Shown here: piece by piece, positions 1 to 64,000 of the stretch | How the letters are laid out: every line of letters starts with the position of its first letter | Position numbering within the stretch: the stretch's first letter is position 1 | NCBI GenBank assembly: GCA_937892925.1 | Contig: CALBHX010000116.1 | Span: forward strand, 35,748 to 99,747 | DNA from: an uncultured Lentisphaeraceae bacterium | GTDB taxonomy: Bacteria > Verrucomicrobiota > Kiritimatiellia > RFP12 > DVOR01 | Reading direction: 5' to 3' | DNA: 64,000 nt | Program-made: the position numbers and the translations under genes | Notes under the pieces: generated by a model | The model's input: the letters and a program-made list of their open reading frames with translations, nothing else | Database searches by the model: none | Told to the model about the DNA's origin: nothing

Positions 1-1
1 C

Positions 2-583
2 GACCGCCCGATTCTTGTGATCTCTACCGAGATTATGAGCCGGACAATCAACTGGTCGGATCGCAATACCTGCTGTCTTTTTGGGGACGGTGCGGGTGCG
101 GTGGTGCTGAAGAACTCCGAAGTCCCCGGCGGGTTGGGTTTTCATCTGATCGGAGCGGATGGTACCGGCGCCATGGCTATCCATCGCGAAGGCGGCGTGC
201 GGACGGAAGAGACGGCTCGGCAGGCGCCTGGTGATTTGAAGATGGATGGGCGTGCCGTATTTAACTTCGCGGTTCGCAGTTTCTGCGATATCATTGCCAA
301 AAGTTTGGAACACTATCACTACACCGAGAAAGATATTGCGTGGATTGTGCCGCACCAAGCCAATACGCGAATTATCGATGCTGCCGTCAAGCGCATTAAC
401 GTTCCCGTTGAAAAGTTTTATGTAAACATCGACCGTTTTGCCAACACGTCCAGCGCCTCGATTCCAATTGCGCTTGATGAGATGGCGAAGAAGGGGATGC
501 TGCACCGCGGCGATCGCCTGATTTTTGCGGCATTCGGCGCCGGCCTTGTGTATGGCGGTGTGGTGGTTGAGTGGACGAAGTAA
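2..583 (+). CDS. fabH: 3-oxoacyl-ACP synthase III (FabH), C-terminal part; gene begins upstream of window
   Basis: Translation of ORF 17..583 shows the conserved KAS III C-terminus (GDGAGAVVL, HQAN-RI, NTSSASIPIAL, FGAGL..GG). The frame is open to the window edge. Confidence 0.85.
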   Translation, partial: DRPILVISTEIMSRTINWSDRNTCCLFGDGAGAVVLKNSEVPGGLGFHLIGADGTGAMAIHREGGVRTEETARQAPGDLKMDGRAVFNFAVRSFCDIIAKSLEHYHYTEKDIAWIVPHQANTRIIDAAVKRINVPVEKFYVNIDRFANTSSASIPIALDEMAKKGMLHRGDRLIFAAFGAGLVYGGVVVEWTK

Positions 584-606
584 CCTCGCTTAGAAAGGAT
601 TATGCC

Positions 607-1905
607 ATGGAGAAGAAGAAAGTCGTCGTCACAGGCCTCGGGTGCATCACGCCGTTGGGCAATGATGTGAAGACCTTCTGGGAGGGCATCCGTGCCGGTC
701 GTTGCGGAATCAACACCATCACGCGCTTCGATACCTCGCGCTTGAATGTGAAAGTGGCCGGGGAAGTTAAAGATTTTGACGTCTCTCAATATATTGATCC
801 CAAGGAAGCCAAGCGGTTGGCGCTCTTTGCGCAGTACGCTGTGGCCGCAGCCAAGCAGGCGTGGGTGGATGCCGGTTATGACACGCTCGGCGAGGCGACT
901 GAAGACTGCCCCAACCCTTGGCGTTGTGTAGGAAGCCAGCCTTCGTCATTGATCGCGCCTGAGCGCGTGGGGTGTATTCTTGGTGTGGGCATTGGCGGCA
1001 AGGAAGTAGATGCGCCCAGTTATAAGACCCTTTTCGAAAAGGGCCCCCGCCGTCTCAGCCCGATGACCATTCCTATGCTGATTGCGAACGAAGGCCCGGG
1101 TAATGTCTCGATTTACCTCAAGGCCAAAGGCCCCGTTCTTACGGTTTCGACTGCTTGTTCGGCCTCAACAGATGCCCTGGGGGTGGCCATGGACATGATT
1201 CGCTCCGGTCGCGCGGATGTTGTCATTGCCGGGGGCGCGGAGTCTACGATTGAGGAATATTGTGTGGGTGGTTTCCAGGCCATGCATGCGCTTTCTACTA
1301 ATCCTGATCCGATGACGGCGTGCCGCCCGTTCGATAAAGACCGTAATGGGTTCATCATGTCCGAAGGTGCGGCGGTGCTGATCCTTGAAAGTGAAGCGCA
1401 CGCAAAGGCGCGCGGCGCCAAAATTTATGGCGAAGTGGCTGGGTATGGCGCCGGCGGTGATGCGTATCATGTATGCGCTCCAGATCCGGAGGCGTCCGGC
1501 ATTATCCACGCGGAGAAGATGGCGCTTGCCGATGCCGGGCTTCAACCTTCCGATATCCAGTATATCAACGCGCATGGTACGTCCACGGGATTGAACGACC
1601 CGATGGAGACTCGTGCGGCGAAAGTGGTCTTCGGTGAGCACGCTTACAAGCTGAAAATGAGCTCTACCAAGTCGATGACCGGCCATTTGCTCGGGGCAAC
1701 CGGAGCATTGGAGGCCATGACCTGCCTGTTGGCAATCCGTGATAATTTCTATCCGCCGACGATCAACTACCACACCCCAGATCCGGAGTGCGATCTGGAT
1801 TGTGTTCCGAACAAGGGGATTGAGGCACCGTTGGATATCGCAATGACCAATACGCTTGGCTTCGGCGGGCACAACTCTTCCCTCATTCTCCGGCGCTACG
1901 CCTGA
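607..1905 (+). CDS. fabF: 3-oxoacyl-ACP synthase II (FabF)
   Basis: 433 aa from the ATG at 607 (MEKKKVVVTGLGCITPLGN). KAS II family with active-site Cys in TACSAS, HGTST and GHLLGA motifs. The ORF-track start at 571 overlaps fabH and is an upstream extension. Confidence 0.9.
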   Translation: MEKKKVVVTGLGCITPLGNDVKTFWEGIRAGRCGINTITRFDTSRLNVKVAGEVKDFDVSQYIDPKEAKRLALFAQYAVAAAKQAWVDAGYDTLGEATEDCPNPWRCVGSQPSSLIAPERVGCILGVGIGGKEVDAPSYKTLFEKGPRRLSPMTIPMLIANEGPGNVSIYLKAKGPVLTVSTACSASTDALGVAMDMIRSGRADVVIAGGAESTIEEYCVGGFQAMHALSTNPDPMTACRPFDKDRNGFIMSEGAAVLILESEAHAKARGAKIYGEVAGYGAGGDAYHVCAPDPEASGIIHAEKMALADAGLQPSDIQYINAHGTSTGLNDPMETRAAKVVFGEHAYKLKMSSTKSMTGHLLGATGALEAMTCLLAIRDNFYPPTINYHTPDPECDLDCVPNKGIEAPLDIAMTNTLGFGGHNSSLILRRYA

Positions 1906-1989
1906 GGATTGCGCGGCCTTGCGGCCGGAGTTTCTTCGGCCGCAAGCTTACCCCCCACCGCCCAGAGCCATATCACGGAGTGTTCCACC

Positions 1990-2463
1990 ATGTACGACCA
2001 GGAAATCATTAAAACCGTTCTCCCCCATCGGGATCCGTTCCTTTTCTGCGATCGCATTTTAGAGGCCACGCCCGAGCGTGTGGTGGCAGAGGTCGATTAT
2101 GGCGCGGAGCGTTACTTTTTCAAGGGGCACTTCCCTCAATATCCCGTGTGTCCCGGAGTCATTCTGGTGGAGTCCATGGCGCAGTGTGGAGGTGCCGGGT
2201 ATCGCCTGGCCTCCGCCGATGAGGAGAAGAAGCTGTTCCTCTTTGCCAAGTTGTTGGAGGTGCGGTTTGTCAATCAGGTGCGCCCCGGTGATACGGTGCG
2301 TTATGAGATTGAAACGGTGAAGGCTACGGGGCGCCGGTTGGAGCAGAAGGGGAAGGGCTACGTGGTTGGGAAAAACGACAAGCGTGGCAATCCGCTTGTG
2401 GCGGTTGAAGCACAGTGGTTTTGCCTGGTGGTGCCGGAGGGGGCCTTGACAGAGCAGGCATAA
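1990..2463 (+). CDS. fabZ: 3-hydroxyacyl-ACP dehydratase, FabZ/FabA-like hotdog fold
   Basis: ATG at 1990 (MYDQEII). The PFLFCDRIL and HFPQYPVCPGVILVESMAQ motifs are typical of FabZ. The 5' part of ORF 1909.. is discarded as it lacks homology. Confidence 0.75.
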   Translation: MYDQEIIKTVLPHRDPFLFCDRILEATPERVVAEVDYGAERYFFKGHFPQYPVCPGVILVESMAQCGGAGYRLASADEEKKLFLFAKLLEVRFVNQVRPGDTVRYEIETVKATGRRLEQKGKGYVVGKNDKRGNPLVAVEAQWFCLVVPEGALTEQA

Positions 2464-2510
2464 GTCGAAAGACTCAAAAGTTTTTATAATTCTCGGAAGG
2501 AACATTTCTC

Positions 2511-3656
2511 ATGTCCGAAAAACCGAAAGTTCGTGGAGGCCTTTGCCTGAATGTGGATGGCGAGGGATGCAAGCAGTTTGTCGCCCGCGATATCGCACGT
2601 GAAAAGGCAAAAGCTCCGGTTCAAAATGGCCCCAAAAGCGTCTTGGTGCTTGGGTGCTCGGGAGGTTATGGCCTGGCTTCGCGCATTGCAGCGGCCTTCG
2701 GCGGCTCGCGTGCCGAGACGCTTGGGGTTTCATTCGAACGTGCCCCAACAGAGCGAAAGGCCGGTTCTCCGGGATGGTATAATAACGAGGCATTTGATGC
2801 AGCGGCGAAGGCGGATGGCCTCAAAGCCGTCACCATTTCCGCCGATGCGTTTGCTGATGCAACGCGTGAGACCGTGGCTCAGCTGGCCAAGGATAATAAC
2901 TTTGCGCCGTTCGATCTGGTCGTTTATTCGCTCGCATCGCCTATGCGTACCGATCCGAAGACCGGCATCCTTTACAAGAGTGCGATTAAGCCTATCGGTA
3001 AGCCCCACACAGCGCGAACGCTGGATATTATGACCTGCGAGATGAAGGAAGTCTCGGTTGAACCAGCTACGGAAGACGAGATCGCGGCAACGGTTAAGGT
3101 TATGGGCGGAGAAGACTGGGTGCTGTGGATAGAGTTCCTGAAGGCACACGGGTTATTAGCTCAGGGTTGTAAAACGGTGGCTTATTCCTATATCGGCCCC
3201 AAATGCACGCAGGATATCTACCGCTCTGGTACGCTCGGCCGTGCCAAGGAAAACCTGGAAGCTTCTGCCAAAGCGATTTCAGAATTGTTGGCTCCGCTTC
3301 ATGGTTTGGGCGTGGTGAGCGTGAATAAGGCGCTTGTTACTCGTGCTTCTGCCGTGATTCCGGCCATGCCGCCTTACATCGCCTGCCTTTTCAAGGTGAT
3401 GAAGGCACACGGGCTCCATGAGGATTGTTTGGATCAGATTGATCGGCTTTTCCGTGAGCGGCTCTACACGCCTGACGGCTCGATGCCGGTAGATGAGGCT
3501 GGGCGCATTCGGATTGACGATTGGGAAATGCGCCCGGAGATCCAGTCTGAGGTGGATGCTTTGATGCAGGCGCTCACGCCAGAGAATGTGGAAGCCACTA
3601 CGGATATCGCAGGGTACCGAACAGACTTCCTGGCGCTTCATGGGTTTGTTGGATAA
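2511..3656 (+). CDS. fabV: trans-2-enoyl-ACP/CoA reductase FabV (Ter family)
   Basis: 381 aa. The N-terminal GCSGGYGLASRIAAAFG dinucleotide fold and the KTVAYSYIGP and TRASAVIPAMP blocks match the FabV/Ter family. Confidence 0.85.
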   Translation: MSEKPKVRGGLCLNVDGEGCKQFVARDIAREKAKAPVQNGPKSVLVLGCSGGYGLASRIAAAFGGSRAETLGVSFERAPTERKAGSPGWYNNEAFDAAAKADGLKAVTISADAFADATRETVAQLAKDNNFAPFDLVVYSLASPMRTDPKTGILYKSAIKPIGKPHTARTLDIMTCEMKEVSVEPATEDEIAATVKVMGGEDWVLWIEFLKAHGLLAQGCKTVAYSYIGPKCTQDIYRSGTLGRAKENLEASAKAISELLAPLHGLGVVSVNKALVTRASAVIPAMPPYIACLFKVMKAHGLHEDCLDQIDRLFRERLYTPDGSMPVDEAGRIRIDDWEMRPEIQSEVDALMQALTPENVEATTDIAGYRTDFLALHGFVG

Positions 3657-3682
3657 TACTGGCTGGGTCTGCCAAGTGAAAA

Positions 3683-3711
3683 CCGGGGCGCGGAATCGCC
3701 CCGGTTTTTGT
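3683..3711 (+). terminator. Rho-independent terminator after fabV
   Basis: Perfect 8-bp stem CCGGGGCG/CGCCCCGG with a 6-nt loop, followed by TTTTT. Confidence 0.8.
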
Positions 3712-3869
3712 TATCTCTGGATCCAAAAGATTGGTTTTGGGCGACTCCGTTTCCGGAGTGGGGGCAGGCGTTTATACCCCTGTTGCGGACGGTGCTCTCA
3801 CGCGGAGGAGCGGGGCGTTTGTGGTATACTAGAGCCTGTTGTTGAGCATGTTGCTGAAAGGAACGATTT

Positions 3870-5069
3870 ATGCGCGTATTGATGATTGGCGCCGGCGGTG
3901 TGGGCAGTGTGGTGGCTCATAAGCTGGATCAGGTACCGGAAGTATTTACGGATATTCTTCTGGCTTCGCGGACGAAGGCGCGGGTAGATGCGCTTGCGGC
4001 GGAGTTGACGCGGCCGGTAAGAACGGCACAGGTGGATGCGGATGATGTGCCTGCGTTGGTCGCGCTGATTCGTTCGTTTAAACCGGATCTGGTGATGAAT
4101 ATTGCGCTGCCGTATCAGGATTTGCACATTATGGAAGCCTGTTTGGAGGCGGGATGCGATTATTTGGATACGGCGAATTATGAGCCGTTGGATACGGCGA
4201 AGTTTGAGTATAAGTGGCAGTGGGCGTATCAGGAACGATTTAAGGCTGCCGGGCGAATGGCACTTTTGGGCTCAGGATTTGACCCTGGGGTAAGTTCCGT
4301 TTTCTGCACATATATCCAAAAGCATTATATTCCGCAAATCCGCCAGATTGACATTATTGACTGCAATGCAGGCAGTAACGGCCACCCGTTTGCGACGAAC
4401 TTTAATCCGGAGATCAATATCCGTGAAGTGTCAGCGAAGGGTCGTTATTGGGAACAGGGCAAGGGCTTTGTAGAGACGGATCCGCTCTCAGTGAAGCAGG
4501 CTTTTGAAATGCCTGAGGGATTGGGAACATTGAACACATATTTGATGTATCATGAAGAGTTGGAATCGCTGGCTAGGTTTATCCCTGGACTGGAGCGGGC
4601 ACGCTTCTGGATGAGTTTCTCAGATAACTATCTGAAGCATCTGGAAGTGTTGAAGAACGTGGGTATGACGCGGATTGACCCGGTGATGTATCAGGGGCGC
4701 GAGATTGTCCCGATTCAGTTTTTGAAGGCGCTGCTGCCAGATCCGGCCACCTTGGGGCCGGTTACAAAGGGCAAGACTTGTATTGGGTGCCAGGTGCGCG
4801 GGTTGGATTTTGAAGGTAAGCCTAAAACGGTTTACGTTTACAATATTTGCGATCATCAGGCGTGTTATCGTGAAGTGAAGTCGCAGGCGATCAGTTACAC
4901 CACCGGTGTGCCGGCGATGATTGGCGCTAAAATGATGCTCACAGGCAAATGGCGTGGGGCGGGCGTTTTTAACATGGAACAGTTTGATCCGGATCCGTTT
5001 ATGGAAGATCTGAATCGTTATGGTTTGCCGTGGAAGGTGATCGAAGGCGAAGTCTTTCATCGCGCGTAA
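3870..5069 (+). CDS. carboxynorspermidine/carboxyspermidine dehydrogenase (saccharopine dehydrogenase family)
   Basis: MRVLMIGAGGVGSVVAHKL ... ILLASRT N-terminus, the 399-aa length, and the family architecture. Confidence 0.75.
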   Translation: MRVLMIGAGGVGSVVAHKLDQVPEVFTDILLASRTKARVDALAAELTRPVRTAQVDADDVPALVALIRSFKPDLVMNIALPYQDLHIMEACLEAGCDYLDTANYEPLDTAKFEYKWQWAYQERFKAAGRMALLGSGFDPGVSSVFCTYIQKHYIPQIRQIDIIDCNAGSNGHPFATNFNPEINIREVSAKGRYWEQGKGFVETDPLSVKQAFEMPEGLGTLNTYLMYHEELESLARFIPGLERARFWMSFSDNYLKHLEVLKNVGMTRIDPVMYQGREIVPIQFLKALLPDPATLGPVTKGKTCIGCQVRGLDFEGKPKTVYVYNICDHQACYREVKSQAISYTTGVPAMIGAKMMLTGKWRGAGVFNMEQFDPDPFMEDLNRYGLPWKVIEGEVFHRA

Positions 5070-5096
5070 GATGCAGGTGTAAGCAGGAGTACATGA

Positions 5097-6302
5097 ATGG
5101 CTGAGCTAAGCGAGGGCATTGAACAGACCTTGGAGGCCGCGAAGACGGCCTCCAAGGTGGTGGCATTGCTCCCTGATGCAGCCCGCAGGCAGTTGTTGCG
5201 CCAAATGGCATCGGCACTGCGTGGTGCCACTGAGCAGCTGTTGGCGGCGAATGCGGGGGATGTGGCAGCGCTTCCGGAAGCGGATCCTCGGCGCGATCGC
5301 TTGTTCCTGACGCCCGAGCGGATTGAGGCGATTGCTGCTTCGGCTGAAGTGGTGGCCGCTTTGCCGGATGTGCTTTGGGAAACATTGGAGGCGCGGACTA
5401 TGCCCAGTGGTATCCGGTTGCGGCGGGTGCGCGTGCCGTTGGGGGTGGTGGCTTGTATTTATGAGGCGCGTCCAAACGTGACGGCGGATATTGCAGGGCT
5501 TTGTTTGCGAACGGGAAATGCGGCAGTGCTGAAAGGGGGTAAAGAGGCTGCGCGAAGCAATGCGGCTATAGCGGATGTTATTACCGGTGTGCTGCGGGCG
5601 GAAGGGCTTCCAGAGGCGGCGGTTACGCTGTTGCCTTCCACACATGAGGCTTCGCAGGCATTGATGATGGCCGAGGGGCTTGTAGATGTATTGATCCCTC
5701 GCGGCAGTGCTCGGCTTATTCGAGCTGTTCGGGAACAGGCACGGGTCCCGGTGATTGAGACGGGTGCGGGGGTCTGTCATACTTACGTTCATGAAGATGC
5801 AGAGATCGCGTTGGCGGCGCGGGTCATTGCAAATGCGAAGATGCGCCGGGTTTCGGTGTGTAATGCTTTGGACTGTGTGCTGGTGCATCGGGCGTTGGAG
5901 CCTCAGCTTGAGGCGCTATTGGCTCCGTGCCGTGCGGCGGGTGCACAGGTTCACACCGCGCCGGAAGACTGGGGGCGTGAATGGCTTTCACCTAATCTTT
6001 CCGTGCGGGTGGTCGATTCATTGGATGCGGCACTTGCGCATATTGCCCGGTTTGGTTCGGGGCATAGTGAGGCGATTCTCACGCAGAGCCCCGAGGTGGC
6101 TGCCCGGTTCCAGCGCGAGGTGGATGCCGCGTGTGTCTATGTGAATACGTCTACGGCTTTCACCGATGGCGGAGAGTTTGGGCTCGGGGCAGAGGTAGGC
6201 ATTTCCACGCAGAAGCTGCATGCCCGCGGGCCGATGGGGCTTATGGCGTTGACCACGTACAAGTGGTTAATTGAGAGCCATGGAGCTATTCGTTCCCGCT
6301 GA
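5097..6302 (+). CDS. proA: glutamate-5-semialdehyde dehydrogenase (gamma-glutamyl phosphate reductase)
   Basis: 401 aa. ALDH-like fold with catalytic Cys in VSVCNALDCVLVH and a conserved IETGAGVCHTYV block. Confidence 0.9.
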   Translation: MAELSEGIEQTLEAAKTASKVVALLPDAARRQLLRQMASALRGATEQLLAANAGDVAALPEADPRRDRLFLTPERIEAIAASAEVVAALPDVLWETLEARTMPSGIRLRRVRVPLGVVACIYEARPNVTADIAGLCLRTGNAAVLKGGKEAARSNAAIADVITGVLRAEGLPEAAVTLLPSTHEASQALMMAEGLVDVLIPRGSARLIRAVREQARVPVIETGAGVCHTYVHEDAEIALAARVIANAKMRRVSVCNALDCVLVHRALEPQLEALLAPCRAAGAQVHTAPEDWGREWLSPNLSVRVVDSLDAALAHIARFGSGHSEAILTQSPEVAARFQREVDAACVYVNTSTAFTDGGEFGLGAEVGISTQKLHARGPMGLMALTTYKWLIESHGAIRSR

Positions 6303-6311
6303 GAAAACCGC

Positions 6312-6935
6312 ATGGCTGAAAAGGAAGACAAGGCAGCGCTTCGAAAGGCGTATCTGGTGCGCCGGGCGGCTATATCTCGGGCGGATCGTGCGCGGGCAGC
6401 ACAAATGGCCGCCTCCATTTTGTTTGATGTGCGGGCATTAAATCTGTTGCCGCGGTTCTACACGTTTGCCGCGTATCTCAGTGTGGGGGCGGAGTTCCCA
6501 ACAGAGGCGGTGCTGCAGGCATTGTTTCAGGCACAGGCGGCGGTTTGTGTGCCGCGTTTTTCAGATGTGCAGAGGGGGTATGCATGGGCGTCTTTGGCGC
6601 CTGGTGTACCCATGCGGCAGGGGCCGCACCGAATTCCGGAGCCAGAGACTTCTGAACGCTTCCCGGCAGGGTATGTGGATGCGGTGTTGGTGCCTGGGGT
6701 GGCGTTTGATATCTGTGGCGGGCGGTTGGGTTATGGCGCTGGGATTTATGACCGTTTGCTTGCCGGGCTTCGGCAGAATTCGCTGCGGGTGGGGATGGCG
6801 TTCGATTGTCAGGTGCGTCGCGAGCCGCTCCCGCAGGAATTACATGACGAGCAGATGGATTATTTGGTTACGGAAACGCAGTGGATTGACTGCCGGTTGG
6901 CGCGGTCGCTGAAGAGGAGGCGGGGGCATGGCTGA
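6312..6935 (+). CDS. 5-formyltetrahydrofolate cyclo-ligase family protein
   Basis: 207 aa with a C-terminal VPGVAFDICGGRLGYGAGIYDRLL block typical of MTHFS. Confidence 0.7.
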   Translation: MAEKEDKAALRKAYLVRRAAISRADRARAAQMAASILFDVRALNLLPRFYTFAAYLSVGAEFPTEAVLQALFQAQAAVCVPRFSDVQRGYAWASLAPGVPMRQGPHRIPEPETSERFPAGYVDAVLVPGVAFDICGGRLGYGAGIYDRLLAGLRQNSLRVGMAFDCQVRREPLPQELHDEQMDYLVTETQWIDCRLARSLKRRRGHG

Positions 6936-8061
6936 GGTTGCGGTGGTAGGAGCCGGCCATGCCGGCGTGGAGGCAGCGTTTGTTTTGGCTCATGCCGGCC
7001 ATGCCGTAACGATATGGAGTGATGAGCCGGATGCGCCCTATTTTCGCCCGCGAGTGATCGCCGTAGCGTTCGGGCAGGTAGAGCCGGCGGCGATTGCGAT
7101 GAAGCCGGAAGGGGCTTATGCGGCGGCAGGTATTCGGGTGAGGCACGAGGTTGTAACGGCTGTTGATGTGGCGGCGCGGCGTGTGAACGGGGAGGTTTAT
7201 GACGGCGTGATTCTGGCGATGGGGGCGCATCCGTTCAAACCGGCATTTTCTGGCGCATATGCAGATCGTGTGCGGACGCTGTGGTCGTTACAGGATGCAC
7301 GCGTATTGCGTTCGCTCTTTTCTGCGGGGAAGCGGCTGACGGTGATCGGCGGGGGCGTATTGGGGCTGGAGGCTGCGCTTCGTGCGGTACAGGCCGGGGC
7401 GGTTAGGGGCGGCTGCGTTCAGGTGACGGTGTTGGAAGTTTCTGGGCAGTTGGCGGGTGGCACGTTGGGAGCCGCGGGGAGTGCGTATTTACAGCGGTTA
7501 CTGGAGGCACAGGGACTTCGCGTGATTCTTGAGGCGCGAATTGCGGAGGTGCTTTCGGGAGGGATCCGGCTGGAAAGTGGTGCGTGGGTGGAGGATGATG
7601 TGGTGTTGTGTGCCGCAGGGTCTCGCCCCAACGAGGCGTTGATGGCGGCAGTCGGGCTGTCCGTGGAGCAGGGGGTGCGGGTGCGTCCGAATTTGTTGGT
7701 GGCGCCGCGGGTTTATGCGGTTGGCGATGTGGCGCGGGCAACGGTTGCGCGTCCGGTTTGCTCCGTGCGTCGGGCGATGGGGATGGGGGTGTTGGCGGCG
7801 GAAAACCTAGTACGGGAACTGGCCGGTTCGGCGGAACTGACGGTTTGGCAAGAGAGACAATTCCAACAAATGATGAAAGTGGGTGAAGTAGAGTTTCATA
7901 CGGTGGGTGACGTGCTGACGCCGGGATTGGAGGAACGGCGGTTGGATGAAGCGGATAAGACGTTCCGGCAAGTACGGTTTCGGGCGGGGAGGCCGGTTGG
8001 TGCACGCTTCATTGGAACGCGTGAAGGGTTTGCGGAATGGGAGCGTAAAATTGTTGGATAA
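6928..8061 (+). CDS. FAD/NAD(P)-dependent pyridine nucleotide-disulfide oxidoreductase (rubredoxin-reductase/NirB-like)
   Basis: N-terminal VAVVGAGHAGVEAA FAD fold and a second TVIGGGVLGLEAA NAD fold. It overlaps the upstream gene by 8 nt. Confidence 0.7.
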   Translation: MAEVAVVGAGHAGVEAAFVLAHAGHAVTIWSDEPDAPYFRPRVIAVAFGQVEPAAIAMKPEGAYAAAGIRVRHEVVTAVDVAARRVNGEVYDGVILAMGAHPFKPAFSGAYADRVRTLWSLQDARVLRSLFSAGKRLTVIGGGVLGLEAALRAVQAGAVRGGCVQVTVLEVSGQLAGGTLGAAGSAYLQRLLEAQGLRVILEARIAEVLSGGIRLESGAWVEDDVVLCAAGSRPNEALMAAVGLSVEQGVRVRPNLLVAPRVYAVGDVARATVARPVCSVRRAMGMGVLAAENLVRELAGSAELTVWQERQFQQMMKVGEVEFHTVGDVLTPGLEERRLDEADKTFRQVRFRAGRPVGARFIGTREGFAEWERKIVG

Positions 8062-8857
8062 AGTGAATACGGGGGCGTTTACGCTTCGGATTCTGGGTTC
8101 AGGAACATCGGTTGGGGTGCCGTTGATTGGATGTTCGTGTGCTGTGTGTACGAGCACCGACAAGCATGATGCGCGGTTGCGTGCGGCAGCCTATGTGTCG
8201 CTTGGAGGATTGGGGCTGCTGTTGGATGCCGGGCCGGATTTGCGCCAGCAGTGCTTACGCTGGAAGGTGCCTCGGGTGGATGCGGTGTTTATCACGCATT
8301 TGCATGCGGATCATATCTTTGGGTTTGATGATGTCCGCCGCTATAATACGCTTCAGGGGAATCAGGTGATTCCCTGTTTTGGCGGCTCGGAGACGATCTC
8401 CGGGATGCACCGTGTGTTTCCCTATATTTCCGAGAATCCAAATCCACAGGGGTTATATCGGCCGCTGATTGCATTTATACCGAAGTCTAAGCCGTTTGAA
8501 GCATTGGGGGCGTGGTTGACGCCGCTTCCGGTGGAGCATGGAAATGTGGAAACATTTGGACTTCGGATAGATTATGCCGGGCGGTCGTTGGCCTATATTC
8601 CCGATGTCCATAAAATTCCGGCATCCACATTGGCACTGCTCAAGGGATTGGATGTGTTGGTTTTGAACTGTCTGCGCGATCGGCCACATCCCACGCATTT
8701 GACGCGCCAGGCTGCGTTGGATTATGCCGCCGTCATTGCCGCGCGGGAAACGTTGCTGACCCATCTTTCACATGATATCCTGCATCAGGAGCTGGAGGCC
8801 GCCTTGCCACCTAGCGTCCATGTTGCGTATGACGGGCTTTTCCGGGTTTTGGTCTGA
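8054..8857 (+). CDS. MBL-fold metallo-hydrolase, PqqB/PhnP-like
   Basis: ILGSGTSVGVPLIGCSCAVC N-terminus and the HLHADH metal motif. The start is probably an alternative codon (TTG 8054 or GTG 8063) just upstream of or overlapping the preceding stop at 8059-8061. The ORF-track 5' extension from 7946 is discarded. Confidence 0.65.
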   Translation: MDKVNTGAFTLRILGSGTSVGVPLIGCSCAVCTSTDKHDARLRAAAYVSLGGLGLLLDAGPDLRQQCLRWKVPRVDAVFITHLHADHIFGFDDVRRYNTLQGNQVIPCFGGSETISGMHRVFPYISENPNPQGLYRPLIAFIPKSKPFEALGAWLTPLPVEHGNVETFGLRIDYAGRSLAYIPDVHKIPASTLALLKGLDVLVLNCLRDRPHPTHLTRQAALDYAAVIAARETLLTHLSHDILHQELEAALPPSVHVAYDGLFRVLV

Positions 8858-8878
8858 ACGCAAGGGGAAGGCTACGAT

Positions 8879-11275
8879 ATGACTCCAGAATTACTTGCGC
8901 CAGCCGGATCGTTTGAGGCAGCTGTAGCTGCGTTCACCTATGGGGCGGATGCGGTTTATCTTGGCTTGGAACATTTTTCGGCACGGGCAGACGCTGCAAA
9001 CTTTTCCGAAGAGGCGTTGCGGCAGATTGTGGCCTATGCGCGAAATCTGCCGCGTCCACGTAAGGTTTATGTGACGCTCAATACGTTGTTGGAAAGTCGG
9101 GAGTTCGAGTCGCTGCAAACGCCGCTAAAGCTTTTGGATCGGCTGGCGATCGATGGTGTGATTGTGCAGGATCTTGGTCTTGCGGCCTATCTGCGCCGAG
9201 CCTTTCCGCGTATCCCGCTGCATGCTTCCACGCAATTGGCCTGTACATCGCTTGCCGGGGCACGAGCGTTGAAAGCTCTCGGATTTGTTCGTATCGTCAC
9301 TGCACGTGAGCTGGGTTTGTTCGAGGCTGCGGAGATCGGTAGGCAGGCTGGAGTGGAGATTGAAGTCTTTATTCACGGGGCGCTCTGTTATAGCCTTAGC
9401 GGGCTATGCCTCTACTCTTCGCTGGCTACGGGGCGCAGCGGGAATCGTGGGCGATGCGCTTATTGCTGCCGTCAGCGGTTTCAGTCTTCAGCGGCGGGGC
9501 ACCCCTTCTCTATGCGTGATCTAGCTCTTGCGAAGAAGGGTGATTTGTTGCGCACCCTTCCGCTGGCTTCACTCAAAATCGAAGGGCGAATGAAAAACCC
9601 GCTTTATGTAGCAGCTGTTACGGATCTTTATCGCTGCGTACTGGATGGCGGGCTCTCCTCTCAGGCTCTCGCCCAAAAAGAAGCGGATTTGCGCACGATT
9701 TTTTCTCGCCCATGGACACAGCTATATACCGTTTCGCAACAGGTTCCGCCTGAAGCTGTAATTGATTCGTTGTGTGTGGGGCATCGTGGTGTGCCGATTG
9801 GGAAGGTGCTAAATGTTCTGCGCGGCACGGATGGGCTTCGGTGGTTGACCTTTGATACCGCTCGAGCTCTCGAGCGTCATGATGGCCTGCAAGTGGATCT
9901 TCCCGGCCGCCCCATCGGCTTTGCGGTTGATCGGCTGCGTGATGCACGAACGAAGCGTTCAGCCATCACACTTCCGGCCGGAAGCCGAGTGGAAGTGATG
10001 CTGCCGCGAGAAGTGAGCGAGCTTCCGCGCGGCGCGGCGATTATGTGCTCGGCCTCACAGGCAGTACGTCGAGCATTCCCTGTTCCAACTCCGCGGCAAA
10101 CGGAGCTGCGTACCCTGCTGCCTGCGGATCTGACACTGACGTTGACGCCTACGGCCATGATTCTTTCCGGTGGCGGCGTTATGCGTAAAACGCCAGCAAT
10201 TCTTGCTCCGGCTAAGGAACCTGCCAGAACGGAGGAAGCCGCTCGCAAGTTGCTGTCGCGTTTAGGTGAGGAGGGCTTTTACCTGCGGAGTTTGGAGCTT
10301 CGAAACCCAGAGGGGCTGTTTCTTCCGGCAGCTCTGCTGAATGCCACGCGTCGTGCTTGGGCGGAAGCCATGCGAGCCGCCCAAGAGTCGAACGCTACGC
10401 CGTCAGCGAAAGTGAGGGGCAGGCTTCAGAGCCCCTGCCCAACGCGCATGCTGGTGTCCCCCGACAAGGTCCATTTGTCGCTCAAAGTTTCTGCTCAGCA
10501 ATGCCCTGAGGATTTCGGCCTTGTGCCGGGGCAGCCGCTTCCGCGGGTTACACTTGCGGGGTTTTCACTTCCGCTGACAGAGGTGGTGGTGGCGGTGGAT
10601 TCGGAAACGCCGCAGGAAACGCTGGAACAATGGAAGCGCGTGCTCCCTGAGGACTCTCTGCGCTGGGCACTTCCGGTGGCCATGCGCGGAGAAGAGATGG
10701 GGGCTATGGCTGCTCGCGTGGGTTCACAGATGGATGTGGGTGCACGCAAGTTTGAGTGTGCGGACTTGGGCTCTTGGCAATTACTGAATGATTTGCAGCC
10801 CGCGTGCGGTGCGCTGGATATTACAGCGGATTGGACGTGGTATGCAGCGAATGCTGAAGCCGTGGTCATGCAGGGTGCTTGCGGTCTTACCGCCGGCGTT
10901 ACCAGCCCCGAAGAGAATCTGGATAATCTCAAAACATTTCCCACCGATCCGCCGCGCGAAGTTCTTCTGGCGCAGTGGACGCCGCTCTTCATTTCCTATA
11001 CTCGCCCCTTGGCTGACAGCTGCGCGCTGAAGGATCGGGAGGGGCATACGCTGCATGTGGTTCGGCAGGGGCGCTTGTGGGCAACGCTGGATCGGCGTCC
11101 CTGGCGCATCGTGGATGCGTTGCCGGAGTTGTTGACTGCCGGATTTTCCCGTTTTCGGCTGGATGTCTCTTGGGCAGGTGCTGCCCTGGAACAAATGACG
11201 CAAGGGATTGCACCGCTGGATGCGCTTTTACACCGTGAGTCGCTGCCAACGGCTTTTGGACGCCATCGACTGTAA
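8879..11275 (+). CDS. peptidase U32 family protein (collagenase-like), unusually long (798 aa)
   Basis: U32 signature region EVFIHGALCYSLSGLCLYSS and a Cys cluster CAYCCRQRF. There is a long C-terminal extension of roughly 400 aa beyond the typical U32 size. Confidence 0.75.
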   Translation: MTPELLAPAGSFEAAVAAFTYGADAVYLGLEHFSARADAANFSEEALRQIVAYARNLPRPRKVYVTLNTLLESREFESLQTPLKLLDRLAIDGVIVQDLGLAAYLRRAFPRIPLHASTQLACTSLAGARALKALGFVRIVTARELGLFEAAEIGRQAGVEIEVFIHGALCYSLSGLCLYSSLATGRSGNRGRCAYCCRQRFQSSAAGHPFSMRDLALAKKGDLLRTLPLASLKIEGRMKNPLYVAAVTDLYRCVLDGGLSSQALAQKEADLRTIFSRPWTQLYTVSQQVPPEAVIDSLCVGHRGVPIGKVLNVLRGTDGLRWLTFDTARALERHDGLQVDLPGRPIGFAVDRLRDARTKRSAITLPAGSRVEVMLPREVSELPRGAAIMCSASQAVRRAFPVPTPRQTELRTLLPADLTLTLTPTAMILSGGGVMRKTPAILAPAKEPARTEEAARKLLSRLGEEGFYLRSLELRNPEGLFLPAALLNATRRAWAEAMRAAQESNATPSAKVRGRLQSPCPTRMLVSPDKVHLSLKVSAQQCPEDFGLVPGQPLPRVTLAGFSLPLTEVVVAVDSETPQETLEQWKRVLPEDSLRWALPVAMRGEEMGAMAARVGSQMDVGARKFECADLGSWQLLNDLQPACGALDITADWTWYAANAEAVVMQGACGLTAGVTSPEENLDNLKTFPTDPPREVLLAQWTPLFISYTRPLADSCALKDREGHTLHVVRQGRLWATLDRRPWRIVDALPELLTAGFSRFRLDVSWAGAALEQMTQGIAPLDALLHRESLPTAFGRHRL

Positions 11276-11301
11276 TCGGTTGAGGGAAAGGCGCGGCTAA
11301 G

Positions 11302-13119
11302 ATGCAATGGGGACTCATGTGGTTTGGCATCGGCCTGGCGTGCATCGTGCAGGCGCAGGCCTTCTCGTGGGAACTGCTGGACTTGGCGCACCCTGACCTT
11401 AAGGCGGTGGCTGAAGCATTGCAGGCTAACGATGAAGCTTCTGCTGGGAATGCTCTTTTAGAGCATTGGCGTAGTCGGCAGGATTCGCGCGATGCATGGA
11501 GCAAGGCTAAAAGCCGGAAAAAACCTTCCGCTTTCGATCAAAAACTCGCGGATGATGCGCTGGAGCATCGTTTTTATGCACACGCGGCTTATCAGCCCTC
11601 CGCCTTTTATGGCAAGGATATCGATTGGACGGTCTGGCCGGTGAGGGCGGATGAACTTCGTTTCCAGCTGCATCGGCACAAGTGGTTTATGCCCCTGCTT
11701 AAGGTTTATGCTGCAACCGGGGATGACCGTTATTTTGCGGCCTGGCGCGAACAGTGGGGCGATTGGATTCGAAAAAATCCCTTCCCTGGTCGAACCGCCG
11801 CGGAGCGTAAAAACGCCCGGTTTGCCTGGCGCGCGTTGGAAATTAGCGACCGCCTCTCCGGCTTGCTCCGGCAATTGGCGCTCGCGGTTTATGCCCCGGC
11901 CTTCACGGTTAAAGACCTCAAGGTTTTTTTGGGCATAACCTCCTGGCATGCTGATCTTGTTTGGCAACGGCGCGCCGCCCGTGGAAATCATCTGATTTTT
12001 GAAATGACACGCCTCTTGGGCGCCGCACAGGCGCTTCCTGAGCTTAAGGGCGCCGCGCAATGGCGCGCCAACGCCGTGCGCGTTTTGAGTGAAGAGCTGC
12101 ATAAACAGGTTTATTCTGACGGCGTCCAATACGAGTTGGATCTGGGCTATCACATCAGCGTCTATTCCCTCTTTCCTCAAGGATTGTGTCTGGCTCCGGA
12201 GCCCTTTTCGCCCGCCGATCGCGCATTACTTGGAAAGATGGCCGCCTTCGCTGACGACCTCTTCTTCCCGGACGGGGAGCACCCTTATTTTGCCGACACG
12301 CATGCACTGAAAGGGCGCCGAACCCTCCTCATTCAGGCTCGGGTGGACTTTCCGGAAGCCTTCCATCGCGCAGACTTTGTCTCGCGCGCTTATCCAAATG
12401 GCGGTTTTTACGTCCTTCGGGAAGGTTCTCCGAAAAGCGGCTCAATGGTGGTGCTTAAAGCCGGCCCCGCGGCCTTTTGGCATAACCAGCCGGATAACGG
12501 CACGTTTTCGTACTGGTACGCCGGGCGCGACTTCTTCCCGGATGCAGGGTCTTATCTCTATGGCGGGCCTGACACTGCCGATGACCGTGCCGCCTTCCGT
12601 GCCACTCGAGTCCATTCTACGCTTACGCTTGATGGCCAGGATAATGCCCCCGGATCCAAACTGCTTCGTTGGGAGGCTCAGCCGGCCGCCACCATTGTTA
12701 TTGTTGAAACCCCGGCTTATCCTGGCTTGAACCACCGTCGATCCTTGCGTTTGGGTACAGGCGGCACCTTGGAAATCACCGATGAAGCGTACGGGGAAGC
12801 CGCCGGGCAAGTGGAGGTTCGTTTCTGCCTTGCCCCGGGAGCCGCCCCCGAATGCATTTCAGAGAACCTGTGGAGGACACATTTTGCGGATGGCAACGAC
12901 ATTCGGCTAGCCTTCTCAGAGGGGTGGCAGGTTGATGTGAAACCAGGATGGCGTTCACGCATTCACGGGAAGAAGGAGCCTCGCCCCATTCTTTGTCTGC
13001 GGCGAAACAAAACCACTCAGACGCCTACAGTCGCTTTACAAACGGAGATTACACCAATCGCTTCAGGCGTAGAAAATAAGACTTCTTTTGGCAAACGGCA
13101 AAAGCGTTTGAAAAAGTGA
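11302..13119 (+). CDS. secreted heparinase II/III-like (alginate-lyase-like N-domain) protein
   Basis: 605 aa with an N-terminal signal peptide (WFGIGLACIVQAQA). The overall length and alpha-toroid-type sequence character suggest a heparinase II/III family polysaccharide lyase. Confidence 0.55.
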   Translation: MQWGLMWFGIGLACIVQAQAFSWELLDLAHPDLKAVAEALQANDEASAGNALLEHWRSRQDSRDAWSKAKSRKKPSAFDQKLADDALEHRFYAHAAYQPSAFYGKDIDWTVWPVRADELRFQLHRHKWFMPLLKVYAATGDDRYFAAWREQWGDWIRKNPFPGRTAAERKNARFAWRALEISDRLSGLLRQLALAVYAPAFTVKDLKVFLGITSWHADLVWQRRAARGNHLIFEMTRLLGAAQALPELKGAAQWRANAVRVLSEELHKQVYSDGVQYELDLGYHISVYSLFPQGLCLAPEPFSPADRALLGKMAAFADDLFFPDGEHPYFADTHALKGRRTLLIQARVDFPEAFHRADFVSRAYPNGGFYVLREGSPKSGSMVVLKAGPAAFWHNQPDNGTFSYWYAGRDFFPDAGSYLYGGPDTADDRAAFRATRVHSTLTLDGQDNAPGSKLLRWEAQPAATIVIVETPAYPGLNHRRSLRLGTGGTLEITDEAYGEAAGQVEVRFCLAPGAAPECISENLWRTHFADGNDIRLAFSEGWQVDVKPGWRSRIHGKKEPRPILCLRRNKTTQTPTVALQTEITPIASGVENKTSFGKRQKRLKK

Positions 13120-13309
13120 TGTTATTCACGGAAGTCAGGCTCCTCCGACCCAGAACTTCCCGGCGTTGCGGTTGTTTCAGCCAAGGTCTCCCCGCGCTTG
13201 ATAGTGCCTCTGCTGTGCGGCTTTTTCTTTCTATTTCCTCCTTTCGCGAGAGTATTCCGCACGATCAGCCAAGTGGATGCTTATCCCCTTTCATAACAAC
13301 AGTCGAGTG

Positions 13310-13840
13310 CCTATTGGGCGTCTGCGTTGCCCTGTGCGGAAGCAAGTATAGCTCGATATCTTTCTTGTAAGCGTGTGGGAGGCTATCGCTTTCACAGTAA
13401 AGCCTGCCTAACTGATATTGTGCACGTACAAAATCCCGCTCTGCGGTTTTGTCGTACCACGCGGCGGCGGTATGATCGTCTTTCCGGATGATCTCGCAAT
13501 ATTTCTCGAGCGCGTGTTATACATCAGCATCCCTTTGATTGGCAGACTTTTTATACCAGTAGATGGCGCGTGAATAGGCTTCATGTATGTCTGTGATATC
13601 GGTAGAACTGCAATGAACTCGATAATAGAGCGTGGTATTGTATTGCGCGATATCATATTCGGCATCGGCGGCCGATTTAAACCACACCGAGGGACTCTGT
13701 TTAGTCTCTTTCCTCGGTAACATAATAATACCCAATGTTGTTTTAGTCGTAGAGATTGCCTTGTTGCGCCCTAATAAAGACTTCAGCGGAGGGCTTCCCT
13801 GTCAAAAGGTATTTGGACATCAGGCAACCGATAATAATCC
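13310..13840 (-). pseudogene. decayed Sel1-repeat (TPR-like) protein gene with multiple frameshifts
   Basis: Minus-strand translations in three frames give consecutive Sel1 repeats: SVWFKSAADAEYDIAQYN..LYY, AAAWYDKTAERDFVRAQYQLGRLY and RYRAILASAQGNADAQ. There is no intact ORF. GC is well below the window average. Confidence 0.5.
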
Positions 13841-14285
13841 ATACAGCTTTCCTTTGTTTTTTCCTATCGAGACGAAAACGGCGTGCTTCCAGACGATAGT
13901 TCCCATAAGAGCCCGATCAACGCATTGAGAGAAAACAGATTGCGGAAACACGTCAGGGGAATGCTCTCTAGCGTATCGCTCAGGACCTTCGTCCTATCAA
14001 GAGATTTTGTTCGTTTCTTACGAACGGGAAAATGCGTAACGCATCTTTTTGCTTGGGGCGTGAGGTTGTAAGCGTTTTACCTCGAATCAAACGATGTGCT
14101 CGTATTCTCGTATGATAGAAACGTGACGGATGCTGAGATGTTTTTATTGAGCGGATGGGTTGCTGAAAGGCCAACGTGTGTTGCTGGCAGGAGGGAGGGA
14201 TGAGGGTGGTGTGTATGCCCGGCAGATGAAGCATCGATGCGGTGCGGCTTTGCTATACTACATGCTTTCACTTTGGAAGGATCGT

Positions 14286-16028
14286 ATGGCTGTATTCAGA
14301 GAGTTAGGTTTGCCGGAAGCACTGTTGAAGGCGGTTGAGGGGTTGGGTTTTTCTGAGCCGATGCCGATTCAGGAGCAGGCCATTCCGCCGTTGCTTCAAG
14401 CGGATGCGCCGGATTGTGTGGCATTGGCGGCAACGGGGACGGGGAAGACGTGCGCGTATGGGCTGCCGTTGCTGGCGCGTTTGGTTGTGGGGGAATCGGC
14501 GCCGCAGGGGCTGGTGTTGGCGCCGACGCGGGAATTGTGCCTGCAGATTGGCGAGGAGCTGGCACGATTCGCGAAGTATCTGCCGGAGGTGCGGGTGGTA
14601 GCGTGTTATGGCGGGGCGCCGATTGGATCGCAGATCGCAAAGCTGGAGCGCGGGGCGCAGGTGGTGGTGGCCACGCCGGGGCGGCTGTGTGACCTAATCC
14701 GCCGAGAGGCCGTTCAACTGGATGCGGTGCGCACGTGCGTGCTGGATGAGGCGGACGAGATGCTGAATCTTGGATTCCGTGAGGAGCTGGACTTTATTCT
14801 CGATGCTGTGCCGGATTCGGCGGCAATGTGGCTGTTTTCCGCAACGATGCCGCCGGAGGTCGAGGCGATTGCCTGCCGGGTGGCGCAGGATCCCCTGGAG
14901 ATCACGGTGGGAGCGCGCAATGAGGCGCAGGCCAATATTGCGCATCATAGTTACGCAGTAGCGGAGCGCAACCGCTATGGCGCGTTGCGGCGGGTGATAG
15001 ACTTCGTTCCGGAAATGTATGGGCTGGTGTTCTGCCGGACGCGGATGGATACGCAGCGGTTGAGTGAATCGCTGATGCATGACGGTGTTTACGCAGAAGC
15101 TTTGCACGGGGATTTGTCACAGGCTCAGCGGGATGCCGTGATGCGCAAGTTTCGAGAGAAGGCTGTGCGGATTCTGGTGGCAACAGACGTGGCGGCGCGC
15201 GGCCTGGATGTGGACGATATCACGCACGTGATTCATTATCATTTACCGGATGATGCGGCGGTGTATACGCATCGGAGCGGGCGAACGGCGCGTGCGGGAA
15301 AGAGCGGAGTTTCGATTGCGCTGGTTTCTCCTCGAGATAAGGCCAAGCTGCGCCTGATTGAACGGCTGTGCGGAATGCGGTTTGAACAGCGGGCAATTCC
15401 AACGGCAGATGAGGTTCGCCAAAAACATGTGTTCTGGCTTGCGGAGCAGGTGCGCGGCGTACAGGAGGTGCATCCGGCCATTCGGGCACTGCTGCCGGCT
15501 GTGGCGCCGCTGATGGGGGGACTGTCTTCGGAGGAAGTGCTTGCCCGCGTGCTGCAGCTGCGCCTTTCCATGCTGATGGAGGCGTATGAGGATGCACAGG
15601 ATCTGAACCCTGTAGAGGCGCCTTCGCGGGCAGAGCGGGAGGCGGCATTCGGTGAACGGCAGCGAATTCGGATTCGGGTAGGGCGGCAGGATCATTTACG
15701 CGAAGGCGCGATTGTACGCCTGGCGTGTGAGGCCGCAGGGATTCAGGCCTCGGATATCGGCGCCATTGGCGTCAGGCGAGAAGTGGCATTTTTTGATGTA
15801 CGGGCCGAGCTGGGACGGCGCGTACTTTCGGCTTTGCAATCGGTGGCGTTTGACGGAAAACCGTTAAATCCGGAACTGGCGGATCCCTCTGAGGAATTGC
15901 CCGCCCGCCCCAAAAAACGCGGCTTTCATGCGCGTTCCGGAGGTAAATCTTTCCCAAAACGGGAACGCAGACCCTTTTCAAAGCCGCGCGGCGGTAAGTC
16001 TGGGAAACGGCGGGAGGAGCGGGCATGA
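14286..16028 (+). CDS. DEAD-box ATP-dependent RNA helicase (DeaD/CsdA-like) with C-terminal DbpA-type RNA-binding domain and basic tail
   Basis: Q-motif, AxTGTGKT, DEAD, SAT and HRSGRTARAG motifs. A DbpA-like domain (RIRIRVGRQDHLREGAIV) and an R/K/G-rich tail. ATG at 14286; the ORF-track start at 14160 is an extension. Confidence 0.9.
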   Translation: MAVFRELGLPEALLKAVEGLGFSEPMPIQEQAIPPLLQADAPDCVALAATGTGKTCAYGLPLLARLVVGESAPQGLVLAPTRELCLQIGEELARFAKYLPEVRVVACYGGAPIGSQIAKLERGAQVVVATPGRLCDLIRREAVQLDAVRTCVLDEADEMLNLGFREELDFILDAVPDSAAMWLFSATMPPEVEAIACRVAQDPLEITVGARNEAQANIAHHSYAVAERNRYGALRRVIDFVPEMYGLVFCRTRMDTQRLSESLMHDGVYAEALHGDLSQAQRDAVMRKFREKAVRILVATDVAARGLDVDDITHVIHYHLPDDAAVYTHRSGRTARAGKSGVSIALVSPRDKAKLRLIERLCGMRFEQRAIPTADEVRQKHVFWLAEQVRGVQEVHPAIRALLPAVAPLMGGLSSEEVLARVLQLRLSMLMEAYEDAQDLNPVEAPSRAEREAAFGERQRIRIRVGRQDHLREGAIVRLACEAAGIQASDIGAIGVRREVAFFDVRAELGRRVLSALQSVAFDGKPLNPELADPSEELPARPKKRGFHARSGGKSFPKRERRPFSKPRGGKSGKRREERA

Positions 16029-17347
16029 ACTCGGCGTTTGATCAACTGAGTATCCCGTTGCGCCGCGCCATCACGGAGATGGGTTATCAGAAGCCTTCCC
16101 CAATTCAGACTCAGGCCATTGCCCCGATTTTAGCCGGGCGAGATGTGATGGGCTGTGCCCAGACGGGAACAGGTAAGACGGCCGCATTTGCACTCCCTCT
16201 GTTGCATCGCCTGGAGCAGGCGCATACGGCTACGCTCCCGGGGCGTCCGCGGGTGTTGATTCTGGCGCCGACACGGGAACTTGCGGCTCAGATAGGTGAG
16301 AGTGTGCGGGCATATTCGGTCTATCAAACGATTTCAAGTGCGGTGATATTTGGCGGAGTAAGCCTCAATCCGCAGATTGAAGCTCTGCGTAAGGGGGTGA
16401 CGGTTCTGGTGGCTACACCCGGGCGGTTGCTGGATTTATGTACTCAGCGGGTACTTTCCCTTGAAGCTGTTCAGTCGGTGGTGCTCGATGAGGCCGATCG
16501 GATGTTGGACATGGGTTTTCTGCCGGACATCCGTAAGATTCTTGAACGCCTTCCGGAACGACGGCAATCCCTCTTTTTCTCGGCCACGTTGTCGCCGGCG
16601 GTCACGGAGCTGGCGCAAAGCTTCATTCGCACTAAGCCGGTGGTTATCCGTGTAGATCCCGGGGAACCGGCTGTAGAGCGGATTCGCCAGCGGGTTTATT
16701 TTGTGGATAAGGAAAAGAAGTATTCGTTGCTGAAGTGGGTGCTGGATAATCCGCATTGTTTCCGTGTGATCGTCTTCCCGCGGATGAAACATGGTGCGGA
16801 CCGCCTGTGTAAACAGCTTTCGCGTGATGGGTTCCCAGCGGCGGCATTGCATGGAGATAAGAGCCAGGGTGCGCGCTTGCGGGCGTTGGAGGACTTCCGC
16901 TCCGGTAAGATTCAGGTGTTGGTAGCTACAGATATTGCCGCGCGCGGTATTGATGTGGATGATGTAACCCACGTCGTCAACTATGATCTACCAGATGAAC
17001 CGGAAACGTATGTTCACCGGATTGGCCGCACGGCACGAGCCGGTGCGGGAGGGGAAGCGATCAGCCTGGTTTGCGCACATGATCGACAGGCGTTGCGGGA
17101 GATAGAGCGCTTTATCGGGCGGGGTATTCCGCAGGAACAGGAACAGCCCTTTCATTCGGAAGCTGCCCGCACGGCAATGGGGGCGGATGCCATTCGGCCG
17201 AAACGATCGGGGCACAACCGCTCCGGTGCTCGTCCCTCTGTACATCGGTCTTCAACCCAGGCGGCGTCCGGCGCATTGTACCCTCCGCGCTCGCGCGGTA
17301 CGAAGCCAACCCAAACGCCATTTTATGCGAGGAGAAAGCCATGCTGA
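16025..17347 (+). CDS. rhlE: DEAD-box ATP-dependent RNA helicase RhlE-like
   Basis: AQTGTGKTAAF, DEAD, SAT and HRIGRTARAG motifs. ATGA overlap with the upstream helicase gene. Confidence 0.9.
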   Translation: MNSAFDQLSIPLRRAITEMGYQKPSPIQTQAIAPILAGRDVMGCAQTGTGKTAAFALPLLHRLEQAHTATLPGRPRVLILAPTRELAAQIGESVRAYSVYQTISSAVIFGGVSLNPQIEALRKGVTVLVATPGRLLDLCTQRVLSLEAVQSVVLDEADRMLDMGFLPDIRKILERLPERRQSLFFSATLSPAVTELAQSFIRTKPVVIRVDPGEPAVERIRQRVYFVDKEKKYSLLKWVLDNPHCFRVIVFPRMKHGADRLCKQLSRDGFPAAALHGDKSQGARLRALEDFRSGKIQVLVATDIAARGIDVDDVTHVVNYDLPDEPETYVHRIGRTARAGAGGEAISLVCAHDRQALREIERFIGRGIPQEQEQPFHSEAARTAMGADAIRPKRSGHNRSGARPSVHRSSTQAASGALYPPRSRGTKPTQTPFYARRKPC

Positions 17348-17781
17348 TTGTGGAAAAGACGGTTTCGTTTGATGCTGCGCACCTGCTTACAGGGCATGGC
17401 GGGCAATGCCGGAATCTTCACGGGCACACGTATCGTGTAACGGTTGAGCTGGGCAATGTGCCGCATGTACCGGGGCAGCCGGAAGATATGGTGATGGACT
17501 TCAAGGAAGTTAAGGCGGTGCTGACGGAAGAGATTGTGGCTTGCTGCGACCATGCGTTTCTCTGCAATACGGCTTCGGAGGTGGAGAAGGATATAGCCGC
17601 AACGCTTCGGAAGCACGGCTTGCGTGTATATGAGCTTCCGCATCGCTCCACATCGGAGCTTCTGGCGAAGCACTTTTTCGAAAAGATTGCGGCGCGGGGG
17701 CTGCCGGTACTCTCGGTCTCTGTTAGTGAGACGCCGGAATCTCGTGCTACATATTGTCGTACGGCGACAGATGCGCTTTAA
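17341..17781 (+). CDS. queD: 6-carboxy-5,6,7,8-tetrahydropterin synthase
   Basis: 146 aa with CxxHGH-type motifs (CRNLHGHTYRV) of the QueD/PTPS family. Overlaps rhlE by 7 nt. Confidence 0.85.
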   Translation: MLIVEKTVSFDAAHLLTGHGGQCRNLHGHTYRVTVELGNVPHVPGQPEDMVMDFKEVKAVLTEEIVACCDHAFLCNTASEVEKDIAATLRKHGLRVYELPHRSTSELLAKHFFEKIAARGLPVLSVSVSETPESRATYCRTATDAL

Positions 17782-17832
17782 AAATGGAAAATTGTTGCAT
17801 TTTCGGGGTGAATAGCCCGGTCAAATTCTGAT

Positions 17833-17860
17833 GGCGGGGGCTGAAATGTCCCCGTTTTTT
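17833..17860 (+). terminator. putative Rho-independent terminator after queD
   Basis: GGCGGGGG-CTGAAATG-TCCCCG hairpin followed by TTTTTT. Confidence 0.55.
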
Positions 17861-18345
17861 GTGTTGCGTGCCGGCAGAGAAACGGGTCTCATAAAGTGGG
17901 GCTCATGTGGTGTGAAACGGCGAAACACCTGGGGCGGGGCGGAGGCTTTGAGTAATTCTTTTGCAATCCGCTCGTATCTGTTATCAAACTTTGGTATCAA
18001 GCGCTTTGAGAATAGACCTTCAAGACCTTCAATCGCTTCTCAACTTCATTGATAATTTCCCCTTTTTCATTCTCAATCATCCGTCTCGCCAAAAATCCCA
18101 TCGGAACCCTGATATTTCAGCCATTTCCATCTATTCCCCATGCCCACCGCATGTGCGTTAAATCAGAGTCGAACTTGCCCCGGCTCAAAGCCCCGTCCCG
18201 ACTGCGACGTGAACTTGGGGCGGACTTTGGAGACTCTGGCTGTCTGTTGTTTTGTTTAGGCGTGAGTAAGGAAACAATGGCGGAGGAACCGGAATAGGCG
18301 GATCCAAAAGGTATTTACAAAGGGAATATCAGGATAAAAGGGCGA

Positions 18346-18996
18346 TTACGCTTGCGTTATAGGGGCGCGATGCAGCACTCGGCGAAGGAGGGGAAGAAGA
18401 ATCCAGCAGGCGATGGCAGCGACGGCCAGGGCGGCTCCGCGTCCTGTCCAGATAGCAGCGGAGGGGTTTTCGCGTAAGAATGCAGAGAGCGTGCCGCCTA
18501 GCACGGCAAAAGCGCCCATTACTCCAACGGCACAGCAGGCAAATACCCCGCCCAGGAGTGTGAGCGACAGGCGTTTATGCGGGCAGGGGTTCGGAAGGAA
18601 TTTGGGCAGAAAAGCCACAAAAAAGAGGATTACTTTAGGGTTCGAGAGGTTGAGCAGAATGCCTCGGGTGTAACAGGCGCTGAGGGCGTTTGTTTCGGCC
18701 TGCGCATTCAACATACCGGCGTGCGCCACCATGCCGTAGGCCACAAAGAGCAGATAACAAGCGCCAAGTGCAGAAATCATGTCGGCCACGCGCGGGAAAC
18801 GCTCCAGCAGAGCGGCCACGCCGAGAATAGCTAGGGTAATGTGGACGCAGAGACCCGTGATGAGCCCGGCGGTTACGCAGAGCCCGGCGGCTGTACCCAT
18901 GGCGGCGCTTTGCGCCAGCACGAAACAATTGTCAGGCCCTGGAGCCAGAGCCAGAAGCAGGCTGCTTCCGATGAAGAGCGGTAAGCGGGTTTTCAT
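18346..18996 (-). CDS. LysE/RhtB family amino-acid exporter
   Basis: 216 aa, six predicted TM segments, ALAPGPDN motif near the N-terminus. Confidence 0.8.
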   Translation of the reverse strand: MKTRLPLFIGSSLLLALAPGPDNCFVLAQSAAMGTAAGLCVTAGLITGLCVHITLAILGVAALLERFPRVADMISALGACYLLFVAYGMVAHAGMLNAQAETNALSACYTRGILLNLSNPKVILFFVAFLPKFLPNPCPHKRLSLTLLGGVFACCAVGVMGAFAVLGGTLSAFLRENPSAAIWTGRGAALAVAAIACWILLPLLRRVLHRAPITQA

Positions 18997-19586
18997 GGCT
19001 GCCCTTCAGTATGGGCGGCGGCGTAACTCATGAGCCAATCGTGCACAACTCCGCGCGGCAGCCCCATGACGTTGGAATAGGAACCGATTCGCCCGGCAAT
19101 GAGCAGCTCGCCATGTGCGTGAATATCATAGGCGCCTGCACGGTCATAGGGGCGGACGCGGTCGAGGTAGTCTTGCACGGTGGCGGCGCCATAGTGGCGG
19201 AAACGGAGACTGGTGGCTTCAATGCGCAGCTCCGGTTCGAGCGCATCTGGCGGCAGAAAGGCCACGGCGGTATAGACTTGCTGACATTTCCCGGCATAGG
19301 AGAGAAGCCATTCCTGCGCTTGCTGTTCGGTGCTCGGTTTGCCAAGGACATATCCTTGAAACCAGACGACGGTGTCGGCGGCCAGAATCAGGGCGCGGGG
19401 ATGATGTGTTTGTACGGCTCGCGCTTTTCTTCTGGCATTGGTGCCTACGGTGGCCACGGGGTCATCCGGAAAGGCTACTTCTTGACATCTGGAGAGGTGA
19501 ACCTCGAAGGATAGACCGAGTGCGCGGAGAATGGCGGCGCGACGCGGCGAGGCGGAGGCTAAAATAAGCGGGGGAAGGTTAGACAT
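18993..19586 (-). CDS. maf: Maf-like nucleoside triphosphate pyrophosphatase
   Basis: LILASASPRR N-terminus and 197-aa size. 4-nt overlap with lysE. Confidence 0.85.
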   Translation of the reverse strand: MSNLPPLILASASPRRAAILRALGLSFEVHLSRCQEVAFPDDPVATVGTNARRKARAVQTHHPRALILAADTVVWFQGYVLGKPSTEQQAQEWLLSYAGKCQQVYTAVAFLPPDALEPELRIEATSLRFRHYGAATVQDYLDRVRPYDRAGAYDIHAHGELLIAGRIGSYSNVMGLPRGVVHDWLMSYAAAHTEGQP

Positions 19587-19604
19587 GGGCGGGCTTGGCG
19601 GGGT

Positions 19605-20783
19605 TTAACGCGGTAGAGAAGTGAGGGCATTGCCCATGCGTTCAAGCGCGGCAGAAAGGGTGGCAGTTTGCGTGGCGATGTTGATGCGCACCCACCCGGG
19701 CGCTCCAAAGATGGCGCCATCGTGCAGCGCTACGCCATGGCGCAGGAAGAAGTCGCGCGGCGTTTCGCCTTTCAGGTGCGGCATGAGCGCCCGGCAGTCC
19801 ATAAAGGCCAGATAGGTGGCTTCGAGGCGGCAGAGGGGGAGTTTCCATTGTGCGGCGGCTTGCTCTAGCAGGGTGCGGTTGCGGCGGAGATAGGCAAGGA
19901 GACCTAGGCGCCAGGGCTCGCCGTGGCGGTATGCAGCTTCCGCACCGACCCAGCCAAAGAGGTTGACGGCGGGGACGATCTGGTCGTAGGAGCGCAGGAA
20001 ATGTTCACGAAGGGCGGGGTTTGGAATGACGGCGAAGGCACATCCGAGCCCGGGGATATTGAAGGTTTTGCTAGGCGCAATAAAGGCCATCAGCCGGCTG
20101 CGTTCGCTGTCGTTTTTGGCCAATGAGAGCATGGGGTGATAACGATAGGGGGCGTCGAGTACAAGCCCTCCGTGAATTTCGTCATCGGCTATTAGGAGGT
20201 CGTATGTTTCGGCGCAGTCAATAACGCGCCGGAGTTCAGCTTCGCTCCACAGGTGGCCGAGAGGGTTTTCCGGGTTGCAGAAGAGCCAGCCACCGGCACC
20301 AGCAGCTGGGAGGGTAATTTCTGGGGGGAGCGGCGCGCCAAAGGGCGCCAACGGCACTTTCCGTTCGCGCAGGCCAACTTGGGTAACTGCGGACATGAAG
20401 TGATGATAGACCGGCTCGCCAACAAGTACATCGCTATGGTCTGGGCGAATATCGCGCAGCATTTTGCAGAAGAGATTAAGCGAGGTAACAACGCCGGGTT
20501 GAGGCACCACCCAGTCGGGGTCAATGTTCCATCCATAGAGCGCGTGATGATAGTCGATCATGGCCTGAATGGCGCGTTTGGAATCGGCAGCATAACCGAA
20601 GCAGCCCTCCTGTGCCCGGGCTGTGAGCGCCTGAATGAGTTCGTCAAAGGCGCGGAAGTCCATATCTGCAATCCACAACGGGATGACATCCGGGGGAAAT
20701 TGCGACCATTTGATGCTGTCGCTGTTCCGCCGAGGAAGGGGTGTGTCAAAGAAGTCAAAGTCGTAGATCATAACAATTCTCAA
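19605..20783 (-). CDS. PatB/MalY-type pyridoxal-phosphate C-S lyase (class I/II aminotransferase fold)
   Basis: About 390 aa with the SDSIKWSQ.....PLWIADMDF N-terminal block typical of MalY/PatB cystathionine beta-lyases. Confidence 0.7.
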   Translation of the reverse strand: MRIVMIYDFDFFDTPLPRRNSDSIKWSQFPPDVIPLWIADMDFRAFDELIQALTARAQEGCFGYAADSKRAIQAMIDYHHALYGWNIDPDWVVPQPGVVTSLNLFCKMLRDIRPDHSDVLVGEPVYHHFMSAVTQVGLRERKVPLAPFGAPLPPEITLPAAGAGGWLFCNPENPLGHLWSEAELRRVIDCAETYDLLIADDEIHGGLVLDAPYRYHPMLSLAKNDSERSRLMAFIAPSKTFNIPGLGCAFAVIPNPALREHFLRSYDQIVPAVNLFGWVGAEAAYRHGEPWRLGLLAYLRRNRTLLEQAAAQWKLPLCRLEATYLAFMDCRALMPHLKGETPRDFFLRHGVALHDGAIFGAPGWVRINIATQTATLSAALERMGNALTSLPR

Positions 20784-22129
20784 GTGGTGGGAAGTTGGGA
20801 GAGGCGCTTCATTTGTGCTGCAAAGTCGTTGCCGCGTGCCCCCATGCCCGTGTATTGATCAAAACTGGCAGCTCCTGGGGAGAGAAGAATCGTATCGCCA
20901 GGGGCAGCATCGGCAAAGGCTTGTGCCACGGCTGCGGACAGCGTGCCGCATGGTGTGCAGGGGAGCATATGTTGCCAAGCCTGGCGGAGGGGCTCTTGAG
21001 CTTCACCGATAAGATAGGCATGGAGCGCAAATTGGCGCAGGTCATCTTCCAAAAAATCAAGATCCTGCTCTTTGAGTCGGCCGCCGGCAATGAGGCGCAC
21101 ACGCCCGCCGACCATCCGAAGGGCGGCTTGGGTGGCCGCCAGGGACGTAGCCTTTGAGTCGTCGATGAAAGTGACGCCGCGCAGCGTGCCCAGAGTCTGG
21201 AAACGATGGGGAAGCGGTTGATAGGCAGCAAACCCGGCCGCGATGGCTTCCGGGGAGAGCCCACACGCGGTGAGCATGGCGGCAATCAGCGCTGCGGCGT
21301 TTCCAAGCACGGGATTATTGAATGTTCCGGAGACCGGGATATGTATTTCTCCATGAACAATGCCGCCGGGGACATACCGCCAATCTACCCAAGGTTCTGA
21401 GCCGAACCGCAACAGCTCAACACCCTGCGGGATACCCAGCGGTGAGAGCCCCCAGGGAAGGAAGGCTTTACATATGCCGGGGCGCTGTGCTTGAAACAGG
21501 CGCATTTTCAGCCGGCTGTAAACGTCCATGCTCTTGTGTCGATCCAGGTGGTCGGCCTGAATGTTAAGGACGGCGGCAAGACGGGGGGCGAAGGTGCGTG
21601 TATACTCCATTTGGAACGAGGAAACTTCTGTTACGGCGATAACGCCGCGCCCAGCTTCGGGGCAATCTAATACACGTTCACACAATGGCGTCCCAAAGTT
21701 TCCTGCAGTAACGGCTGAGTGGCCGGCCAATGTCAGCGTATCAGTTAGGCACTTGACAACAGAGCTTTTACCCTTGCTTCCCGTAATGGCCAGAAGATCT
21801 CCCTGCCAATAGATGGAGCCGAGTTCCAGTTCTGAGATGATGGCAAGGCCTCGGTCGCGCGCCGCAATGACCCAGGGGTGTTCCGGAGAGAGCGCGGGTG
21901 ATACGATGGCCAGGTCATAGGAGCCATCGGGCAAGTGATCCCGCCCGGCACGCAGGCAACTGATTCCATCGGCTCCAAATTCTGCCAGCCGTTCAGCCGT
22001 CCAGTTTTCATCGACTACAGAGGCTTGCCCTTGCTGAGCCAGAATCAGCCGAGCCGCGGCGTGTCCACTTCGCCCGGCTCCAAGAATCAATGCATTCCGG
22101 TGGTCATAACGTGCCATGATTGCCCCCAT
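20780..22129 (-). CDS. murD: UDP-N-acetylmuramoylalanine--D-glutamate ligase
   Basis: Mur ligase domains (ITGSKGKSS, DDSKATS). Overlaps patB by 4 nt. The true start may be ATG at 22117. Confidence 0.85.
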   Translation of the reverse strand: MGAIMARYDHRNALILGAGRSGHAAARLILAQQGQASVVDENWTAERLAEFGADGISCLRAGRDHLPDGSYDLAIVSPALSPEHPWVIAARDRGLAIISELELGSIYWQGDLLAITGSKGKSSVVKCLTDTLTLAGHSAVTAGNFGTPLCERVLDCPEAGRGVIAVTEVSSFQMEYTRTFAPRLAAVLNIQADHLDRHKSMDVYSRLKMRLFQAQRPGICKAFLPWGLSPLGIPQGVELLRFGSEPWVDWRYVPGGIVHGEIHIPVSGTFNNPVLGNAAALIAAMLTACGLSPEAIAAGFAAYQPLPHRFQTLGTLRGVTFIDDSKATSLAATQAALRMVGGRVRLIAGGRLKEQDLDFLEDDLRQFALHAYLIGEAQEPLRQAWQHMLPCTPCGTLSAAVAQAFADAAPGDTILLSPGAASFDQYTGMGARGNDFAAQMKRLSQLPTT

Positions 22130-25100
22130 CCTGCTGCATTTGCGTGGTTAAGCGTTTCAATTCTGCCCGGCTGGCATCATCGAGTTCCTGTACACGGGCC
22201 TGAACTTCGGCCAAAAGCGCACGAGCTTGTTCTAGCTTCCCCTGGTGGAAGTTCAGCAGGGCGCGAGTGAGTTGGAGCCGAGGATCTCTAGGTTGTCCTT
22301 TGCGGAGCTCTTTGGCCATGGCGTCGGCGGTGTTCAGTTCGTTCTCAGCTTCTGACAGGCGCCCCATGGCAATTAGAGCGGCGGCGGCGGTTTCATATGC
22401 TACGGAGAGGTTTGGGGCTAATCGATAGGCCTGACGTGCGGTTGCCAGTGCGGCATTCCAGTCTCCTTGCCGCCGATAAACTTCGGCCAAGTCGTTGAAA
22501 GCTTCCGGAAGTGGGTGCTCAATCTGTGGATCGGTGGCAGCTTTCAGATAACGAGCGGCTCGGCTGAGGTCATTGGTTTGGAGGGCAAGGGAACCCATGA
22601 CATAGTTGGAGAGAGGGTGTAACCGATCCTGATAAAGGAAATCGCGAGCGTGGCGTTCGGCGGATACGCGGTCGTTTAGGCGGATATCCAGCGACAGGAT
22701 TGTATCGCGTAAGGCTGCCACGTCTGGATTTAGTGCATGGGCACGAAGATAAGCCGCGCGGGCGTTGGCTAACCGTCCTTCCCGTTCAGCCAATTGTGCC
22801 CGGATGATTTGAACGCAATAATGGTCGTCGGTCCCGGCGGCAGCGGACAGCCGCTGCAGGGTAGATGTGCGGAGGGTTTGAAGATCGCCTGCTTCCAATT
22901 GAAGCGTTGCCAGCATGGCCAGTGCTTCCACATGTTTGGGCTCGGATTTCAGGCAACGCTTTAATGCCGCCTGCGCCTGGATGGTCTCACCCGCTGCGGC
23001 GTGGCATAACGCCCGGTCATAGGCCAAAGCTTCCTTGCCCCCCAGAGCTTCGGCCTGCTCCAACAGTTGGAAGGCTTCTTTATAATTCTTCTCCTGCAAT
23101 AATGCTCGGATGAGCGATCGAAGATAGGCCAGGCGTTGGGCGTCATCTTTCGCATGGTCAAGCAGCCGGCGGTAACGTGCAACGGCTTCCTGACGCTTCC
23201 CAGGCGTTACATTATAAAGTGCGGCAATGGCTCCCTGGAACGCTTCACGCGTGTTGTCGTCGAGCATGGCAAGCGTCAAATCAAGACCGCTTAATGCTGC
23301 ACCTGTCTGCCCGCTCATGGCCCACTGGCCGGCTAACGCACTGATCAACTGCGGCGAACGGATATAACCAAACGTTTGACTAAGTGTCCATAACTGATAC
23401 TTTTTGCCGCTCAGCCGTTTTAACAAGTTACGAATCTCTCCTTCACACCACCTTTTCTTCTCCGGATGAAGCCCGCCGTGGATAAGTTCCAGAAGATTAA
23501 ACAAGGCTGAAATATTTTCCGAATCATAGGCATATACGGCAGCGAATTGTTCCCAAGCCTGCTCCAACTGCCCGGCATCTGCCAGGAAAAAGGCAGTATT
23601 GTTTGCGACGAAGCTTATCTGCCGGCGCACTCGCTCGGCTAATAGGCGAAGCGGCGCAGCGGCTTCGTCCAACACGGCCTGCGGCGGCAATGCCGGGAAA
23701 TAAACTGGCGTTGAATGCGTGGTTATGGCCTTATGCAGATGCGTTCGGTCAATCGCTCCGCGGTACCACAACCGTTCCGGAAGCGGGTAGCGATTCCCCG
23801 TGAACCACAAATCCGGCAGGCCAATCGTTACAAATCGGCTTCCGGCTTCTGCATCCTGCCGAAGCCAATCCTGAATGAACGGCACCATGCCCAAATCGAG
23901 TGAACGAATCAATTGTTCTCGTAATTCCGGCTTTGCTGCGAAATAACCAGAGTTCATCAGTGCTTGGCGCAAGCGGATCATGGCATCCGGGCGATGATCT
24001 TGTGCCAGCGAGAAATGGATTACTGGTATTTGACGCTCACGAAGGCGCAAAGCCAGCAGAGCATCCAGCGAAGGTTCCCCGAGAAGCCAGGTCTCTCCTC
24101 CTTTTGCACAATCCAGGAAAGCATCGGCCACACGCTTAGGTAAAGCCGCGGCAGCCGTATCTGCCTGCCATGCACGGATACTTGCCCAGCTGCCGCCCAA
24201 CACCAGCATCAACAGCAATACCGGCACGGTTCCCCACGCCAGCCATTGCCCCAAACGCCGCACAGTCGGCGACTCTTCCGCCCCCTCGGCAGTTCGGTTC
24301 CCCAACGCCAGCAATACTCCGCCTCCTGCCGTAAGACCAGCTGCAAAGGCCAACATGGCCGCCCAAACTGCAGCATTCGCCATCGGCCACTGCTTGTCCA
24401 AAAGCACGTACGGCGAAACCGGTATTGGAAAGACCGCAAGGATGACCAGTAAAACGAGCGTTACGTAGGTAAAGAGCACTGCAGGCGACCGCCGATTATT
24501 CCCGATATCTCGTCCTAGCAGAAGTGCTAACACAAACGGCAATACACCAAAGAAACTGATGAGCAGCCAACTGCCTTGCTGGATCGAAAGTACGCCAGCC
24601 AGCCAATTCCGGGCAAATCCGCTCGCGGCAGCCCGCACAGTCTCTGCTCCGCCGGGAGCCATTCCCAATAGGACTGCTGCCGCAAATGTTCCTGTTACCC
24701 CAAGGCCAAAGGGGAACAACCACCGCCCGATAAGCGACTTGACTCCAAATCGTTCATCACTTCTCCAGGCAGAAATTCCCAGGACAAGCCAGGCTGCGAT
24801 AGCAAGCACACCGACTGTTGGAGCCTCCGGAAGGGTCAACCCAAGGAAAAAGGAGGCAGCCAGAACTCGGTTTGGCGAAAAAGACGCCAATGCCCGCAAG
24901 GTAAACAACCAGCTTCCGGCCATGAGGAAAAGATCCACACTCTGTGCCTGCACGTGTGTTCCAGCACGAAGAAAAGCCGGCGTGAGCAGCAGAGCAAATG
25001 CCGTCGTCAGCGAAGCCGCCCGCATGGCTGGCTCCAGTGCCGGCAGGGAGCGCGGATCCTGTGTAGCCGCCTTCAAAAACGTTCGTACCGCTGCGCATAA

Positions 25101-25367
25101 GAGCGCTACTGTGCATCCGCCCAGCATGACTGCCGCTAGATTTAGCCCGGCTACTGTCTGCCCCGGCGGAAGCCAACGCCCAATCCCGCCGAGCAATGCC
25201 ATCGCTAACGGGTGCTGTACGTGGCCGCTTGACCAGACGCCAAGCGTTTGCGCCAACCAGTCAGCATCCGCTCCCGGCCATACCCAGGGAGCTCGCAGGA
25301 TAAACAGAATGATGAACGGCAGGCTCCATGGAAGCAGTGAAAGAGCCCAGGCAAAAGCGCGTTTCAT
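22104..25367 (-). CDS. large polytopic membrane protein (about 450-aa multi-TM N-domain, DUF2723/PMT-like) fused to a C-terminal TPR array of about 600 aa
   Basis: Many hydrophobic segments in the first 450 aa, then a long series of TPR-like repeats (A..Y..A....G....A). Start assigned to ATG at 25367 (MKRAFAWALSLL); the ORF-track start at 25442 is an extension. Confidence 0.6.
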   Translation of the reverse strand: MKRAFAWALSLLPWSLPFIILFILRAPWVWPGADADWLAQTLGVWSSGHVQHPLAMALLGGIGRWLPPGQTVAGLNLAAVMLGGCTVALLCAAVRTFLKAATQDPRSLPALEPAMRAASLTTAFALLLTPAFLRAGTHVQAQSVDLFLMAGSWLFTLRALASFSPNRVLAASFFLGLTLPEAPTVGVLAIAAWLVLGISAWRSDERFGVKSLIGRWLFPFGLGVTGTFAAAVLLGMAPGGAETVRAAASGFARNWLAGVLSIQQGSWLLISFFGVLPFVLALLLGRDIGNNRRSPAVLFTYVTLVLLVILAVFPIPVSPYVLLDKQWPMANAAVWAAMLAFAAGLTAGGGVLLALGNRTAEGAEESPTVRRLGQWLAWGTVPVLLLMLVLGGSWASIRAWQADTAAAALPKRVADAFLDCAKGGETWLLGEPSLDALLALRLRERQIPVIHFSLAQDHRPDAMIRLRQALMNSGYFAAKPELREQLIRSLDLGMVPFIQDWLRQDAEAGSRFVTIGLPDLWFTGNRYPLPERLWYRGAIDRTHLHKAITTHSTPVYFPALPPQAVLDEAAAPLRLLAERVRRQISFVANNTAFFLADAGQLEQAWEQFAAVYAYDSENISALFNLLELIHGGLHPEKKRWCEGEIRNLLKRLSGKKYQLWTLSQTFGYIRSPQLISALAGQWAMSGQTGAALSGLDLTLAMLDDNTREAFQGAIAALYNVTPGKRQEAVARYRRLLDHAKDDAQRLAYLRSLIRALLQEKNYKEAFQLLEQAEALGGKEALAYDRALCHAAAGETIQAQAALKRCLKSEPKHVEALAMLATLQLEAGDLQTLRTSTLQRLSAAAGTDDHYCVQIIRAQLAEREGRLANARAAYLRAHALNPDVAALRDTILSLDIRLNDRVSAERHARDFLYQDRLHPLSNYVMGSLALQTNDLSRAARYLKAATDPQIEHPLPEAFNDLAEVYRRQGDWNAALATARQAYRLAPNLSVAYETAAAALIAMGRLSEAENELNTADAMAKELRKGQPRDPRLQLTRALLNFHQGKLEQARALLAEVQARVQELDDASRAELKRLTTQMQQDGGNHGTL

Positions 25368-25371
25368 GGCA

Positions 25372-26034
25372 TTACTCCGGTTGGTCGGCGGCGGGTATTT
25401 CAGGTTCGGGAGGCCGGTGCCAATCGCCCTCGCCGCAGGCAAAGTCTGTTTCTACAGCTCGAATGTCGTCATTGGTGTCGGGCAGGCCGTCCGGTCCGCA
25501 GGAAAAAAGCACCGGCGCTTCAAATGGAGAGGTGGGCATCCGATAAACGTAAGGGGTTCCCCACGGATCTTTATAGGCCCAATTGATATAAGGCCCCTTC
25601 CATCCCGGCACGTGGTAGTTTTTAGCCAGGGCAAAAAGCCCCAGCCGCTGCTGTGGCCAGGAGCCGGTATGTATGCGGAACAGCGCCATGGCTTTGGCCA
25701 CGGTGGCCACGCTTCGGCGTGCCCGAAGCTGGTTCAGCGGTGTGGTCTTCTGCAGGATGGTTTTTGACGGGTTGCGGATGGCCAGCGTCAGACCCGCCCC
25801 GACAAACAGGAGAAGCATCAGCAGTCCAACCACCGTTTTGGGGGACTTTAATACCGCTGCGTCCAGTCGCAACCCAAGCTGCAGCCGTTCCTCTTCAGCT
25901 TTACGGCGGATGGTTTCAATTTTACGCTTGGCTTCACGCCGTTCTTCGGCGCTCCGCCAGCGCACCCCACGGACGCTTCCTTCCTTTCGGACGAGGCGAA
26001 GGGGTTTGGGCGGTTTGGAGAGATGCACGGCCAT
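25372..26034 (-). CDS. bitopic membrane protein with C-terminal GspG-type pseudopilin domain but no prepilin leader
   Basis: The C-terminus (GPYINWAYKDPWGTPYVYRMP...SCGPDGLPDTNDDI) matches the T2SS GspG globular domain. The N-terminus is a 60-aa charged/coiled segment plus one TM (VVGLLMLLLFVGAGLTLAI). There is no G/FTLIE cleavage-methylation motif. ATG at 26034. Confidence 0.6.
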   Translation of the reverse strand: MAVHLSKPPKPLRLVRKEGSVRGVRWRSAEERREAKRKIETIRRKAEEERLQLGLRLDAAVLKSPKTVVGLLMLLLFVGAGLTLAIRNPSKTILQKTTPLNQLRARRSVATVAKAMALFRIHTGSWPQQRLGLFALAKNYHVPGWKGPYINWAYKDPWGTPYVYRMPTSPFEAPVLFSCGPDGLPDTNDDIRAVETDFACGEGDWHRPPEPEIPAADQPE

Positions 26035-26047
26035 GCGTTTTATTTCC

Positions 26048-27064
26048 TTAAAAAAGCATGTCCTGCTGTCCGGCAGGGCGGAGACCCAATCGTTCAAAGG
26101 TTTTAGGCAAGGCCACACGTCCTTTCGGCGTTCGATCAAGATAACCTTCCTGAATCAGGTAAGGTTCATAGACCTCCTCTACGGTGTCTGCCTCTTCTCC
26201 CACGGCTACGGCAATGGTGGCAACGCCTACGGGCCCTCCGCCGAACTTTCCTGCAATCGCTTCCAGAATCCGCAGATCCATCTCGTCCAACCCCTGCGGA
26301 TCAATCTCCAATAATGCGAGTGCGCGGTCGGCAATCTCAGCGGTGATGCGGTTGTCTGCGCGTACTTGCGCATAATCGCGTACACGCCGGAGCAGATTGT
26401 TCGCAATACGCGGGGTGCCGCGGCTGCGCATGGCAATTTCCAGCGCGCCCGCTTCATCAATTCCAACATTCAGTTTTCCTGCACTGCGCATGATGATGCG
26501 GGAGAGCTCTTCGTGAGAGTAGTAATCCAGCCGATTCTGTAGCCCGAAACGTGAACGCAGGGGCGCAGAAATCAAACCGCTGCGGGTCGTGGCGCCTACC
26601 AGGGTGAATCGGGGCAGCTCGAGGCGGACGCTCCGGGCATTGGGCCCTTGGTCAATCATGATATCGATGACGAAGTCTTCCATTGCCGAATACAGATATT
26701 CTTCAACGGTTCGCTGCATTCGATGGATTTCGTCAATAAATACAATGTCTCCTGGTTCCAAGGATGTTAAAAGCCCGGCCAGATCCGAGGGCTTGTCGAT
26801 AACCGGCCCGCTAGTGGCTTTTACATGCACGCCCATTGCCTCGCCAAGGATGTAGGCCAGCGTGGTCTTACCCAGCCCCGGAGGTCCAGAAAGCAGTACG
26901 TGATCCAGCTGCTCCCCGCGCCCCTGCGCTGCTTCAACGGCCAACATCAGGCGGTCACGCACTTTTTGCTGCCCCAGAAAGTCTGCAAACCGGGTTGGGC
27001 GTAGCCGGTTGTCAAACGAGGCGTTCCGTTGATTCATTTCTTCCGAAGGTCTGGGCGTTTCCAT
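26048..27064 (-). CDS. ruvB: Holliday junction branch-migration ATPase RuvB
   Basis: [11 protein letters not shown] Walker A, DEIHR motif, 338 aa. Confidence 0.95.
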
Positions 27065-27345
27065 ACTCCTATATTATAGCGAAAAGGGTTTGCCCCGCAC
27101 GGGATTTTTACCGTGGTTTCTCACCGGGGCCCTGGGATTGTTTTATAGATCCGCCCCGGCTTCGAGGCGAGCCTGGGGCAGGTTGGCTCCGGATTCGGGG
27201 TGAGTCTATCTTTCCCTTGGGCGATGCGGTTTGGCGCTCTGCTCAGATTGTCAATGAGGGAAGAGGGGCTTTTGGGGAAGGAAAAAGAAAAGGGGAAGCC
27301 GGCTTTTCCCTCGCAAAGATGCACGAAATGGAAGCGGGAACGGTG

Positions 27346-28491
27346 TTATTTGCCGCGGATGTATTGGACGCGCAGGGGTGCGCGTAATCGGCGCAAGGTG
27401 GCTTCCTGAAGAGCTTCCCAGGCTTCAAAGGTGGCGGGCGCGGCTTTGCTCCATCCGGCGCCCCAGTAGTAGGTGAGGGGGGCGTTGGCTGATTGGGGGA
27501 ACGTGGCAATGAGATGATCCACGGCTCCAGCTCGTTTGGCCTCCTGCGGGGGAAGCGGAAGGTACATGGTTTCGGCGGCCGGGGTGGGGAAGAGGGCGCC
27601 GATGAAAAGCGTACCCTGACCTTTTCCGGGCGGGTCTGTGGGGTCGGCATAAGCCAGGCGGTTTGGGGTGCATCGACTGGCTCCGTGGTCATGCCGAACG
27701 ATGCCGACTACAGGCGTGAAGCCATGCCCCAGACCTTCGTAGGAAACGGTGGTGCGGTTGAAGGGCGTGTGGGCGTCAAGCGAGATGAGGCGGCGTTCAA
27801 TAATCTGTGTTCCGTTAAACGTGCGCGGAGGGTAAGTGAGGCGTACGGTAAAACGCAGAGGTCCATTGTCGAGGATGTCGCAGGCGGCGTACGCCCAGGG
27901 GTAGAGTAGGTGGCCGTCCTGGAGCAGACCGGTGGCGCCGGCGCCGAGCGTGGGGCCGACTTTGTAGCAGTCAAGGCCGTTTCCATGGTCTTTGTGGTAG
28001 GTAATGCCGCGCTTGAGCTCATCGTAGTAGCGCTTTTCTACAACGGGTTGGGTGGTGGCGCGCTTGCACCAGACATCATAGCCAAAGGCGCGTTCGCCAG
28101 ACTTCTGGAGCGCAGGGCCATAGGCGCGGAAGGCCACAAGGTCATTTTCCCAGGCCACATCGTCTACACGTTCTGGATAGACGCGGCCGCAGGCGATCGT
28201 GTTGTAGGAAAAGGGCATCTGGGTGGGGGTGAGAATATAGCGGGCTTCCCCGTTGGCCGGAAGGCTGACGGGGAAGAGGAGCTTGCCGTCGTAGGTACGC
28301 TGGCTGGGGAGTAATTCACCGGTTTCGGTATGGACGAGCCAATGTCCTTCGGGCACACCGGGCACCTCCACGATTTCTCGGCTGCGCGGTTCATTGAGCG
28401 GGTTTGCCACATGGACGGTGTGAGGCTGCACTTTGGCTGCGGCAAGGCAGGTGAAAAAGACGGAGAAAAGGAGTGTCAGAGAAGATTTCAT
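27346..28491 (-). CDS. secreted DUF4861-like protein (glycan-utilisation-associated family)
   Basis: Signal peptide (LLFSVFFTCLAAAKV). 381 aa. The family assignment is from recall of the overall sequence character and is tentative. Confidence 0.35.
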   Translation of the reverse strand: MKSSLTLLFSVFFTCLAAAKVQPHTVHVANPLNEPRSREIVEVPGVPEGHWLVHTETGELLPSQRTYDGKLLFPVSLPANGEARYILTPTQMPFSYNTIACGRVYPERVDDVAWENDLVAFRAYGPALQKSGERAFGYDVWCKRATTQPVVEKRYYDELKRGITYHKDHGNGLDCYKVGPTLGAGATGLLQDGHLLYPWAYAACDILDNGPLRFTVRLTYPPRTFNGTQIIERRLISLDAHTPFNRTTVSYEGLGHGFTPVVGIVRHDHGASRCTPNRLAYADPTDPPGKGQGTLFIGALFPTPAAETMYLPLPPQEAKRAGAVDHLIATFPQSANAPLTYYWGAGWSKAAPATFEAWEALQEATLRRLRAPLRVQYIRGK

Positions 28492-28520
28492 CGTATGTTT
28501 CCGAGTGGAGGCATGGCGGC

Positions 28521-29606
28521 TCAGGGGTGGATCGCTGCGGCATCTTTAAGGATGTCGGCCAATTGTTGTTTGATTACGCGCATGGAAAGGTGCTGCTCAA
28601 AAAAGGTGCGAGCCACGGGGCGCAGCGCGGTGAGTGCTTCGCGCTTGTTCAGCCAAGGTTTGACGGCTTCGGCTAGAGCCTGCGGGTCGCCCGGCGGAAT
28701 AAAGGTGATGGCGGGGCAGGTTTTGGCTTCTGGCGGATAACCGGTGCAGAACTCGTTGATGACGGGGCGGCAGCAGGCCATGGCTTCATAGACTTTGTTG
28801 CCGATCACGCGAGAGGCTTTCTCCGTGGTGCCGAAAACGCCAAGAACGATGTCGGCTGAGCGGATCACGCGTGGAACATCAACGTAGGGCACTTTGTTCA
28901 GAAAGGTGATGTTGGTGATACCCTTGGCTTTGGCTTCGGTAGCGGCCTTGTAGGCGCCCCAACCGAGGAAGTCCCAGTGAATGTTCAGCCCCTGCGTCAG
29001 GCGGGCGGCTTCAACAATCGTTTCTGTGCCGTGCAGGGGGAGGTAAGCTCCGTGATAGAGGATGCGGAGCGGAGCGGCAGGGTCGTGTGGCGGGTCTTCT
29101 CCTTCGGCGGCGGGCTTGAATACCTGTTCATCGGTTCCTGTTAGCAGAACGCGAAGTTTCTCGCGCGGCACGGACATGTGTTGGTGAAAAAAGTCGGCAT
29201 GGCAGGAGGTGTCGCAGAGGAGAAGATCAACAGCGTTGAAGAGCTGGGTTTCCCAAGCAAGAAGCCGCTTGGCACGCCGTTCATCAGCAGACCACTTTTG
29301 CTGTTCGAGCACCTTTTTGTCCCAGGCGGAGATCATAGGGTCGAAGAGCACGGGGATGCCGCGGCGGTGAGCCCACCGGCAGGCGGCGGCGGCATCGCGC
29401 TGGCGCGCCACGGGCACCCAGACCACATCGGGGCGGACGTCTTTCGGTCCGCGCAGCGCGAACTCCCAATCACCCAGTGCGCAGCAGGCTTTGATTTGAA
29501 AGAATCGGACATCCCACCCAAGCTCCTTGAACAGGGCTATGTAGACGCGGTTGCGCGAATACCCGGGGTCGAAACGTCCCCACCAAAGAACGGTTTTCTG
29601 TGCCAT
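28521..29606 (-). CDS. glycosyltransferase (GT-B fold, GT4-like)
   Basis: C-terminal region with the E..A.G.P motif context (VYEAMACCRPVI) typical of GT4. ATG at 29606. Confidence 0.55.
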   Translation of the reverse strand: MAQKTVLWWGRFDPGYSRNRVYIALFKELGWDVRFFQIKACCALGDWEFALRGPKDVRPDVVWVPVARQRDAAAACRWAHRRGIPVLFDPMISAWDKKVLEQQKWSADERRAKRLLAWETQLFNAVDLLLCDTSCHADFFHQHMSVPREKLRVLLTGTDEQVFKPAAEGEDPPHDPAAPLRILYHGAYLPLHGTETIVEAARLTQGLNIHWDFLGWGAYKAATEAKAKGITNITFLNKVPYVDVPRVIRSADIVLGVFGTTEKASRVIGNKVYEAMACCRPVINEFCTGYPPEAKTCPAITFIPPGDPQALAEAVKPWLNKREALTALRPVARTFFEQHLSMRVIKQQLADILKDAAAIHP

Positions 29607-29708
29607 GGTCAAACTCTCTCCTCTTTGCGGATTGAAGCCGGAGGGCTTCCGGCGGGTGGGGCTCCGCATTTCCCGACCCTTTTGGCTGGCGAGCTGCAGT
29701 ACGGCACG

Positions 29709-30737
29709 TCAGGGCAGGACTTCTAGCAGATCCAACATGTAGAGCAAGGTCATCAGGCGCACATCCAGCGTATGCCCGGCACGGTAGGATTTTACTGTGC
29801 CGACGAAGCGCCCCCGATCGATTAGGGCAATGGCGGCTACGAGGTCGAGCATTGTGCGGTGCCAGACAGGCTCACAGTTCTTCCCGTTATCGAGATTGAA
29901 ATCCGGGCGCGGCGTGGTGATGAATCCCCGCTTTCCATGGATGAGGATATTGTCTTTGGTGTAGCCCATGTTACGGACATCGGCAAAGAGTTTCCCGATG
30001 GTTTTGGACATGAGATATTGCGATTGCGTGGCGTTGGTTCGCGCTCCAGCACCGCGAATAAAGGTTTCCGGCGTCAAATCTACCTGAATACGCTGCTGCC
30101 CGACGACCGTATCCCATGCGATGGCAACGTCCAAATGCAGGCGCCGGTCGTCCCCCTCGGCGGGGAGCAGGGTAACAAAGTCTCCGCGTCCGCCCCCGAT
30201 GGTAACGGGCTCTTTGACGGTGACATACCGCGCGGGGCGGCCCGTTGGGACAATTCTGGCGCGTTGGACGGCTTCGACTAGATCTAGGCTTGAACGGTCA
30301 AACAGCGGTGGGTCGCCTCCGGCGATGGACAGGCGGACGTTGTCTACGCCAAGTCCTAGCCGAAGCGCCACAATATGCTCCACCATACGCAGATAATTAT
30401 GAGGCGACCCGGCGCGCAAAACAATGTTGCGGGCACTTGTCCACACATTTCGAACAGAGACTTTGACATCGAGTTGTTCGGCTAGATCCGTTCGATGAAT
30501 CCACCAACCGGGGATAGCGGAAGGCCCAAATTGAAGCACAGGGTGACGTTTTCGTTCAAAGGTGCCAACGCCTGTTGCACTGGCCTCTCCTGCGAGTGTG
30601 GTCTCTTCCGCTCCAAATGGCAGACGATTGTCCGTCCGGCACGTTTCTGTAACAGGCTGTGCTTCAAAGGCTTCATAGGCGGCGCGCACCCGAGTTTCTT
30701 CGCCTGCAACGAGGCGGCCGATAAGAGCTTCTTTCAT
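29709..30737 (-). CDS. LpxC-like UDP-3-O-acyl-GlcNAc deacetylase homolog with a roughly 45-aa N-terminal extension
   Basis: Aligns to LpxC blocks: ATGVG....RTDL, MVEHIVAL.LGLGVDN, WHRTMLD, RAGHTLD. Some canonical residues are changed (GLHTG to GTFER; GDL to AAI). Confidence 0.6.
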   Translation of the reverse strand: MKEALIGRLVAGEETRVRAAYEAFEAQPVTETCRTDNRLPFGAEETTLAGEASATGVGTFERKRHPVLQFGPSAIPGWWIHRTDLAEQLDVKVSVRNVWTSARNIVLRAGSPHNYLRMVEHIVALRLGLGVDNVRLSIAGGDPPLFDRSSLDLVEAVQRARIVPTGRPARYVTVKEPVTIGGGRGDFVTLLPAEGDDRRLHLDVAIAWDTVVGQQRIQVDLTPETFIRGAGARTNATQSQYLMSKTIGKLFADVRNMGYTKDNILIHGKRGFITTPRPDFNLDNGKNCEPVWHRTMLDLVAAIALIDRGRFVGTVKSYRAGHTLDVRLMTLLYMLDLLEVLP

Positions 30738-30776
30738 GCGTTCTCCGGTTATTGCCGCGGATAGGGCGGCATGGGG

Positions 30777-32429
30777 CTAATATTTCAGGCGGCTGGCTCC
30801 CAGATATTCCCGCAAGATGGAGTTTGTCGGCACATCGGCCATGGGCATGGCGGCAAAGTTCTGCAGAAAACAGGAGAGCCGGCGCGCATGGACGAACTCC
30901 GGGTGATAGGGTTTGATCTGGTTCAGCAATGGCCCGGCCAAGGTTTTCAAGACTGGAATTTCATAATCCAGGGCAGTATTGAACACCGCATCTGCGCAAT
31001 GCTGGAAGGGAAAGATCCACCGCTCTTCGCCAGCTCGGACACTGGGCCATAACCGGAGGGTTTCACGGGGGCTCCGCCCCCGGAATTGCCCATCGCGTAC
31101 CATTCGACGCAGCAGTCGATTGTCAATGGTGGAAATTCGGTTGTTCCGGTCGATGGCCAGCTGTGTAAGGGCGTTCACGTAGATTAGGAATTTCTCCTGA
31201 CGGGGAATATCCGGCGTAAGATCCGGATTGAGCGCGTGGATGCCTTCAATCACGAGAACGCCGCGCTGGGGATCCAGCGCCAGTGTTTCATCGGAGTCAT
31301 ATCCTTCCCGTTGTTTGAAGTCGAACTTCCGCAGTGCGATGGTTTCTCCCCTTAACAGGCGGATTAGGTCAAGATTCAGGCGCGGCCGATCAACGGCATC
31401 CAGGTGTTCATAGTCCAGATTGCCCGCTGCATCGCGCGGATTACGGGCGTCTCCAACAAAATAATTGTCGGTGGAAAGCAACGCCGGCTTCAGCCCCAAC
31501 ACACGCAGGTGTGTACAAAGGCGCATGGCGAAGGTCGTCTTCCCGGCAGAGCTGGGGCCGGCCACCAACACCACGTGCGGCCGCGGCACGCGAGAGGCAA
31601 TCTGATCGGCAAAGGATGCCAGACGGCGTTCGTGCAGGGCTTCAACGGTGTTGATTACATCGGCCACTGAGCCATCGGCAATGGCGGCGTTCAATTCTCC
31701 TGCGTTTCGGATGCCGATGATTTCGCCCCATCGCAAATGCTCGGCATAAACTTCAAAAAGGAAGTCGTAAGGCGGCATGGGGTCGAGGGCTTTCGGCGTT
31801 TTGACGCCGGGGAATTCCAGTACAAACCCTTCGCGCAGAGGCACAATATCGAAGAGCTCAAGTGCCCCGGCGTGAGTGGCCATGATTCCCTGCGGCAAAT
31901 CATAGAACGCACCACAGACAACGAGCGCCAACGCGGGCGGGTTACGGTGCGCCAGCAGATTGACCTTGTCTTCCTGCCCTGCGGCACGGAAACGTTCCAA
32001 AATCTCGGCATAGGGGAAAAGCCGATGCGCGATGGGGGTGTCGGCGGCGATGAGTCTGGCTACGCCTGCCCGAAGCGCAGCCACCTGCGCCTCCCGCTCT
32101 GTTGGCGGAACGTCCCATGTCCAATAGAGCGCGTTGTGCCCGAAACTTTGACGAATCCGGCAATCAATACGCGGGAAAGCTTCATGAAGGACTTTGGCCA
32201 CCAGAAAACAGAGCGTTCGCCGATAGACCTGCCATCCTTCGCTGTCGGCCAGTGTCAGCGGGCGAATCTGGGCATCGTACAACATGGGTGCATCCAGCGG
32301 CACCACATCGTTGTTCATGAGCGCTGCCAATACAGGCAACCCGTCAACGAACGCGGGAAGCACCGCGCTCAACGGGGTGCCGCGTTCGGCCTGAAGGCAT
32401 TCTCCGGTGTCCAGTTCGAGGGTGATCAT
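30777..32429 (-). CDS. uridine-kinase/phosphoribulokinase-family P-loop kinase with roughly 250-aa N-terminal ThrRS-N/TGS-like domain
   Basis: Walker A GPSSAGKTTFA, and STDNYF, VLVIEGIHAL and RRMVRDGQFRGRS blocks match Udk. The extra N-terminal domain is of unknown role. Confidence 0.7.
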   Translation of the reverse strand: MITLELDTGECLQAERGTPLSAVLPAFVDGLPVLAALMNNDVVPLDAPMLYDAQIRPLTLADSEGWQVYRRTLCFLVAKVLHEAFPRIDCRIRQSFGHNALYWTWDVPPTEREAQVAALRAGVARLIAADTPIAHRLFPYAEILERFRAAGQEDKVNLLAHRNPPALALVVCGAFYDLPQGIMATHAGALELFDIVPLREGFVLEFPGVKTPKALDPMPPYDFLFEVYAEHLRWGEIIGIRNAGELNAAIADGSVADVINTVEALHERRLASFADQIASRVPRPHVVLVAGPSSAGKTTFAMRLCTHLRVLGLKPALLSTDNYFVGDARNPRDAAGNLDYEHLDAVDRPRLNLDLIRLLRGETIALRKFDFKQREGYDSDETLALDPQRGVLVIEGIHALNPDLTPDIPRQEKFLIYVNALTQLAIDRNNRISTIDNRLLRRMVRDGQFRGRSPRETLRLWPSVRAGEERWIFPFQHCADAVFNTALDYEIPVLKTLAGPLLNQIKPYHPEFVHARRLSCFLQNFAAMPMADVPTNSILREYLGASRLKY

Positions 32430-32443
32430 GCGCCAACTGCCGT

Positions 32444-32827
32444 TTAGTTGGTGAGATCGTCTTCTGTGTTCAGGTTACCATCGGCTCCAGCGGAGCGGAT
32501 CGTGTATTTTTTCCCTTCCACTTTATAATCAAAGGGAAGCCCCCAAGCATCATTCAGCGCACCGGATTTGAGGAGCGGCTCATCGTCATTGATGCCAACC
32601 GTCAGATCCTCAAGCGTCTTGGGCAGACGGCCGGTTTCCATCTTATAGATTTGAATGGCCTGCTCGATTGCACCAATGGAGGTGAGGGTTGCGGCTTTAC
32701 GCGATTTATCGCCTGCGCCGCCAAAGTTGACCACCACCACCGAGCCTAGAATGCCCAGGATAGCAATGACGAGAAGCAGCTCTACGAGGGTAAAGCCTGC
32801 GCGGCGGGAATGATTGGAGAAGTTCAT
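32444..32827 (-). CDS. gspG: type II secretion/type IV pilus major pseudopilin GspG
   Basis: Canonical prepilin leader RRAGFTLVELLLVIAILGIL with Glu+5, plus the GspG C-domain (DAWGLPFDY...SAGADG). Confidence 0.85.
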   Translation of the reverse strand: MNFSNHSRRAGFTLVELLLVIAILGILGSVVVVNFGGAGDKSRKAATLTSIGAIEQAIQIYKMETGRLPKTLEDLTVGINDDEPLLKSGALNDAWGLPFDYKVEGKKYTIRSAGADGNLNTEDDLTN

Positions 32828-32849
32828 GCGTTTATTTCCTTTCCGGGGA

Positions 32850-34088
32850 TTATTGACCCATAGCCGAAGTTGCGGAGAAGACGGCCGAGAGAATGGCTAT
32901 CGCCACAAAGCCGACAATAGCCGCCACAAAGAGAATCAGCAGCGGCTCCAGCGCCGTGGTGAAGATCTTGATGTTGCGATCCAGCTCGGCCTCATAACGG
33001 CGGCCGATGTGCCCCAACGCGGCGGGCAGGTTGCCCGTCTGTTCCCCCAATGCCATCATGTCTGTCATCATGCGGGGGAAGACGCCGCTCTGAGCTAATG
33101 GCCCAGAGATAGTTGTGCCGTCGGTTACACGTTCGCGCGCAGTTTTCAATGCGGCGCCGATTACGGCATTGCCGCATGTTTCTTCCGAGATGCGCAGGGC
33201 ATTGAGCACATTGACGCCGTTGGCCAGGAGCGTTTGCATGGTATAAGCTAGGGAAGCATAGGCTCCGCTGGCGATGAGACCCTTGATCAACGGAACGCGC
33301 AGCTTGAAGGCATCCCACTGCGTCCGCCCGGCACCGTTAATCCACTTGCGGAACAGGACGATGCCGACAACAATTCCTACAGCATAGAAGACGCCATATT
33401 TCAAAAGTCCGTCACTCATCCCGATGAGCATTCGCGTGGGTAATGGAAGCTCGCGCCCCATACTGCTGAAAAGGGTGGTGAACTGCGGCACAATTTTGAC
33501 CATGGCGAACACAACGGCTCCAACGCCCATGGCCAGAACAATCGCCGGATACGTCAGCGCCGAGACAATTTTGCTCTTCATGTTCTGATTGCGCTCGTAG
33601 TGTTCCGAAAGACGATGGAGCACTTCCACCATGGCTCCGGAGGCTTCGCCTGCGCGCACCATATTCCCGTAAATCGGCGGGAAACTGCGCGGATGCGCAT
33701 CCACAGCGTCTGAAAAGGCTTCGCCTCGCAGAATTCGATCGCGCAGGTCTGCCGAGACGGCACAAATAGGGTCGGAAGGTTCCCCCTGGTTGGCCAGCGC
33801 ATTCAGCGCTGCGCCCAGCGTCATTCCTGCTTCGAGCAAATCTGCCAGCTCAGAGGAAAAGAGAAGCACTTCGGCAGGCTTCATTCGCGCTGTGCTTGGA
33901 GCCCGGGCGGTTTTGGTTTTTCCGGGCACAGCCTGACTTCCTGCCGTATTCCCGCTTTCTGTTATGGAGAGCGGCATCAATCCCTGCGCCTTCAGAGCGG
34001 CGAGAGCACCCCGGCGGTCGGCAGCGTCTAATGCTCCCGACACCTTGGCTTTTGCCCGATTCAATGCAACATAATTGAAACTCGCCAT
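32850..34088 (-). CDS. gspF: type II secretion/type IV pilus inner-membrane platform protein GspF/PilC
   Basis: 412 aa with two GspF repeats and three TM segments; family-typical sequence throughout. Confidence 0.85.
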   Translation of the reverse strand: MASFNYVALNRAKAKVSGALDAADRRGALAALKAQGLMPLSITESGNTAGSQAVPGKTKTARAPSTARMKPAEVLLFSSELADLLEAGMTLGAALNALANQGEPSDPICAVSADLRDRILRGEAFSDAVDAHPRSFPPIYGNMVRAGEASGAMVEVLHRLSEHYERNQNMKSKIVSALTYPAIVLAMGVGAVVFAMVKIVPQFTTLFSSMGRELPLPTRMLIGMSDGLLKYGVFYAVGIVVGIVLFRKWINGAGRTQWDAFKLRVPLIKGLIASGAYASLAYTMQTLLANGVNVLNALRISEETCGNAVIGAALKTARERVTDGTTISGPLAQSGVFPRMMTDMMALGEQTGNLPAALGHIGRRYEAELDRNIKIFTTALEPLLILFVAAIVGFVAIAILSAVFSATSAMGQ

Positions 34089-34206
34089 AACACCTATAGG
34101 TTATCATAATGGCACTTACCCTGCATGGCTTTGCACGGGTTCGTGCTTGCAGCAGAACGCGCCCGTGTGCAACTCGCGCCGGGGAGCCGGTAAACGCGGG
34201 GCGGTT

Positions 34207-35214
34207 TTACTCCAAAGTCGGGGCGGGTTCATTTGGTGTTGGGTGCGGGCGGTTGTTCGGGGTGCGCAGCCGGCGCAGAAACGAGACGGCGGATGCAAGT
34301 GCTTCCGCGCGGGCTTTAGGCTGCCCGGGCACGGTGATAAAAAGATGGACGCTTCCGGGGATAACCTGCCGTTGGATGGGGAGGCCGCGTTGGGTGCATA
34401 CGGCGGTGAAGTGTTCACCCTGATCGGCGAGGATATCCCGCTCGGCGGCTACCAGGAGTGTAGGCGGCAGATGTTCCGGCGGCACGCGTGCAGGTGAGAC
34501 TAGGGCATCGCTGCTCCGGACGTTTTCGGGTGCGTAGGCTCGGTTGAAGGCTTCCATCAGGGAAGCATCAAGTCCAAATCCGCGGGCATACTTTGTCCAG
34601 GAGGCAGTGCGGCTGGTGATGGCATCGACCACAGGGTAAAAAAGCAAAAGGCCGTCAAGCGCAGTCGTTCGGGCTAGCGCGAGCGCCAGATTCCCGCCTG
34701 CAGAATCGCCTGCTGCGATCCATTGGCCGGGGAAACATTGCTGGGCTTTGGCCAATGCGTCCCGGGCATCTTCTATGGCGGCGGGATAGGGGTGTTCGGG
34801 AGCCAGGCGATAGGCCAGAGAGAGAACGCGCTGCCCGGAGGCTTTAGCTAGGGCGGCACAGAAGGCATCACAGGAATCCAGCCCGCCGATTACCCAGCCG
34901 CCGCCATGGAGATAGAGTACGGTTTGCGTCGGTTCGGGCTTGTACCGCGGGGTATACACGCGATAGGGAAGGGTACGCCCGGGCACCTGGAACGTGCCGT
35001 TAGAGATCGCCAGAGCATCGTCAGAAGAATATGGAGAAGCCTTTTTGAGCCGCTCTTTCCGAATGGCCTGAAGTGCTTCAGGCTGGCCGGCGCAGGCCTG
35101 TTCAATGGCTTTCGCCTGACGGCTTTGGATCTCGGTTGGCAGGCTTGAAAGAAAGGTTTGGGCTTCTGGAGAAAGGAGCCCGGAAGCAAAGATAAGCGGA
35201 AGGATCGGGTTCAT
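34207..35214 (-). CDS. secreted alpha/beta-hydrolase fold-3 esterase/lipase (HSL family)
   Basis: HGGGW oxyanion motif and GDSAGG nucleophile elbow. Start placed at ATG 35214 (MNPILPLIF, signal peptide) to avoid overlap with the polA stop. Confidence 0.75.
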   Translation of the reverse strand: MNPILPLIFASGLLSPEAQTFLSSLPTEIQSRQAKAIEQACAGQPEALQAIRKERLKKASPYSSDDALAISNGTFQVPGRTLPYRVYTPRYKPEPTQTVLYLHGGGWVIGGLDSCDAFCAALAKASGQRVLSLAYRLAPEHPYPAAIEDARDALAKAQQCFPGQWIAAGDSAGGNLALALARTTALDGLLLFYPVVDAITSRTASWTKYARGFGLDASLMEAFNRAYAPENVRSSDALVSPARVPPEHLPPTLLVAAERDILADQGEHFTAVCTQRGLPIQRQVIPGSVHLFITVPGQPKARAEALASAVSFLRRLRTPNNRPHPTPNEPAPTLE

Positions 35215-35234
35215 GTGCGGGAATTGAAACAGAA

Positions 35235-37982
35235 TTAATGAGCGGAGAGCCAATCGGCGCCGACTCCGAGTGAGACGCGCAGCGGGACGGCCAGTTGGGC
35301 AACGCTTTCCATGGCTTCGCGGACAAGGGGACGGACGGCCTCGACTTCGTCATCGGGGACATCGAAGAGGAGCTCGTCATGGATTTGGAGGATCATTTGT
35401 GTGCGGAGGTGCTGCTCATTCAGCCGCCGAGCGATGGTAACCATGGCGAATTTAATGATGTCGGCGGCGGTGCCCTGAATGGGCATATTGATGGCGATTC
35501 GTTCGGCGGCATTGCGGGTGGTGGCATTGCGGGAGCGGATCTCGGGCACGGCACGGCGCCGCCCAAAAAGGGTCTTGGCAAAGCCGCTTTCACGGGCGGC
35601 TTCGATGGAGTGCTCCATGTAGGCTTTAATGGCGGGATATTGCGCAAAGTAGGCATCAATCAAATCTTGCGCATCGCGCCGCGGGATGCGCAGGCGGGAA
35701 GCGAGGCCGAAGGCAGAAATGCCGTAGATAATGCCAAAGTTTACCATCTTACAATGGCTGCGTTGTTGAGGGGTTACCTCTGAGAGGGGGGTGCCGTAGA
35801 CCACGCTGGCGGTCTGCGCGTGGATATCTTCACCGTGCTGGAAGGCTGCAATCATACGCTCATCCCCACTCATGGAGGCCATGATGCGCAACTCCACCTG
35901 CGAATAGTCGGCGGAGAGCAGCTGCCACCCAGGAGCACGGGCAACAAAGGCGGCGCGGATCCGTTGGCCGCGCTCGGAGCGGACGGGGATATTTTGAAGG
36001 TTTGGGTCGGAGGATGAGAGCCGCCCCGTGTCAGTGAGGGTCTGGTTGAAGGTGGTATGAATTCGGCCATCTCTCGGGTCAATGTGCTCGGGCAGCCGGT
36101 CAACGTACGTGTTTTTCAGTTTGACGCATGCCCGCCAATCAAGCAGCAGATCTACTACAGGGTGGCGATCGCGCAGTTTGAGCAGAAGCTCTTCGTTTGT
36201 TGGAAATTGTCCGCGCGGGGTTCGTTTGACGGAGGGTTCAAGCTGAAGCTGCCCAAAGAGAAACTCGCCCATCTGCTTGGGGGAGGCGAGGTTGACGCCA
36301 GCGCCGGTGTAATCGCGGATGGCTAACTCCAGGCGGAGAATTTCGCCTTCAAGTTCGGCACGAAAGCGGCGGAGCGCGGCGGGATCGATGCGCACTCCGG
36401 CCTGCTCCATGTCGAGCAGCACTCCGGCCAAAGGAGTTTCACAGGTTTCAAGAAGGGGTAGAAGCGCTGCCTCTTTGAGCTTTGGAAGTAGGATGTCATC
36501 CAGGCGGAGCGCCATGTCGGCGGATTCGGCGGCATAGTCCAGGACGGTTTCCGGCGGCAAATCGGCGAGCGATCGGGTTTTGTCGGTGCCCAGAAGCGTC
36601 GTGAGCGCAATGGGCGTGTAATCCAGAAAAACGTTGGCGAGATAGCCGAGATCGTGGCGATCGATGGCGGCTAGGAGATAGTGTGCTAAGAGGGTGTCGC
36701 GAAGAGGGCCTTGTAAATCCAGCCCAATCCGGCGGAGCACGGTTCGGTCGTATTTGAGATCGTGACCAACTTTGAGGATGGTGGGAGAGGCCAAGACCGG
36801 TTCAAAGGTATGCAGCGCTTCACGCTGCCCGGCTTCATCTGCGGGGAGCGGGATATACCACGCCTGTCCGCCGGCAATGGCGAAGGCACACCCAATGGCA
36901 CGAGGATGCTTTGGATGAAGTCCGGAGGCCTGCATGTGGAAGGCTATACGGGGCTCGGCAAGGAGCTGCTGCACCAGAGCTTCACGCTCGGCAGGGGTTT
37001 GAACTAGGCGGTATTCATGTGGCTGAGTGGTCAGTGTTCGGCGGGCGGGTGTAGGGGCTGCGGTTTCGGAACGAAAGGCTTCTCCGCCGCCGAAGAGCTG
37101 AGTTTGGGCGGCACTGGCCGCAATACCCAGGCGGTTGGCTATGGTATTAAGCTCATATTTACGAAGCACGGGCGCCAGACGGGCGAGTTCTGGCGGGCGG
37201 ACGCGCAGGGCGTCGAGAGGGAGATCGATCGGGACATTACGCACGATCGTTACTAAAAATTTACTGAGCTTTACATCTTCGATATGGGCACGGACGGCTT
37301 CGCCGGTTTTTCCGGAGAGTTCGGCTGCATGGGCAAGGAGATTTTCTACCGAACCGAATTGGTGAAGCAGCCGTTTGGCGGTTTTGGGCCCCACACCGGG
37401 AATGCCGGGCACATTGTCGCTGGTATCGCCCGCAAGCGCCAGATAGTCGATTAGTTGGGCGGGCGTTTGGACACCCCATTGGGCGCAGATGGCATCTGCT
37501 GAGAGAGGCGCCTGTTCGCCCGGGCGGAAGATGGCAATATTCGGGGCGGCCAATTGCCCCAAATCTTTATCAGGCGAGGCAATGACTACCTGAGCCCCTT
37601 CGGCAGCGGCACGGCTGGCCAGTGTCCCGAGCACGTCATCCGCTTCGAATCCATCTGCCCGTACCACCGGAATGCCCCACGCGGCGGCCAGCTCTTCGGC
37701 TTGTCCGATGGCGGCAGCGATATCTTCCGGCATTTTTTCCCGTTGAGCTTTGTAGGGTGGAAACTTCTGATGGCGAAAGGTCGGCGTGAGACTCTCGGCT
37801 GCAATGGCCAGATGCGTGGGGGAGAAGGTTCGCAGGATTTGCTCGATAGTGGAAGCGAACAGTGCCAACGAGGAGGTGTTCAGGCCTGTAGCGGTTCGGC
37901 GGGGCTTCTTAAGAAAGACAAAATACCCGCGATAGAGGATGGGCATCAGGTCGATGAGAAAGAAACGGGCATCTGCGAGCAT
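35235..37982 (-). CDS. polA: DNA polymerase I
   Basis: 5'-3' exonuclease, 3'-5' exonuclease and polymerase domains (RRAAKMVNFGIIYG, QIHDELLF). Start at ATG MLADARFF (37982); the ORF-track start uses an upstream TTG. Confidence 0.95.
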   Translation of the reverse strand: MLADARFFLIDLMPILYRGYFVFLKKPRRTATGLNTSSLALFASTIEQILRTFSPTHLAIAAESLTPTFRHQKFPPYKAQREKMPEDIAAAIGQAEELAAAWGIPVVRADGFEADDVLGTLASRAAAEGAQVVIASPDKDLGQLAAPNIAIFRPGEQAPLSADAICAQWGVQTPAQLIDYLALAGDTSDNVPGIPGVGPKTAKRLLHQFGSVENLLAHAAELSGKTGEAVRAHIEDVKLSKFLVTIVRNVPIDLPLDALRVRPPELARLAPVLRKYELNTIANRLGIAASAAQTQLFGGGEAFRSETAAPTPARRTLTTQPHEYRLVQTPAEREALVQQLLAEPRIAFHMQASGLHPKHPRAIGCAFAIAGGQAWYIPLPADEAGQREALHTFEPVLASPTILKVGHDLKYDRTVLRRIGLDLQGPLRDTLLAHYLLAAIDRHDLGYLANVFLDYTPIALTTLLGTDKTRSLADLPPETVLDYAAESADMALRLDDILLPKLKEAALLPLLETCETPLAGVLLDMEQAGVRIDPAALRRFRAELEGEILRLELAIRDYTGAGVNLASPKQMGEFLFGQLQLEPSVKRTPRGQFPTNEELLLKLRDRHPVVDLLLDWRACVKLKNTYVDRLPEHIDPRDGRIHTTFNQTLTDTGRLSSSDPNLQNIPVRSERGQRIRAAFVARAPGWQLLSADYSQVELRIMASMSGDERMIAAFQHGEDIHAQTASVVYGTPLSEVTPQQRSHCKMVNFGIIYGISAFGLASRLRIPRRDAQDLIDAYFAQYPAIKAYMEHSIEAARESGFAKTLFGRRRAVPEIRSRNATTRNAAERIAINMPIQGTAADIIKFAMVTIARRLNEQHLRTQMILQIHDELLFDVPDDEVEAVRPLVREAMESVAQLAVPLRVSLGVGADWLSAH

Positions 37983-37998
37983 GGGAAGGTCTCCGGGA

Positions 37999-38400
37999 TT
38001 ATTTGGCCGATACGTCGGCGGCTTGCTGCCAGGCACGGGCAAGCTGGGCAAGCGGCTGTGTGAGCACTTCGTTGGGAAGTTTGGACAAGTGTGTTTTCAA
38101 TGCGGCGATAAAGCGGTCATTTTCTGCATTGTCATAGATACAGTGCGTGGGATAGAGCGTAAGATAAAGCGCCATGGGGGTGGTCTCTGGGGGGAGTGCA
38201 CGCGCTTGTCCTCGCCGGAGGCCATAGGCGGTCTCCAAGGCGGCCAGAAAAGGGATGTTTTCCGGAGTCCAGGCGGGGTTGGATTGTCGTCCGAAAACCC
38301 GGGTGAACCGTCGCCGCTGGGCGCCCCGGTTCCAGATATAAATCAACGCAACGCACAACATGATGCAGAGGATATAGGAAAGAATACGAGTGCCACTCAT
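37999..38400 (-). CDS. hypothetical small membrane-anchored protein
   Basis: One N-terminal TM (ILSYILCIMLCVALIYIW). No recognisable domain. 4-nt overlap with the upstream gene. Confidence 0.4.
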   Translation of the reverse strand: MSGTRILSYILCIMLCVALIYIWNRGAQRRRFTRVFGRQSNPAWTPENIPFLAALETAYGLRRGQARALPPETTPMALYLTLYPTHCIYDNAENDRFIAALKTHLSKLPNEVLTQPLAQLARAWQQAADVSAK

Positions 38401-39002
38401 CGGGAGATCCTTCGTATACGTTTTACCGGCCTAGCACAGCAGGGGCGCCATGAACGCCGTTTAACATGGGCATGCGCGGCGGAGAGAAGTGAGATTTTGC
38501 CTTCGAGTAATGCCAGAACACGCGTTTGAATGGCCGGAAGATCCTGCGGCTTGAGTCCGGGGTCTTCAATCGGGAAAAGATCTCCGGTGCCCCGTTGTTC
38601 ATAGAGACGGATTCTGCGCCCATCAGGCGCCCGGCTGATGCGGCGTTCGATGAATTGCCGGCTGCGTTCGAGCAGGATGGCCAGTACGTAACAGACACCA
38701 CGATCGGCAGGTGCGTTTCGTTCCAGCAAAACCCGCAGCAGGTGCTCGGCAGTTTCTTTTCGGAGGGGGGCTTCCCGGGTTTTGCTTTTGGCGGTGTTGG
38801 CCAAGGTGAACGCCCAGGCTCCGGGGAGCGATTGTAATGTTTCCGGCGGTAATGCGGAAAAGCAGGCGGGGCAAAGGTCTCGCCGAGCAAAGGTGCCATC
38901 TTCTGTCAATTCCAACAGCGAATGCCCGGAGCCGCCGGGCTCAAAGACTTTTCCGCAGGCGGAACAGCGAGCGCTGCGCGGTTTAATGTTCCAGTCTGCC
39001 AT
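38397..39002 (-). CDS. hypothetical protein with N-terminal CxxC...CxxC zinc ribbon
   Basis: CSACG...(20 aa)...CPAC at the N-terminus; the remainder is helical and Arg-rich. No family recognised. Confidence 0.4.
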   Translation of the reverse strand: MADWNIKPRSARCSACGKVFEPGGSGHSLLELTEDGTFARRDLCPACFSALPPETLQSLPGAWAFTLANTAKSKTREAPLRKETAEHLLRVLLERNAPADRGVCYVLAILLERSRQFIERRISRAPDGRRIRLYEQRGTGDLFPIEDPGLKPQDLPAIQTRVLALLEGKISLLSAAHAHVKRRSWRPCCARPVKRIRRISR

Positions 39003-39015
39003 GGATGTCCTAGGG

Positions 39016-42000
39016 TTAGTTGTTCCGTTTGGATTTGAATACGTTTCGGAGAGCCTCTTCGAGGCGCAGCTTTACGGTATCACTGCCGTTTCCTACGGCG
39101 TCTAATGTTTCTTTGGCCACATCGTGTGCTGCTCCGCCAACTTCCAATCCGGCTTCACCGCTTTTCTGGAGCGCTTTCCCAAGACGGTTCGACAACTTTT
39201 CCGTAACCCGCCCAACGAGTGAATCGCGCAGAAGGGCAACCAGGGGGGCGGTGTCCGGCTTGGGGTTGTCTACAGTGCCGCGGATCGGCAGGCGAAGCGT
39301 CTGGTCTGCTCCGATGCGCTTGGAGAGGCGGTCGCCCAATAATTGCCGGGTTAGAGGAAGCACAACAACATAATCCACTTCGCGGGTGGTTAGATCGGTG
39401 GTGCCGGAGCATTCCAACTTGGCGCCGGAGAACTGCATTTGAATCGGTTCACAGACCAACTTGCCTTCCTCAACGGTTACGGTGAATGTCTGATCAGGCA
39501 TGGAGATGACACGTTCGCGTGCGCGGAGCAGTCCCAAGATAGAGCCTAATGTGCCGTTTGGCTTCACTCGGCACCCTTCGGTTTGGATGTCGAGAATGGT
39601 ACTCAGGGAGGCTAACGGGCGATCGTCCAGTGTCATGCGGAATGCCCGGCTGCGTACGTGCAGAGCCCCTGCTGGCGAGGCGGAGCCTGGCAGGAGCGGA
39701 TTGACGGCTTTCAGCCCGGTGTCGAGTAGCTCTTGCGTTAACTGAACGCCGCGCAGGAGCTCGGTATTATCTGGAAAGGTTAAGGTGTAGGGCTGGACGG
39801 AGAGATTGAGGCGCGGCGAGAGGAAGACATTTCCGCCATTGACGTTGAAGGTGCCATCTAGTGCAGCCACGGCTTCGGAGAGTGTTAACTTGGCTTCGCC
39901 TCCCGGGATGTTCAGGCCTGGAACGGTGATTTGGTCAAATTGAACGGAGGCTTCGCCTTTACCGTAATTGAAGAGCCCCGCCGAACCGTTTAGGATCGGA
40001 GCTTTAAACTGGAAAGGCGTTGTGTGCCGCCCGGACAGGCCAAAGCCGCTTTCTCGATAGGTAGTAAAACAGGGCAATGCCCAGATGGCTGCGAAGTCTG
40101 GGGTGAGCGAGCCTTCCAGGGAAAGCGTCCCGGTTTTGGGCACATAGTGCCCTTTCGCCTCAATCGCAAGCGGGGCGGAGGTCAGAGAGAACGTGTTTAG
40201 CTGCGGCTCTTCCGCGAGGAGCGCGGTCGTGGTCAGTGTGAATGGCAAGGCCAGTGCTGGGCATCCGCTAGGTTGTATCTGCAGGTTTTCCGAACTCAGC
40301 CGCAGATTAATCTGGGGCGTTTTGTCGGAGGTGCAGGCGAATGTATAGGCTAGCTCGCCTTGAATCTCTGGCAGCGATGTATCCTTTTCGGTGCGCCGCC
40401 AGCGAAGGGCGTTTGCCGGCGTGAGCGAACCTTCCAACGTGAGGGTTGGAAGGTTCGCACCTCGGGGAAGCGAGGCCTTGCCTACGGCGGTGAGAAAGGG
40501 TGCTTTCATGGAAAATTCGGAGCACTCTAAAGCACCCTCGGCTGTGCGGTGGAGAGAGGCTTCTCCTTCAAGCAAACTGGAAGTCTGGACGTTCCATGCG
40601 GCAGAGGAAAATGCGGCATCGCGCAGGGCAAAGAGCAGCTTGGCTCGAAACGCCTCCAGAGAACCGGAGGCAGACGCGTGGAGCAGGCCGGTCCCGGCCA
40701 CCTGCCACCCTTCTGGGTGACTTACAAATTGAACGGCTTGCGCTAAATCGGCCTGTGCAGAGACTTTGAGTGCCTGAACGGAATGCGAGGCCAGGGAAAT
40801 GCCTGTGGCAGTGGCTTCCAGTGAACCTACGGCGGTTTGTCCGGAGACGGCGGTCAACTTGAGCGAACCGGAGCCAGAGGCGGCTTTGGCATCCAGTCGG
40901 AGATCCAGCGGCTGTGCAAGTGTTAGGCCGCCAAGGAATGGTCCAAACGTGTCAAGCAGGGTCTCTGTTTTCAACCATGCGGAAAGTTCCCCGGCTTCCA
41001 ACGAACCGGAACCGGAGGCAATAAGTCCGGGCAAATCAATGGAGAGTCGTTCAATACTGCCTGTAAGCGGGTTATTCGGGTCGAATACGGCGGAGAGATT
41101 CACTTGGGGCGAACACTGAATGGGCTTGCCATTGTAGCTGAGGGCGAGCGCTTCGGTGCGCAGGGCAGAGGAAAGGCTTAACAATCCGGTGCCAGGGCCA
41201 TCTTTGAGTGAGGCAGTAAGGGTGGCGGTGCCCTGCGTGAGTATAACTTCTGGAGCCTGAAGCACGTTCCAGTACCGCGCTGCGGCGAGTGCTTGTGCGA
41301 GATTGAGTGAAAGCTTGGCCTGCATGTTTGGGATACGGCGTCCGGAGGGAGCGGAGAGCTGGAGCGAACCCTGCCCCCACCGCGCTTTGACATCAAGCCG
41401 AGCCGTATTTACCCATGGGGTGCCGAGCTGTTGCAGGCATGCGGTCAGCGCGGGTAATATGGCCTCCGCTTTTGTCTCGGCACCGATGACTTGCGCTTGG
41501 AATTGAACGGCGATGGGCTGATCCCATGCAGGGATTGTCATTTCCAACGCTCCCTGAGTAAGCAGAGGTTCCGGAGCTCCGGCCATGCGCAGAACGGCCT
41601 CTGAAACGTGGAGCCGGGTTGAAAGTGCCCACGCAGGGATTATCGGTGTGCCGATTGTGGGGCTTTCGGTTTGGGCGCCTTTCATCTCGGATTGCGGGGC
41701 TTCAATAGGGGGCGTTGTGTTTGCGGCAGGCTTTGTGAGCGATACCTCTGGCGTCTCAACGAATATCTCCGCAGTTACATGCCCCATTGGGAGCAAGGCC
41801 CACAAGCTGTTGGCGCGGAGTTGCTTCACGTTGAGGGAAACTCCACGTGTCGGATCGCAAAAGACGATTTGCTCAATCCGCTGTTCTCCAAACCAACGGA
41901 ATGACCATGTTCCAACCGAAATCGAGGCCGGAGCTAACTGTTGGTTGAGTTTGTTCACGACCAGTGCCTGCACCCAGCCAGTCGAACATAACATGGGCAG

Positions 42001-42126
42001 GCACAACACACCCATTATTAGAAGTGCCGCTGCCAGACTAACCCAAACCAGCACGGTGCGCCCCCACCCGCGCTTAGGTGCAGCCGATGTTTTCGTGGCG
42101 GCATTGACAGGCTTTGTAAAGTCCAT
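39016..42126 (-). CDS. AsmA/TamB-like large envelope protein (N-terminal TM anchor plus long beta-rich periplasmic region)
   Basis: 1036 aa from ATG 42126 (MDFTKPVN). Single N-terminal TM (VLVWVSLAAALLIMGVLCL), then a repetitive Ser/Thr/Gly/Ala/Leu-rich beta-type sequence, and a C-terminal conserved segment. Confidence 0.5.
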   Translation of the reverse strand: MDFTKPVNAATKTSAAPKRGWGRTVLVWVSLAAALLIMGVLCLPMLCSTGWVQALVVNKLNQQLAPASISVGTWSFRWFGEQRIEQIVFCDPTRGVSLNVKQLRANSLWALLPMGHVTAEIFVETPEVSLTKPAANTTPPIEAPQSEMKGAQTESPTIGTPIIPAWALSTRLHVSEAVLRMAGAPEPLLTQGALEMTIPAWDQPIAVQFQAQVIGAETKAEAILPALTACLQQLGTPWVNTARLDVKARWGQGSLQLSAPSGRRIPNMQAKLSLNLAQALAAARYWNVLQAPEVILTQGTATLTASLKDGPGTGLLSLSSALRTEALALSYNGKPIQCSPQVNLSAVFDPNNPLTGSIERLSIDLPGLIASGSGSLEAGELSAWLKTETLLDTFGPFLGGLTLAQPLDLRLDAKAASGSGSLKLTAVSGQTAVGSLEATATGISLASHSVQALKVSAQADLAQAVQFVSHPEGWQVAGTGLLHASASGSLEAFRAKLLFALRDAAFSSAAWNVQTSSLLEGEASLHRTAEGALECSEFSMKAPFLTAVGKASLPRGANLPTLTLEGSLTPANALRWRRTEKDTSLPEIQGELAYTFACTSDKTPQINLRLSSENLQIQPSGCPALALPFTLTTTALLAEEPQLNTFSLTSAPLAIEAKGHYVPKTGTLSLEGSLTPDFAAIWALPCFTTYRESGFGLSGRHTTPFQFKAPILNGSAGLFNYGKGEASVQFDQITVPGLNIPGGEAKLTLSEAVAALDGTFNVNGGNVFLSPRLNLSVQPYTLTFPDNTELLRGVQLTQELLDTGLKAVNPLLPGSASPAGALHVRSRAFRMTLDDRPLASLSTILDIQTEGCRVKPNGTLGSILGLLRARERVISMPDQTFTVTVEEGKLVCEPIQMQFSGAKLECSGTTDLTTREVDYVVVLPLTRQLLGDRLSKRIGADQTLRLPIRGTVDNPKPDTAPLVALLRDSLVGRVTEKLSNRLGKALQKSGEAGLEVGGAAHDVAKETLDAVGNGSDTVKLRLEEALRNVFKSKRNN

Positions 42127-42446
42127 GATATGATCCTTTGGTGATATAAAGCATAGCAAAAGCCCCCCGCAGGAACCACAGACTTCTTTTTGGAGAGGGG
42201 CTCTTTCTGGGGGAAGGGAGGGTGTTTTTTGCGCCGTACCTGCCTAAAAGGGATTTTCGAGGGAAGGCAGGCACACGGTTCGTGTTATTGAAGCGGCAGA
42301 ACAGATGGACGCCTTTTTGTTTATGTTTTCACCATTCTGGATTTGGGGGCGTCTCGTCTCGATTTTGCCTTGAACTCGGGACGCGTTGATTTTTGGTATG
42401 ATGAGCGCGTATTTTTCGCGAGATTTTAAGGTAAAGGAAGGTTGCG

Positions 42447-43763
42447 ATGACACAGTTGGAAGCTGCTCGGCAAGGGATGATTACCGAAGCGATGCAGGCC
42501 GTTGCGCAGGCGGAGGGGTGTACTCCGGAGGACGTGCGGGAAGTGGTGGCGGCTGGCCGGGCGGTCATTCCGTTGAATCCAGCTCATCGGGGTGTTCGAC
42601 CAACGGGTGTGGGGCGTTTGTTTTCGACAAAAATCAATGCTAATTTGGGGCGGTCGCCAACGCGTTCGGGGAAGGGGGATGAACTGACAAAGCTGAGCGT
42701 GGCGTTGGCGGCTGGGGCGCAGTTTGTGATGGATCTTTCGGTTGGAACGGGTAAGGGGGGAGAGGAGATCCGGCGGGAACTGCGGGAGATTCGCCAAGGG
42801 ATGCTGGATCATTCGCCGGCGCCGCTGGGGACGGTACCGGTTTATGAGACGATTTCACGCCTGGATGGAGAGATCCCGGAGATGGATCCGTCTTACCTGC
42901 TTCAGGTGATTCGGGAGCAAGCGGAGCAGGGGGTGGACTTTATGACGCTGCACGCGGGGTTGCTGCAGGCGCATGTGCCTTTAGCGATGAAACGGAAGAT
43001 GGGGATTGTCTCGCGGGGCGGGGCGATTATGGCCGAGTGGATGAAACGGCATGGTGCAGAGAATCCTCTGTATACGCATTGGGACGAGGTGTTGGAAATT
43101 CTGGTGAAACATGATGTGACGGTGTCGCTGGGGGATGGACTTCGCCCAGGGTGCCTGGCGGACGCAAGCGATGAGGCGCAATTTGCGGAGCTCTCAGTGC
43201 TAGGGGAGCTGGTGCAGCGGTGCCGGGCACGAGGGGTTCAGGTGATGGTGGAGGGACCCGGGCATATTCCGTTTAATCAGGTGCAGATGAATATGGAACG
43301 GGAGCAGGAGGTGTGTGACGGGGCTCCGTTTTATGTGTTGGGGCCTGTAGTTACAGACATTGCGCCGGGGTATGACCACATTGTTTCGGCGATTGGCGCA
43401 ACGGCGGCGGCAACGTATGGGGCGAGCCTGTTGTGTTATGTGACGCCTGCGGAACACTTGGGCCTGCCGGATGCGGCGGAGGTGCATCAGGGGTGCGTGG
43501 CTTATCTGATTGCGGCACATGCGGGAGATGTGGCGCGGGGGCTTCCGGGTGCGCGGGAGCGGGATGACCGAATGGCGGATGCGCGGTATCGTTTTGATTG
43601 GAATGCTCAGTTTGATGTGGCTCTGGATCCGTGCGCGGCACGTGAGCGGTGGTTGCGGACGCGGGCGGAGTCGGGCGCGACACATGATGATGATCATTGC
43701 TCGATGTGCGGAAAGGCGTTTTGTGCGGTGCGGACGTCGCGCCGGATGCGCGAGGGATTGTGA
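42447..43763 (+). CDS. thiC: phosphomethylpyrimidine synthase
   Basis: 438 aa, strongly conserved ThiC blocks throughout, including the C-terminal CxxCxxxxC radical-SAM cluster motif (CSMCGKAFC). Confidence 0.95.
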   Translation: MTQLEAARQGMITEAMQAVAQAEGCTPEDVREVVAAGRAVIPLNPAHRGVRPTGVGRLFSTKINANLGRSPTRSGKGDELTKLSVALAAGAQFVMDLSVGTGKGGEEIRRELREIRQGMLDHSPAPLGTVPVYETISRLDGEIPEMDPSYLLQVIREQAEQGVDFMTLHAGLLQAHVPLAMKRKMGIVSRGGAIMAEWMKRHGAENPLYTHWDEVLEILVKHDVTVSLGDGLRPGCLADASDEAQFAELSVLGELVQRCRARGVQVMVEGPGHIPFNQVQMNMEREQEVCDGAPFYVLGPVVTDIAPGYDHIVSAIGATAAATYGASLLCYVTPAEHLGLPDAAEVHQGCVAYLIAAHAGDVARGLPGARERDDRMADARYRFDWNAQFDVALDPCAARERWLRTRAESGATHDDDHCSMCGKAFCAVRTSRRMREGL

Positions 43764-43805
43764 TCCTCGGGAATGTACGCGGGTTGATCAACCAAACACA
43801 GGGTG

Positions 43806-43836
43806 TCCCGGGGAACCGGGGCGCCCTTCTTTTTTG
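43806..43836 (+). terminator. possible terminator after thiC
   Basis: GC-rich imperfect hairpin (CCCGGGG..CCGGGGCGCCC) followed by a CTTCTTTTTT run. Weak. Confidence 0.3.
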
Positions 43837-43847
43837 GGTAAGGAAGA

Positions 43848-44492
43848 CTAGAGTGTCAGGAGCGTGAGGAGGTTTAATGCGGCGTGGAGGAGGATGCCGG
43901 GCAGAAGGGAATGTTGGCGGAGCGCCAGGAGTCCTAGAAACCATCCGAAGAAAAAGAGCGGCGCAAGAAAGGCATTGATTCCATGGGCAAGGGCAAAGAG
44001 GAGTGCACTGAGTGGCAGCATGATTTTTGGCGGGGCGGCGTGGAGGAGAATGCCGCGAAAGAGAAATTCCTCGAGAAGGGGGGTTGAGATCACGAGAAAC
44101 CCACCAATAACGGCCTTTTGATGCCATGGTATAGAGGTGAGCAGCGAGACCATGGGTTGGACTTCAGTGGGCGCAAGAATGGCGGTGAGGGCGTGGATGG
44201 CCAGGAGCAGGGCGATAAAGAGCCCCGTGAAGGCTCGGAAGGGGAGCGGTGTTCCCCAGTGAAACCATTGAATGAGGCGTCTGCGGTTCCCGAAAATGGC
44301 CTCAAGCAGGATGGGCAAAAGAAAAAGGGGGAGAGAAAGAATCTGCCCAATGAATAGTTGTTGGTAGATCTTGTCGGGTGAAGTTATAGAGAGCTCAGGG
44401 TGAGTGGCGGCACTGTTGAGGGTGCAGAGCAGAAGGGCGAGGGTAATGACGCCGAGGGGCGCAAAGGTCGATTGAACGCGAACGGAATTAGG
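43848..44492 (-). CDS. CPBP (CAAX/Abi) family intramembrane metalloprotease
   Basis: The EEFLFRG motif and a second HG/HA block, within a multi-TM protein. Start placed at ATG 44492, 4 nt overlapping the upstream exonuclease stop. Confidence 0.7.
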   Translation of the reverse strand, partial: PNSVRVQSTFAPLGVITLALLLCTLNSAATHPELSITSPDKIYQQLFIGQILSLPLFLLPILLEAIFGNRRRLIQWFHWGTPLPFRAFTGLFIALLLAIHALTAILAPTEVQPMVSLLTSIPWHQKAVIGGFLVISTPLLEEFLFRGILLHAAPPKIMLPLSALLFALAHGINAFLAPLFFFGWFLGLLALRQHSLLPGILLHAALNLLTLLTL

Positions 44493-45099
44493 CATGGCTG
44501 GCCTCAAGCAGAGCTTCAAGAGTGAGGGTGGTCCAGCCGGGGAGCGAGAGGAGATGTTCCAGAAGCAGACCGCAGGCTGCAGCATCGTAAAATGCATCAT
44601 GGGGAGCCCGCCCGGGGACGAGTCGATCCAAACGGGGCTGTAATCGGAGGCAGGGGATTAGACGCTCCAGTGCATAGCTTGGAAGCCCGGGATAAGCGCG
44701 GCGGGTAAGCGACAGGGTGTCGACCCAGCAGGAATAGTGCGCAAGGGGAGCCAGGCGAGCCAAAATGGTTCGTTCGGTTGCGGCATTGTGAGCTACCGGA
44801 ATGGATTGAAGTAGAAGGGGGTGAAGGCTCTGCCAGACCTCGAGGGGAGGGGGCGCGGCGGCGATAGCAGCTCGATTGGCTCGATGTTCGCCGGGGGCAT
44901 GGCGCGAAAAAGGCCAATCTTCGGGAACATGGAGATAACTGTCCAGGGAAGGGGCTTCTAGCGTTACAGCGCCGTCACGGAGAGAGACGGCGCCGATCTG
45001 CCAGGGGAGGCTCGGGTAGCCTTTGACGGTTCCGGTGGTTTCGAAGTCGAGCGCCAGGAAGGAACAGTGCCGGGCAAGGTGCGTGCTGGTGTCGGTCAT
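44488..45099 (-). CDS. DnaQ-like DEDDh 3'-5' exonuclease domain protein
   Basis: Exo I LDFETTG, Exo II HNAATE and Exo III HDAFYDAAA motifs. 203 aa. Confidence 0.75.
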   Translation of the reverse strand: MTDTSTHLARHCSFLALDFETTGTVKGYPSLPWQIGAVSLRDGAVTLEAPSLDSYLHVPEDWPFSRHAPGEHRANRAAIAAAPPPLEVWQSLHPLLLQSIPVAHNAATERTILARLAPLAHYSCWVDTLSLTRRAYPGLPSYALERLIPCLRLQPRLDRLVPGRAPHDAFYDAAACGLLLEHLLSLPGWTTLTLEALLEASHA

Positions 45100-45137
45100 A
45101 ACCGCGCAGGCGTCGTAGGGCGCGTTGTATAAACTAC

Positions 45138-46586
45138 TTATTTCAAGTCGTCCAACGGGATCCGCAGGAAGTAGTGGTAATCGCTTTCACCTTCGTAGAT
45201 TACACCCAGGGCATCTTTGCCAACGGGGCACAGAGACGAATACCCAGCACCCTTGCGCGGATCGTAGACGAGCCCGTTAGACCATGTTTTCCCCTGGTCG
45301 GCTGAGACGCGCAGGGTCATGGTATCTCGCTTAGAAGAATTTGGGTTGGAGAAGTAAAGTTTGTCGTTTATGGCGAGCAGGGCAGCCTGGCAGAGGTTGT
45401 TGGGCTGGCGAAGGGGGGTGGTGGAGACTTTCTCCCAAGTCTCCCCTAAGTCGGTGGTGCGGGCGGTGATACGTGTAGCGGCACCGCCGCCTTCTCGAGT
45501 ATTTAAGAGGAGAGACCCATCGGGTAATTGAGCCACCGTGGATTCTGATCCGCCGAAGGGCATGGCTTTTGAGCTGGTCCAAGTTTTACCGTGATCTTTG
45601 GAGTAAACGAGCAGACCATGGTGGGGTGCTTTGCCTTTGTTCCCCCAGATTTGAGCGGGGAAGACGAGTGTGCCGTCTTTCATGGCGATCCCGGCTCCCG
45701 GCCCTTGGAAAACAAGGCCCCAGGAGGCGGTATCCGAGTCGCCAAGACGTTTGACTTCAGCTGTGATATTGATAGGTTTTGACCAGGAACGGCCTTCGGT
45801 GTCGGAGTAAGCCAAGATGAATTGACCGCAGTTTTTGGGATCTAGGGTACCGGAGGAGGAGCTCCAGATGGGATGCCCGGAATTGGGGGCGCGCAGGGCG
45901 GCTATCCAGATGCGGCCGTTGGATGGATCGACGAGAATGGCAGGGTCGCCAATACCGTTTCCTCCAGGCAGTCCATTGCAGTCGAGGGCTGTTCGGATGG
46001 GGGACCATGTGGTGCCGTGATCTTTTGAGATACTTACGCCTACGGTAATATCGGCAGGGAGATCTCCGGCGTGATTGAAACGGTTATCAAAGACGGCAAC
46101 TAACGTGCCTTTGGGTGTTTCAACGATTCCTGGGATCCGGAAGTTCTTACTTTTTCGTTTGCCATCCACGAGCTGCATGGGGCTGGTTACGATGCTGCCG
46201 ATACGTACGGATTTGTTTTCAATGACGAGCTTGCGGCGGAGGTCGGCACGCGGGCTGGGTTCTGCAAAGAGAGTATAGGTGTTGTTGCCTGGATTGATTG
46301 GCACTTGGAAGGTGGCCTTGGTGCCGTTGATGCGAGCTTTGGTTTGACCAAGTGCAAGGCTTTTAAGGTCGCGCGGGTTGGTGCCGGAGAGGGAGAGGGT
46401 CACGGTTCCCTGTGATTCTGCACGGTCGGCGGAGAGTGTGAGCGTGCCGATGGCAAGGTCTGGTCTGCCAATGAACGCAGGGACGCCTGAGGGAATGAAC
46501 TCGAGATGAGTGATGGCGGCACGCACGGCGGCGGTTAAGCATAACGACAGAAGAGTGAGGGCAGCTTTCACAGGGTGTCCTTTCAT
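45138..46586 (-). CDS. exo-alpha-sialidase (GH33) with signal peptide
   Basis: FRIP motif (FRIPGIVETP), multiple Asp-boxes (SKDHGTTW, SDTEGRSW, SKDHGKTW, SADQGKTW) and an N-terminal signal peptide. Confidence 0.9.
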   Translation of the reverse strand: MKGHPVKAALTLLSLCLTAAVRAAITHLEFIPSGVPAFIGRPDLAIGTLTLSADRAESQGTVTLSLSGTNPRDLKSLALGQTKARINGTKATFQVPINPGNNTYTLFAEPSPRADLRRKLVIENKSVRIGSIVTSPMQLVDGKRKSKNFRIPGIVETPKGTLVAVFDNRFNHAGDLPADITVGVSISKDHGTTWSPIRTALDCNGLPGGNGIGDPAILVDPSNGRIWIAALRAPNSGHPIWSSSSGTLDPKNCGQFILAYSDTEGRSWSKPINITAEVKRLGDSDTASWGLVFQGPGAGIAMKDGTLVFPAQIWGNKGKAPHHGLLVYSKDHGKTWTSSKAMPFGGSESTVAQLPDGSLLLNTREGGGAATRITARTTDLGETWEKVSTTPLRQPNNLCQAALLAINDKLYFSNPNSSKRDTMTLRVSADQGKTWSNGLVYDPRKGAGYSSLCPVGKDALGVIYEGESDYHYFLRIPLDDLK

Positions 46587-46627
46587 TTTATCGCTTAGTG
46601 TATCAAGAATGTTTGCAGAAGGAAAGC

Positions 46628-48169
46628 CTAAGGCCGCGTCCGCCCGGCCTGAATGGCTTGCAGGAGCGTGGCATACATGGCTTTCGCGCGTTCGGGTTCT
46701 TGTTTGACGAGATTATTTTTTTCGGAGGGGTCTTGGCGCAGATTATAAAGCTGTCCGTTGAGGGGATTGTTTTTTGTGCTTGGCGTATTGCCGGCGGGTC
46801 TGGGCACGATATACTTCCAGTCGCCCGCGCGAAGATTGAGCTGGTAATCTTGACAGATTAGGTTTTGGCGAGAACTCGGGGCGCTTGGATTTAGAAAGGT
46901 GGCGCTCTGATCAAAAGAGTCGGGCAGGGCATTGTCGGGTAATGAAACGCTGCGCATGGCTGCGAAGGTAGCGCCCAAGTCAACGAGGGAGATGAGTGCG
47001 GAGTTGGTCTGTCCGCCGGGAATTACGCCAGGCCAAGCGACAAAAAAGGGAATTCGGTGGCCGCCTTCATACGGGAGATACTTATGCCCGCGCCAGTCGC
47101 CGGCAGGTTTGTGCGAACCGAGCAATTCCTCTGCACGATCTTTGTAGCCATCGTTCACCATGGGGCCATTGTCGGAGGTGATGACTACGAGAGTGTCTTG
47201 TTCTAATCCCAAGGCCTGCAATTTCTCGATGATACGCCGCACACTGTCATCGAATTGCCGGGTGACATCCCCTCGGGGGCCAAAGGGTGTGCTGCCAACG
47301 AAACGAGGATGCGGCACGCGCGGCACATGAATGTCGTTGGTTCCTAGATACAGGAAGAAGGATTCATTCTGGTGGGCTTCAATAAAGGAAATCGCTTTTT
47401 CAACAAAGATGTCAGCCATGTCTTCATCGCGCCAGCGTGCGTTGTGTCCGCCTTTCATGTACCCGATACGCCCGATATCGTTGACGATGGCGTTGTTGTG
47501 GCCAAAATCCCAATCCATTTTGAGGGATGCCCGGTCGCGTTTGCCATCGGGTTCACCGGGGTAATTATGCTTATAGTTGACTTCTATAGGGTCATTGGGA
47601 TCTAATCCAACGACTTGGCCGTTTTCAACATAGACGCAGGGCGTGCGGTCGGCCGTTGCGGCCATCAGGAAGGTGTAGTCAAATCCGATATCATTTGCGG
47701 AGGGGGAGATGGGTTTGTTCCAGTTCGTTTTGCCAGGCCCAGGCCCCATTCCAAGGTGCCACTTGCCGATAGCGCCGGTAACCATTCCAGAGGCTTTCAT
47801 CAGCTTTGGGAGCGTGGGGATTTGGGTGTCGATCAGAAGCGCGGAGTCTCCCGGAGCAATTCCGGTTCCAGGCTTCCGCCAGGCATATTGCCCGGTGAAG
47901 ATCGCATAACGCGTGGGGGTGCAGGTAGATGCCGGCGCGTGTGCATCAGTAAATCGGACGGCGTGCTTGGCATAGGCGTCTAAAAAAGGCGTCAATCCCG
48001 GCGTTGCACCGTAACAGCTCACATCGCCCCAGCCCAGATCATCCGCCAGAATAAAGACAATGTTGCGGGGTTTCTTTATGCCGTTTGAATGCGAGAGCCC
48101 AAGACATCCGGGCGTAGCTAACGCAGCTGCTCCCAAGCCTAGCGTTTTTAGAAAGGTTCTACGATTCAT
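46628..48169 (-). CDS. formylglycine-dependent sulfatase with TAT signal
   Basis: CTPTR sulfatase signature and a twin-arginine leader MNRRTFLKTLGLGAAALA. Start placed at ATG 48169; the ORF-track upstream extension is discarded. Confidence 0.9.
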   Translation of the reverse strand: MNRRTFLKTLGLGAAALATPGCLGLSHSNGIKKPRNIVFILADDLGWGDVSCYGATPGLTPFLDAYAKHAVRFTDAHAPASTCTPTRYAIFTGQYAWRKPGTGIAPGDSALLIDTQIPTLPKLMKASGMVTGAIGKWHLGMGPGPGKTNWNKPISPSANDIGFDYTFLMAATADRTPCVYVENGQVVGLDPNDPIEVNYKHNYPGEPDGKRDRASLKMDWDFGHNNAIVNDIGRIGYMKGGHNARWRDEDMADIFVEKAISFIEAHQNESFFLYLGTNDIHVPRVPHPRFVGSTPFGPRGDVTRQFDDSVRRIIEKLQALGLEQDTLVVITSDNGPMVNDGYKDRAEELLGSHKPAGDWRGHKYLPYEGGHRIPFFVAWPGVIPGGQTNSALISLVDLGATFAAMRSVSLPDNALPDSFDQSATFLNPSAPSSRQNLICQDYQLNLRAGDWKYIVPRPAGNTPSTKNNPLNGQLYNLRQDPSEKNNLVKQEPERAKAMYATLLQAIQAGRTRP

Positions 48170-48293
48170 GTGGTACCTCGTTGACGAATGGGGTTGAAAT
48201 GGATGAGCCTCAGGTATCGTAACACATTTCTTCATGCCCTCTCTGTTGGGTTGCTCGTTGCGATGCGCTCTGCCAACAAGAGGACGCAGCCAG

Positions 48294-49580
48294 TTAACCC
48301 AGTTGCGCAATGGGGCAGACACCGCAGGTAACGGCATCGTTGTGGCAAAAGTCGGCATAAAGTTGAAGGAGTGCCTGCTGAAACAATCCATCTGTAGGTA
48401 AATCATGCAACGAGCCTGTCAGCCGATGCCAGACTTCCCGCATTGGCATGGAAATGGCTTCTCCGGGGAGATGGTTTAACGCGGAGGCCGACAGGCTGCC
48501 AGTCATTAAACGGTATGGGACAAATAGGTTTACAATAATGGCATTCGCCCGGCTTTTACCGATGAGGGCGGATCGCGAGCCGACATACTCCCGTAATAGA
48601 CCGGAGGCTTCGGTTAAGGCTTTGGATAGTTTATCCATTGGGAGCTCAAACAGATCTTCAATTTGATGCAGAATTCCGATTGCGCCTGCCAGTCTGCGCA
48701 ACGGGTGGTTTTGCGGCCGTAATCCGCGCAGCGTCCAAGAGAACGGTTCAACAGGTGGTGGTATGCCGATTTCCCACCAGAGATCCCACAACGTGCGATC
48801 TTGTTCGCGCAGCAACCCTGAAACGCCCGCTAGTGCGGCCAATCTTTGCAGGGATGTCAAGTGTGCAATACGGGAAAATGGAACTTCTCGGGCAAGCCGT
48901 TTAAACGTGCCGCTGTTTCCGCCATATCCCATGGCGGACAACAAGGCTTCATAGAAAGCTTGGAACGGATCGGCTCCGCACATGTTGGCGGCAAAGACTC
49001 GAGCCTTGGTTTGCAGGCGAAACCGGCCTGCTTCGGAGAGGAGTCGCTTTAACGCTTCAGGCTCACGGCGTAAGCACATGTTACAGGGGTAGTCGGTTCC
49101 GTCAGGTCGTGGTGCATAAATGGATTTCGGTGGGGTTGGGAAGATAAACGGTTGGTTGTCATGCTCTAATGCTGGGCGAAGCGCCAAGGCAGGCACGCCG
49201 CGAGGAAGCGTTTCCGCCTTGGGTTCTGTTTCCCATGTAACATGCAGAATAAGCCCACTATATGCCGCATCTCCAGAATGCCGATGCAGATCCCAATCGT
49301 GCGGGCATACATGGAGTTCTACATCTCCTCGGCGTACAAAACCGCCCAAGGAGATGAGCGCATCCTGAAAGTCTGGGCCGGCAGAGCGGTTCCAGCGTCC
49401 GGGTTCAAGAATTTCAACTGGCGTGCCGTCCGCAAGCGAAAAGACCTGTTTCCGAAGTCTGGAAGATTGCCAGAGCGTCTGTAACTGCATTTCTGTAGGG
49501 CGGCCAGACGTCGCCTCCATGCATACACGGCATCGCTGCTTCAGCAGGTATGAATAAAGGGTGTTCTCTGGAGTGGCCAT
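48294..49580 (-). CDS. hypothetical protein (DUF2851-like)
   Basis: 428 aa, no catalytic motif recognised. The family name is from recall of sequence character only. Confidence 0.35.
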   Translation of the reverse strand: MATPENTLYSYLLKQRCRVCMEATSGRPTEMQLQTLWQSSRLRKQVFSLADGTPVEILEPGRWNRSAGPDFQDALISLGGFVRRGDVELHVCPHDWDLHRHSGDAAYSGLILHVTWETEPKAETLPRGVPALALRPALEHDNQPFIFPTPPKSIYAPRPDGTDYPCNMCLRREPEALKRLLSEAGRFRLQTKARVFAANMCGADPFQAFYEALLSAMGYGGNSGTFKRLAREVPFSRIAHLTSLQRLAALAGVSGLLREQDRTLWDLWWEIGIPPPVEPFSWTLRGLRPQNHPLRRLAGAIGILHQIEDLFELPMDKLSKALTEASGLLREYVGSRSALIGKSRANAIIVNLFVPYRLMTGSLSASALNHLPGEAISMPMREVWHRLTGSLHDLPTDGLFQQALLQLYADFCHNDAVTCGVCPIAQLG

Positions 49581-49595
49581 GAAGGGGCACGCAGA

Positions 49596-50582
49596 TTAGA
49601 AGAACTTTCGCCTGGAAAAGAAGATTATGGTAACCATGACGAACGCCAGCGCCAGTCCTAACACGATCAAAAACCCAAGCGGCCCCCATGAACCTCCGGC
49701 TTCCGCACTTCCAAATGGCACCCACACATTCATGCCAAAGATAGAAGCAATGAGCGTAGGCACGGCTAGAACAATCGTCATAGAGGTCAGAAACTTCATG
49801 ACGTTGTTCAAATTGTTGCTGATAATTGAGGCGAAGGCATCAAGCGTCCCGGTCAAAATGTTGCTGTGAATGGAGGCCATTTCAAGAGCCTGCTGGTATT
49901 CAATACGAACATCTTCCAGAACATCCAGATCATCCTCGTCAATGTCCAGTTGGCGCGTTGTTCGGATTCTGCTTAGGAGAATGTCGTCAGCTTTCAGCGA
50001 CGTGGTGAAATAGACCAGCGACTTCTCGATGTTGAGTAATCGCATCAGCCCCTCATTGGAGATGGATTCGTGCAGGTCTTGCTCTACCATGTCGGCTCGC
50101 TGGCGAATATCGCGCAGATACCGCAAATAAAGAATAGCCGCATGCCACAAGAGATGAAACGTAAAACGAAACTTTTGTTCCGGCGGGCAGACCCGCCGGA
50201 TCTGATCCAAGAAAGACGCCGCGATGGGTGTGGCACGGTTGCAAACGGTGATAACGGCGTTAGATGTGTGAACCACGCCTAGGGGTAGGGTGTTGAAGGG
50301 GTGGAGGTTCTCGTTGGGTTCATGATAAGGCACATGCACCACGATCAGCACCGTCCCGTCATCATCCACATCCAAACGCGGGCGTTCATCGCGGTCGAGC
50401 GGATCAGAAATAAACTCTCGGGAAACGCCGGTTAGCGTCTGAACCCGAAGGATTTCTTCTGTGGTTGGATCCGCCATGTTGATCCAGCAGGGACCATCGG
50501 GGGTTACCACCTCGCGTAAACTGCCATTGACCCACTGATAAATGGATAACATATCAGTGCCCTCCACCGGAAGCTGCGTCAA
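49596..50582 (-). CDS. corA: CorA family magnesium/cobalt transporter
   Basis: GMN motif in FGMNVWVPF and two C-terminal TM helices. Confidence 0.85.
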   Translation of the reverse strand: MTQLPVEGTDMLSIYQWVNGSLREVVTPDGPCWINMADPTTEEILRVQTLTGVSREFISDPLDRDERPRLDVDDDGTVLIVVHVPYHEPNENLHPFNTLPLGVVHTSNAVITVCNRATPIAASFLDQIRRVCPPEQKFRFTFHLLWHAAILYLRYLRDIRQRADMVEQDLHESISNEGLMRLLNIEKSLVYFTTSLKADDILLSRIRTTRQLDIDEDDLDVLEDVRIEYQQALEMASIHSNILTGTLDAFASIISNNLNNVMKFLTSMTIVLAVPTLIASIFGMNVWVPFGSAEAGGSWGPLGFLIVLGLALAFVMVTIIFFSRRKFF

Positions 50583-51348
50583 TCAACGCCTGTTCATAAT
50601 CTTTTGGTTTTCGTCGATGCATGAAGGTATATCCCTTCAGCATCCAGAGCTTGCGAAGCTTCAAATGCTTGAGAAAGAGTCGGTCTCGGCTCTTTGGAAA
50701 CCCTCCGGATATGCAGGGGACGCCCTGCCCGGGCATAAAGTAAAAATGATAGTAGTGCTTGTAAACGGAAGACAAATCTGCCAGACACAGGATCTTCCAA
50801 GCCCAGCGCGGAACCCACCACTGGCGTCTAATCCCGGATTGGAAATCCAGCAGCACAGGAACTCTTCCTGGTGTAACAATCAAATTCTTGGCATTGCGCA
50901 AATCCAGGTGAACAATTCCGCGCCTGTGCATGGCGCATACCGTTCGCTCCAACGCCCTAAAATATGTTACGGGTATCGCAATCTCCTTCGTCGGATGCTC
51001 TACTCCGCGCATCCGTTCCCGCCATGCCTGCAAATTGTTCTGGTTGATCTCGCCCAGCGTCCATCCTTTAACGAACGGCATGGCAAATGCATAGGCATCA
51101 ATTCGGAATACTCGGCTTGGTACGCCCGGCAGCTCCTCCAGCATTCGCATGAGCCGAAACTCATGGCCAATCATCCACCGTCCCCACGTCCATCGCACCC
51201 ACCACGGGCTTTTGCGGAAATCTTTCACAACAAACGTCCCCGTCGCCGTTTCAAGACGGTAAACGCGGGCATTCCCCACCCGCCCCTTATTCAGGCAATG
51301 CGCGGCTCCCCGCTCCCAGTCTGCACGTGTGATAGGGCAACAAGTCAA
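50554..51348 (-). CDS. lipopolysaccharide/Kdo kinase-like (InaA/KdkA/RIO-type) protein kinase fold
   Basis: The catalytic-loop-like IVHLDLRNAKNLIV motif and a downstream LLDFQS (DFG-like) block. Confidence 0.5.
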   Translation of the reverse strand: MTCCPITRADWERGAAHCLNKGRVGNARVYRLETATGTFVVKDFRKSPWWVRWTWGRWMIGHEFRLMRMLEELPGVPSRVFRIDAYAFAMPFVKGWTLGEINQNNLQAWRERMRGVEHPTKEIAIPVTYFRALERTVCAMHRRGIVHLDLRNAKNLIVTPGRVPVLLDFQSGIRRQWWVPRWAWKILCLADLSSVYKHYYHFYFMPGQGVPCISGGFPKSRDRLFLKHLKLRKLWMLKGYTFMHRRKPKDYEQALIDAASGGGH

Positions 51349-51539
51349 TGGCTGTGAACTCCTCTTTACTCCCGCTATCGTACCACAAGCCCAGACGGCT
51401 TCGCAAACACCGCCAGTTCACTTGGACGTGGAACAGGCGCTGAGGTTCCGATGTCCGCGAACCCCCGAAGAGAGAACACGGTGCCTGTTTTTAACAAAAA
51501 GCCGCATCGTGCGGCGAGACAGAAGAAAGCGTGGTAGCG

Positions 51540-51870
51540 AATAGGGAGGTTTTCGGCGTTGTACAGAACTGACCCAATACTCGTTCTGTCTTAATAAGCG
51601 TCAGATTTCCATCATGGTCGTATTGGGGCGCGAAGTCGTCGATGGCGGGGTAGGTTTTGCTCTAGGCGGTGGTATGGTTGCCGGTGTCGGTGTAAACGTA
51701 AGAAACCTCATTGGCGGAAATGAGTTTCTCGCGGACGTTGTAGCCGTAGCACTCATTATTTTTCGAGATGCGGCGGCCAAGGAGGGCGTTGGTGTAGGAA
51801 TAGGAGCTATGAGCCATTGGCGTGCGCATTCGTGACGGTCGTCTGTCAGTCTCGGTTGGCTTCATAGTTC
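51540..51870 (-). pseudogene. remnant of an RHS/YD-repeat protein gene (frameshifted fragments)
   Basis: Minus-strand translations contain YD-repeat-like units in two frames: YGYNVREKLIS...YVYTDTGNHT and FAPQYDHDGNLTLI. No intact ORF. AT-rich. The region abuts tRNA genes. Confidence 0.3.
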
Positions 51871-52343
51871 CAAGAGGCTGCCGCTCCGTTTGGATAGAGC
51901 AGTTTCGACTTCAGAGCGAAACTCGGCTGCCAATCTCGTCTAAAACCGTCTGGTTTGGCGATACGCCCCGTGACAGAAACATACTCACCGACTATTTACG
52001 CTCCCCATCCGCGGAATGACCCGCCGTCCGACCGATGGCGTCGGAGTGGTACATGAGGGCCTTAGAGGAAAGCCTGGTTCTCTGTCTGTTGAGATAATGC
52101 AGCACATTTCCCCTGATAAAAAGACTTCCGGCGGTTGACAGGGGTTTTGACGTTTGTGTCGCGGATAAACAGGTGGTGGTAGCCGTGTATTCTTCGTTTA
52201 ATCCGTTAAAAGTACACGTTTTGATCCATCCTCGTGTTACCTGCACGGTATCGTGGTTTCCTAGCAGTGTGCTTCACAATAAAAAAACGCCTCGGTGAGA
52301 ACCAATGCGTAAGCGTAAGAATAAAAGAGTAGGAAAGGCGGGA

Positions 52344-52420
52344 TGGTCGGACCGTCGGGATTTGAACCCGAGACCTTTTGCACCCCAAGCAAACGCGCTA
52401 CCAGGCTGCGCTACGGTCCG
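52344..52420 (-). tRNA. tRNA-Pro (anticodon GGG)
   Basis: Reverse complement folds as a canonical 77-nt cloverleaf: CGGACCG acceptor stem, GTTCAAATC T-loop, anticodon loop TTGGGGT, encoded CCA. Confidence 0.85.
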
Positions 52421-52422
52421 TT

Positions 52423-52499
52423 TGGTGGGAGATACTGGACTCGAACCAGTGACCTTCTGCATGTCAAGCAGACGCTCTAACCAACTGAGCTAATCCCCC
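52423..52499 (-). tRNA. tRNA-Val (anticodon GAC)
   Basis: Reverse complement GGGGGATTAGCTCAGTTGGTTAGAGCG...GGTTCGAGTCC...CCCACCA with anticodon loop TTGACAT. 2-nt spacer to tRNA-Pro. Confidence 0.85.
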
Positions 52500-52685
52500 A
52501 AGGGATGAAACGGGGGCTATTATACATGTTTTACAGTTATACTGTCAATGTTTTTTTACTGGAGGTGGAAGTTTTTGTTCGCGTATGGCGTTTTTCAAGG
52601 TGATTGAATACGCCGACAAAACGACACGTACTGGGAGAATATCGTGTGCGCGGTTATACGTGTGATGCGGTTCTGAGAGGTTGGC

Positions 52686-54245
52686 TTATTGGCCGCAGGA
52701 GACCACATGTTTCCCCGGAGCAAACGGAAACGTCCGGTTTCGGTAAATCAATGTGATTGGACGCGAAGTTTCAACGCGCAGGGTGGAATCGTTACTCCAG
52801 AGGGATACAGTGGTGTCGCCAAACGTAAGGTGTTCAATACCCATGGGAAACTGTATTTTGTGATCAACATCCTCTGGCTCCGGCGGCTGCCACGTGATGG
52901 TGTGTGTGACGGCATCAAACGAGCGGAACCCGAGAATGTTCTCCAAAAACAGGTTGACGGGGCCCAATGCTGACCAGCCGCAAAATCCGGAACGTACTCT
53001 GCGGCCATGTTCTGTACTGGGCAGGTTTGCTTCCGGGGCGTAACACTCCCAGATGGTTGCAGGGGAAACGGTTTTGTATGTTTCAGACATCTGGCGAAGC
53101 AACCGCATGGCGGCACGGTCGGCCAATCTGCGGGCACCGGTTCGTTCCAGTCCCTGGAGGGTCATATAGGCGGTGGGAAGCCAGATGCCTCCGCGCCAAT
53201 AGTTTCCGGTGGCAGCATCATAATCCGGATCGCTGCGTGCAACGGTTGGAAAAGGGAACTTACCGAAAAACTCCTGATCCTTGGCAAAGCAGGCAATCAT
53301 CCGTTCTGCACGGTCTGGGGGCACAACGCCAGCAAGCAGGGGCCAGAACGAGGCAATCGTCTTAACGCGGCAGGGCTGCCCGTCTTTGAACGCAATGTCA
53401 TAATAGAATCCGTCTCGTTCATCCCAATAAAAGGTGTTGATTTCCTTGGCGAGCGCATCGAATCGTGCTTGCCACGTTTGAGCCTCCTGTTCATGCCCCA
53501 AAGCTCGGTAAAGCTCGGCAATACACCGGGCGTTGAGGGCCTGTTGTGAGATTGCATCAATCCAGAGAATCCCGCGATATCCGCCGCATCCACGCCCGCG
53601 CGGTGTGTTGTCCATGCCGCTCTGTGCTCCGCGCCAGAGAAATCCCTTGGCGCCGTTGCCGGCGGTTACGGCCTGGAGCTCAATTCTGTTTGGGGAAGAA
53701 GCCGGCCGGGTTCCGGTTGGCGGGTTGGCAAACCACTCAAAATGTTTTTGCAGCAGATTACGCTTCAGCAGAATATCTTCCAGTCGGGCACGGTTCCCAT
53801 GAAAGCGCCAATACAGCAGCTCGCACCACGCGAATAACGGAGGGTTGTCATAGATGTGAATGCGCAAAGGGGAGGGTTTGCCCTCCACCACAGGAGCGTA
53901 GAGTGCTTCCAACGTCTCAATTCCGGGGTAATCGGCCGCCGCATATTTGGTAAATTGCGCCATGAAGCAGGAATCCCAGATCCAGATCTGGTCATCGTAA
54001 ACATTCTCATCCATGTAGCGCTTGACGGGGGCGCCCTTCGGCGCATCCAGAATTCGCGCTTTGGCTTCCTGCCACGCTTCGTTATAGAGGGCTACAAGAT
54101 CGGCCTCCGGATAAATGACCGTAGGGGGTGCTGCATGGCTCATACGGGAAGTGAAGGCTGCCCCTAGAAGGCAAAAATAAACAACCTGCCAGAATCGGCC
54201 GAACGTCTTAGTGCGATCCGGCGAGAGGGGCCAACGCGTAACCAT
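52686..54245 (-). CDS. (alpha/alpha)6-barrel glycoside hydrolase, GH63/GH37-like, with signal peptide
   Basis: Long conserved body with Trp/Tyr/Asp-rich blocks (YDDQIWIWDSCF, GGIWLPTAY). Start placed at ATG 54245 (MVTRWPLS...signal-like) because the ORF-track 5' extension would overlap pdxB. Confidence 0.5.
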   Translation of the reverse strand: MVTRWPLSPDRTKTFGRFWQVVYFCLLGAAFTSRMSHAAPPTVIYPEADLVALYNEAWQEAKARILDAPKGAPVKRYMDENVYDDQIWIWDSCFMAQFTKYAAADYPGIETLEALYAPVVEGKPSPLRIHIYDNPPLFAWCELLYWRFHGNRARLEDILLKRNLLQKHFEWFANPPTGTRPASSPNRIELQAVTAGNGAKGFLWRGAQSGMDNTPRGRGCGGYRGILWIDAISQQALNARCIAELYRALGHEQEAQTWQARFDALAKEINTFYWDERDGFYYDIAFKDGQPCRVKTIASFWPLLAGVVPPDRAERMIACFAKDQEFFGKFPFPTVARSDPDYDAATGNYWRGGIWLPTAYMTLQGLERTGARRLADRAAMRLLRQMSETYKTVSPATIWECYAPEANLPSTEHGRRVRSGFCGWSALGPVNLFLENILGFRSFDAVTHTITWQPPEPEDVDHKIQFPMGIEHLTFGDTTVSLWSNDSTLRVETSRPITLIYRNRTFPFAPGKHVVSCGQ

Positions 54246-54369
54246 ATAACGCCTCCGATGGATGGGATGAAAGAACGAAAAGCAGTCTATCAGAGGAGCC
54301 TCAACTGTACGAACCCCAAGAGGCATTTCATGCCGGGTGCGCTTTCTTGAATACAGGGGTTGCCAATAA

Positions 54370-55521
54370 TTAGGCCAGCTCAAGGGTAAATCCCAACGCG
54401 GCAATTTTTTCTGCCAACCGCTGCGAACCCCGCCGCAATACCAGCGTGGTGGAGTTGAACTGCCGGCGATAGGTATATGCCCGCCGCAAGGCCAGAAAAC
54501 GGCGCACCCTTGCCGCCTGCGGCAGGCCAATCAGCTCCTGAAAGTTCAGATGATCAGCCACAATCATGGAGAGTTTTTGCGTAATGAACCACAAGACTTC
54601 CTCTTCCGGCTTGCCGGCAGCATCCACCTCTATTCGCGGCACAATCGGAGGGGGAAGGGTTGGTCGCATGGCAGGGCGAAGACCTAGAAACGCGCACGCC
54701 GCCCGGTAAATAGCAAGTGTTCCATTGATTTTTCCTTCATAGGCGCTTCCGGCCAGATGCGGCGTGGAGAGAAAGGCCAGTGCCGCCAATTCCGGCGAGA
54801 AGTTCGGTTCACCTTCCCACACATCGAAAATTCCATCGCGCAGGCGTCCTTCCTGCAAGGCTTCAATCACGGCCGTTGTGTCGCAGATCGCCCCCCGCGA
54901 CATATTGATGAGCACAGCTCCATGACGAATGCCTGCCAGCGTTTCGCGGTTCAGCAAGTGCCAGGTGGGATGCGCCCCGCCTCGAGTCAGCGGCACGAAC
55001 GGAATAATATAGTCTGCTTCGCGCAAGGCCTCGGCAAGCGGAACGAAACGCTGCGCCTCCACATCTCTCGAGTGTGCCTGCCGCGGCGGGTCGCACCACA
55101 AGACCCGCATCCCCAGCGCTGCGCAGCGCCGCCCAACCAGCGAACCGATCCAGCCCGCTCCCAAAATCGCCGCCGTCGCGCCTTCCAGTTTTCTGTGGCG
55201 CATGTGCGCATACTCCAGCAGTGCCGCCAAGCAGTACTCCGCCACACTTTCACTGTTTGCGCCGGGAGCGTTCACCCATGTGATGCCCGCCTGTTCCAGC
55301 CAATCTGCATCCACATGATCTGTTCCCGAGACCGCCGACCCGATAAACCGCACAGGCGACCCTTCAAGCAGCCGTGCATTTAGCGGCGTATTTCGCACCA
55401 TGAGCATGTCTGCATCGCGCAAATCCCTGGCAGAGAGCCGGGTGCCGTCAATCAGCATCACCTCCCCGAGCGTGCTGAATAAGGTGCGCCCCAAGGGTAA
55501 ATTGGTATCACATAAAATCTT
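54370..55521 (-). CDS. pdxB: erythronate-4-phosphate dehydrogenase
   Basis: MKILCDTNLP...LGEV......ADMLMVRN......GSAVSGTDHVD N-terminus closely follows the PdxB pattern. D-2-hydroxyacid dehydrogenase fold. Confidence 0.85.
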   Translation of the reverse strand, partial: KILCDTNLPLGRTLFSTLGEVMLIDGTRLSARDLRDADMLMVRNTPLNARLLEGSPVRFIGSAVSGTDHVDADWLEQAGITWVNAPGANSESVAEYCLAALLEYAHMRHRKLEGATAAILGAGWIGSLVGRRCAALGMRVLWCDPPRQAHSRDVEAQRFVPLAEALREADYIIPFVPLTRGGAHPTWHLLNRETLAGIRHGAVLINMSRGAICDTTAVIEALQEGRLRDGIFDVWEGEPNFSPELAALAFLSTPHLAGSAYEGKINGTLAIYRAACAFLGLRPAMRPTLPPPIVPRIEVDAAGKPEEEVLWFITQKLSMIVADHLNFQELIGLPQAARVRRFLALRRAYTYRRQFNSTTLVLRRGSQRLAEKIAALGFTLELA

Positions 55522-55682
55522 CATTTCTGACAACATCCTTCCCATACCTCGATCACTCAGTGGTTATCTTACCTGTTTTTCGTGGGTTGCGCAAGTCTGA
55601 AAGATGGTTCTTACTCCGTGTGCATCGGAGTGAAGGGGCAAAAGGCAATGGAACGACTTGATGGAATGAGTATAGAATGCAT

Positions 55683-55691
55683 GGGGGGGGG
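55683..55691 (+). repeat. homopolymeric G9 tract in promoter region
   Basis: ATGGGGGGGGGTAG lies 6 nt upstream of a TTGACA -35-like hexamer and about 85 nt upstream of the start codon at 55775. Confidence 0.7.
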
Positions 55692-55697
55692 TAGTAT

Positions 55698-55727
55698 TTG
55701 ACAAAAGGGAATGCGGGAGAGTAAACT
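55698..55727 (+). promoter_or_regulatory. sigma70-like promoter candidate (TTGACA-N17/18-TAAACT) for the secreted CxxCxGxG protein
   Basis: Hexamers read from the sequence; the spacing is compatible with sigma70. Not validated. Confidence 0.3.
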
Positions 55728-55774
55728 ATTTTGCATTACGGATGTTTTGTTTCGTGTGAAAGGATTCGTGTGAG

Positions 55775-56602
55775 ATGAAGTATGGAAGGATCATGTTTGC
55801 AGGCGCCGCACTTCTTTTTTGGGGAACGGCTGTACAGGCGCAGGAAGGAAGCTGGTATTCTTATGGAGGCAGTTGGCCGCGTGGATTCGAGGCGCCGCGT
55901 ATACTGAAGGGGATTTCCTGGAGACAATTTCAACAGATTTTTCCGGAACAGATTGCCCCGCAGTATGTGGTGAAGGATGGCAAAACGTGGATCCAGATCC
56001 GACGATGGGCTTTGGATGGAAGACTTCTTACGTTGCCTGAGTTCTCGAAGATGCCGCGCCAGTATGTATGCGAGATCCATGCGGTGTTGAAGGACGGGCG
56101 TGTATGGGCGCGGATCCTGCGCGAGGGTAAAGATGCGGCAGAGATGGCGGTTCTTTGTTGGGGCGGCGAACAGGCACCGGAAGCTGGAGAACAAAAGACA
56201 TGCTGGCTTTCGTATAAAGGGCGTAACATAAGCGAGTGGGTAACGGTGGATGGGCGGCAATATCTTGAGCCTAAGGTGTTTCAAGTGGTTACAGAAGAAG
56301 AGGCGGGGCGGTACAAGACGCCGACGATTCGGGAGGCGGCAGCAGCTATGAAGGCGGGGCAAGCATTTATGGTTAAGCTTAAAACGTATAAGAGTCCATG
56401 CCCGGCGTGTCGGGGGAGCGGTATTGATGAGGCTCAGGTGCAAGCCATAGAGTCAGCCGCAAGAAATTCACTCGGATTTACTTTGAGCGAAGAATCTCCG
56501 CAGTTTAAGAAATTGAAGTTGAATATGAAAAAGCCCAAATGTCAAGCATGTGGGGGTTCAGGGAAACGATCTTTAGAAGAGTTTCGCAAGTTGATGTTCT
56601 GA
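55775..56602 (+). CDS. secreted hypothetical protein with two DnaJ-type CxxCxGxG zinc-finger motifs
   Basis: Signal peptide (FAGAALLFWGTAVQAQE). C-terminal CPACRGSG and CQACGGSG motifs 47 aa apart. No other family recognised. Confidence 0.5.
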   Translation: MKYGRIMFAGAALLFWGTAVQAQEGSWYSYGGSWPRGFEAPRILKGISWRQFQQIFPEQIAPQYVVKDGKTWIQIRRWALDGRLLTLPEFSKMPRQYVCEIHAVLKDGRVWARILREGKDAAEMAVLCWGGEQAPEAGEQKTCWLSYKGRNISEWVTVDGRQYLEPKVFQVVTEEEAGRYKTPTIREAAAAMKAGQAFMVKLKTYKSPCPACRGSGIDEAQVQAIESAARNSLGFTLSEESPQFKKLKLNMKKPKCQACGGSGKRSLEEFRKLMF

Positions 56603-56848
56603 TAAAGAGTAGAAGTGTAAGAATCTCTGTCTGGATGTTTCGTTTTTGATAACGGGTGGCGTCAGAACGGCAATCAGGTGGGGCTCCTTGACCTTACCTT
56701 AAACGCTTTAAACGCTCCCGAGGATGTCGTTGGACTCGGGGTGCGTTCATTTTTTTTGGAGGGGGGACACCGGTTATAGGTGAAACAGCAGGTGAGCCGG
56801 AGTGTGGGGTAACAGGGAACAATAGACGAATGTGTGAACAAGAAGGCA

Positions 56849-56876
56849 TTGACTTTTTTGAAGAAGGGCGTAGACT
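56849..56876 (+). promoter_or_regulatory. sigma70-like promoter candidate (TTGACT-N16-TAGACT) upstream of cstA-like gene
   Basis: Hexamers read from the sequence, 35 nt upstream of the ATG at 56910. Confidence 0.25.
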
Positions 56877-56909
56877 ACTTGTTTCCTGTTTCCACGAGGA
56901 GAGAAGAAC

Positions 56910-58367
56910 ATGTTCTGGTTTTTTGGCGGTATTTTGGCGTTGATTGTGGGCTATTTCACCTATGGGCGGCTGATTGAGCGGCTGTTGCGCCCGGATGATC
57001 GGCCAACGCCGGCCTATGCATTGGGTGATGGGGTGGACTATGTGCCGCTGCCGATGTGGAAGAATATGCTGATTCAGCTGCTGAATATTGCCGGAGTAGG
57101 GCCCGTGATCGGAGTGATCATCGGCATCAAGTTTGGTGTGAAGTGCTTCTGGATCATTCCGCTGGGCTGTATTTTCGGCGGGGCGGTGCATGATTGTGTG
57201 GCGGGGTTCATGAGTCTGCGGGCACGCGGAGGAAATTTGCCGGCGCTGACCCGATGGTCGTTGGGGCGTTGGTATGCGCAGGCGTATTCGGTGTTTGTAA
57301 TGGTGCTGTTGCTGCTAGTGGTGGCGGTGTTTGTGAACGTGCCGGCGCATTTGGTGGAGGGGTTGATGCCGCAGACGGCGTCGCTTGGCGTTTTTTGGGC
57401 GGCGGCGGCCGTGATTTTCCTCTACTACATTGTGGCTACGCTGTTCCCGGTGGATAAAATTATTGGGCGGATTTACCCCTTTTTTGGCGCGTTGCTGTTG
57501 ATCGGCTCGCTGGCGATGTTGGGGGCGCTGAGCTGCGAGGTGGTGGCGAATCCCGCGCTGTTATCTGAAACGGAGGCGTTTCGGGCGGGGATGTTTCATG
57601 ACCAGCCGGTCATTCCCTGCTTGTTTGTAACCATTGCCTGCGGTATTATCTCAGGCTTTCATGCGACACAGTCTCCAATTGTGGCGCGTACCATGCAGAC
57701 GGAGCGCCAAGCGCGGGCAACCTACTATGGCATGATGATTGTGGAAGGCGTGATTGCCATGATCTGGGCCGGTGTGGGCATGGCGGTGTATAATCTCTTC
57801 CCGGAGCTGATGGCGAAGCCGGCAACGGCGGCGTTGGTGACCGGAACGCGCCATTTTCTGGGTTCATGGATGGGCGGTGTGACGGTGGTCAGTGTGATCG
57901 TGCTGGCGATTACCTCTGGGGATACGGCTTTGAGGAGCCTGCGGTTGACGCTTGCTGAGACGCTCCGGGTGGGGCAGGGGGCGTTTTATGCCCGGCTGAT
58001 GTTGTGCCTGCCGTTGATTGCGGCGGTGGTGGGGTTGCTGTGGTGGAGCACGCAGCGGGCGGAAACCTTTGAGTGGCTGTGGAAGTATTTTGCCTGGGGG
58101 AATCAGGTGCTTTCGGCTTCTACGCTGATGGTGTGCACGGTCTGGATGATGCGCCGGGGTGTGGCGCCGTGGTTCACCTTGCTGCCGGGTATGTTCATGA
58201 CGTTTGTGGTGAGTTCGTTTATTCTGTGGTCAGACCCCTCACATGCGGGGTGTCCTTATGGACTGAATCTGCCCATTCGCACGGCGTACGCCATTGCCGG
58301 TGTGTTCACGTTTCTGTGCGCGGCGATGGTTATCCGTCTGGGCGGAGAGAAAACGGAGACGGTGTAA
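56910..58367 (+). CDS. CstA-family (carbon starvation protein A-like) transporter, short form
   Basis: N-terminal block IAGVGPVIG and polytopic topology resemble CstA. At 485 aa it is shorter than E. coli CstA. Confidence 0.6.
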   Translation: MFWFFGGILALIVGYFTYGRLIERLLRPDDRPTPAYALGDGVDYVPLPMWKNMLIQLLNIAGVGPVIGVIIGIKFGVKCFWIIPLGCIFGGAVHDCVAGFMSLRARGGNLPALTRWSLGRWYAQAYSVFVMVLLLLVVAVFVNVPAHLVEGLMPQTASLGVFWAAAAVIFLYYIVATLFPVDKIIGRIYPFFGALLLIGSLAMLGALSCEVVANPALLSETEAFRAGMFHDQPVIPCLFVTIACGIISGFHATQSPIVARTMQTERQARATYYGMMIVEGVIAMIWAGVGMAVYNLFPELMAKPATAALVTGTRHFLGSWMGGVTVVSVIVLAITSGDTALRSLRLTLAETLRVGQGAFYARLMLCLPLIAAVVGLLWWSTQRAETFEWLWKYFAWGNQVLSASTLMVCTVWMMRRGVAPWFTLLPGMFMTFVVSSFILWSDPSHAGCPYGLNLPIRTAYAIAGVFTFLCAAMVIRLGGEKTETV

Positions 58368-58468
58368 ATCCGTATCGAACGGCGGACAATTGTTTTTCCC
58401 GAAACATGATAGAATGGATCCCGGTTGGTGCGCATGCACAACCGGGTTCGTTTTACGGAGGAAGTGGA

Positions 58469-60964
58469 ATGAGACAGTGGATGTGCAAGGCGGCGGCACA
58501 GGCGGGGCTGGCGAGTGTGTGGGGAATCGGGTTATTGACAGCTGGGTGTGATGTTGCGGCCTGCTATACACGCCCGCGGGCGGTTTTGTCGGATGGTCGC
58601 GCAGTGGAGGTAATGAAGTGGAAGCAGGTGCAGGAAGTGTGTGTGCCGGGCAATCCGGAAGCTGCACGGCTTTCCGAGCGGTCGCCGCGGAAGGAAACTC
58701 GGTTCATTGGGGAAATGGCGGAACCTTCGCCGCTGCTGCGATTTGATCTGCAGATGGCGGAGCGGCGTGCTTTGAGCGAGAAAGAGAGCCCGGAGGGCGC
58801 GGCGGGATATGTGAAGTTTCAGGTTTCGGTGACGAATGTGTCAGAGCAGCCAGTGGCATTGGATCGGCTGGTCGTTTTGAATGGGCAGTCGTTTCCTTTC
58901 AGAGGTGCTTTCCGTAAAAGCGGAAACACCGATGGTGCCGTGATGGTGTTTGAGCCGGAAGAGACGGCATCGGAATCGCGTGGGCTCTACTGGGTGGCTG
59001 TGGAGCACCCGATGACGCAGTATACATGGACCGCAGATAAGGAGCAGATATGCTCGAAAAGGCTGACGTATGCAATGTCGGACCTGATGAATCTGGGGGA
59101 TCAAAAGGGTGTGTTTTGGGTGCCGATTCGTGTGACGGCGGAGACGGTACGCCTCACGCTGTCCTATACGTCCGGGAATCGGAAGGCCTGTTTCTATAAA
59201 GTGGAGGCTGTCGAACCGAAAAGCGGCAGCGTGTTGGCGGCGGATACGCATGCCGGGGAGAGTGGAACTCGCTCAAAGAACAACACGTACACCCTCGCCG
59301 GTCTGACTCCAGGGCAGACGCTGGTTTTGCGCGTCTGGGCAGGTACCGATGGCGCAGGCGTCTCTAATGGGGCGCTTACGCTTGTGGGTGCCGAGCCGGA
59401 AGATCGCGTGACAGTGGAGATGCACGCACAGCTTACGGCTGAGATCCCGGTAGGAGAAACGCTCAGTCCGGGTCAGACACTGGCAGTTACAGCTGTGGTT
59501 GGCGACTGTGCGGAGAAAAGCCAGCTGCGCCGTGCCTTCAATGCCTATTTGAATACTGAACGGGCGCATCCGTATCGTGTGCTGCCGCATTACAATTCGT
59601 GGTATGACTTGTGTATCAATCGGAACGACAAAGAGGTCAAAGCGCGTTTCTCCGAAGCGGAGGCGCTGGCCTCCATGCGTGCGTTTCGAACAGAACTTTA
59701 TGAAAAACGGGGTGTCTTCATCAACTCTTATCTGTGGGATGACGGCTGGGATGAATGGCATTCTTTATGGAATTTCAATGCTAACTTTCCGCAGGGTTTT
59801 ACTCGCCTGGCAGAAGAAGCTCATCGTGTCAAGGGAGCATCGATTGGGTGCTGGATGAGCCCTTATGGGGGCTATGGCCGCTCGTTTGCACAACGGCTTG
59901 CTTATGCTAAGAGCAAAGGCATTGTGGATGCCGGCGCGACCGGGCTTCAGTTGGCGAAGCCAACGTATTACCGGGCTTTTCGTGACCGCGTGCTCGATAT
60001 GATCGCGCGTTATGATATGAATCTGTTTAAGTTCGACCGCATGGGCTCCGGCGCGGACGCCAATGGAGCGCATGCGCGTTATGCCGCAGATCTGCGTGCA
60101 GTGGGGCGGCTGTGCAGGGAGATGCGTGCCGCCAAGCGCGATGTCTTCATCAACTGCACCGTCGGCACCTGGGCTTCGCCCTATTGGCTGATGTGGTGCG
60201 ACAGTATCTGGAGGGGAGACGGCGATTGTGATTGGCTGGGGAATGTCGGTACGCCGCGTCAGAAATGGCTTACCTATCGCGACAATATCATTCACGACCG
60301 GATTGCTTCAAAGGCTCCGCTTTTCCCGCTTAACTCCCTGATGATGCACGGCATCATTGTCTGCCCAAGCTCCCCGATGAACACCATGCGGGACTATCGC
60401 GGTACAGGGCCCTACGTTTATGACGGCGAATCGTATGGCACGCCGACGGCTTGTGTTGACTTTGCGTCAGAGGTGTGGATGAGTGTGGCGTTGGGAACCG
60501 GGCTTCAGGAGTATTACATCTCTCCAAACCTCATGAGTAAAACCTGGTGGGATATTCTCGCTGAGGGCGTCAAATGGTTGAAAAAACAGGAGACTGTTCT
60601 GATTGATTCGCACTGGATCGGCGGCGATCCCGCTGATGGCCCCGATTTGGCCAAACGCAACGCCAGTAAGCCTGCTGCCGTTTATGGCTATGCGTCATTC
60701 AAAGGCAGAGAGGGGATCGTGATTTTGCGTAATCCCTCCGATCAGCCGCAAAGCCTTCAGGCAGACCTCGCCGGATGGCTAGAACTGCCCCCGGCGCTCC
60801 GCACAGTGCCTGTAACGTGCAGGGAAGTGTTCAATTCCACTGCCGCATACGAAAATGCGTTGCGGATGAAGCCATTCGAACCGACATGGCCAGCTACGCC
60901 GCAGGAGAAGCCGCAGTGGCGCTTGCCACCCTTCGCCGTACTCCTCTTTGAGGTAACACTTTAA
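58469..60964 (+). CDS. lipoprotein glycoside hydrolase, clan GH-D alpha-galactosidase/alpha-N-acetylgalactosaminidase-like (GH27/GH36-like TIM barrel) with N-terminal beta domain
   Basis: Lipobox LLTAGC after ATG 58469, with RBS GGAGGAAG. HYNSWYDLCI, LWDDGW and KFDRMG blocks resemble GH27/36 motifs (MGWNSW, DDGW, KxD). The ORF-track 5' extension is discarded. Confidence 0.55.
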   Translation: MRQWMCKAAAQAGLASVWGIGLLTAGCDVAACYTRPRAVLSDGRAVEVMKWKQVQEVCVPGNPEAARLSERSPRKETRFIGEMAEPSPLLRFDLQMAERRALSEKESPEGAAGYVKFQVSVTNVSEQPVALDRLVVLNGQSFPFRGAFRKSGNTDGAVMVFEPEETASESRGLYWVAVEHPMTQYTWTADKEQICSKRLTYAMSDLMNLGDQKGVFWVPIRVTAETVRLTLSYTSGNRKACFYKVEAVEPKSGSVLAADTHAGESGTRSKNNTYTLAGLTPGQTLVLRVWAGTDGAGVSNGALTLVGAEPEDRVTVEMHAQLTAEIPVGETLSPGQTLAVTAVVGDCAEKSQLRRAFNAYLNTERAHPYRVLPHYNSWYDLCINRNDKEVKARFSEAEALASMRAFRTELYEKRGVFINSYLWDDGWDEWHSLWNFNANFPQGFTRLAEEAHRVKGASIGCWMSPYGGYGRSFAQRLAYAKSKGIVDAGATGLQLAKPTYYRAFRDRVLDMIARYDMNLFKFDRMGSGADANGAHARYAADLRAVGRLCREMRAAKRDVFINCTVGTWASPYWLMWCDSIWRGDGDCDWLGNVGTPRQKWLTYRDNIIHDRIASKAPLFPLNSLMMHGIIVCPSSPMNTMRDYRGTGPYVYDGESYGTPTACVDFASEVWMSVALGTGLQEYYISPNLMSKTWWDILAEGVKWLKKQETVLIDSHWIGGDPADGPDLAKRNASKPAAVYGYASFKGREGIVILRNPSDQPQSLQADLAGWLELPPALRTVPVTCREVFNSTAAYENALRMKPFEPTWPATPQEKPQWRLPPFAVLLFEVTL

Positions 60965-61447
60965 AACTGGCAAAACTTAAAAAGAAACAAGTCTTTCCCC
61001 TGCCATCGCGCCCGAGAATGCCGAGAAGAACGGTAGGCGCGGTTTGGAACGGGATGCGCCGAGTTCGGTGAAGAGACCTTGTTCCCGAGGCGGTGTTTGC
61101 ACCGGAGAAGAGAAGGGGCGACGCGTTCGGAGATTTTTATACCCGGGGCGGAGTGAGTGTCAATCCGTCCCGGCTTTATCTCAGACTCGGGGCGGATTGA
61201 CCTCAGGACGGTTCCCGGCGTTCGTTGTGCCCAGTGGGGGTGAGCCCCCTGTCCCAGACGAGTCTTTGGATCGGCTAGGTGCAATTTGTCGCAGGCGCAG
61301 AGTCGCCCGAGGAAAAGAAAGACCTGATGAAGGGAGAAAGGAGTTGCATTTTTTGAACGGAATGTGCTATTCTTTCTCTTCACCAATGGGAAAGCGGGCA
61401 AGTTTCCCCACTTTATTTGTTGTCAGAGTAACGCAAGGATATTGACA

Positions 61448-61711
61448 ATGCCGAACATTAAGAGTGCTGCGAAGCGAGTGAAGACTGCCGCCAAGGCCAA
61501 TTTGCGCAATCGTTCTGTGAAGAGTGAGTTGCTTACCTTCCGCCGGAAGGTGGACACGGCGATCGCTGCCGGCGATAAGGCTGCTGCAACGTCTGCGGTA
61601 TCGGTTTACGCTTCCAAGCTCGACAAGGCTGTGAAAAAAGGCGTGATCAAGCATAATACGGCTGACCGTAAGAAATCGCGCACGGCGCTGGCGCTTGCCA
61701 AACTCGCCTAA
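61448..61711 (+). CDS. rpsT: 30S ribosomal protein S20
   Basis: MPNIKSAAKRVKTAAKANLRNRSVKS..., 87 aa, classic S20. The ORF-track 5' extension is discarded. Confidence 0.95.
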   Translation: MPNIKSAAKRVKTAAKANLRNRSVKSELLTFRRKVDTAIAAGDKAAATSAVSVYASKLDKAVKKGVIKHNTADRKKSRTALALAKLA

Positions 61712-61754
61712 TTTGTGGCGAAAGCCTTTCAAAACGGGACGCATGGGGCGCAGG

Positions 61755-61781
61755 AGCGCACCGTGCGCCTTGTGTTTTTTT
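61755..61781 (+). terminator. possible terminator after rpsT
   Basis: GCGCAC..GTGCGC inverted repeat followed by TTGTGTTTTTTT. Confidence 0.4.
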
Positions 61782-61916
61782 GTCGTGCAAACAGGCATGT
61801 GAAAGGCTGGCTGGGCGTATATTGGAGGCATGCGCCTGTTTTTCGTTTTGCGGCGGGCAGGCTGGGCTTGGTTTTTGATACAATGAACGCGTGTTGACCG
61901 TTTGATAAAAGGATTT

Positions 61917-63248
61917 ATGAGCATATTGGGACTTGTCTGCTTCGGATTGGTTTTTGTTTCGTTGCTGGCGTTGTCGGCCTGCTTTTCCGGGTGTGAGACG
62001 GCGATGTTGTCGCTTTCTCCGATGCAGGTGCAGCGAATTAAGGAACGGCAGGGGAAGGCGGGTGCGCGGCTGGAGCGGCTTTTAGCACAGCCGGAAGTGC
62101 TGCTTTCAACTTTGCTGATAGGAAACACGTTTGTTAATGCGGCGTTGGCGAGTGTGGGGTTGACGTTTCTGGCACGGTTGGGGTGGGTGCCGACTGCGTA
62201 TCTGGAGGTGTCGAGCATTGTGATGGTTACGCTGTTTGTGCTGCTGTTTGGGGAGATTAGCCCGAAACAGTTCGCCATTCGGCATGCAGAGGCGTTAGTC
62301 CCATTCATGACGCGGTTGCTTGCGGTTGCAATTCCGCTGCTGCGGCCGTTGTCGTGGTGCCTTCAGAAGCTGCTGCGCCCGTTTCGAAAGATGTTGACGC
62401 CGGAGCAGCGGTCGGTTTCGGACGAAGAGCTGGTGAGCGTGGTGAATCTGGGGCAGGAACATGGCGATTTGGATCGTGAAGAGGGCGCTATGGTGCGTGG
62501 AATTCTGCGGCTCAGTGAATTGAATGCATCGGATGTGATGACGCCGCGGGTGGATCTGCTGGGGCTGGACTGCAATGACCCGCCGGAGGTGCACGAGCGG
62601 ATGATGCGCGCTTCGCCTTTCGTGTGGATGCCGTTGTGGGATGATTCGGCTGATAACTTTATTGACTTTGTTGATGTGTCGCGCTATCTGCTTGATCCGC
62701 AGCATAATTTGGAGGCGGCGCGGTGCCATTGCACGACGGCGGTTCCAGAGAATATTGGGTTGGATGACTTGCTGATTTTGCTGTATCGTCAGCGGTTGCC
62801 GATGGTGCTGGTGACGGATGAGTATGGCGGGACGGCGGGGATTGTGTCGCGGGGGGATATTCTGGAATTACTGTCGCTGGAAACGGAGGATGCGCCTTCG
62901 CCGGAATTGGTTCCGGATATTCGCTGCCAGGGGCCAAATTGCTGGGTGGTGGCGGGGGATGCTGCACTGGAGCAGATTAACTTTGAGCTAGGGACGCACT
63001 TGGAGGCGGATGACGCGGATCGAATGAGTGGGTGGGTGACGTTTCATGCGGGGAAGATTCCGCGGGTGGGCGAGGTGATTGAGGCGGATGGTTACCGGGT
63101 GGCGGTGCAGCGGATGCGCCGACGGAAGATTTTGGAGGTGTTGCTGGAGGATCTGGATCCCGGTTCACGGGATTGCGATTTACCGCATGAGCCTTCGGCG
63201 GAGGCAGAGGCCGCAGGAGAGACAGTAGAGGCGGAGGCGTTGGCATGA
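61917..63248 (+). CDS. CNNM/CorC/HlyC-family transporter (DUF21 + CBS pair + CorC_HlyC domain)
   Basis: DUF21 TM domain with the LIGNTFVNA motif, CBS region, and a C-terminal transporter-associated domain. Confidence 0.8.
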   Translation: MSILGLVCFGLVFVSLLALSACFSGCETAMLSLSPMQVQRIKERQGKAGARLERLLAQPEVLLSTLLIGNTFVNAALASVGLTFLARLGWVPTAYLEVSSIVMVTLFVLLFGEISPKQFAIRHAEALVPFMTRLLAVAIPLLRPLSWCLQKLLRPFRKMLTPEQRSVSDEELVSVVNLGQEHGDLDREEGAMVRGILRLSELNASDVMTPRVDLLGLDCNDPPEVHERMMRASPFVWMPLWDDSADNFIDFVDVSRYLLDPQHNLEAARCHCTTAVPENIGLDDLLILLYRQRLPMVLVTDEYGGTAGIVSRGDILELLSLETEDAPSPELVPDIRCQGPNCWVVAGDAALEQINFELGTHLEADDADRMSGWVTFHAGKIPRVGEVIEADGYRVAVQRMRRRKILEVLLEDLDPGSRDCDLPHEPSAEAEAAGETVEAEALA

Positions 63249-64000
63249 GTGAGATGAGCTTGTGGATGACGTTGGGTCTGGTGCTGTTTTTCTTTTTGGG
63301 AAGCTGGTTTTTCTCGGGGTTTGAGAGCGGCATGATTTCGTTGAACCGCCATCGGCTGATTCATCGGATTCGCCATGGGGATGTGCAGGCCAAAGCGCTT
63401 GCATCAGTGCTGCGCGATTCGCATCGGCTGCTAGCTACTACTTTGGTCGGGAACAATATCTGCAACGTGACGCTGTCTACGCTGATTGCGGCTTTGGCGG
63501 TGACGGCGGCGCGGTGGTGGGCGTGGGATGAGGCTGCAACGCAGACGGTGGCGACAGCCGGCGCAGCGGTGCTTTTGCTTGTGATAGGCGAGTTTCTACC
63601 CAAATTATGGTTTACGGCGCGCCCGATTGAGCGGTGCCGGCCGTTGCTCCCGGTGTTTTTTTGCGCGCGTGCGGTGTTGTACCCATTGGCCTCCCTGTGC
63701 ATGATATTGACGCGGCTGGTGACGCCGCGGAAGCGGCGGGGGCGGAAACGGTCGCCTTTTCTGTCGCGGGAGAGTCTGGCCTTTCTGATGCGGGATTCGG
63801 AGGCGCATGGTCAGATTTCGGCCTTTGAGCGCATGATGATCTGCCGGGTGTTGGAATTGCAGCTGCGCCGGGCTACGCAACTTATGACGCCGCTGGCCAA
63901 GATGGCGCGGGTGTATGAGAGTGACAATTTGGCCACGGTTTTGCGTGTGTTTCGGCAGAGCCGGCATCGGATATTGCCGTTATTTTCGGATGATGGCGCG
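63245..64000 (+). CDS. second CNNM/CorC-family transporter paralog (3' truncated by window end)
   Basis: ATGA overlap with the upstream paralog. DUF21 domain with the LVGNNICNV motif. The frame is open to the window end. Confidence 0.7.
   Translation, partial: MSEMSLWMTLGLVLFFFLGSWFFSGFESGMISLNRHRLIHRIRHGDVQAKALASVLRDSHRLLATTLVGNNICNVTLSTLIAALAVTAARWWAWDEAATQTVATAGAAVLLLVIGEFLPKLWFTARPIERCRPLLPVFFCARAVLYPLASLCMILTRLVTPRKRRGRKRSPFLSRESLAFLMRDSEAHGQISAFERMMICRVLELQLRRATQLMTPLAKMARVYESDNLATVLRVFRQSRHRILPLFSDDGA

Follow-up and report, generated by a model that had tools for sequence, protein, structure and literature searches.

The 64,000-nt window (the whole stretch of DNA that was analysed) carries, between ruvB and the gene of a large TPR membrane protein, a gene whose product has the fold of the major type II secretion system (T2SS) pseudopilin GspG, lacks the prepilin signal and begins with a conserved basic tail (gene X; Table 1). 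This layout of a 66-aa tail, a single uncharged TM helix and a GspG-fold head, together with a translationally coupled neighbour that appears to be a divergent TMEM260-like GT-C protein, led us to give about even chances to the reading that X is a non-polymerising, membrane-anchored pseudopilin-fold protein acting as partner or acceptor of the neighbouring transferase; topology, lack of polymerisation, physical partnership and glycosylation are the predicted parts of this reading.

Table 1. Coordinates of gene X, its parts and the genes discussed, as positions in the window
Feature	Position	Strand	Evidence
Gene X, leaderless GspG-fold protein, 220 aa	25372..26034 (including TAA stop)	-	ORF and start reading; T2SSG E=3.3e-16; 61-member alignment A2; AF2 mean pLDDT 85
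Conserved basic tail of X, putatively cytoplasmic, residues 1-66	25837..26034	-	alignment conservation
Single TM helix of X, residues 67-87	25774..25836	-	pilin alpha1N homology; AF2 helix 65-87
GspG-fold head of X, putatively periplasmic, residues 98-205, including C-terminal extension DFxCxEGxW	25420..25743	-	Foldseek; AF2; family alignment
Putative calcium-binding loop of X, residues 179-190, CGPDGLPDTNDD	25465..25500	-	match to EHEC GspG loop
Variable Pro/Glu-rich C-terminal tail of X, residues 206-220, HRPPEPEIPAADQPE	25375..25419	-	family comparison
ruvB, first gene of conserved block	26048..27064	-	RuvB_N/AAA_lid_4/RuvB_C
Downstream gene, candidate partner, 1087-aa polytopic membrane protein	22104..25367	-	TPR Pfam; profile-profile match to PF11028 protein
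Membrane part of downstream protein, about 11 TM, residues 1-420	24108-25367	-	TM prediction
Helical/TPR domain of downstream protein, ~670 aa	22107-24107	-	TPR Pfam matches
murD, directly downstream of the TPR membrane gene, annotated start overlapping the end of that gene	20780..22129	-	Mur_ligase domains in orthologous loci
Canonical GspG (RRAGFTLVELLLV...), internal control	32444..32827	-	N_methyl and T2SSG; TIGR02532
gspF, adjoining the control GspG	32850-34088		T2SSF

Gene X was read on the minus strand from an ATG at 26034 to a TAA at 25372-25374. Its start lies 13 nt beyond the ruvB stop, and the Shine-Dalgarno sequence AAGGAA, which shares bases with the ruvB stop codon (26048), ends 9 nt upstream of the ATG. 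A longer ORF starting with TTG (up to 26139) extends into ruvB, and no prepilin motif was detected in its extra residues. Orthologues were found in ~27 species of gut Kiritimatiellae, all with an identical M-[AS]-V start; family counts given below as fractions of 61 refer to the 61-member family alignment A2.

The C-terminal domain of X matched Pfam T2SSG (PF08334) over residues 101-190, and the profile of the family matched PulG (5wda) with an E-value of 1.2e-14. In the AF2 model, 10-residue block means of pLDDT were 86-97 over residues 101-210, and helices 65-87 and 98-123 were followed by strands, corresponding to the pilin-type arrangement of a hydrophobic alpha1N and an amphipathic alpha1C on a beta-sheet. 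Foldseek returned 11 matches with E<0.01, every one of them a GspG/PulG/EpsG/XcpG structure, with a probability of 1.0 for 3g20, 5wda, 5o2y, 3fu1 and 4lw9. The original prediction had recognised a GspG-like C-terminal domain from the letters alone and had named comparison of an AlphaFold model with GspG/PilA structures as a check; a pilin-like alpha-beta fold was indeed found. Besides this head, X shares with the major pseudopilins (GspG/PulG/EpsG/XcpT) a hydrophobic N-terminal helix, which aligns with alpha1N from about position 3-8, and the calcium loop GPDGxPxTxDD with its three side-chain ligands. The loop CGPDGLPDTNDD of X corresponds to PGPDGVPNTEDD of EHEC GspG (3G20), in which D117, T122 and D125 provide the side-chain ligands (PMC3396595), and the equivalent residues of X (D182, T187 and D190) do not vary in the family alignment. 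In the explanation that we favour, the head of X is taken to be calcium-stabilised. A C-terminal segment of the head, DFxCxEGxW, is specific to the family and sets X apart from these pseudopilins; Cys179 and Cys200, which co-occur in 54/61 members, probably form a disulfide.

The features required for processing are missing. Neither the N_methyl (PF07963) nor the TIGR02532 profile matched X, whereas both matched the canonical GspG encoded in the window, which had been proposed as an internal control and carries both N_methyl and T2SSG. A Gly/Ala-Phe junction was sought in X and none was found; the sequence ahead of the helix reads L-K-S-P-K-T-V-V-G, with S64-P65-K66 and then V/T-x-x-G conserved. 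E5 of PulG aligns with G70 of X, and this column holds Gly in 50/61 family members and Glu in none. The claims that a prepilin-peptidase site and Glu+5 are missing from X therefore stand, the former even after re-examination of the start codon. In comparison with GspG/PulG/EpsG/XcpT, X has no class III signal and no Gly-1/Phe+1, has Gly in place of Glu+5, carries a conserved 66-aa tail that is predicted to be cytoplasmic, lies outside a T2SS operon (the gspF-gspG pair of the window is 6 kb off), and scores 56.5 bits against TIGR01710, below the equivalog cut-off of 88.85, with only profile positions 8-131 aligned. Lacking both the peptidase site and Glu+5 and bearing a large charged N-terminal domain, X would be neither processed nor extracted from the membrane nor stacked into an endopilus; we therefore regard its polymerisation into a filament as unlikely.

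The tail begins with a MAVxxSKPPKP motif, contains a helix (residues 29-53) with the core KRKIExIRR, and ends with SPK directly before the TM helix. Thirteen of its positions are invariant or near-invariant in the 61-member alignment (W26, R27, R32, R37, K38, I39, A41, I42, R43, R44, S64, P65 and K66), of which I42 and R44 are invariant across subfamilies. The core of X itself is K36-R37-K38-I39-E40-T41-I42-R43-R44, the family consensus at position 41 being Ala. With 20 K/R and 9 D/E the tail has a net charge of +11 (family means, 18.9 K/R vs 7.9 D/E); the Lys/Arg/Glu-rich tail described earlier is thus present and basic, but it is 66 and not 60 residues long. When searched alone, the tail matched nothing in Pfam below E=0.03, and its matches among PDB profiles, all to charged helices, were insignificant (best E=0.036). 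The 13 constrained positions and the helix core common to subfamilies argue that the tail is under purifying selection and is no disposable leader. The TM helix is uncharged and without Gly-1/Phe+1/Glu+5, and the alignments with TIGR01710 and with PulG 5wda both begin within it, so that by sequence it qualifies as a homologue or descendant of pilin alpha1N. Taken together, X is best read as a bitopic inner-membrane protein with the N-terminus in the cytoplasm and the C-terminus in the periplasm, as the net +11 tail and the Cys179/Cys200 pair suggest for the head, and as a Zn ribbon preceding the tail helix in 43 cluster representatives suggests for the tail. One uncleaved signal-anchor helix, as first envisaged, remains the best reading of this predicted topology.

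Two readings assume that the N-terminal part is removed. It is very unlikely that X is exported and released, its helix being a long Sec signal peptide cut by signal peptidase I (e.g. after TLA 83-85) to leave a soluble periplasmic GspG-like product. Small residues do occur near the end of the helix (LTLA/IRNP), and extended signal-peptide regions exist in other systems; however, the hydrophobic stretch of ~19-21 residues lies in one continuous modelled helix (65-87, block-mean pLDDT 80-97) that aligns with pilin alpha1N, no AXA-like site is conserved in the family consensus, and the 66-aa tail is conserved, strongly charged and accompanied by a Zn ribbon in relatives. Still less credible, to the point of being nearly negligible, is a true pseudopilin whose unusually long leader is cut by prepilin peptidase at a non-canonical site, for which only the homology of helix and head to GspG speaks. 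The conserved S64-P65-K66 and V/T-x-x-G in place of a Gly/Ala-Phe junction, the absence of Glu+5 and the failure of the two profiles that recognise the control GspG are all against it, and a leader is not normally conserved along 66 residues or equipped with a Zn ribbon.

The gene downstream of X had been described as coding for a giant TPR membrane protein of 1089 aa. From the ATG at 25367 the product is 1087 aa long; it is polytopic, and several TPR Pfam domains matched residues 720-1060, but the description missed its apparent relationship to TMEM260-like GT-C proteins, which emerged from profile-profile comparison. By hhalign, the profile of the N-terminal part of its orthologues matched the PF11028-bearing protein P0076 over residues 13-509, spanning the PF11028 region, with a probability of 99.8% (E=8e-28). 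The protein of the window itself did not match PF11028 directly, even at E up to 10, and 4/21 orthologues matched it weakly (best E=0.0012). A homologue search with the full-length sequence was dominated by TPR proteins and yielded 3 matches. Against PDB profiles nothing was found for the membrane domain, and an AF2 model based on three aligned sequences had pLDDT <50 over residues 1-460. Judged from these profiles, the neighbour is probably a TMEM260-like GT-C protein, though a divergent one, and its TPR domain is predicted to be periplasmic from the ~11 predicted TM helices and from collinearity with TMEM260-like proteins. TMEM260 combines 11 TM helices with a TPR domain on the luminal side and carries its catalytic Asp (D52) in loop 1; its bacterial relatives are mentioned only as "distant homologs in bacteria" (PMC10214176). 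The neighbour resembles the TMEM260/TMTC-type GT-C protein O-mannosyltransferases (PF11028, TMEM260-like/DUF2723) in this profile-profile homology and in having a multi-pass N-terminal domain followed by a TPR domain that is extracytoplasmic by prediction. It differs in being bacterial and very divergent, without a direct PF11028 match, in its much longer helical/TPR region (~670 aa), and in a variable loop-1 acid, and acceptor and donor are putative here. In loop 1, after an invariant P31-G32, Glu is found in 14/21 orthologues and A-D-A-D in the window, while six have no adjacent acid; since the acid is not invariant, the neighbour may not be catalytic. We know of no substrate established at present for bacterial TMEM260 homologues.

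The position of X between ruvB and the TPR membrane gene, as originally noted, is a conserved one: the order ruvB-X-TPR membrane gene was kept in all orthologous loci reaching both neighbours, the outer flanks being different. RuvB is encoded next to X in 26/27 loci of the genome scan, that is, in every locus whose contig reaches upstream of X, and murD follows the TPR membrane gene in 20 of the 22 loci reaching that far. In the window the gap between the X stop and the ATG of the neighbour is exactly 4 nt, as had been stated, with GGAG ahead of the ATG. In 24 orthologous loci the stop and start formed an ATGA overlap in 13, an 8-nt overlap in 3 and a gap of 2 or 3 nt in 3, so that overlap or a gap of ≤3 nt was seen in 19/24; the suggestion that the two are co-translated is upheld by this conserved coupling. 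A wider co-occurrence across PVC genomes did not emerge; the pairing was restricted to a single clade of gut Kiritimatiellae. No X-like gene adjoins the distant homologues of the TPR protein, and an extension of the pairing to distant homologues of either gene was rejected. With RuvB 85-91% identical, the clade is a fairly narrow one, and shared ancestry could account for some of the synteny. Partial Mantel tests in a mirror-tree comparison gave r=0.54 (p=0.001) for X and the N-terminal part of the TPR membrane protein; as r=0.52 was obtained for X and MurD, this co-evolution signal is not specific. Against a partnership it also counts that the block contains ruvB and murD, whose functions are unrelated.

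X is no singular oddity, for by its sequence it falls into a very large, unnamed superfamily of leaderless T2SSG proteins. We defined this superfamily by a helix core (K/R)(K/R)xIxxIxR and, 15-25 residues further on, a lone TM helix with T2SSG behind it, a prepilin motif being absent; X fits this definition throughout. Outside the X family the plan [Zn-ribbon]-basic helix-TM-T2SSG was present in 126 of the best 147 cluster representatives, with the Zn ribbon in 43 of them; a regex for the prepilin motif hit none of the 126 and 1/147 overall. Stand-alone forms of 170-250 aa make up the majority, but in many clusters (e.g. P0094, P0097, P0102, P0110 and P0121) the module is joined to a GH2 glycosidase, complete or partial, and P0078 has three tandem T2SSG heads. 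Distant leaderless relatives have hisI, folP or a GH123 gene beside them or carry a GH2 fusion. As these neighbours are quite different, the role of the core module would not be tied to the transferase found here. Among 20 clusters looked up, one had an organism name (Kiritimatiellae, the P0079 cluster) and two a protein name only; where names are given in the database they read "type II secretion system protein GspG". Proteins so named, yet lacking all the features needed for a pseudopilus subunit, will make T2SS and pilin numbers in PVC genomes look too high. The fused members recall modular pilins and class III signal-bearing enzymes or binding proteins, e.g. PilB of Streptococcus sanguinis (PMC8179133), in which a pilin module is the N-terminal carrier of a C-terminal functional domain, except that modular pilins polymerise and still have the class III signal, which the superfamily of X lost. 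Full-text literature searches turned up no paper on leaderless T2SSG proteins, nor one describing the evolutionary route to which they would point, in which a pilin fold that loses its class III signal and gains a conserved cytoplasmic domain passes from filament subunit to fixed membrane protein.

Other roles for X can be weighed against this background. X might work with the T2SS or type IV filament machinery and not with its neighbour, either as a non-extractable anchor or terminator of an endopilus or, like GspL/GspM, as a coupler of a cytoplasmic component to periplasmic pseudopilins. The homology of TM helix and head to GspG over their whole length, the gspF-gspG pair lying 6 kb away and the conserved cytoplasmic helix, which implies a cytoplasmic partner, are in its favour, as is the bitopic topology: GspL, GspM, GspC, PilN and PilO each combine a single TM helix with a periplasmic domain and a cytoplasmic N-terminus of short or medium length. 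However, X shares with these assembly-platform proteins the topology only; their periplasmic fold is ferredoxin-like or PDZ and not a pilin head, they have no sequence similarity to X, and X is not encoded with machine genes. X and all the relatives sampled lie outside T2SS gene clusters, the alpha1C positions aligned to PulG E44 and D48, which we take to form inter-subunit contacts, are K114 and L118 in X, and the GH2 fusions agree better with a membrane anchor than with a component of the machine. We consider such a machine role rather unlikely. To about the same low degree we entertain the idea that tail, TM helix and T2SSG domain form a generic inner-membrane anchor or stalk for periplasmic carbohydrate-active proteins, the stand-alone X recruiting or spacing envelope enzymes without being a substrate itself. 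The GH2 fusions, the relative followed by a GH123 gene and the tandem heads of P0078 agree with it, but a plain anchor would have no need of a calcium loop that never varies or of a cytoplasmic helix that all subfamilies conserve, and most members stand alone.

We return to X as partner or acceptor of the neighbouring transferase. With a TMEM260-like GT-C protein with a TPR domain encoded next to it, "glycosyltransferase acceptor or partner" is a more specific idea of X than the "adaptor" first suggested, and the pair is reminiscent of pilA-tfpW, in which the pilin is glycosylated. The GT-C protein TfpW has 11 TM helices, a periplasmic TPR domain and a catalytic acidic motif (DDX) in the first extracytoplasmic loop; its gene is directly downstream of pilA, and it is needed for pilin glycosylation (bioRxiv 10.1101/2020.04.19.049825). 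As in pilA-tfpW of Pseudomonas aeruginosa group IV (and, by extension, pilA-tfpO), a pilin-fold gene is followed here by a gene for a polytopic protein of ~11 TM helices with a cytoplasmic N-terminus and a large C-terminal TPR domain, and X and its neighbour are translationally coupled. In contrast, X is probably no filament subunit, the neighbour is related to TMEM260/DUF2723 and likened to TfpW by architecture, and its GT-C acidic motif is not invariant, glycosylation being putative in this case. By analogy, X would be made in this clade together with the ~11-TM protein of the next gene; its tail would stay in the cytoplasm, the uncharged helix would anchor it and the calcium-stabilised head would sit in the periplasm, forming a static pseudopilin-fold module that is not extracted from the membrane. 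As the likeliest mechanism, the TPR domain would bind this head or the Pro/Thr/Glu-rich C-terminal tail, making X the dedicated acceptor, or a non-catalytic partner, of the transferase; the sugar donor of this enzyme would be lipid-linked. C-terminal tails in the family average ~20 aa with 3.5 Ser/Thr, and Ser/Thr is present in 58/61 members; the X of the window is among the 3/61 without any, which weakens the simple form of the idea that this tail is the acceptor.

As a broader and tentative possibility, to which we assign a low likelihood, leaderless GspG-fold proteins may form a class of core envelope components that has so far gone unrecognised in Kiritimatiellae, and perhaps also in other PVC bacteria, the pilin fold having been turned into a fixed transmembrane coupler. 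The cytoplasmic helix or Zn ribbon would contact a cytoplasmic partner, while the calcium-bound head would arrange the machinery for glycan handling (in this clade a TfpW/TMEM260-like transferase, in others GH2/GH123 glycosidases) or, alternatively, cap or anchor an endopilus. If so, X would be the first of these proteins to be tied to a protein-glycosylation partner of its own. Gut Kiritimatiellae are mostly uncultured glycan degraders, and X with its TMEM260-like GT-C/TPR neighbour, sitting with murD, is a candidate bacterial TMEM260-type protein-glycosylation pair with the acceptor encoded next door.

A promoter/terminator scan at the locus gave fewer matches than shuffled sequence. The sole notable site of that scan was a terminator-like hairpin upstream of ruvB, at 27310-27293.

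The coding sequence of X, the leaderless GspG-fold protein, was preceded by an AAGGAA Shine-Dalgarno sequence that overlaps the ruvB stop codon and ends 9 nt 5′ of the ATG. A longer frame in the mechanical ORF list starts from a TTG at 26139; since the added stretch overlaps ruvB, holds no prepilin-like motif and is missing in all relatives of X, which share the start M-[AS]-V, re-examination of the start codon disclosed no cryptic cleavage site, the presence of which would have spoken against the original prediction. Searches of X with N_methyl and TIGR02532 gave no match, whereas the canonical GspG of the window (RRAGFTLVELLLV), used as the comparison, matched both. In the PulG alignment, Glu5 of PulG fell on Gly70 of X; at this column, 50 of 61 relatives have Gly and none has Glu. 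Helix 68–86 was essentially uncharged and was preceded by a conserved S64-P65-K66, not by a Gly-Phe junction. The predicted lack of a prepilin site and of Glu+5 was thus borne out.

The basic tail, predicted to be 60 aa long, was indeed present and charged (family mean, 18.9 K/R vs 7.9 D/E) but comprised 66 residues, among which W26, R27, R32, R37, K38, I39, A41, I42, R43 and R44 were invariant or nearly so; to judge from sequence, it is not a disposable leader. Pfam T2SSG matched residues 101–190 (E=3.3e-16), and residues 73–192 aligned to positions 8–131 of TIGR01710 (GspG) with a score of 56.5 bits, short of the 88.85 bits set as equivalog cut-off. The 61-member family profile matched PulG 5wda (E=1.2e-14, the alignment beginning within the TM helix), followed by 7 further GspG-type structures. 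The AlphaFold2 model (mean pLDDT 85, pTM 0.61; block means 86–97 for residues 101–210) had helices at 29–53, 59–63, 65–87, 92–96 and 98–123 and then a small sheet. A Foldseek search against PDB gave 11 matches with E<0.01, all GspG/PulG/EpsG/XcpG with probability 1.0 each, the 12th having only E=2.3, in agreement with the GspG-fold C-domain proposed from sequence. The loop C179-GPDGLPDTNDD-190 corresponds to PGPDGVPNTEDD of EHEC GspG, in which calcium is bound by D117, T122 and D125 (PMC3396595); the equivalents in X, D182, T187 and D190, were invariant across the family. Given a Cys179/Cys200 pair in 54 of 61 members, the simplest topology would be a cytoplasmic tail and a periplasmic head. 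X is very probably a GspG-fold protein turned leaderless bitopic membrane protein, an architecture that comes as a surprise to a pilus specialist.

A word-indexed search revealed about 60 relatives (200–250 aa, 44–70% identity), the few named ones being called "GspG [Kiritimatiellae]". An exhaustive HMM search over 1.84 billion cluster representatives (E up to 0.001) gave 10,691 matches, the bulk of them ordinary GspG; the alignments of most of the top 150 ran from profile position ~25–35, in the cytoplasmic helix, to the end of the head. The 147 of these outside the query alignment had 1) a charged tail and TM helix (83), 2) a CxxC...CxxC zinc ribbon in addition (43), 3) other types (20), or 4) a prepilin motif (1). 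When tails were aligned across subfamilies, a (K/R)(K/R)xIxxIxR core was kept, with I42 and R44 invariant. The family is thus large, without a name of its own and labelled GspG, and our full-text literature search found no paper on the leaderless tail-TM-T2SSG architecture. In many members of 380–990 aa, the module is N-terminal to a complete or partial GH2 glycosidase (P0094, P0097, P0102, P0110, P0121). In these five and P0104, the fusion partners were GH2 domains, along with DUF4982 and the C5 domain of GH2. A full set with the TIM barrel was present in P0094 alone; P0110 and P0121 retained the N-terminal domain of GH2, and in the remaining three only C-terminal accessory domains were left. 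This uneven retention suggests that the enzyme part has decayed step by step. In P0078 (465 aa), a zinc ribbon, a basic helix and a TM helix preceded a tandem array of three T2SSG heads.

With one genome per species scanned, X orthologues were found in 27 loci, all from Kiritimatiellae-type MAGs of animal guts (labelled, e.g., "Candidatus Spyradenecus" or "Lentisphaeraceae"). As revealed by tblastn with the window proteins, the order ruvB, X, TPR membrane protein (the neighbour) was kept in all loci reaching far enough; murD followed in 20 of the 22 extending that far (missing in L028 and L029), and the outer flanks varied. L007 (CAVDHG010000016.1), labelled Agathobacter rectalis, a Firmicute, carried the complete Kiritimatiellae block at 70–90% identity and has most likely been mis-binned; L032 (labelled Elusimicrobiales) resembles it. 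In the window, 4 nt separate the X stop from the neighbour start, which is preceded by GGAG; the predicted spacing was thus correct, the product being 1087 and not 1089 aa. Stop and start overlapped (ATGA) in 13 of 24 loci, with gaps of -8 in three and +2 or +3 in three, so the two genes, as predicted, are almost certainly co-translated. Some of this synteny, however, may simply reflect inheritance, the clade being fairly narrow. The DUF4861 gene and ruvB are 280 nt apart, and the gap contains a terminator-like hairpin (GGGAAAAGCCGGCTTCCC, then a T-rich run), which fits a separate ruvB-to-murD transcription unit; window 19000–28600 yielded no sigma-70-like promoter.

Features of the window and of compared loci (L-numbers), with identity of orthologues to the window copy
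Feature	Position	Strand	Length	Identity
X CDS	ATG 26034 to TAA 25372–25374	-	220 aa	47–70%
ruvB end, directly upstream of X	26048	-		85–91% (RuvB)
Neighbour gene	25367 to 22104	-	1087 aa	
Neighbour, C-terminal half				33–58%
Neighbour, membrane domain				24–43%
MurD				54–73%
Hairpin	27293–27310	-		
PRK-like gene	30777–32429	-	550 aa	
Canonical gspG	32444–32827	-		
gspF-gspG	32444–34088	-		
Alpha/beta hydrolase gene	34207–35253	-		
polA	35235–38051	-		
ORF	38397–39002	-	201 aa	
ORF	39016–42159	-	1047 aa	
hisI-leaderless T2SSG	L005:456–1605			
hisI-leaderless T2SSG	L006:317–1466			
hisI-leaderless T2SSG	L033:987–2140			
hisI-leaderless T2SSG	L034:5477–6600			
hisI-leaderless T2SSG	L036:4658–5783			
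hisI-leaderless T2SSG	L092:2583–3727			
hisI-leaderless T2SSG	L093:3140–4151			
PRK-like gene	L036:2972–4636			55%

In the neighbour, Pfam found TPR repeats only (residues 720–1060), with no match in the first 500 residues. Its distant homologues P0076 and P0077 carry PF11028 (TMEM260-like, formerly DUF2723; E=7e-12 and 1.5e-8), and a profile built from the first 500 residues of 21 orthologues matched P0076 over residues 13–509 (probability 99.8%, E=8e-28); direct PF11028 matches were weak and confined to 4 of the 21. TMEM260 of humans, an O-mannosyltransferase of the GT-C type, has 11 TM helices, a TPR domain on the luminal side and a catalytic Asp52 in loop 1 (PMC10214176). In loop 1 of the neighbour, P31-G32 was invariant; next came Glu in 14 of 21 orthologues and A-D-A-D in the window copy, and six orthologues had no adjacent acid. 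The membrane part of an AF2 model built from a 3-sequence alignment was unusable. Also invariant were A135, H138 and Q140 (residues 135–142, consensus ATHFQWQ), N291 and R293 (residues 289–293, GANRR), E361 and R370, which could be donor-binding if the protein is an enzyme.

X is very probably an uncleaved, non-polymerising, membrane-anchored pseudopilin-fold protein. Lacking cleavage and Glu5 and having a folded charged N-terminal domain, it would be barred from the pilin route (processing, bilayer extraction and stacking), as originally argued, and would stay fixed in the inner membrane, displaying its GspG head. That X is instead a cleaved Sec substrate is very unlikely; less likely still is that it is a pseudopilin whose long leader is of a non-canonical kind. 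Among documented gene arrangements, pilA-tfpW of P. aeruginosa comes closest. There, the gene directly following that of the pilin codes for TfpW, a GT-C protein whose N-terminus is cytoplasmic and whose C-terminal TPR domain, beyond 11 TM helices, is periplasmic; glycosylation of the pilin depends on TfpW (bioRxiv 10.1101/2020.04.19.049825). By analogy, the neighbour TPR domain may bind the periplasmic head or the Pro/Thr/Glu-rich tail of X; X would then be the acceptor, or a non-catalytic partner, of this putative transferase. C-terminal tails have a mean length of ~20 aa and contain 3.5 Ser/Thr on average; at least one such residue is present in 58 of 61 members. Against this reading, the loop-1 acid varies, ruvB and murD belong to the block too and a co-evolution test based on distance matrices lacked specificity; moreover, Ser/Thr are absent from the tail of the window X, and the site would have to be sought in the head, e.g. 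at the near-invariant S169 in MPxSPFEAP. A partnership with the neighbour has at best an even chance and glycosylation of X itself is rather doubtful, while for a fixed X together with a neighbour transferase, taken as one explanation, the odds appear balanced; the two are a candidate for a testable bacterial TMEM260-like/acceptor pair.

The GspG homology favours a T2SS-associated anchor, terminator or coupler, but X had no T2SS linkage of any kind, and we consider this role unlikely. The GH2 fusions favour a general-purpose anchor or stalk for carbohydrate-active proteins of the periplasm, a reading that would leave the conserved cytoplasmic helix unexplained and is likewise improbable. The observation on which the original prediction rested is confirmed, and its interpretation is supported in part.

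The pairing of X with the TPR protein vanishes outside the gut Kiritimatiellae clade; the PVC-wide co-occurrence that had been suggested for checking did not emerge, distant relatives adjoining hisI, folP or GH123 genes instead. In seven independent loci, relatives at 35–38% identity had hisI as the gene immediately before them, one distant relative followed folP, another had a GH123 gene downstream, and two distant homologues of the TPR protein had unrelated genes upstream. A second conserved context for the superfamily is hisI (PRA-CH, PF01502) directly upstream of a leaderless T2SSG gene, usually with a zinc ribbon. No further paralogue of X was found within the 64-kb window. The T2SS genes of the window are gspF-gspG only, with no gspE, gspD or minor pseudopilin genes adjacent; the alpha/beta hydrolase gene and then polA lie upstream on the same strand, and the two adjacent ORFs beside polA had no Pfam match at E up to 1e-5. 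A uridine-kinase/PRK-like gene lies directly downstream of the canonical gspG, and 550-aa PRK-like genes also preceded hisI in L033 and L036, the one in L036 (55% identical to that of the window) lying upstream of both hisI and the zinc-ribbon GspG-like gene. The PRK-like gene thus has a GspG-type gene in its neighbourhood in both lineages, in differing arrangements.

What the first reader, a model, noticed from the sequence alone, without database searches (positions are those of the whole stretch)
28521..34088. Orphan gspF-gspG module co-directional with a TGS-domain uridine-kinase-family kinase, an LpxC-like deacetylase and a GT4 glycosyltransferase
- GspF and a canonical major pseudopilin are present, but the obligate partner ATPase (GspE/PilB) and the secretin are absent from the flanks. 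Upstream is an esterase and polA.
- Instead they are followed at 14-40-nt spacing by a P-loop nucleoside-kinase-family protein with an extra 250-aa N-domain, a divergent LpxC homolog and a glycosyltransferase, then a secreted DUF4861-like protein.
- This arrangement is not a described T2SS/T4P operon. It could represent a pseudopilin modification (glycosylation or lipidation) pathway, or a glycolipid pathway that has captured platform proteins.
Basis: partly seen in the sequence, partly recalled or inferred. Interest (0 to 1): 0.65.

Follow-up and report, generated by a model that had tools for sequence, protein, structure and literature searches.

The report
Split secretion genes in housekeeping operon
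Two genes of a type II secretion machine were cut off from the rest of their ancestral operon in one clade of gut bacteria and now head a tight, clade-conserved operon with unrelated housekeeping genes (a nucleoside kinase, an LpxC-type deacetylase and a sugar transferase); this looks like genome reshuffling rather than a new pathway.

Summary
On the minus strand lie gspF, gspG, a 550-aa uridine-kinase-family protein, an LpxC homologue, a GT4 glycosyltransferase and a DUF4861 protein. No gspE or secretin occurs anywhere in the 64 kb.

The functional reading is not supported. The organism is a gut Kiritimatiellia ("Ca. Spyradenecus"-like).
- **Ancestral state.** In 32 more distant species gspF sits directly after gspE. 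Fourteen of these show the full gspE-F-G-H-I-J-K-L-M-D operon.
- **Independent genes.** In those relatives the kinase (rlmL–kinase–hisI) and lpxC (murC-like–thioredoxin–lpxC) lie at separate loci.
- **Intermediate.** Sister lineages keep gspFGHIJ without gspE.
- **Derived state.** One monophyletic clade (25 species representatives plus this window) has gspF–gspG–kinase–lpxC, usually followed by GT4. DUF4861 is sporadic.

Inside that clade the block is a real operon.
- Flanks differ in at least nine ways.
- Junctions are mostly under 40 nt and carry SD-like motifs. lpxC and GT4 overlap in eight species.
- A promoter with an extended −10 ends 7–12 nt before the gspF ATG in all 27 block-clade loci that could be scored.

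Best reading: a chimeric housekeeping operon left by T2SS operon break-up. Dispersed T2SS loci are known in Legionella and Acinetobacter. Low interest. One side note: the LpxC belongs to a distinct PVC subfamily with an altered zinc motif.

The parts
34098..34126 (-). Promoter-like element just upstream of gspF: a -35-like ATGCAG (34126..34121), a 17-nt spacer containing TG (34106-34105), and a -10 TAACCT (34103..34098). The -10 ends 9 nt before the gspF ATG, which implies a leaderless or nearly leaderless transcript.
   Evidence: Read from the sequence. All 27 block-clade loci have TAnnnT ending 7-12 nt before the ATG, and 25 of 27 have it as TGnTAnnnT. Many also have TTGCnn 17 nt upstream, although the upstream genes differ. 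The window copy is one of the weaker matches. The generic scan did not flag it.
32850..34088 (-). gspF: T2SS inner-membrane platform protein, 412 aa. First gene of the operon.
   Evidence: PF00482 twice, E 2.6e-54. TIGR02120 scores 345 bits, below its 424 cutoff. It is 57-63% identical to GspF genes that sit inside complete gspE-F-G-H-I-J-K-L-M-D operons.
32444..32827 (-). gspG: major pseudopilin, 127 aa, with prepilin motif G|FTLVE and a C-terminal DG..N.EDD motif.
   Evidence: N_methyl plus T2SSG. The best PDB match is the PulG pseudopilus 5wda, E 6.5e-10. It is 50-58% identical to the gspG of canonical operons. The gap to gspF is 22 nt, with an AAAGGAA SD-like motif.
30777..32429 (-). Nucleoside (uridine-kinase-family) kinase, 550 aa. 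It has a roughly 280-aa N-terminal region resembling the ThrRS N-terminus and a C-terminal P-loop PRK/Udk domain.
   Evidence: PF00485 at 41 bits against a cutoff of 22. The udk equivalog models score far below cutoff. PDB matches are Udk for residues 281-454 and ThrRS for residues 34-165. At least 7958 homologues, those listed mostly about 550 aa; some sources name them 'nucleoside kinase'. Orthologues in other Kiritimatiellia lie in rlmL-kinase-hisI. The gap after gspG is 14 nt.
29709..30737 (-). LpxC-family zinc deacetylase, 342 aa, of a distinct PVC (Kiritimatiellia/Lentisphaerota) subfamily.
   Evidence: PF03331 at E 1.1e-31 over positions 2-266 of 268. The lpxC equivalog models score below cutoff. 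The AF2 model (pLDDT 77) has LpxC structures as all 50 best PDB matches, target-normalised TM about 0.7. E120, H121, R233, H293, D298 and H322 are invariant, and T234 nearly so, across the subfamily and canonical LpxC. The subfamily has WHRxxLD where canonical LpxC has HKxLD. It is about 60% identical across the class and lies elsewhere in relatives.
28521..29669 (-). GT4 (GT-B) glycosyltransferase of unknown specificity. The ORF is 382 aa. The probable start is at 29606, giving 361 aa.
   Evidence: Glyco_trans_1_4 and Glycos_transf_1 score above their cutoffs. Only weak, sub-cutoff NCBIfam hits (WcaI, stp2 and similar). PDB hits are marginal, with PimB' at E 0.002. It is present after lpxC in 22 of 24 informative block loci and overlaps lpxC by 4 nt in 8 of them.
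27346..28491 (-). Probably secreted DUF4861/BT_3233-family protein (polysaccharide utilisation). A species-specific addition at the 3' end of the operon.
   Evidence: PF16153 at E 2e-75. NF058564 at 332 bits against a cutoff of 320. It follows the block only in the window, L019, L024 and L029. The N-terminus looks like a signal peptide by eye.
27293..27310 (-). Terminator-like hairpin followed by a T-run, 36 nt after the DUF4861 stop. Probable end of the transcription unit in this genome.
   Evidence: It is followed by a 281-nt gap before ruvB.

Best explanation
This is a lineage-specific polycistronic operon made of functionally independent housekeeping genes. It was created when the ancestral type II secretion operon broke up.

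**Origin (shown by comparison).**
- The ancestor of Kiritimatiellia carried gspE-F-G-H-I-J-K-L-M-D as one operon.
- The nucleoside kinase and lpxC lay at separate loci.
- In the gut lineage leading to 'Ca. Spyradenecus' and relatives the T2SS operon was fragmented. gspE was lost from the 5' side first; sister lineages keep gspFGHIJ. gspIJ ended up behind ptsI-brkB.
- In a single ancestor the gspF-gspG fragment became joined to kinase-lpxC. GT4 follows in nearly all descendants. A DUF4861 gene was added in a few, including this genome.

**Transcription (inferred from sequence signals).**
- The unit is read from a sigma-70-type promoter with an extended -10 that ends about 9 nt before the gspF ATG, so gspF is nearly leaderless.
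- Each internal gene has its own Shine-Dalgarno-like motif after a short spacer, under 40 nt at most junctions.
- In this genome the unit ends at a hairpin after the DUF4861 gene.

**Function (inferred from family membership).**
- GspF and GspG work in a T2SS whose ATPase, secretin and minor pseudopilins are encoded elsewhere.
- The kinase acts in nucleoside or nucleotide salvage.
- The LpxC-type enzyme deacetylates UDP-3-O-acyl-GlcNAc for lipid A.
- The GT4 builds an envelope glycan.
- Nothing indicates that the enzymes act on the pseudopilin.
For: 1. **Ancestral state.** 32 of 80 GspF loci have gspE immediately upstream. 14 show the whole E-to-D operon where the contig allows.
2. **Intermediates.** L017/L045 and L043 have gspFGHIJ without gspE. 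gspI-gspJ is a separate fragment after kdsA-lptCAB-hpf-hprK-ptsHI-brkB (L099-L102). In L018 that fragment directly precedes gspFG-kinase-lpxC.
3. **Independent loci.** The kinase and lpxC orthologues lie elsewhere in relatives. In assembly GCA_023269675.1 the kinase, lpxC and gspE-gspF lie on three different contigs (L009, L013, L056). The lpxC of L015 (sister lineage) and the block of L011 share the downstream neighbours NirDL-HTH and PDDEXK_1.
4. **Single origin.** All block-bearing loci form one clade in a GspF NJ tree.
5. **Operon signals.**
   - At least 9 upstream and 8 downstream contexts surround a constant block.
   - Junctions are 6-40 nt at most, with GGAG/AAGGA motifs. lpxC and GT4 overlap by 4 nt in 8 loci.
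   - The promoter motif is conserved in 27 of 27 loci.
   - A similar extended -10 just before the ATG is seen in some non-block lineages that lost the upstream gspE (L045, L091, L081). gspF starts at most a few dozen nt after the gspE stop, 1-10 nt in five of seven loci read, where gspE is present.
7. **Nothing else.** No defence-system or RNA-family hits.
Against: - The block has stayed intact through many flank rearrangements across proteins only 69-81% identical. This argues for selection on co-transcription and leaves room for a functional or regulatory link.
- gspE, gspD and gspK-M were not located for any genome of the block clade. A complete T2SS is therefore inferred, not shown.
- The LpxC homologue fails the curated lpxC equivalog cutoffs. 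It has a one-residue insertion in the zinc-binding HKxxD motif. I could not show that it is the only LpxC in these genomes.
- The kinase substrate and the GT4 specificity are unknown.
- No transcript data were available.
Confidence: 0.7

Rival explanations
1. Envelope co-regulation operon. The genes keep separate biochemical roles, but co-transcription is selected. It would tie production of the T2SS platform and pseudopilin to lipid A/LPS synthesis (LpxC, GT4) and UDP-sugar precursor supply (uridine-type kinase).
For: - The block is kept as a unit through at least 9 different flank contexts.
- Its promoter travels with it.
- lpxC and GT4 show translational-coupling-like overlaps.
- In L018 the block lies next to the kdsA-lptCAB cluster.
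Against: - Other Kiritimatiellia manage without the linkage.
- GT4 is missing from the block in L018/L041 and L029.
- Operons of unrelated genes persist simply because downstream genes depend on the upstream promoter.
Confidence: 0.18
2. A non-lipid-A glycoconjugate pathway. The GT4 would transfer GlcNAc to a lipid or small-molecule acceptor, and the divergent LpxC-like enzyme would deacetylate it. This would be analogous to GT4-plus-deacetylase pairs such as MshA/MshB or PIG-A/PIG-L. The kinase might supply or phosphorylate a precursor.
For: - The LpxC homologue belongs to a separate subfamily: 21 representatives at E<=1e-30, then a gap to canonical LpxC.
- It has an altered zinc motif (WHRxxLD) and altered residues after the conserved ART.
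- It scores far below the lpxC equivalog cutoffs.
- lpxC and GT4 overlap in 8 species.
Against: - The LpxC homologue occurs without the GT4 or the kinase next to it across the rest of the class, and in L018 and L029.
- All catalytic residues of LpxC are retained.
- Kdo and Lpt genes show that the clade makes LPS and needs an LpxC.
- No second LpxC was seen in 1.8 Mb of fetched Kiritimatiellia DNA. This is weak evidence.
- The MshB and PIG-L deacetylases belong to a different fold family (from my own knowledge).
Confidence: 0.08
3. One reading: a pseudopilin modification pathway, in which the kinase, deacetylase and GT4 glycosylate or lipidate GspG, or a glycolipid pathway that recruited GspF/GspG as its export platform.
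For: Only the physical linkage and its conservation within one clade.
Against: - GspF and GspG are plain orthologues of the genes in complete T2SS operons, which lack these enzymes.
- The enzymes are orthologues of stand-alone genes.
- GspG shows no added domain or unusual feature.
- The block has a single recent origin.
Confidence: 0.04

Closest known systems
Dispersed type II secretion gene sets of Legionella pneumophila (lsp, five loci) and Acinetobacter (gsp, five loci)
   Same: - A T2SS is encoded by fragments at unlinked loci.
- gspF is separated from gspE and gspD.
- Some fragments are co-transcribed with unrelated genes.
- The fragment structure is conserved within the genus while the flanks vary (PMC6617341, PMC4713064).
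   Different: - Here the fragment is gspF-gspG alone. In Legionella lspF is monocistronic and lspG heads lspGHIJK.
- Here it heads an operon with a kinase, lpxC and a GT4.
- The remaining T2SS genes of this clade were not found, so completeness is inferred.
Canonical gspE-F-G-H-I-J-K-L-M-D operon of other Kiritimatiellia (for example L016/L052, GCA_035353175.1)
   Same: GspF is 61% and GspG 58% identical, in the same order and orientation. This is the evident ancestor of the fragment.
   Different: - gspE and gspH to gspD are absent here.
- A promoter sits where gspE used to end.
- kinase-lpxC-GT4 follow where gspH would be.
LpxC (UDP-3-O-acyl-N-acetylglucosamine deacetylase, PF03331/TIGR00325)
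   Same: - Same fold: all 50 best PDB fold matches are LpxC structures.
- Full-length Pfam match.
- Retained equivalents of E78, H79, T191, H238, D242 and H265 (E. coli numbering, from my own knowledge; alignment).
   Different: - 25-32% identical to the canonical LpxC representatives aligned.
- Below the equivalog cutoffs (52 against 187 bits).
- A roughly 40-aa N-terminal extension.
- One extra residue between the His and Asp zinc ligands (HRxxLD).
- Different residues after the conserved ART.
- The GD that follows the zinc motif is replaced.
Uridine kinase (Udk) and the widespread ~550-aa 'nucleoside kinase' architecture
   Same: P-loop PRK/Udk domain. The full-length architecture is shared by the closest homologues listed, out of thousands.
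   Different: - An extra N-terminal ~280 aa resembles the ThrRS N-terminal region. By eye the HxxxH editing motif of ThrRS is not evident (inference from reading the sequence).
- Below the udk equivalog cutoffs.
- I know of no experimental characterisation, and a literature search found none.

Membership tests
Type II secretion system (T2SS) core components | GspF: polytopic inner-membrane protein with two T2SSF domains | tested here: met
   PF00482 in two stretches, E 2.6e-54, plus T2SSF_N in precomputed hits. TIGR02120 aligns end to end, but at 345 bits it is below its 424-bit cutoff.
Type II secretion system (T2SS) core components | GspG: prepilin leader with G|F..LxE, a hydrophobic helix and a GspG globular domain | tested here: met
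   N_methyl plus T2SSG. The motif RRAG|FTLVE was read from the sequence. The best solved match is the PulG pseudopilus. TIGR01710 scores 62.7 against a cutoff of 88.85, so it is below cutoff.
Type II secretion system (T2SS) core components | Orthology to the gspF/gspG of a complete gsp operon, rather than T4P pilC/pilA | tested here: met
   The nearest homologues outside the clade (57-63% identity) sit in gspE-F-G-H-I-J-K-L-M-D operons that include a secretin.
Type II secretion system (T2SS) core components | The same genome also encodes the GspE ATPase, the GspD secretin, minor pseudopilins and a prepilin peptidase | not testable with these tools
   None occur in the 64-kb window or in the 7.5 kb to its left. 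Whole genomes could not be searched. Only gspI/gspJ fragments from the clade were found.
LpxC (lipid A deacetylase) | LpxC two-domain fold | tested here: met
   AF2 model with pLDDT 77 and pTM 0.82. All 50 best Foldseek PDB matches are LpxC structures, E down to 6e-17, target-normalised TM 0.66-0.74. Two segments (100-112 and 235-273) have low confidence.
LpxC (lipid A deacetylase) | Catalytic residues: Glu-His pair, Thr of the ART motif, and the second His (GH) | tested here: met
   E120-H121, R233 and H322 are invariant, and T234 and G321 nearly so, across the subfamily and canonical sequences.
LpxC (lipid A deacetylase) | Zinc-binding HKxxD motif with canonical spacing | tested here: inconclusive
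   His and Asp are both invariant, but they are spaced H-R-x-x-L-D, one residue longer than HKxLD, throughout the subfamily. No coordinates were available to check the geometry.
LpxC (lipid A deacetylase) | Score above the curated equivalog cutoff (TIGR00325, NF009666/7) | tested here: not met
   52.4 bits against 187. 66 against 465. 39.5 against 423. It does pass the Pfam family cutoff, 110.7 against 27.
LpxC (lipid A deacetylase) | Sole LpxC of a genome that has the rest of the lipid A/LPS pathway | not testable with these tools
   kdsA, lptC/A/B-like genes occur in clade relatives. No second LpxC was found in 1.8 Mb of fetched loci, which is weak evidence. Whole genomes are not searchable.
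Uridine kinase / PRK family | P-loop kinase domain of the PRK/Udk family | tested here: met
   PF00485 at 41.4 bits against a cutoff of 22, residues 287-485. It aligns to Thermus Udk 3w8r, including the GxxxxGKT motif.
Uridine kinase / PRK family | Equivalog-level match to udk, implying the uridine/cytidine substrate | tested here: not met
   NF004018 scores 63.5 against 180. TIGR00235 scores 59.4 against 220.
TGS-domain proteins | A recognisable TGS domain at the N-terminus | tested here: inconclusive
   No Pfam hit in residues 1-280, even at E<=10. However, residues 34-165 match the N-terminal region of ThrRS in the PDB (6vu9 at E 3e-8, 1tje at E 6.5e-4).
GT4 glycosyltransferases | GT-B fold with a Glycos_transf_1-type C-terminal domain | tested here: met
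   PF13692 at 48.2 against 27. PF00534 at 39 against 26.4. No specific subfamily reaches its cutoff.
DUF4861 / BT_3233 family | Full-length match above the curated cutoff | tested here: met
   PF16153 at E 2e-75. NF058564 at 332 bits against 320.

The most novel reading that the evidence does not exclude
The persistence of gspF-gspG-kinase-lpxC-GT4 as one promoter-driven unit in a gut PVC clade might reflect a real functional coupling. One version: the distinct LpxC-like subfamily (altered zinc motif), the GT4 and the kinase make an envelope glycolipid other than canonical lipid A. Its production, or its export to the surface, would be tied to the T2SS platform and pseudopilus.
Probability: 0.1. 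Interest if true: 0.6.

Novelty: new member of a known kind. Interest (0 to 1): 0.22.

Why it matters
Mostly as a caution. Tight, conserved, co-directional linkage of a secretion-platform fragment with envelope enzymes looks like a new pathway. Here comparative synteny shows it is what remained after an ancestral T2SS operon fell apart.

It adds a documented case of T2SS gene dispersal in the PVC group, with stepwise intermediates. It also shows how a detached gene acquires its own leaderless-type promoter.

Two leads may be worth a specialist's time.
- A PVC-specific LpxC subfamily has a one-residue insertion in the zinc motif. This could matter for the spectrum of LpxC inhibitors and for lipid A biology in gut Kiritimatiellia.
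- The ~550-aa ThrRS-N-terminal-like/Udk kinase architecture is very widespread and, as far as I know, uncharacterised.

Tried and rejected
- **Akkermansia origin.** I first guessed this from GC content and the mucin-degrading genes. Homologue names and GTDB records point instead to Kiritimatiellia / 'Ca. Spyradenecus'.
- **gspE or secretin nearby.** I looked in and just outside the window: Pfam on all large ORFs, tblastn with Kiritimatiellia Gsp proteins, and a 7.5-kb extension to the left. All were negative. The extension to the right failed because the chosen ORF is not on record.
- **Locating gspE/gspD of the block clade.** This was not possible.
- **Literature.** Searches on Kiritimatiellia lpxC/LPS and on a TGS-uridine kinase gave nothing usable. 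The K. glycovorans paper only states that LPS genes and a T2SS exist.
- **Defence system.** Rejected: no PADLOC hits.
- **RNA elements or riboswitches in the block.** None found.
- **Generic promoter scan.** It found nothing on the minus strand. The conserved promoter only emerged by comparing orthologous upstream regions.
- **Second, canonical LpxC.** None in the 1.8 Mb of fetched loci. This sample is too small to be conclusive.
- **GT4 specificity.** It could not be narrowed. There are no orthologues outside the block in the DNA in hand, and only marginal PDB and NCBIfam hits.

Full report
**1. Observation**

The six genes are present as described, all on the minus strand.
- gspF lies at 34088..32850 and has two T2SSF domains, E 2.6e-54.
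- gspG lies at 32827..32444. It has N_methyl plus T2SSG domains and the leader RRAG|FTLVE. Its best solved homologue is the PulG pseudopilus.
- A 550-aa kinase lies at 32429..30777. Its C-terminal half is a PRK/Udk P-loop domain (PF00485, 41 bits against a cutoff of 22). Residues 34-165 resemble the N-terminal region of threonyl-tRNA synthetase. Pfam does not call a TGS domain there, even at E<=10.
- An LpxC homologue lies at 30737..29709 (PF03331, E 1.1e-31, full model length).
- A GT4 glycosyltransferase lies at 29669..28521. Its real start is probably 29606, as in the gene calls and orthologues.
- A DUF4861/BT_3233-family protein lies at 28491..27346, above the NCBIfam cutoff.

The esterase and polA lie upstream. 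No T2SSE ATPase or secretin is found in any large ORF of the 64 kb. tblastn with Kiritimatiellia Gsp proteins finds none. Nor is one present in the 7.5 kb beyond the left edge.

The whole stretch 42159..19605 is one co-directional run of housekeeping genes: polA, ruvB, murD and others. Co-directionality alone therefore carries little weight.

**2. Organism**

Close homologues are labelled Kiritimatiellia, Kiritimatiellae or 'Candidatus Spyradenecus'. They come from animal and human gut metagenomes. NCBI files the genus under Lentisphaerota. The window also encodes a sialidase, a sulfatase, a heparinase II/III and a GH63-like enzyme. This fits a gut glycan forager.

**3. Comparative synteny, the decisive evidence**

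I scanned one genome per GTDB species with a GspF alignment, which returned 80 loci. I mapped the block proteins and a full set of Kiritimatiellia Gsp proteins onto them. Three states appear.

(a) *Canonical operon.* GspF is 57-63% identical to the window's.
- 32 loci have gspE immediately upstream of gspF.
- 14 of them show the full gspE-F-G-H-I-J-K-L-M-D operon ending in a secretin, where the contig is long enough.
- L016 also shows this with Pfam labels, as do metagenome loci L104-L125.

(b) *Intermediate.* GspF is 67% identical. L017/L045 and L043 have gspF-G-H-I-J with no gspE upstream.

(c) *Block.* GspF is 69-81% identical.
- 25 species representatives plus the window carry gspF-gspG-kinase-lpxC.
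- GT4 follows in 22 of the 24 informative loci. It is absent in L018/L041 and L029.
- DUF4861 follows only in the window, L019, L024 and L029.

In a GspF NJ tree the block-bearing loci form a single clade. The only other member is a 2.6-kb contig that ends after gspG.

The other genes are independent outside that clade.
- Kinase orthologues (53-55% identical) lie in rlmL-kinase-hisI.
- lpxC orthologues (about 60% identical) lie after a murC-like ligase and a thioredoxin, or alone.
- In assembly GCA_023269675.1 the kinase (L009), lpxC (L013) and gspE-gspF (L056) lie on three different contigs.
- The lpxC of the sister lineage (L015) and the block of L011 share the downstream neighbours NirDL-HTH and PDDEXK_1. 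This suggests that lpxC stayed in place and the other genes moved in.

A metagenome scan with GspJ found gspI-gspJ as another isolated fragment. It sits behind kdsA-lptC/A/B-hpf-hprK-ptsH-ptsI-brkB and is followed by dnaK or other genes (L099-L102). In L018, on the earliest-diverging branch of the block clade, that fragment directly precedes gspF-gspG-kinase-lpxC. The T2SS operon of this lineage has therefore been broken into small pieces, and gspFG is one of them.

**4. The block is a real operon within its clade**

- Clustering of the flanking ORFs shows at least nine different upstream and eight different downstream contexts around an unchanged gene order.
- Junctions inside the block are 6-40 nt at most junctions. 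They are preceded by GGAG/AAGGA-type Shine-Dalgarno-like motifs. lpxC and GT4 overlap by 4 nt in eight species.
- gspF has no such motif. It is preceded by a conserved sigma-70-type promoter.
  - All 27 block loci with enough upstream sequence have TAnnnT ending 7-12 nt before the ATG.
  - 25 of 27 have it as an extended -10, TGnTAnnnT.
  - Many have TTGCnn 17 nt further upstream.
  - The sequences further upstream are unrelated.
- In the window the elements are ATGCAG (34126..34121), TG (34106-34105) and TAACCT (34103..34098), with the ATG at 34088. The geometry implies a transcript with almost no leader.
- Some non-block lineages that lost the upstream gspE (L045, L091, L081) show a similar extended -10 just before the ATG. 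Where gspE is present, gspF starts at most a few dozen nt after its stop codon, 1-10 nt in five of the seven loci read.
- In this genome a hairpin with a T-run (27310..27293) follows the DUF4861 gene. A 281-nt gap then precedes ruvB.
- No Rfam family and no defence-system model matches.

All of this is sequence inference. I had no transcript data.

**5. The LpxC homologue**

- It is the most conserved protein of the block: 77-86% identical within the clade and about 60% across the class.
- An AlphaFold model (pLDDT 77, pTM 0.82) has LpxC structures as all 50 of its best PDB matches.
- An alignment with canonical LpxC representatives keeps the Glu-His pair (E120, H121), the Arg of the ART motif (R233), the zinc His and Asp (H293, D298) and the second catalytic His (H322) invariant; T234 is nearly so.
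- The protein belongs to a separate small subfamily.
  - Only 21 representatives at E<=1e-30 exist among 1.84 billion. One is labelled Lentisphaerota. A gap then separates them from ordinary LpxC.
  - The subfamily has a roughly 40-aa N-terminal extension.
  - It has one extra residue between the zinc His and Asp (WHRxxLD against HKxLD).
  - It has a different segment after ART.
  - It scores far below the curated lpxC equivalog cutoffs.
- Relatives of the clade carry kdsA and lptC/A/B-like genes, so they make LPS and need an LpxC.
- I found no second LpxC in the 1.8 Mb of Kiritimatiellia DNA fetched. That sample is too small to settle single-copy status.
- My reading is that this is the lineage's lipid A deacetylase, at roughly 70% confidence.

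**6. The kinase and the GT4**

- The kinase belongs to a very large family, with at least 7958 hits at E<=1e-5. The members listed share the ~550-aa architecture, and some sources name them 'nucleoside kinase'. It fails the udk equivalog cutoffs. Its substrate is unknown.
- The GT4 passes the generic GT4 Pfam models. It reaches no specific subfamily and has only marginal PDB hits.
- Neither protein shows any feature linking it to pilins.

**7. Interpretation**

The simplest account is as follows. The ancestral T2SS operon broke up. The gspFG fragment gained its own promoter. In one ancestor it fused with kinase-lpxC, later joined by GT4 and occasionally DUF4861, into a polycistronic unit. The downstream genes now depend on the gspF promoter, which by itself explains why the unit is hard to break.

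Functional T2SSs with scattered genes are established.
- Acinetobacter has five loci (PMC4713064).

The outcome is mixed. The block is conserved in one clade, but its genes are independently arranged in all other relatives. The enzymes are class-wide stand-alone genes. I see no support for pseudopilin modification or for a captured platform.

Three things remain open.
- Whether co-transcription has regulatory value.
- Whether the LpxC subfamily has the canonical substrate.
- Where gspE and gspD are in these genomes.

**8. Verdict**

- Observation: confirmed.
- Interpretation: partly supported on structure and not supported on function.
- Novelty: a further example of known phenomena, namely dispersed T2SS genes and a mixed housekeeping operon.
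- Interest: low (0.22).
- Most novel reading still allowed: a functional link between the LpxC-like/GT4/kinase trio and the T2SS fragment. I put this at about 10%.

Noticed in passing
window 29709-30737 (-); alignments A1 and A4: The LpxC homologue represents a distinct subfamily in Kiritimatiellia and Lentisphaerota. It has a one-residue insertion in the zinc motif (WHRxxLD instead of HKxLD), a roughly 40-aa N-terminal extension and a changed segment after the ART motif. Only 21 representatives at E<=1e-30 exist among 1.84 billion proteins.
   Followed up: partly
window 25372-26034 (-), just after ruvB; also L007:12268-12888 and L009:12338-13021: A 220-aa protein has a GspG-like periplasmic domain but no prepilin leader. 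Instead it has a roughly 65-aa basic N-terminal cytoplasmic segment and one TM helix. The L009 homologue is 32% identical over about 190 aa; it and the L007 homologue lie two genes downstream of the kinase (kinase-hisI-this gene). It may be a membrane-anchored pseudopilin-like protein.
   Followed up: partly
L020:11288-12445: One species of the block clade carries three tandem gspG-like copies between gspF and the kinase.
   Followed up: no
L024, L092, L094, L097, L078, L055, L066, L093 (record titles): Several GTDB genome records titled Agathobacter rectalis, Faecalibacterium sp., Barnesiella intestinihominis, Gemmiger sp. or Akkermansia carry contigs with Kiritimatiellia-type gspF. L024 even has the whole block. 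These are probably mis-binned or mislabelled contigs.
   Followed up: no
window 42160-42446, upstream of thiC (42447-43763, +): The 287-nt region upstream of the gene I take to be thiC gives no TPP-riboswitch hit, nor any other Rfam hit, even at E<=1.
   Followed up: partly
window 39016-42159, 38397-39002 and 37999-38400 (-): Three co-directional genes upstream of polA (1047, 201 and 133 aa) have no Pfam or NCBIfam match. The trio is present in the near-identical (probably same-species) contigs fetched.
   Followed up: no
window 22104-25442 (-): A 1112-aa protein lies between the GspG-domain protein and murD. By eye, its N-terminal half has many hydrophobic, transmembrane-like stretches. Its C-terminal half carries TPR repeats.
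   Followed up: no
L099-L102 and L018:721-9875: Conserved cluster kdsA-lptC/A/B-hpf-hprK-ptsH-ptsI-brkB, followed by an isolated gspI-gspJ pair. This is another fragment of the broken T2SS operon attached to an unrelated housekeeping cluster.
   Followed up: partly
window 52344-52499 (-): tRNA-Pro(GGG) and tRNA-Val(GAC) lie in tandem. They are the only RNA genes detected in the window.
   Followed up: yes
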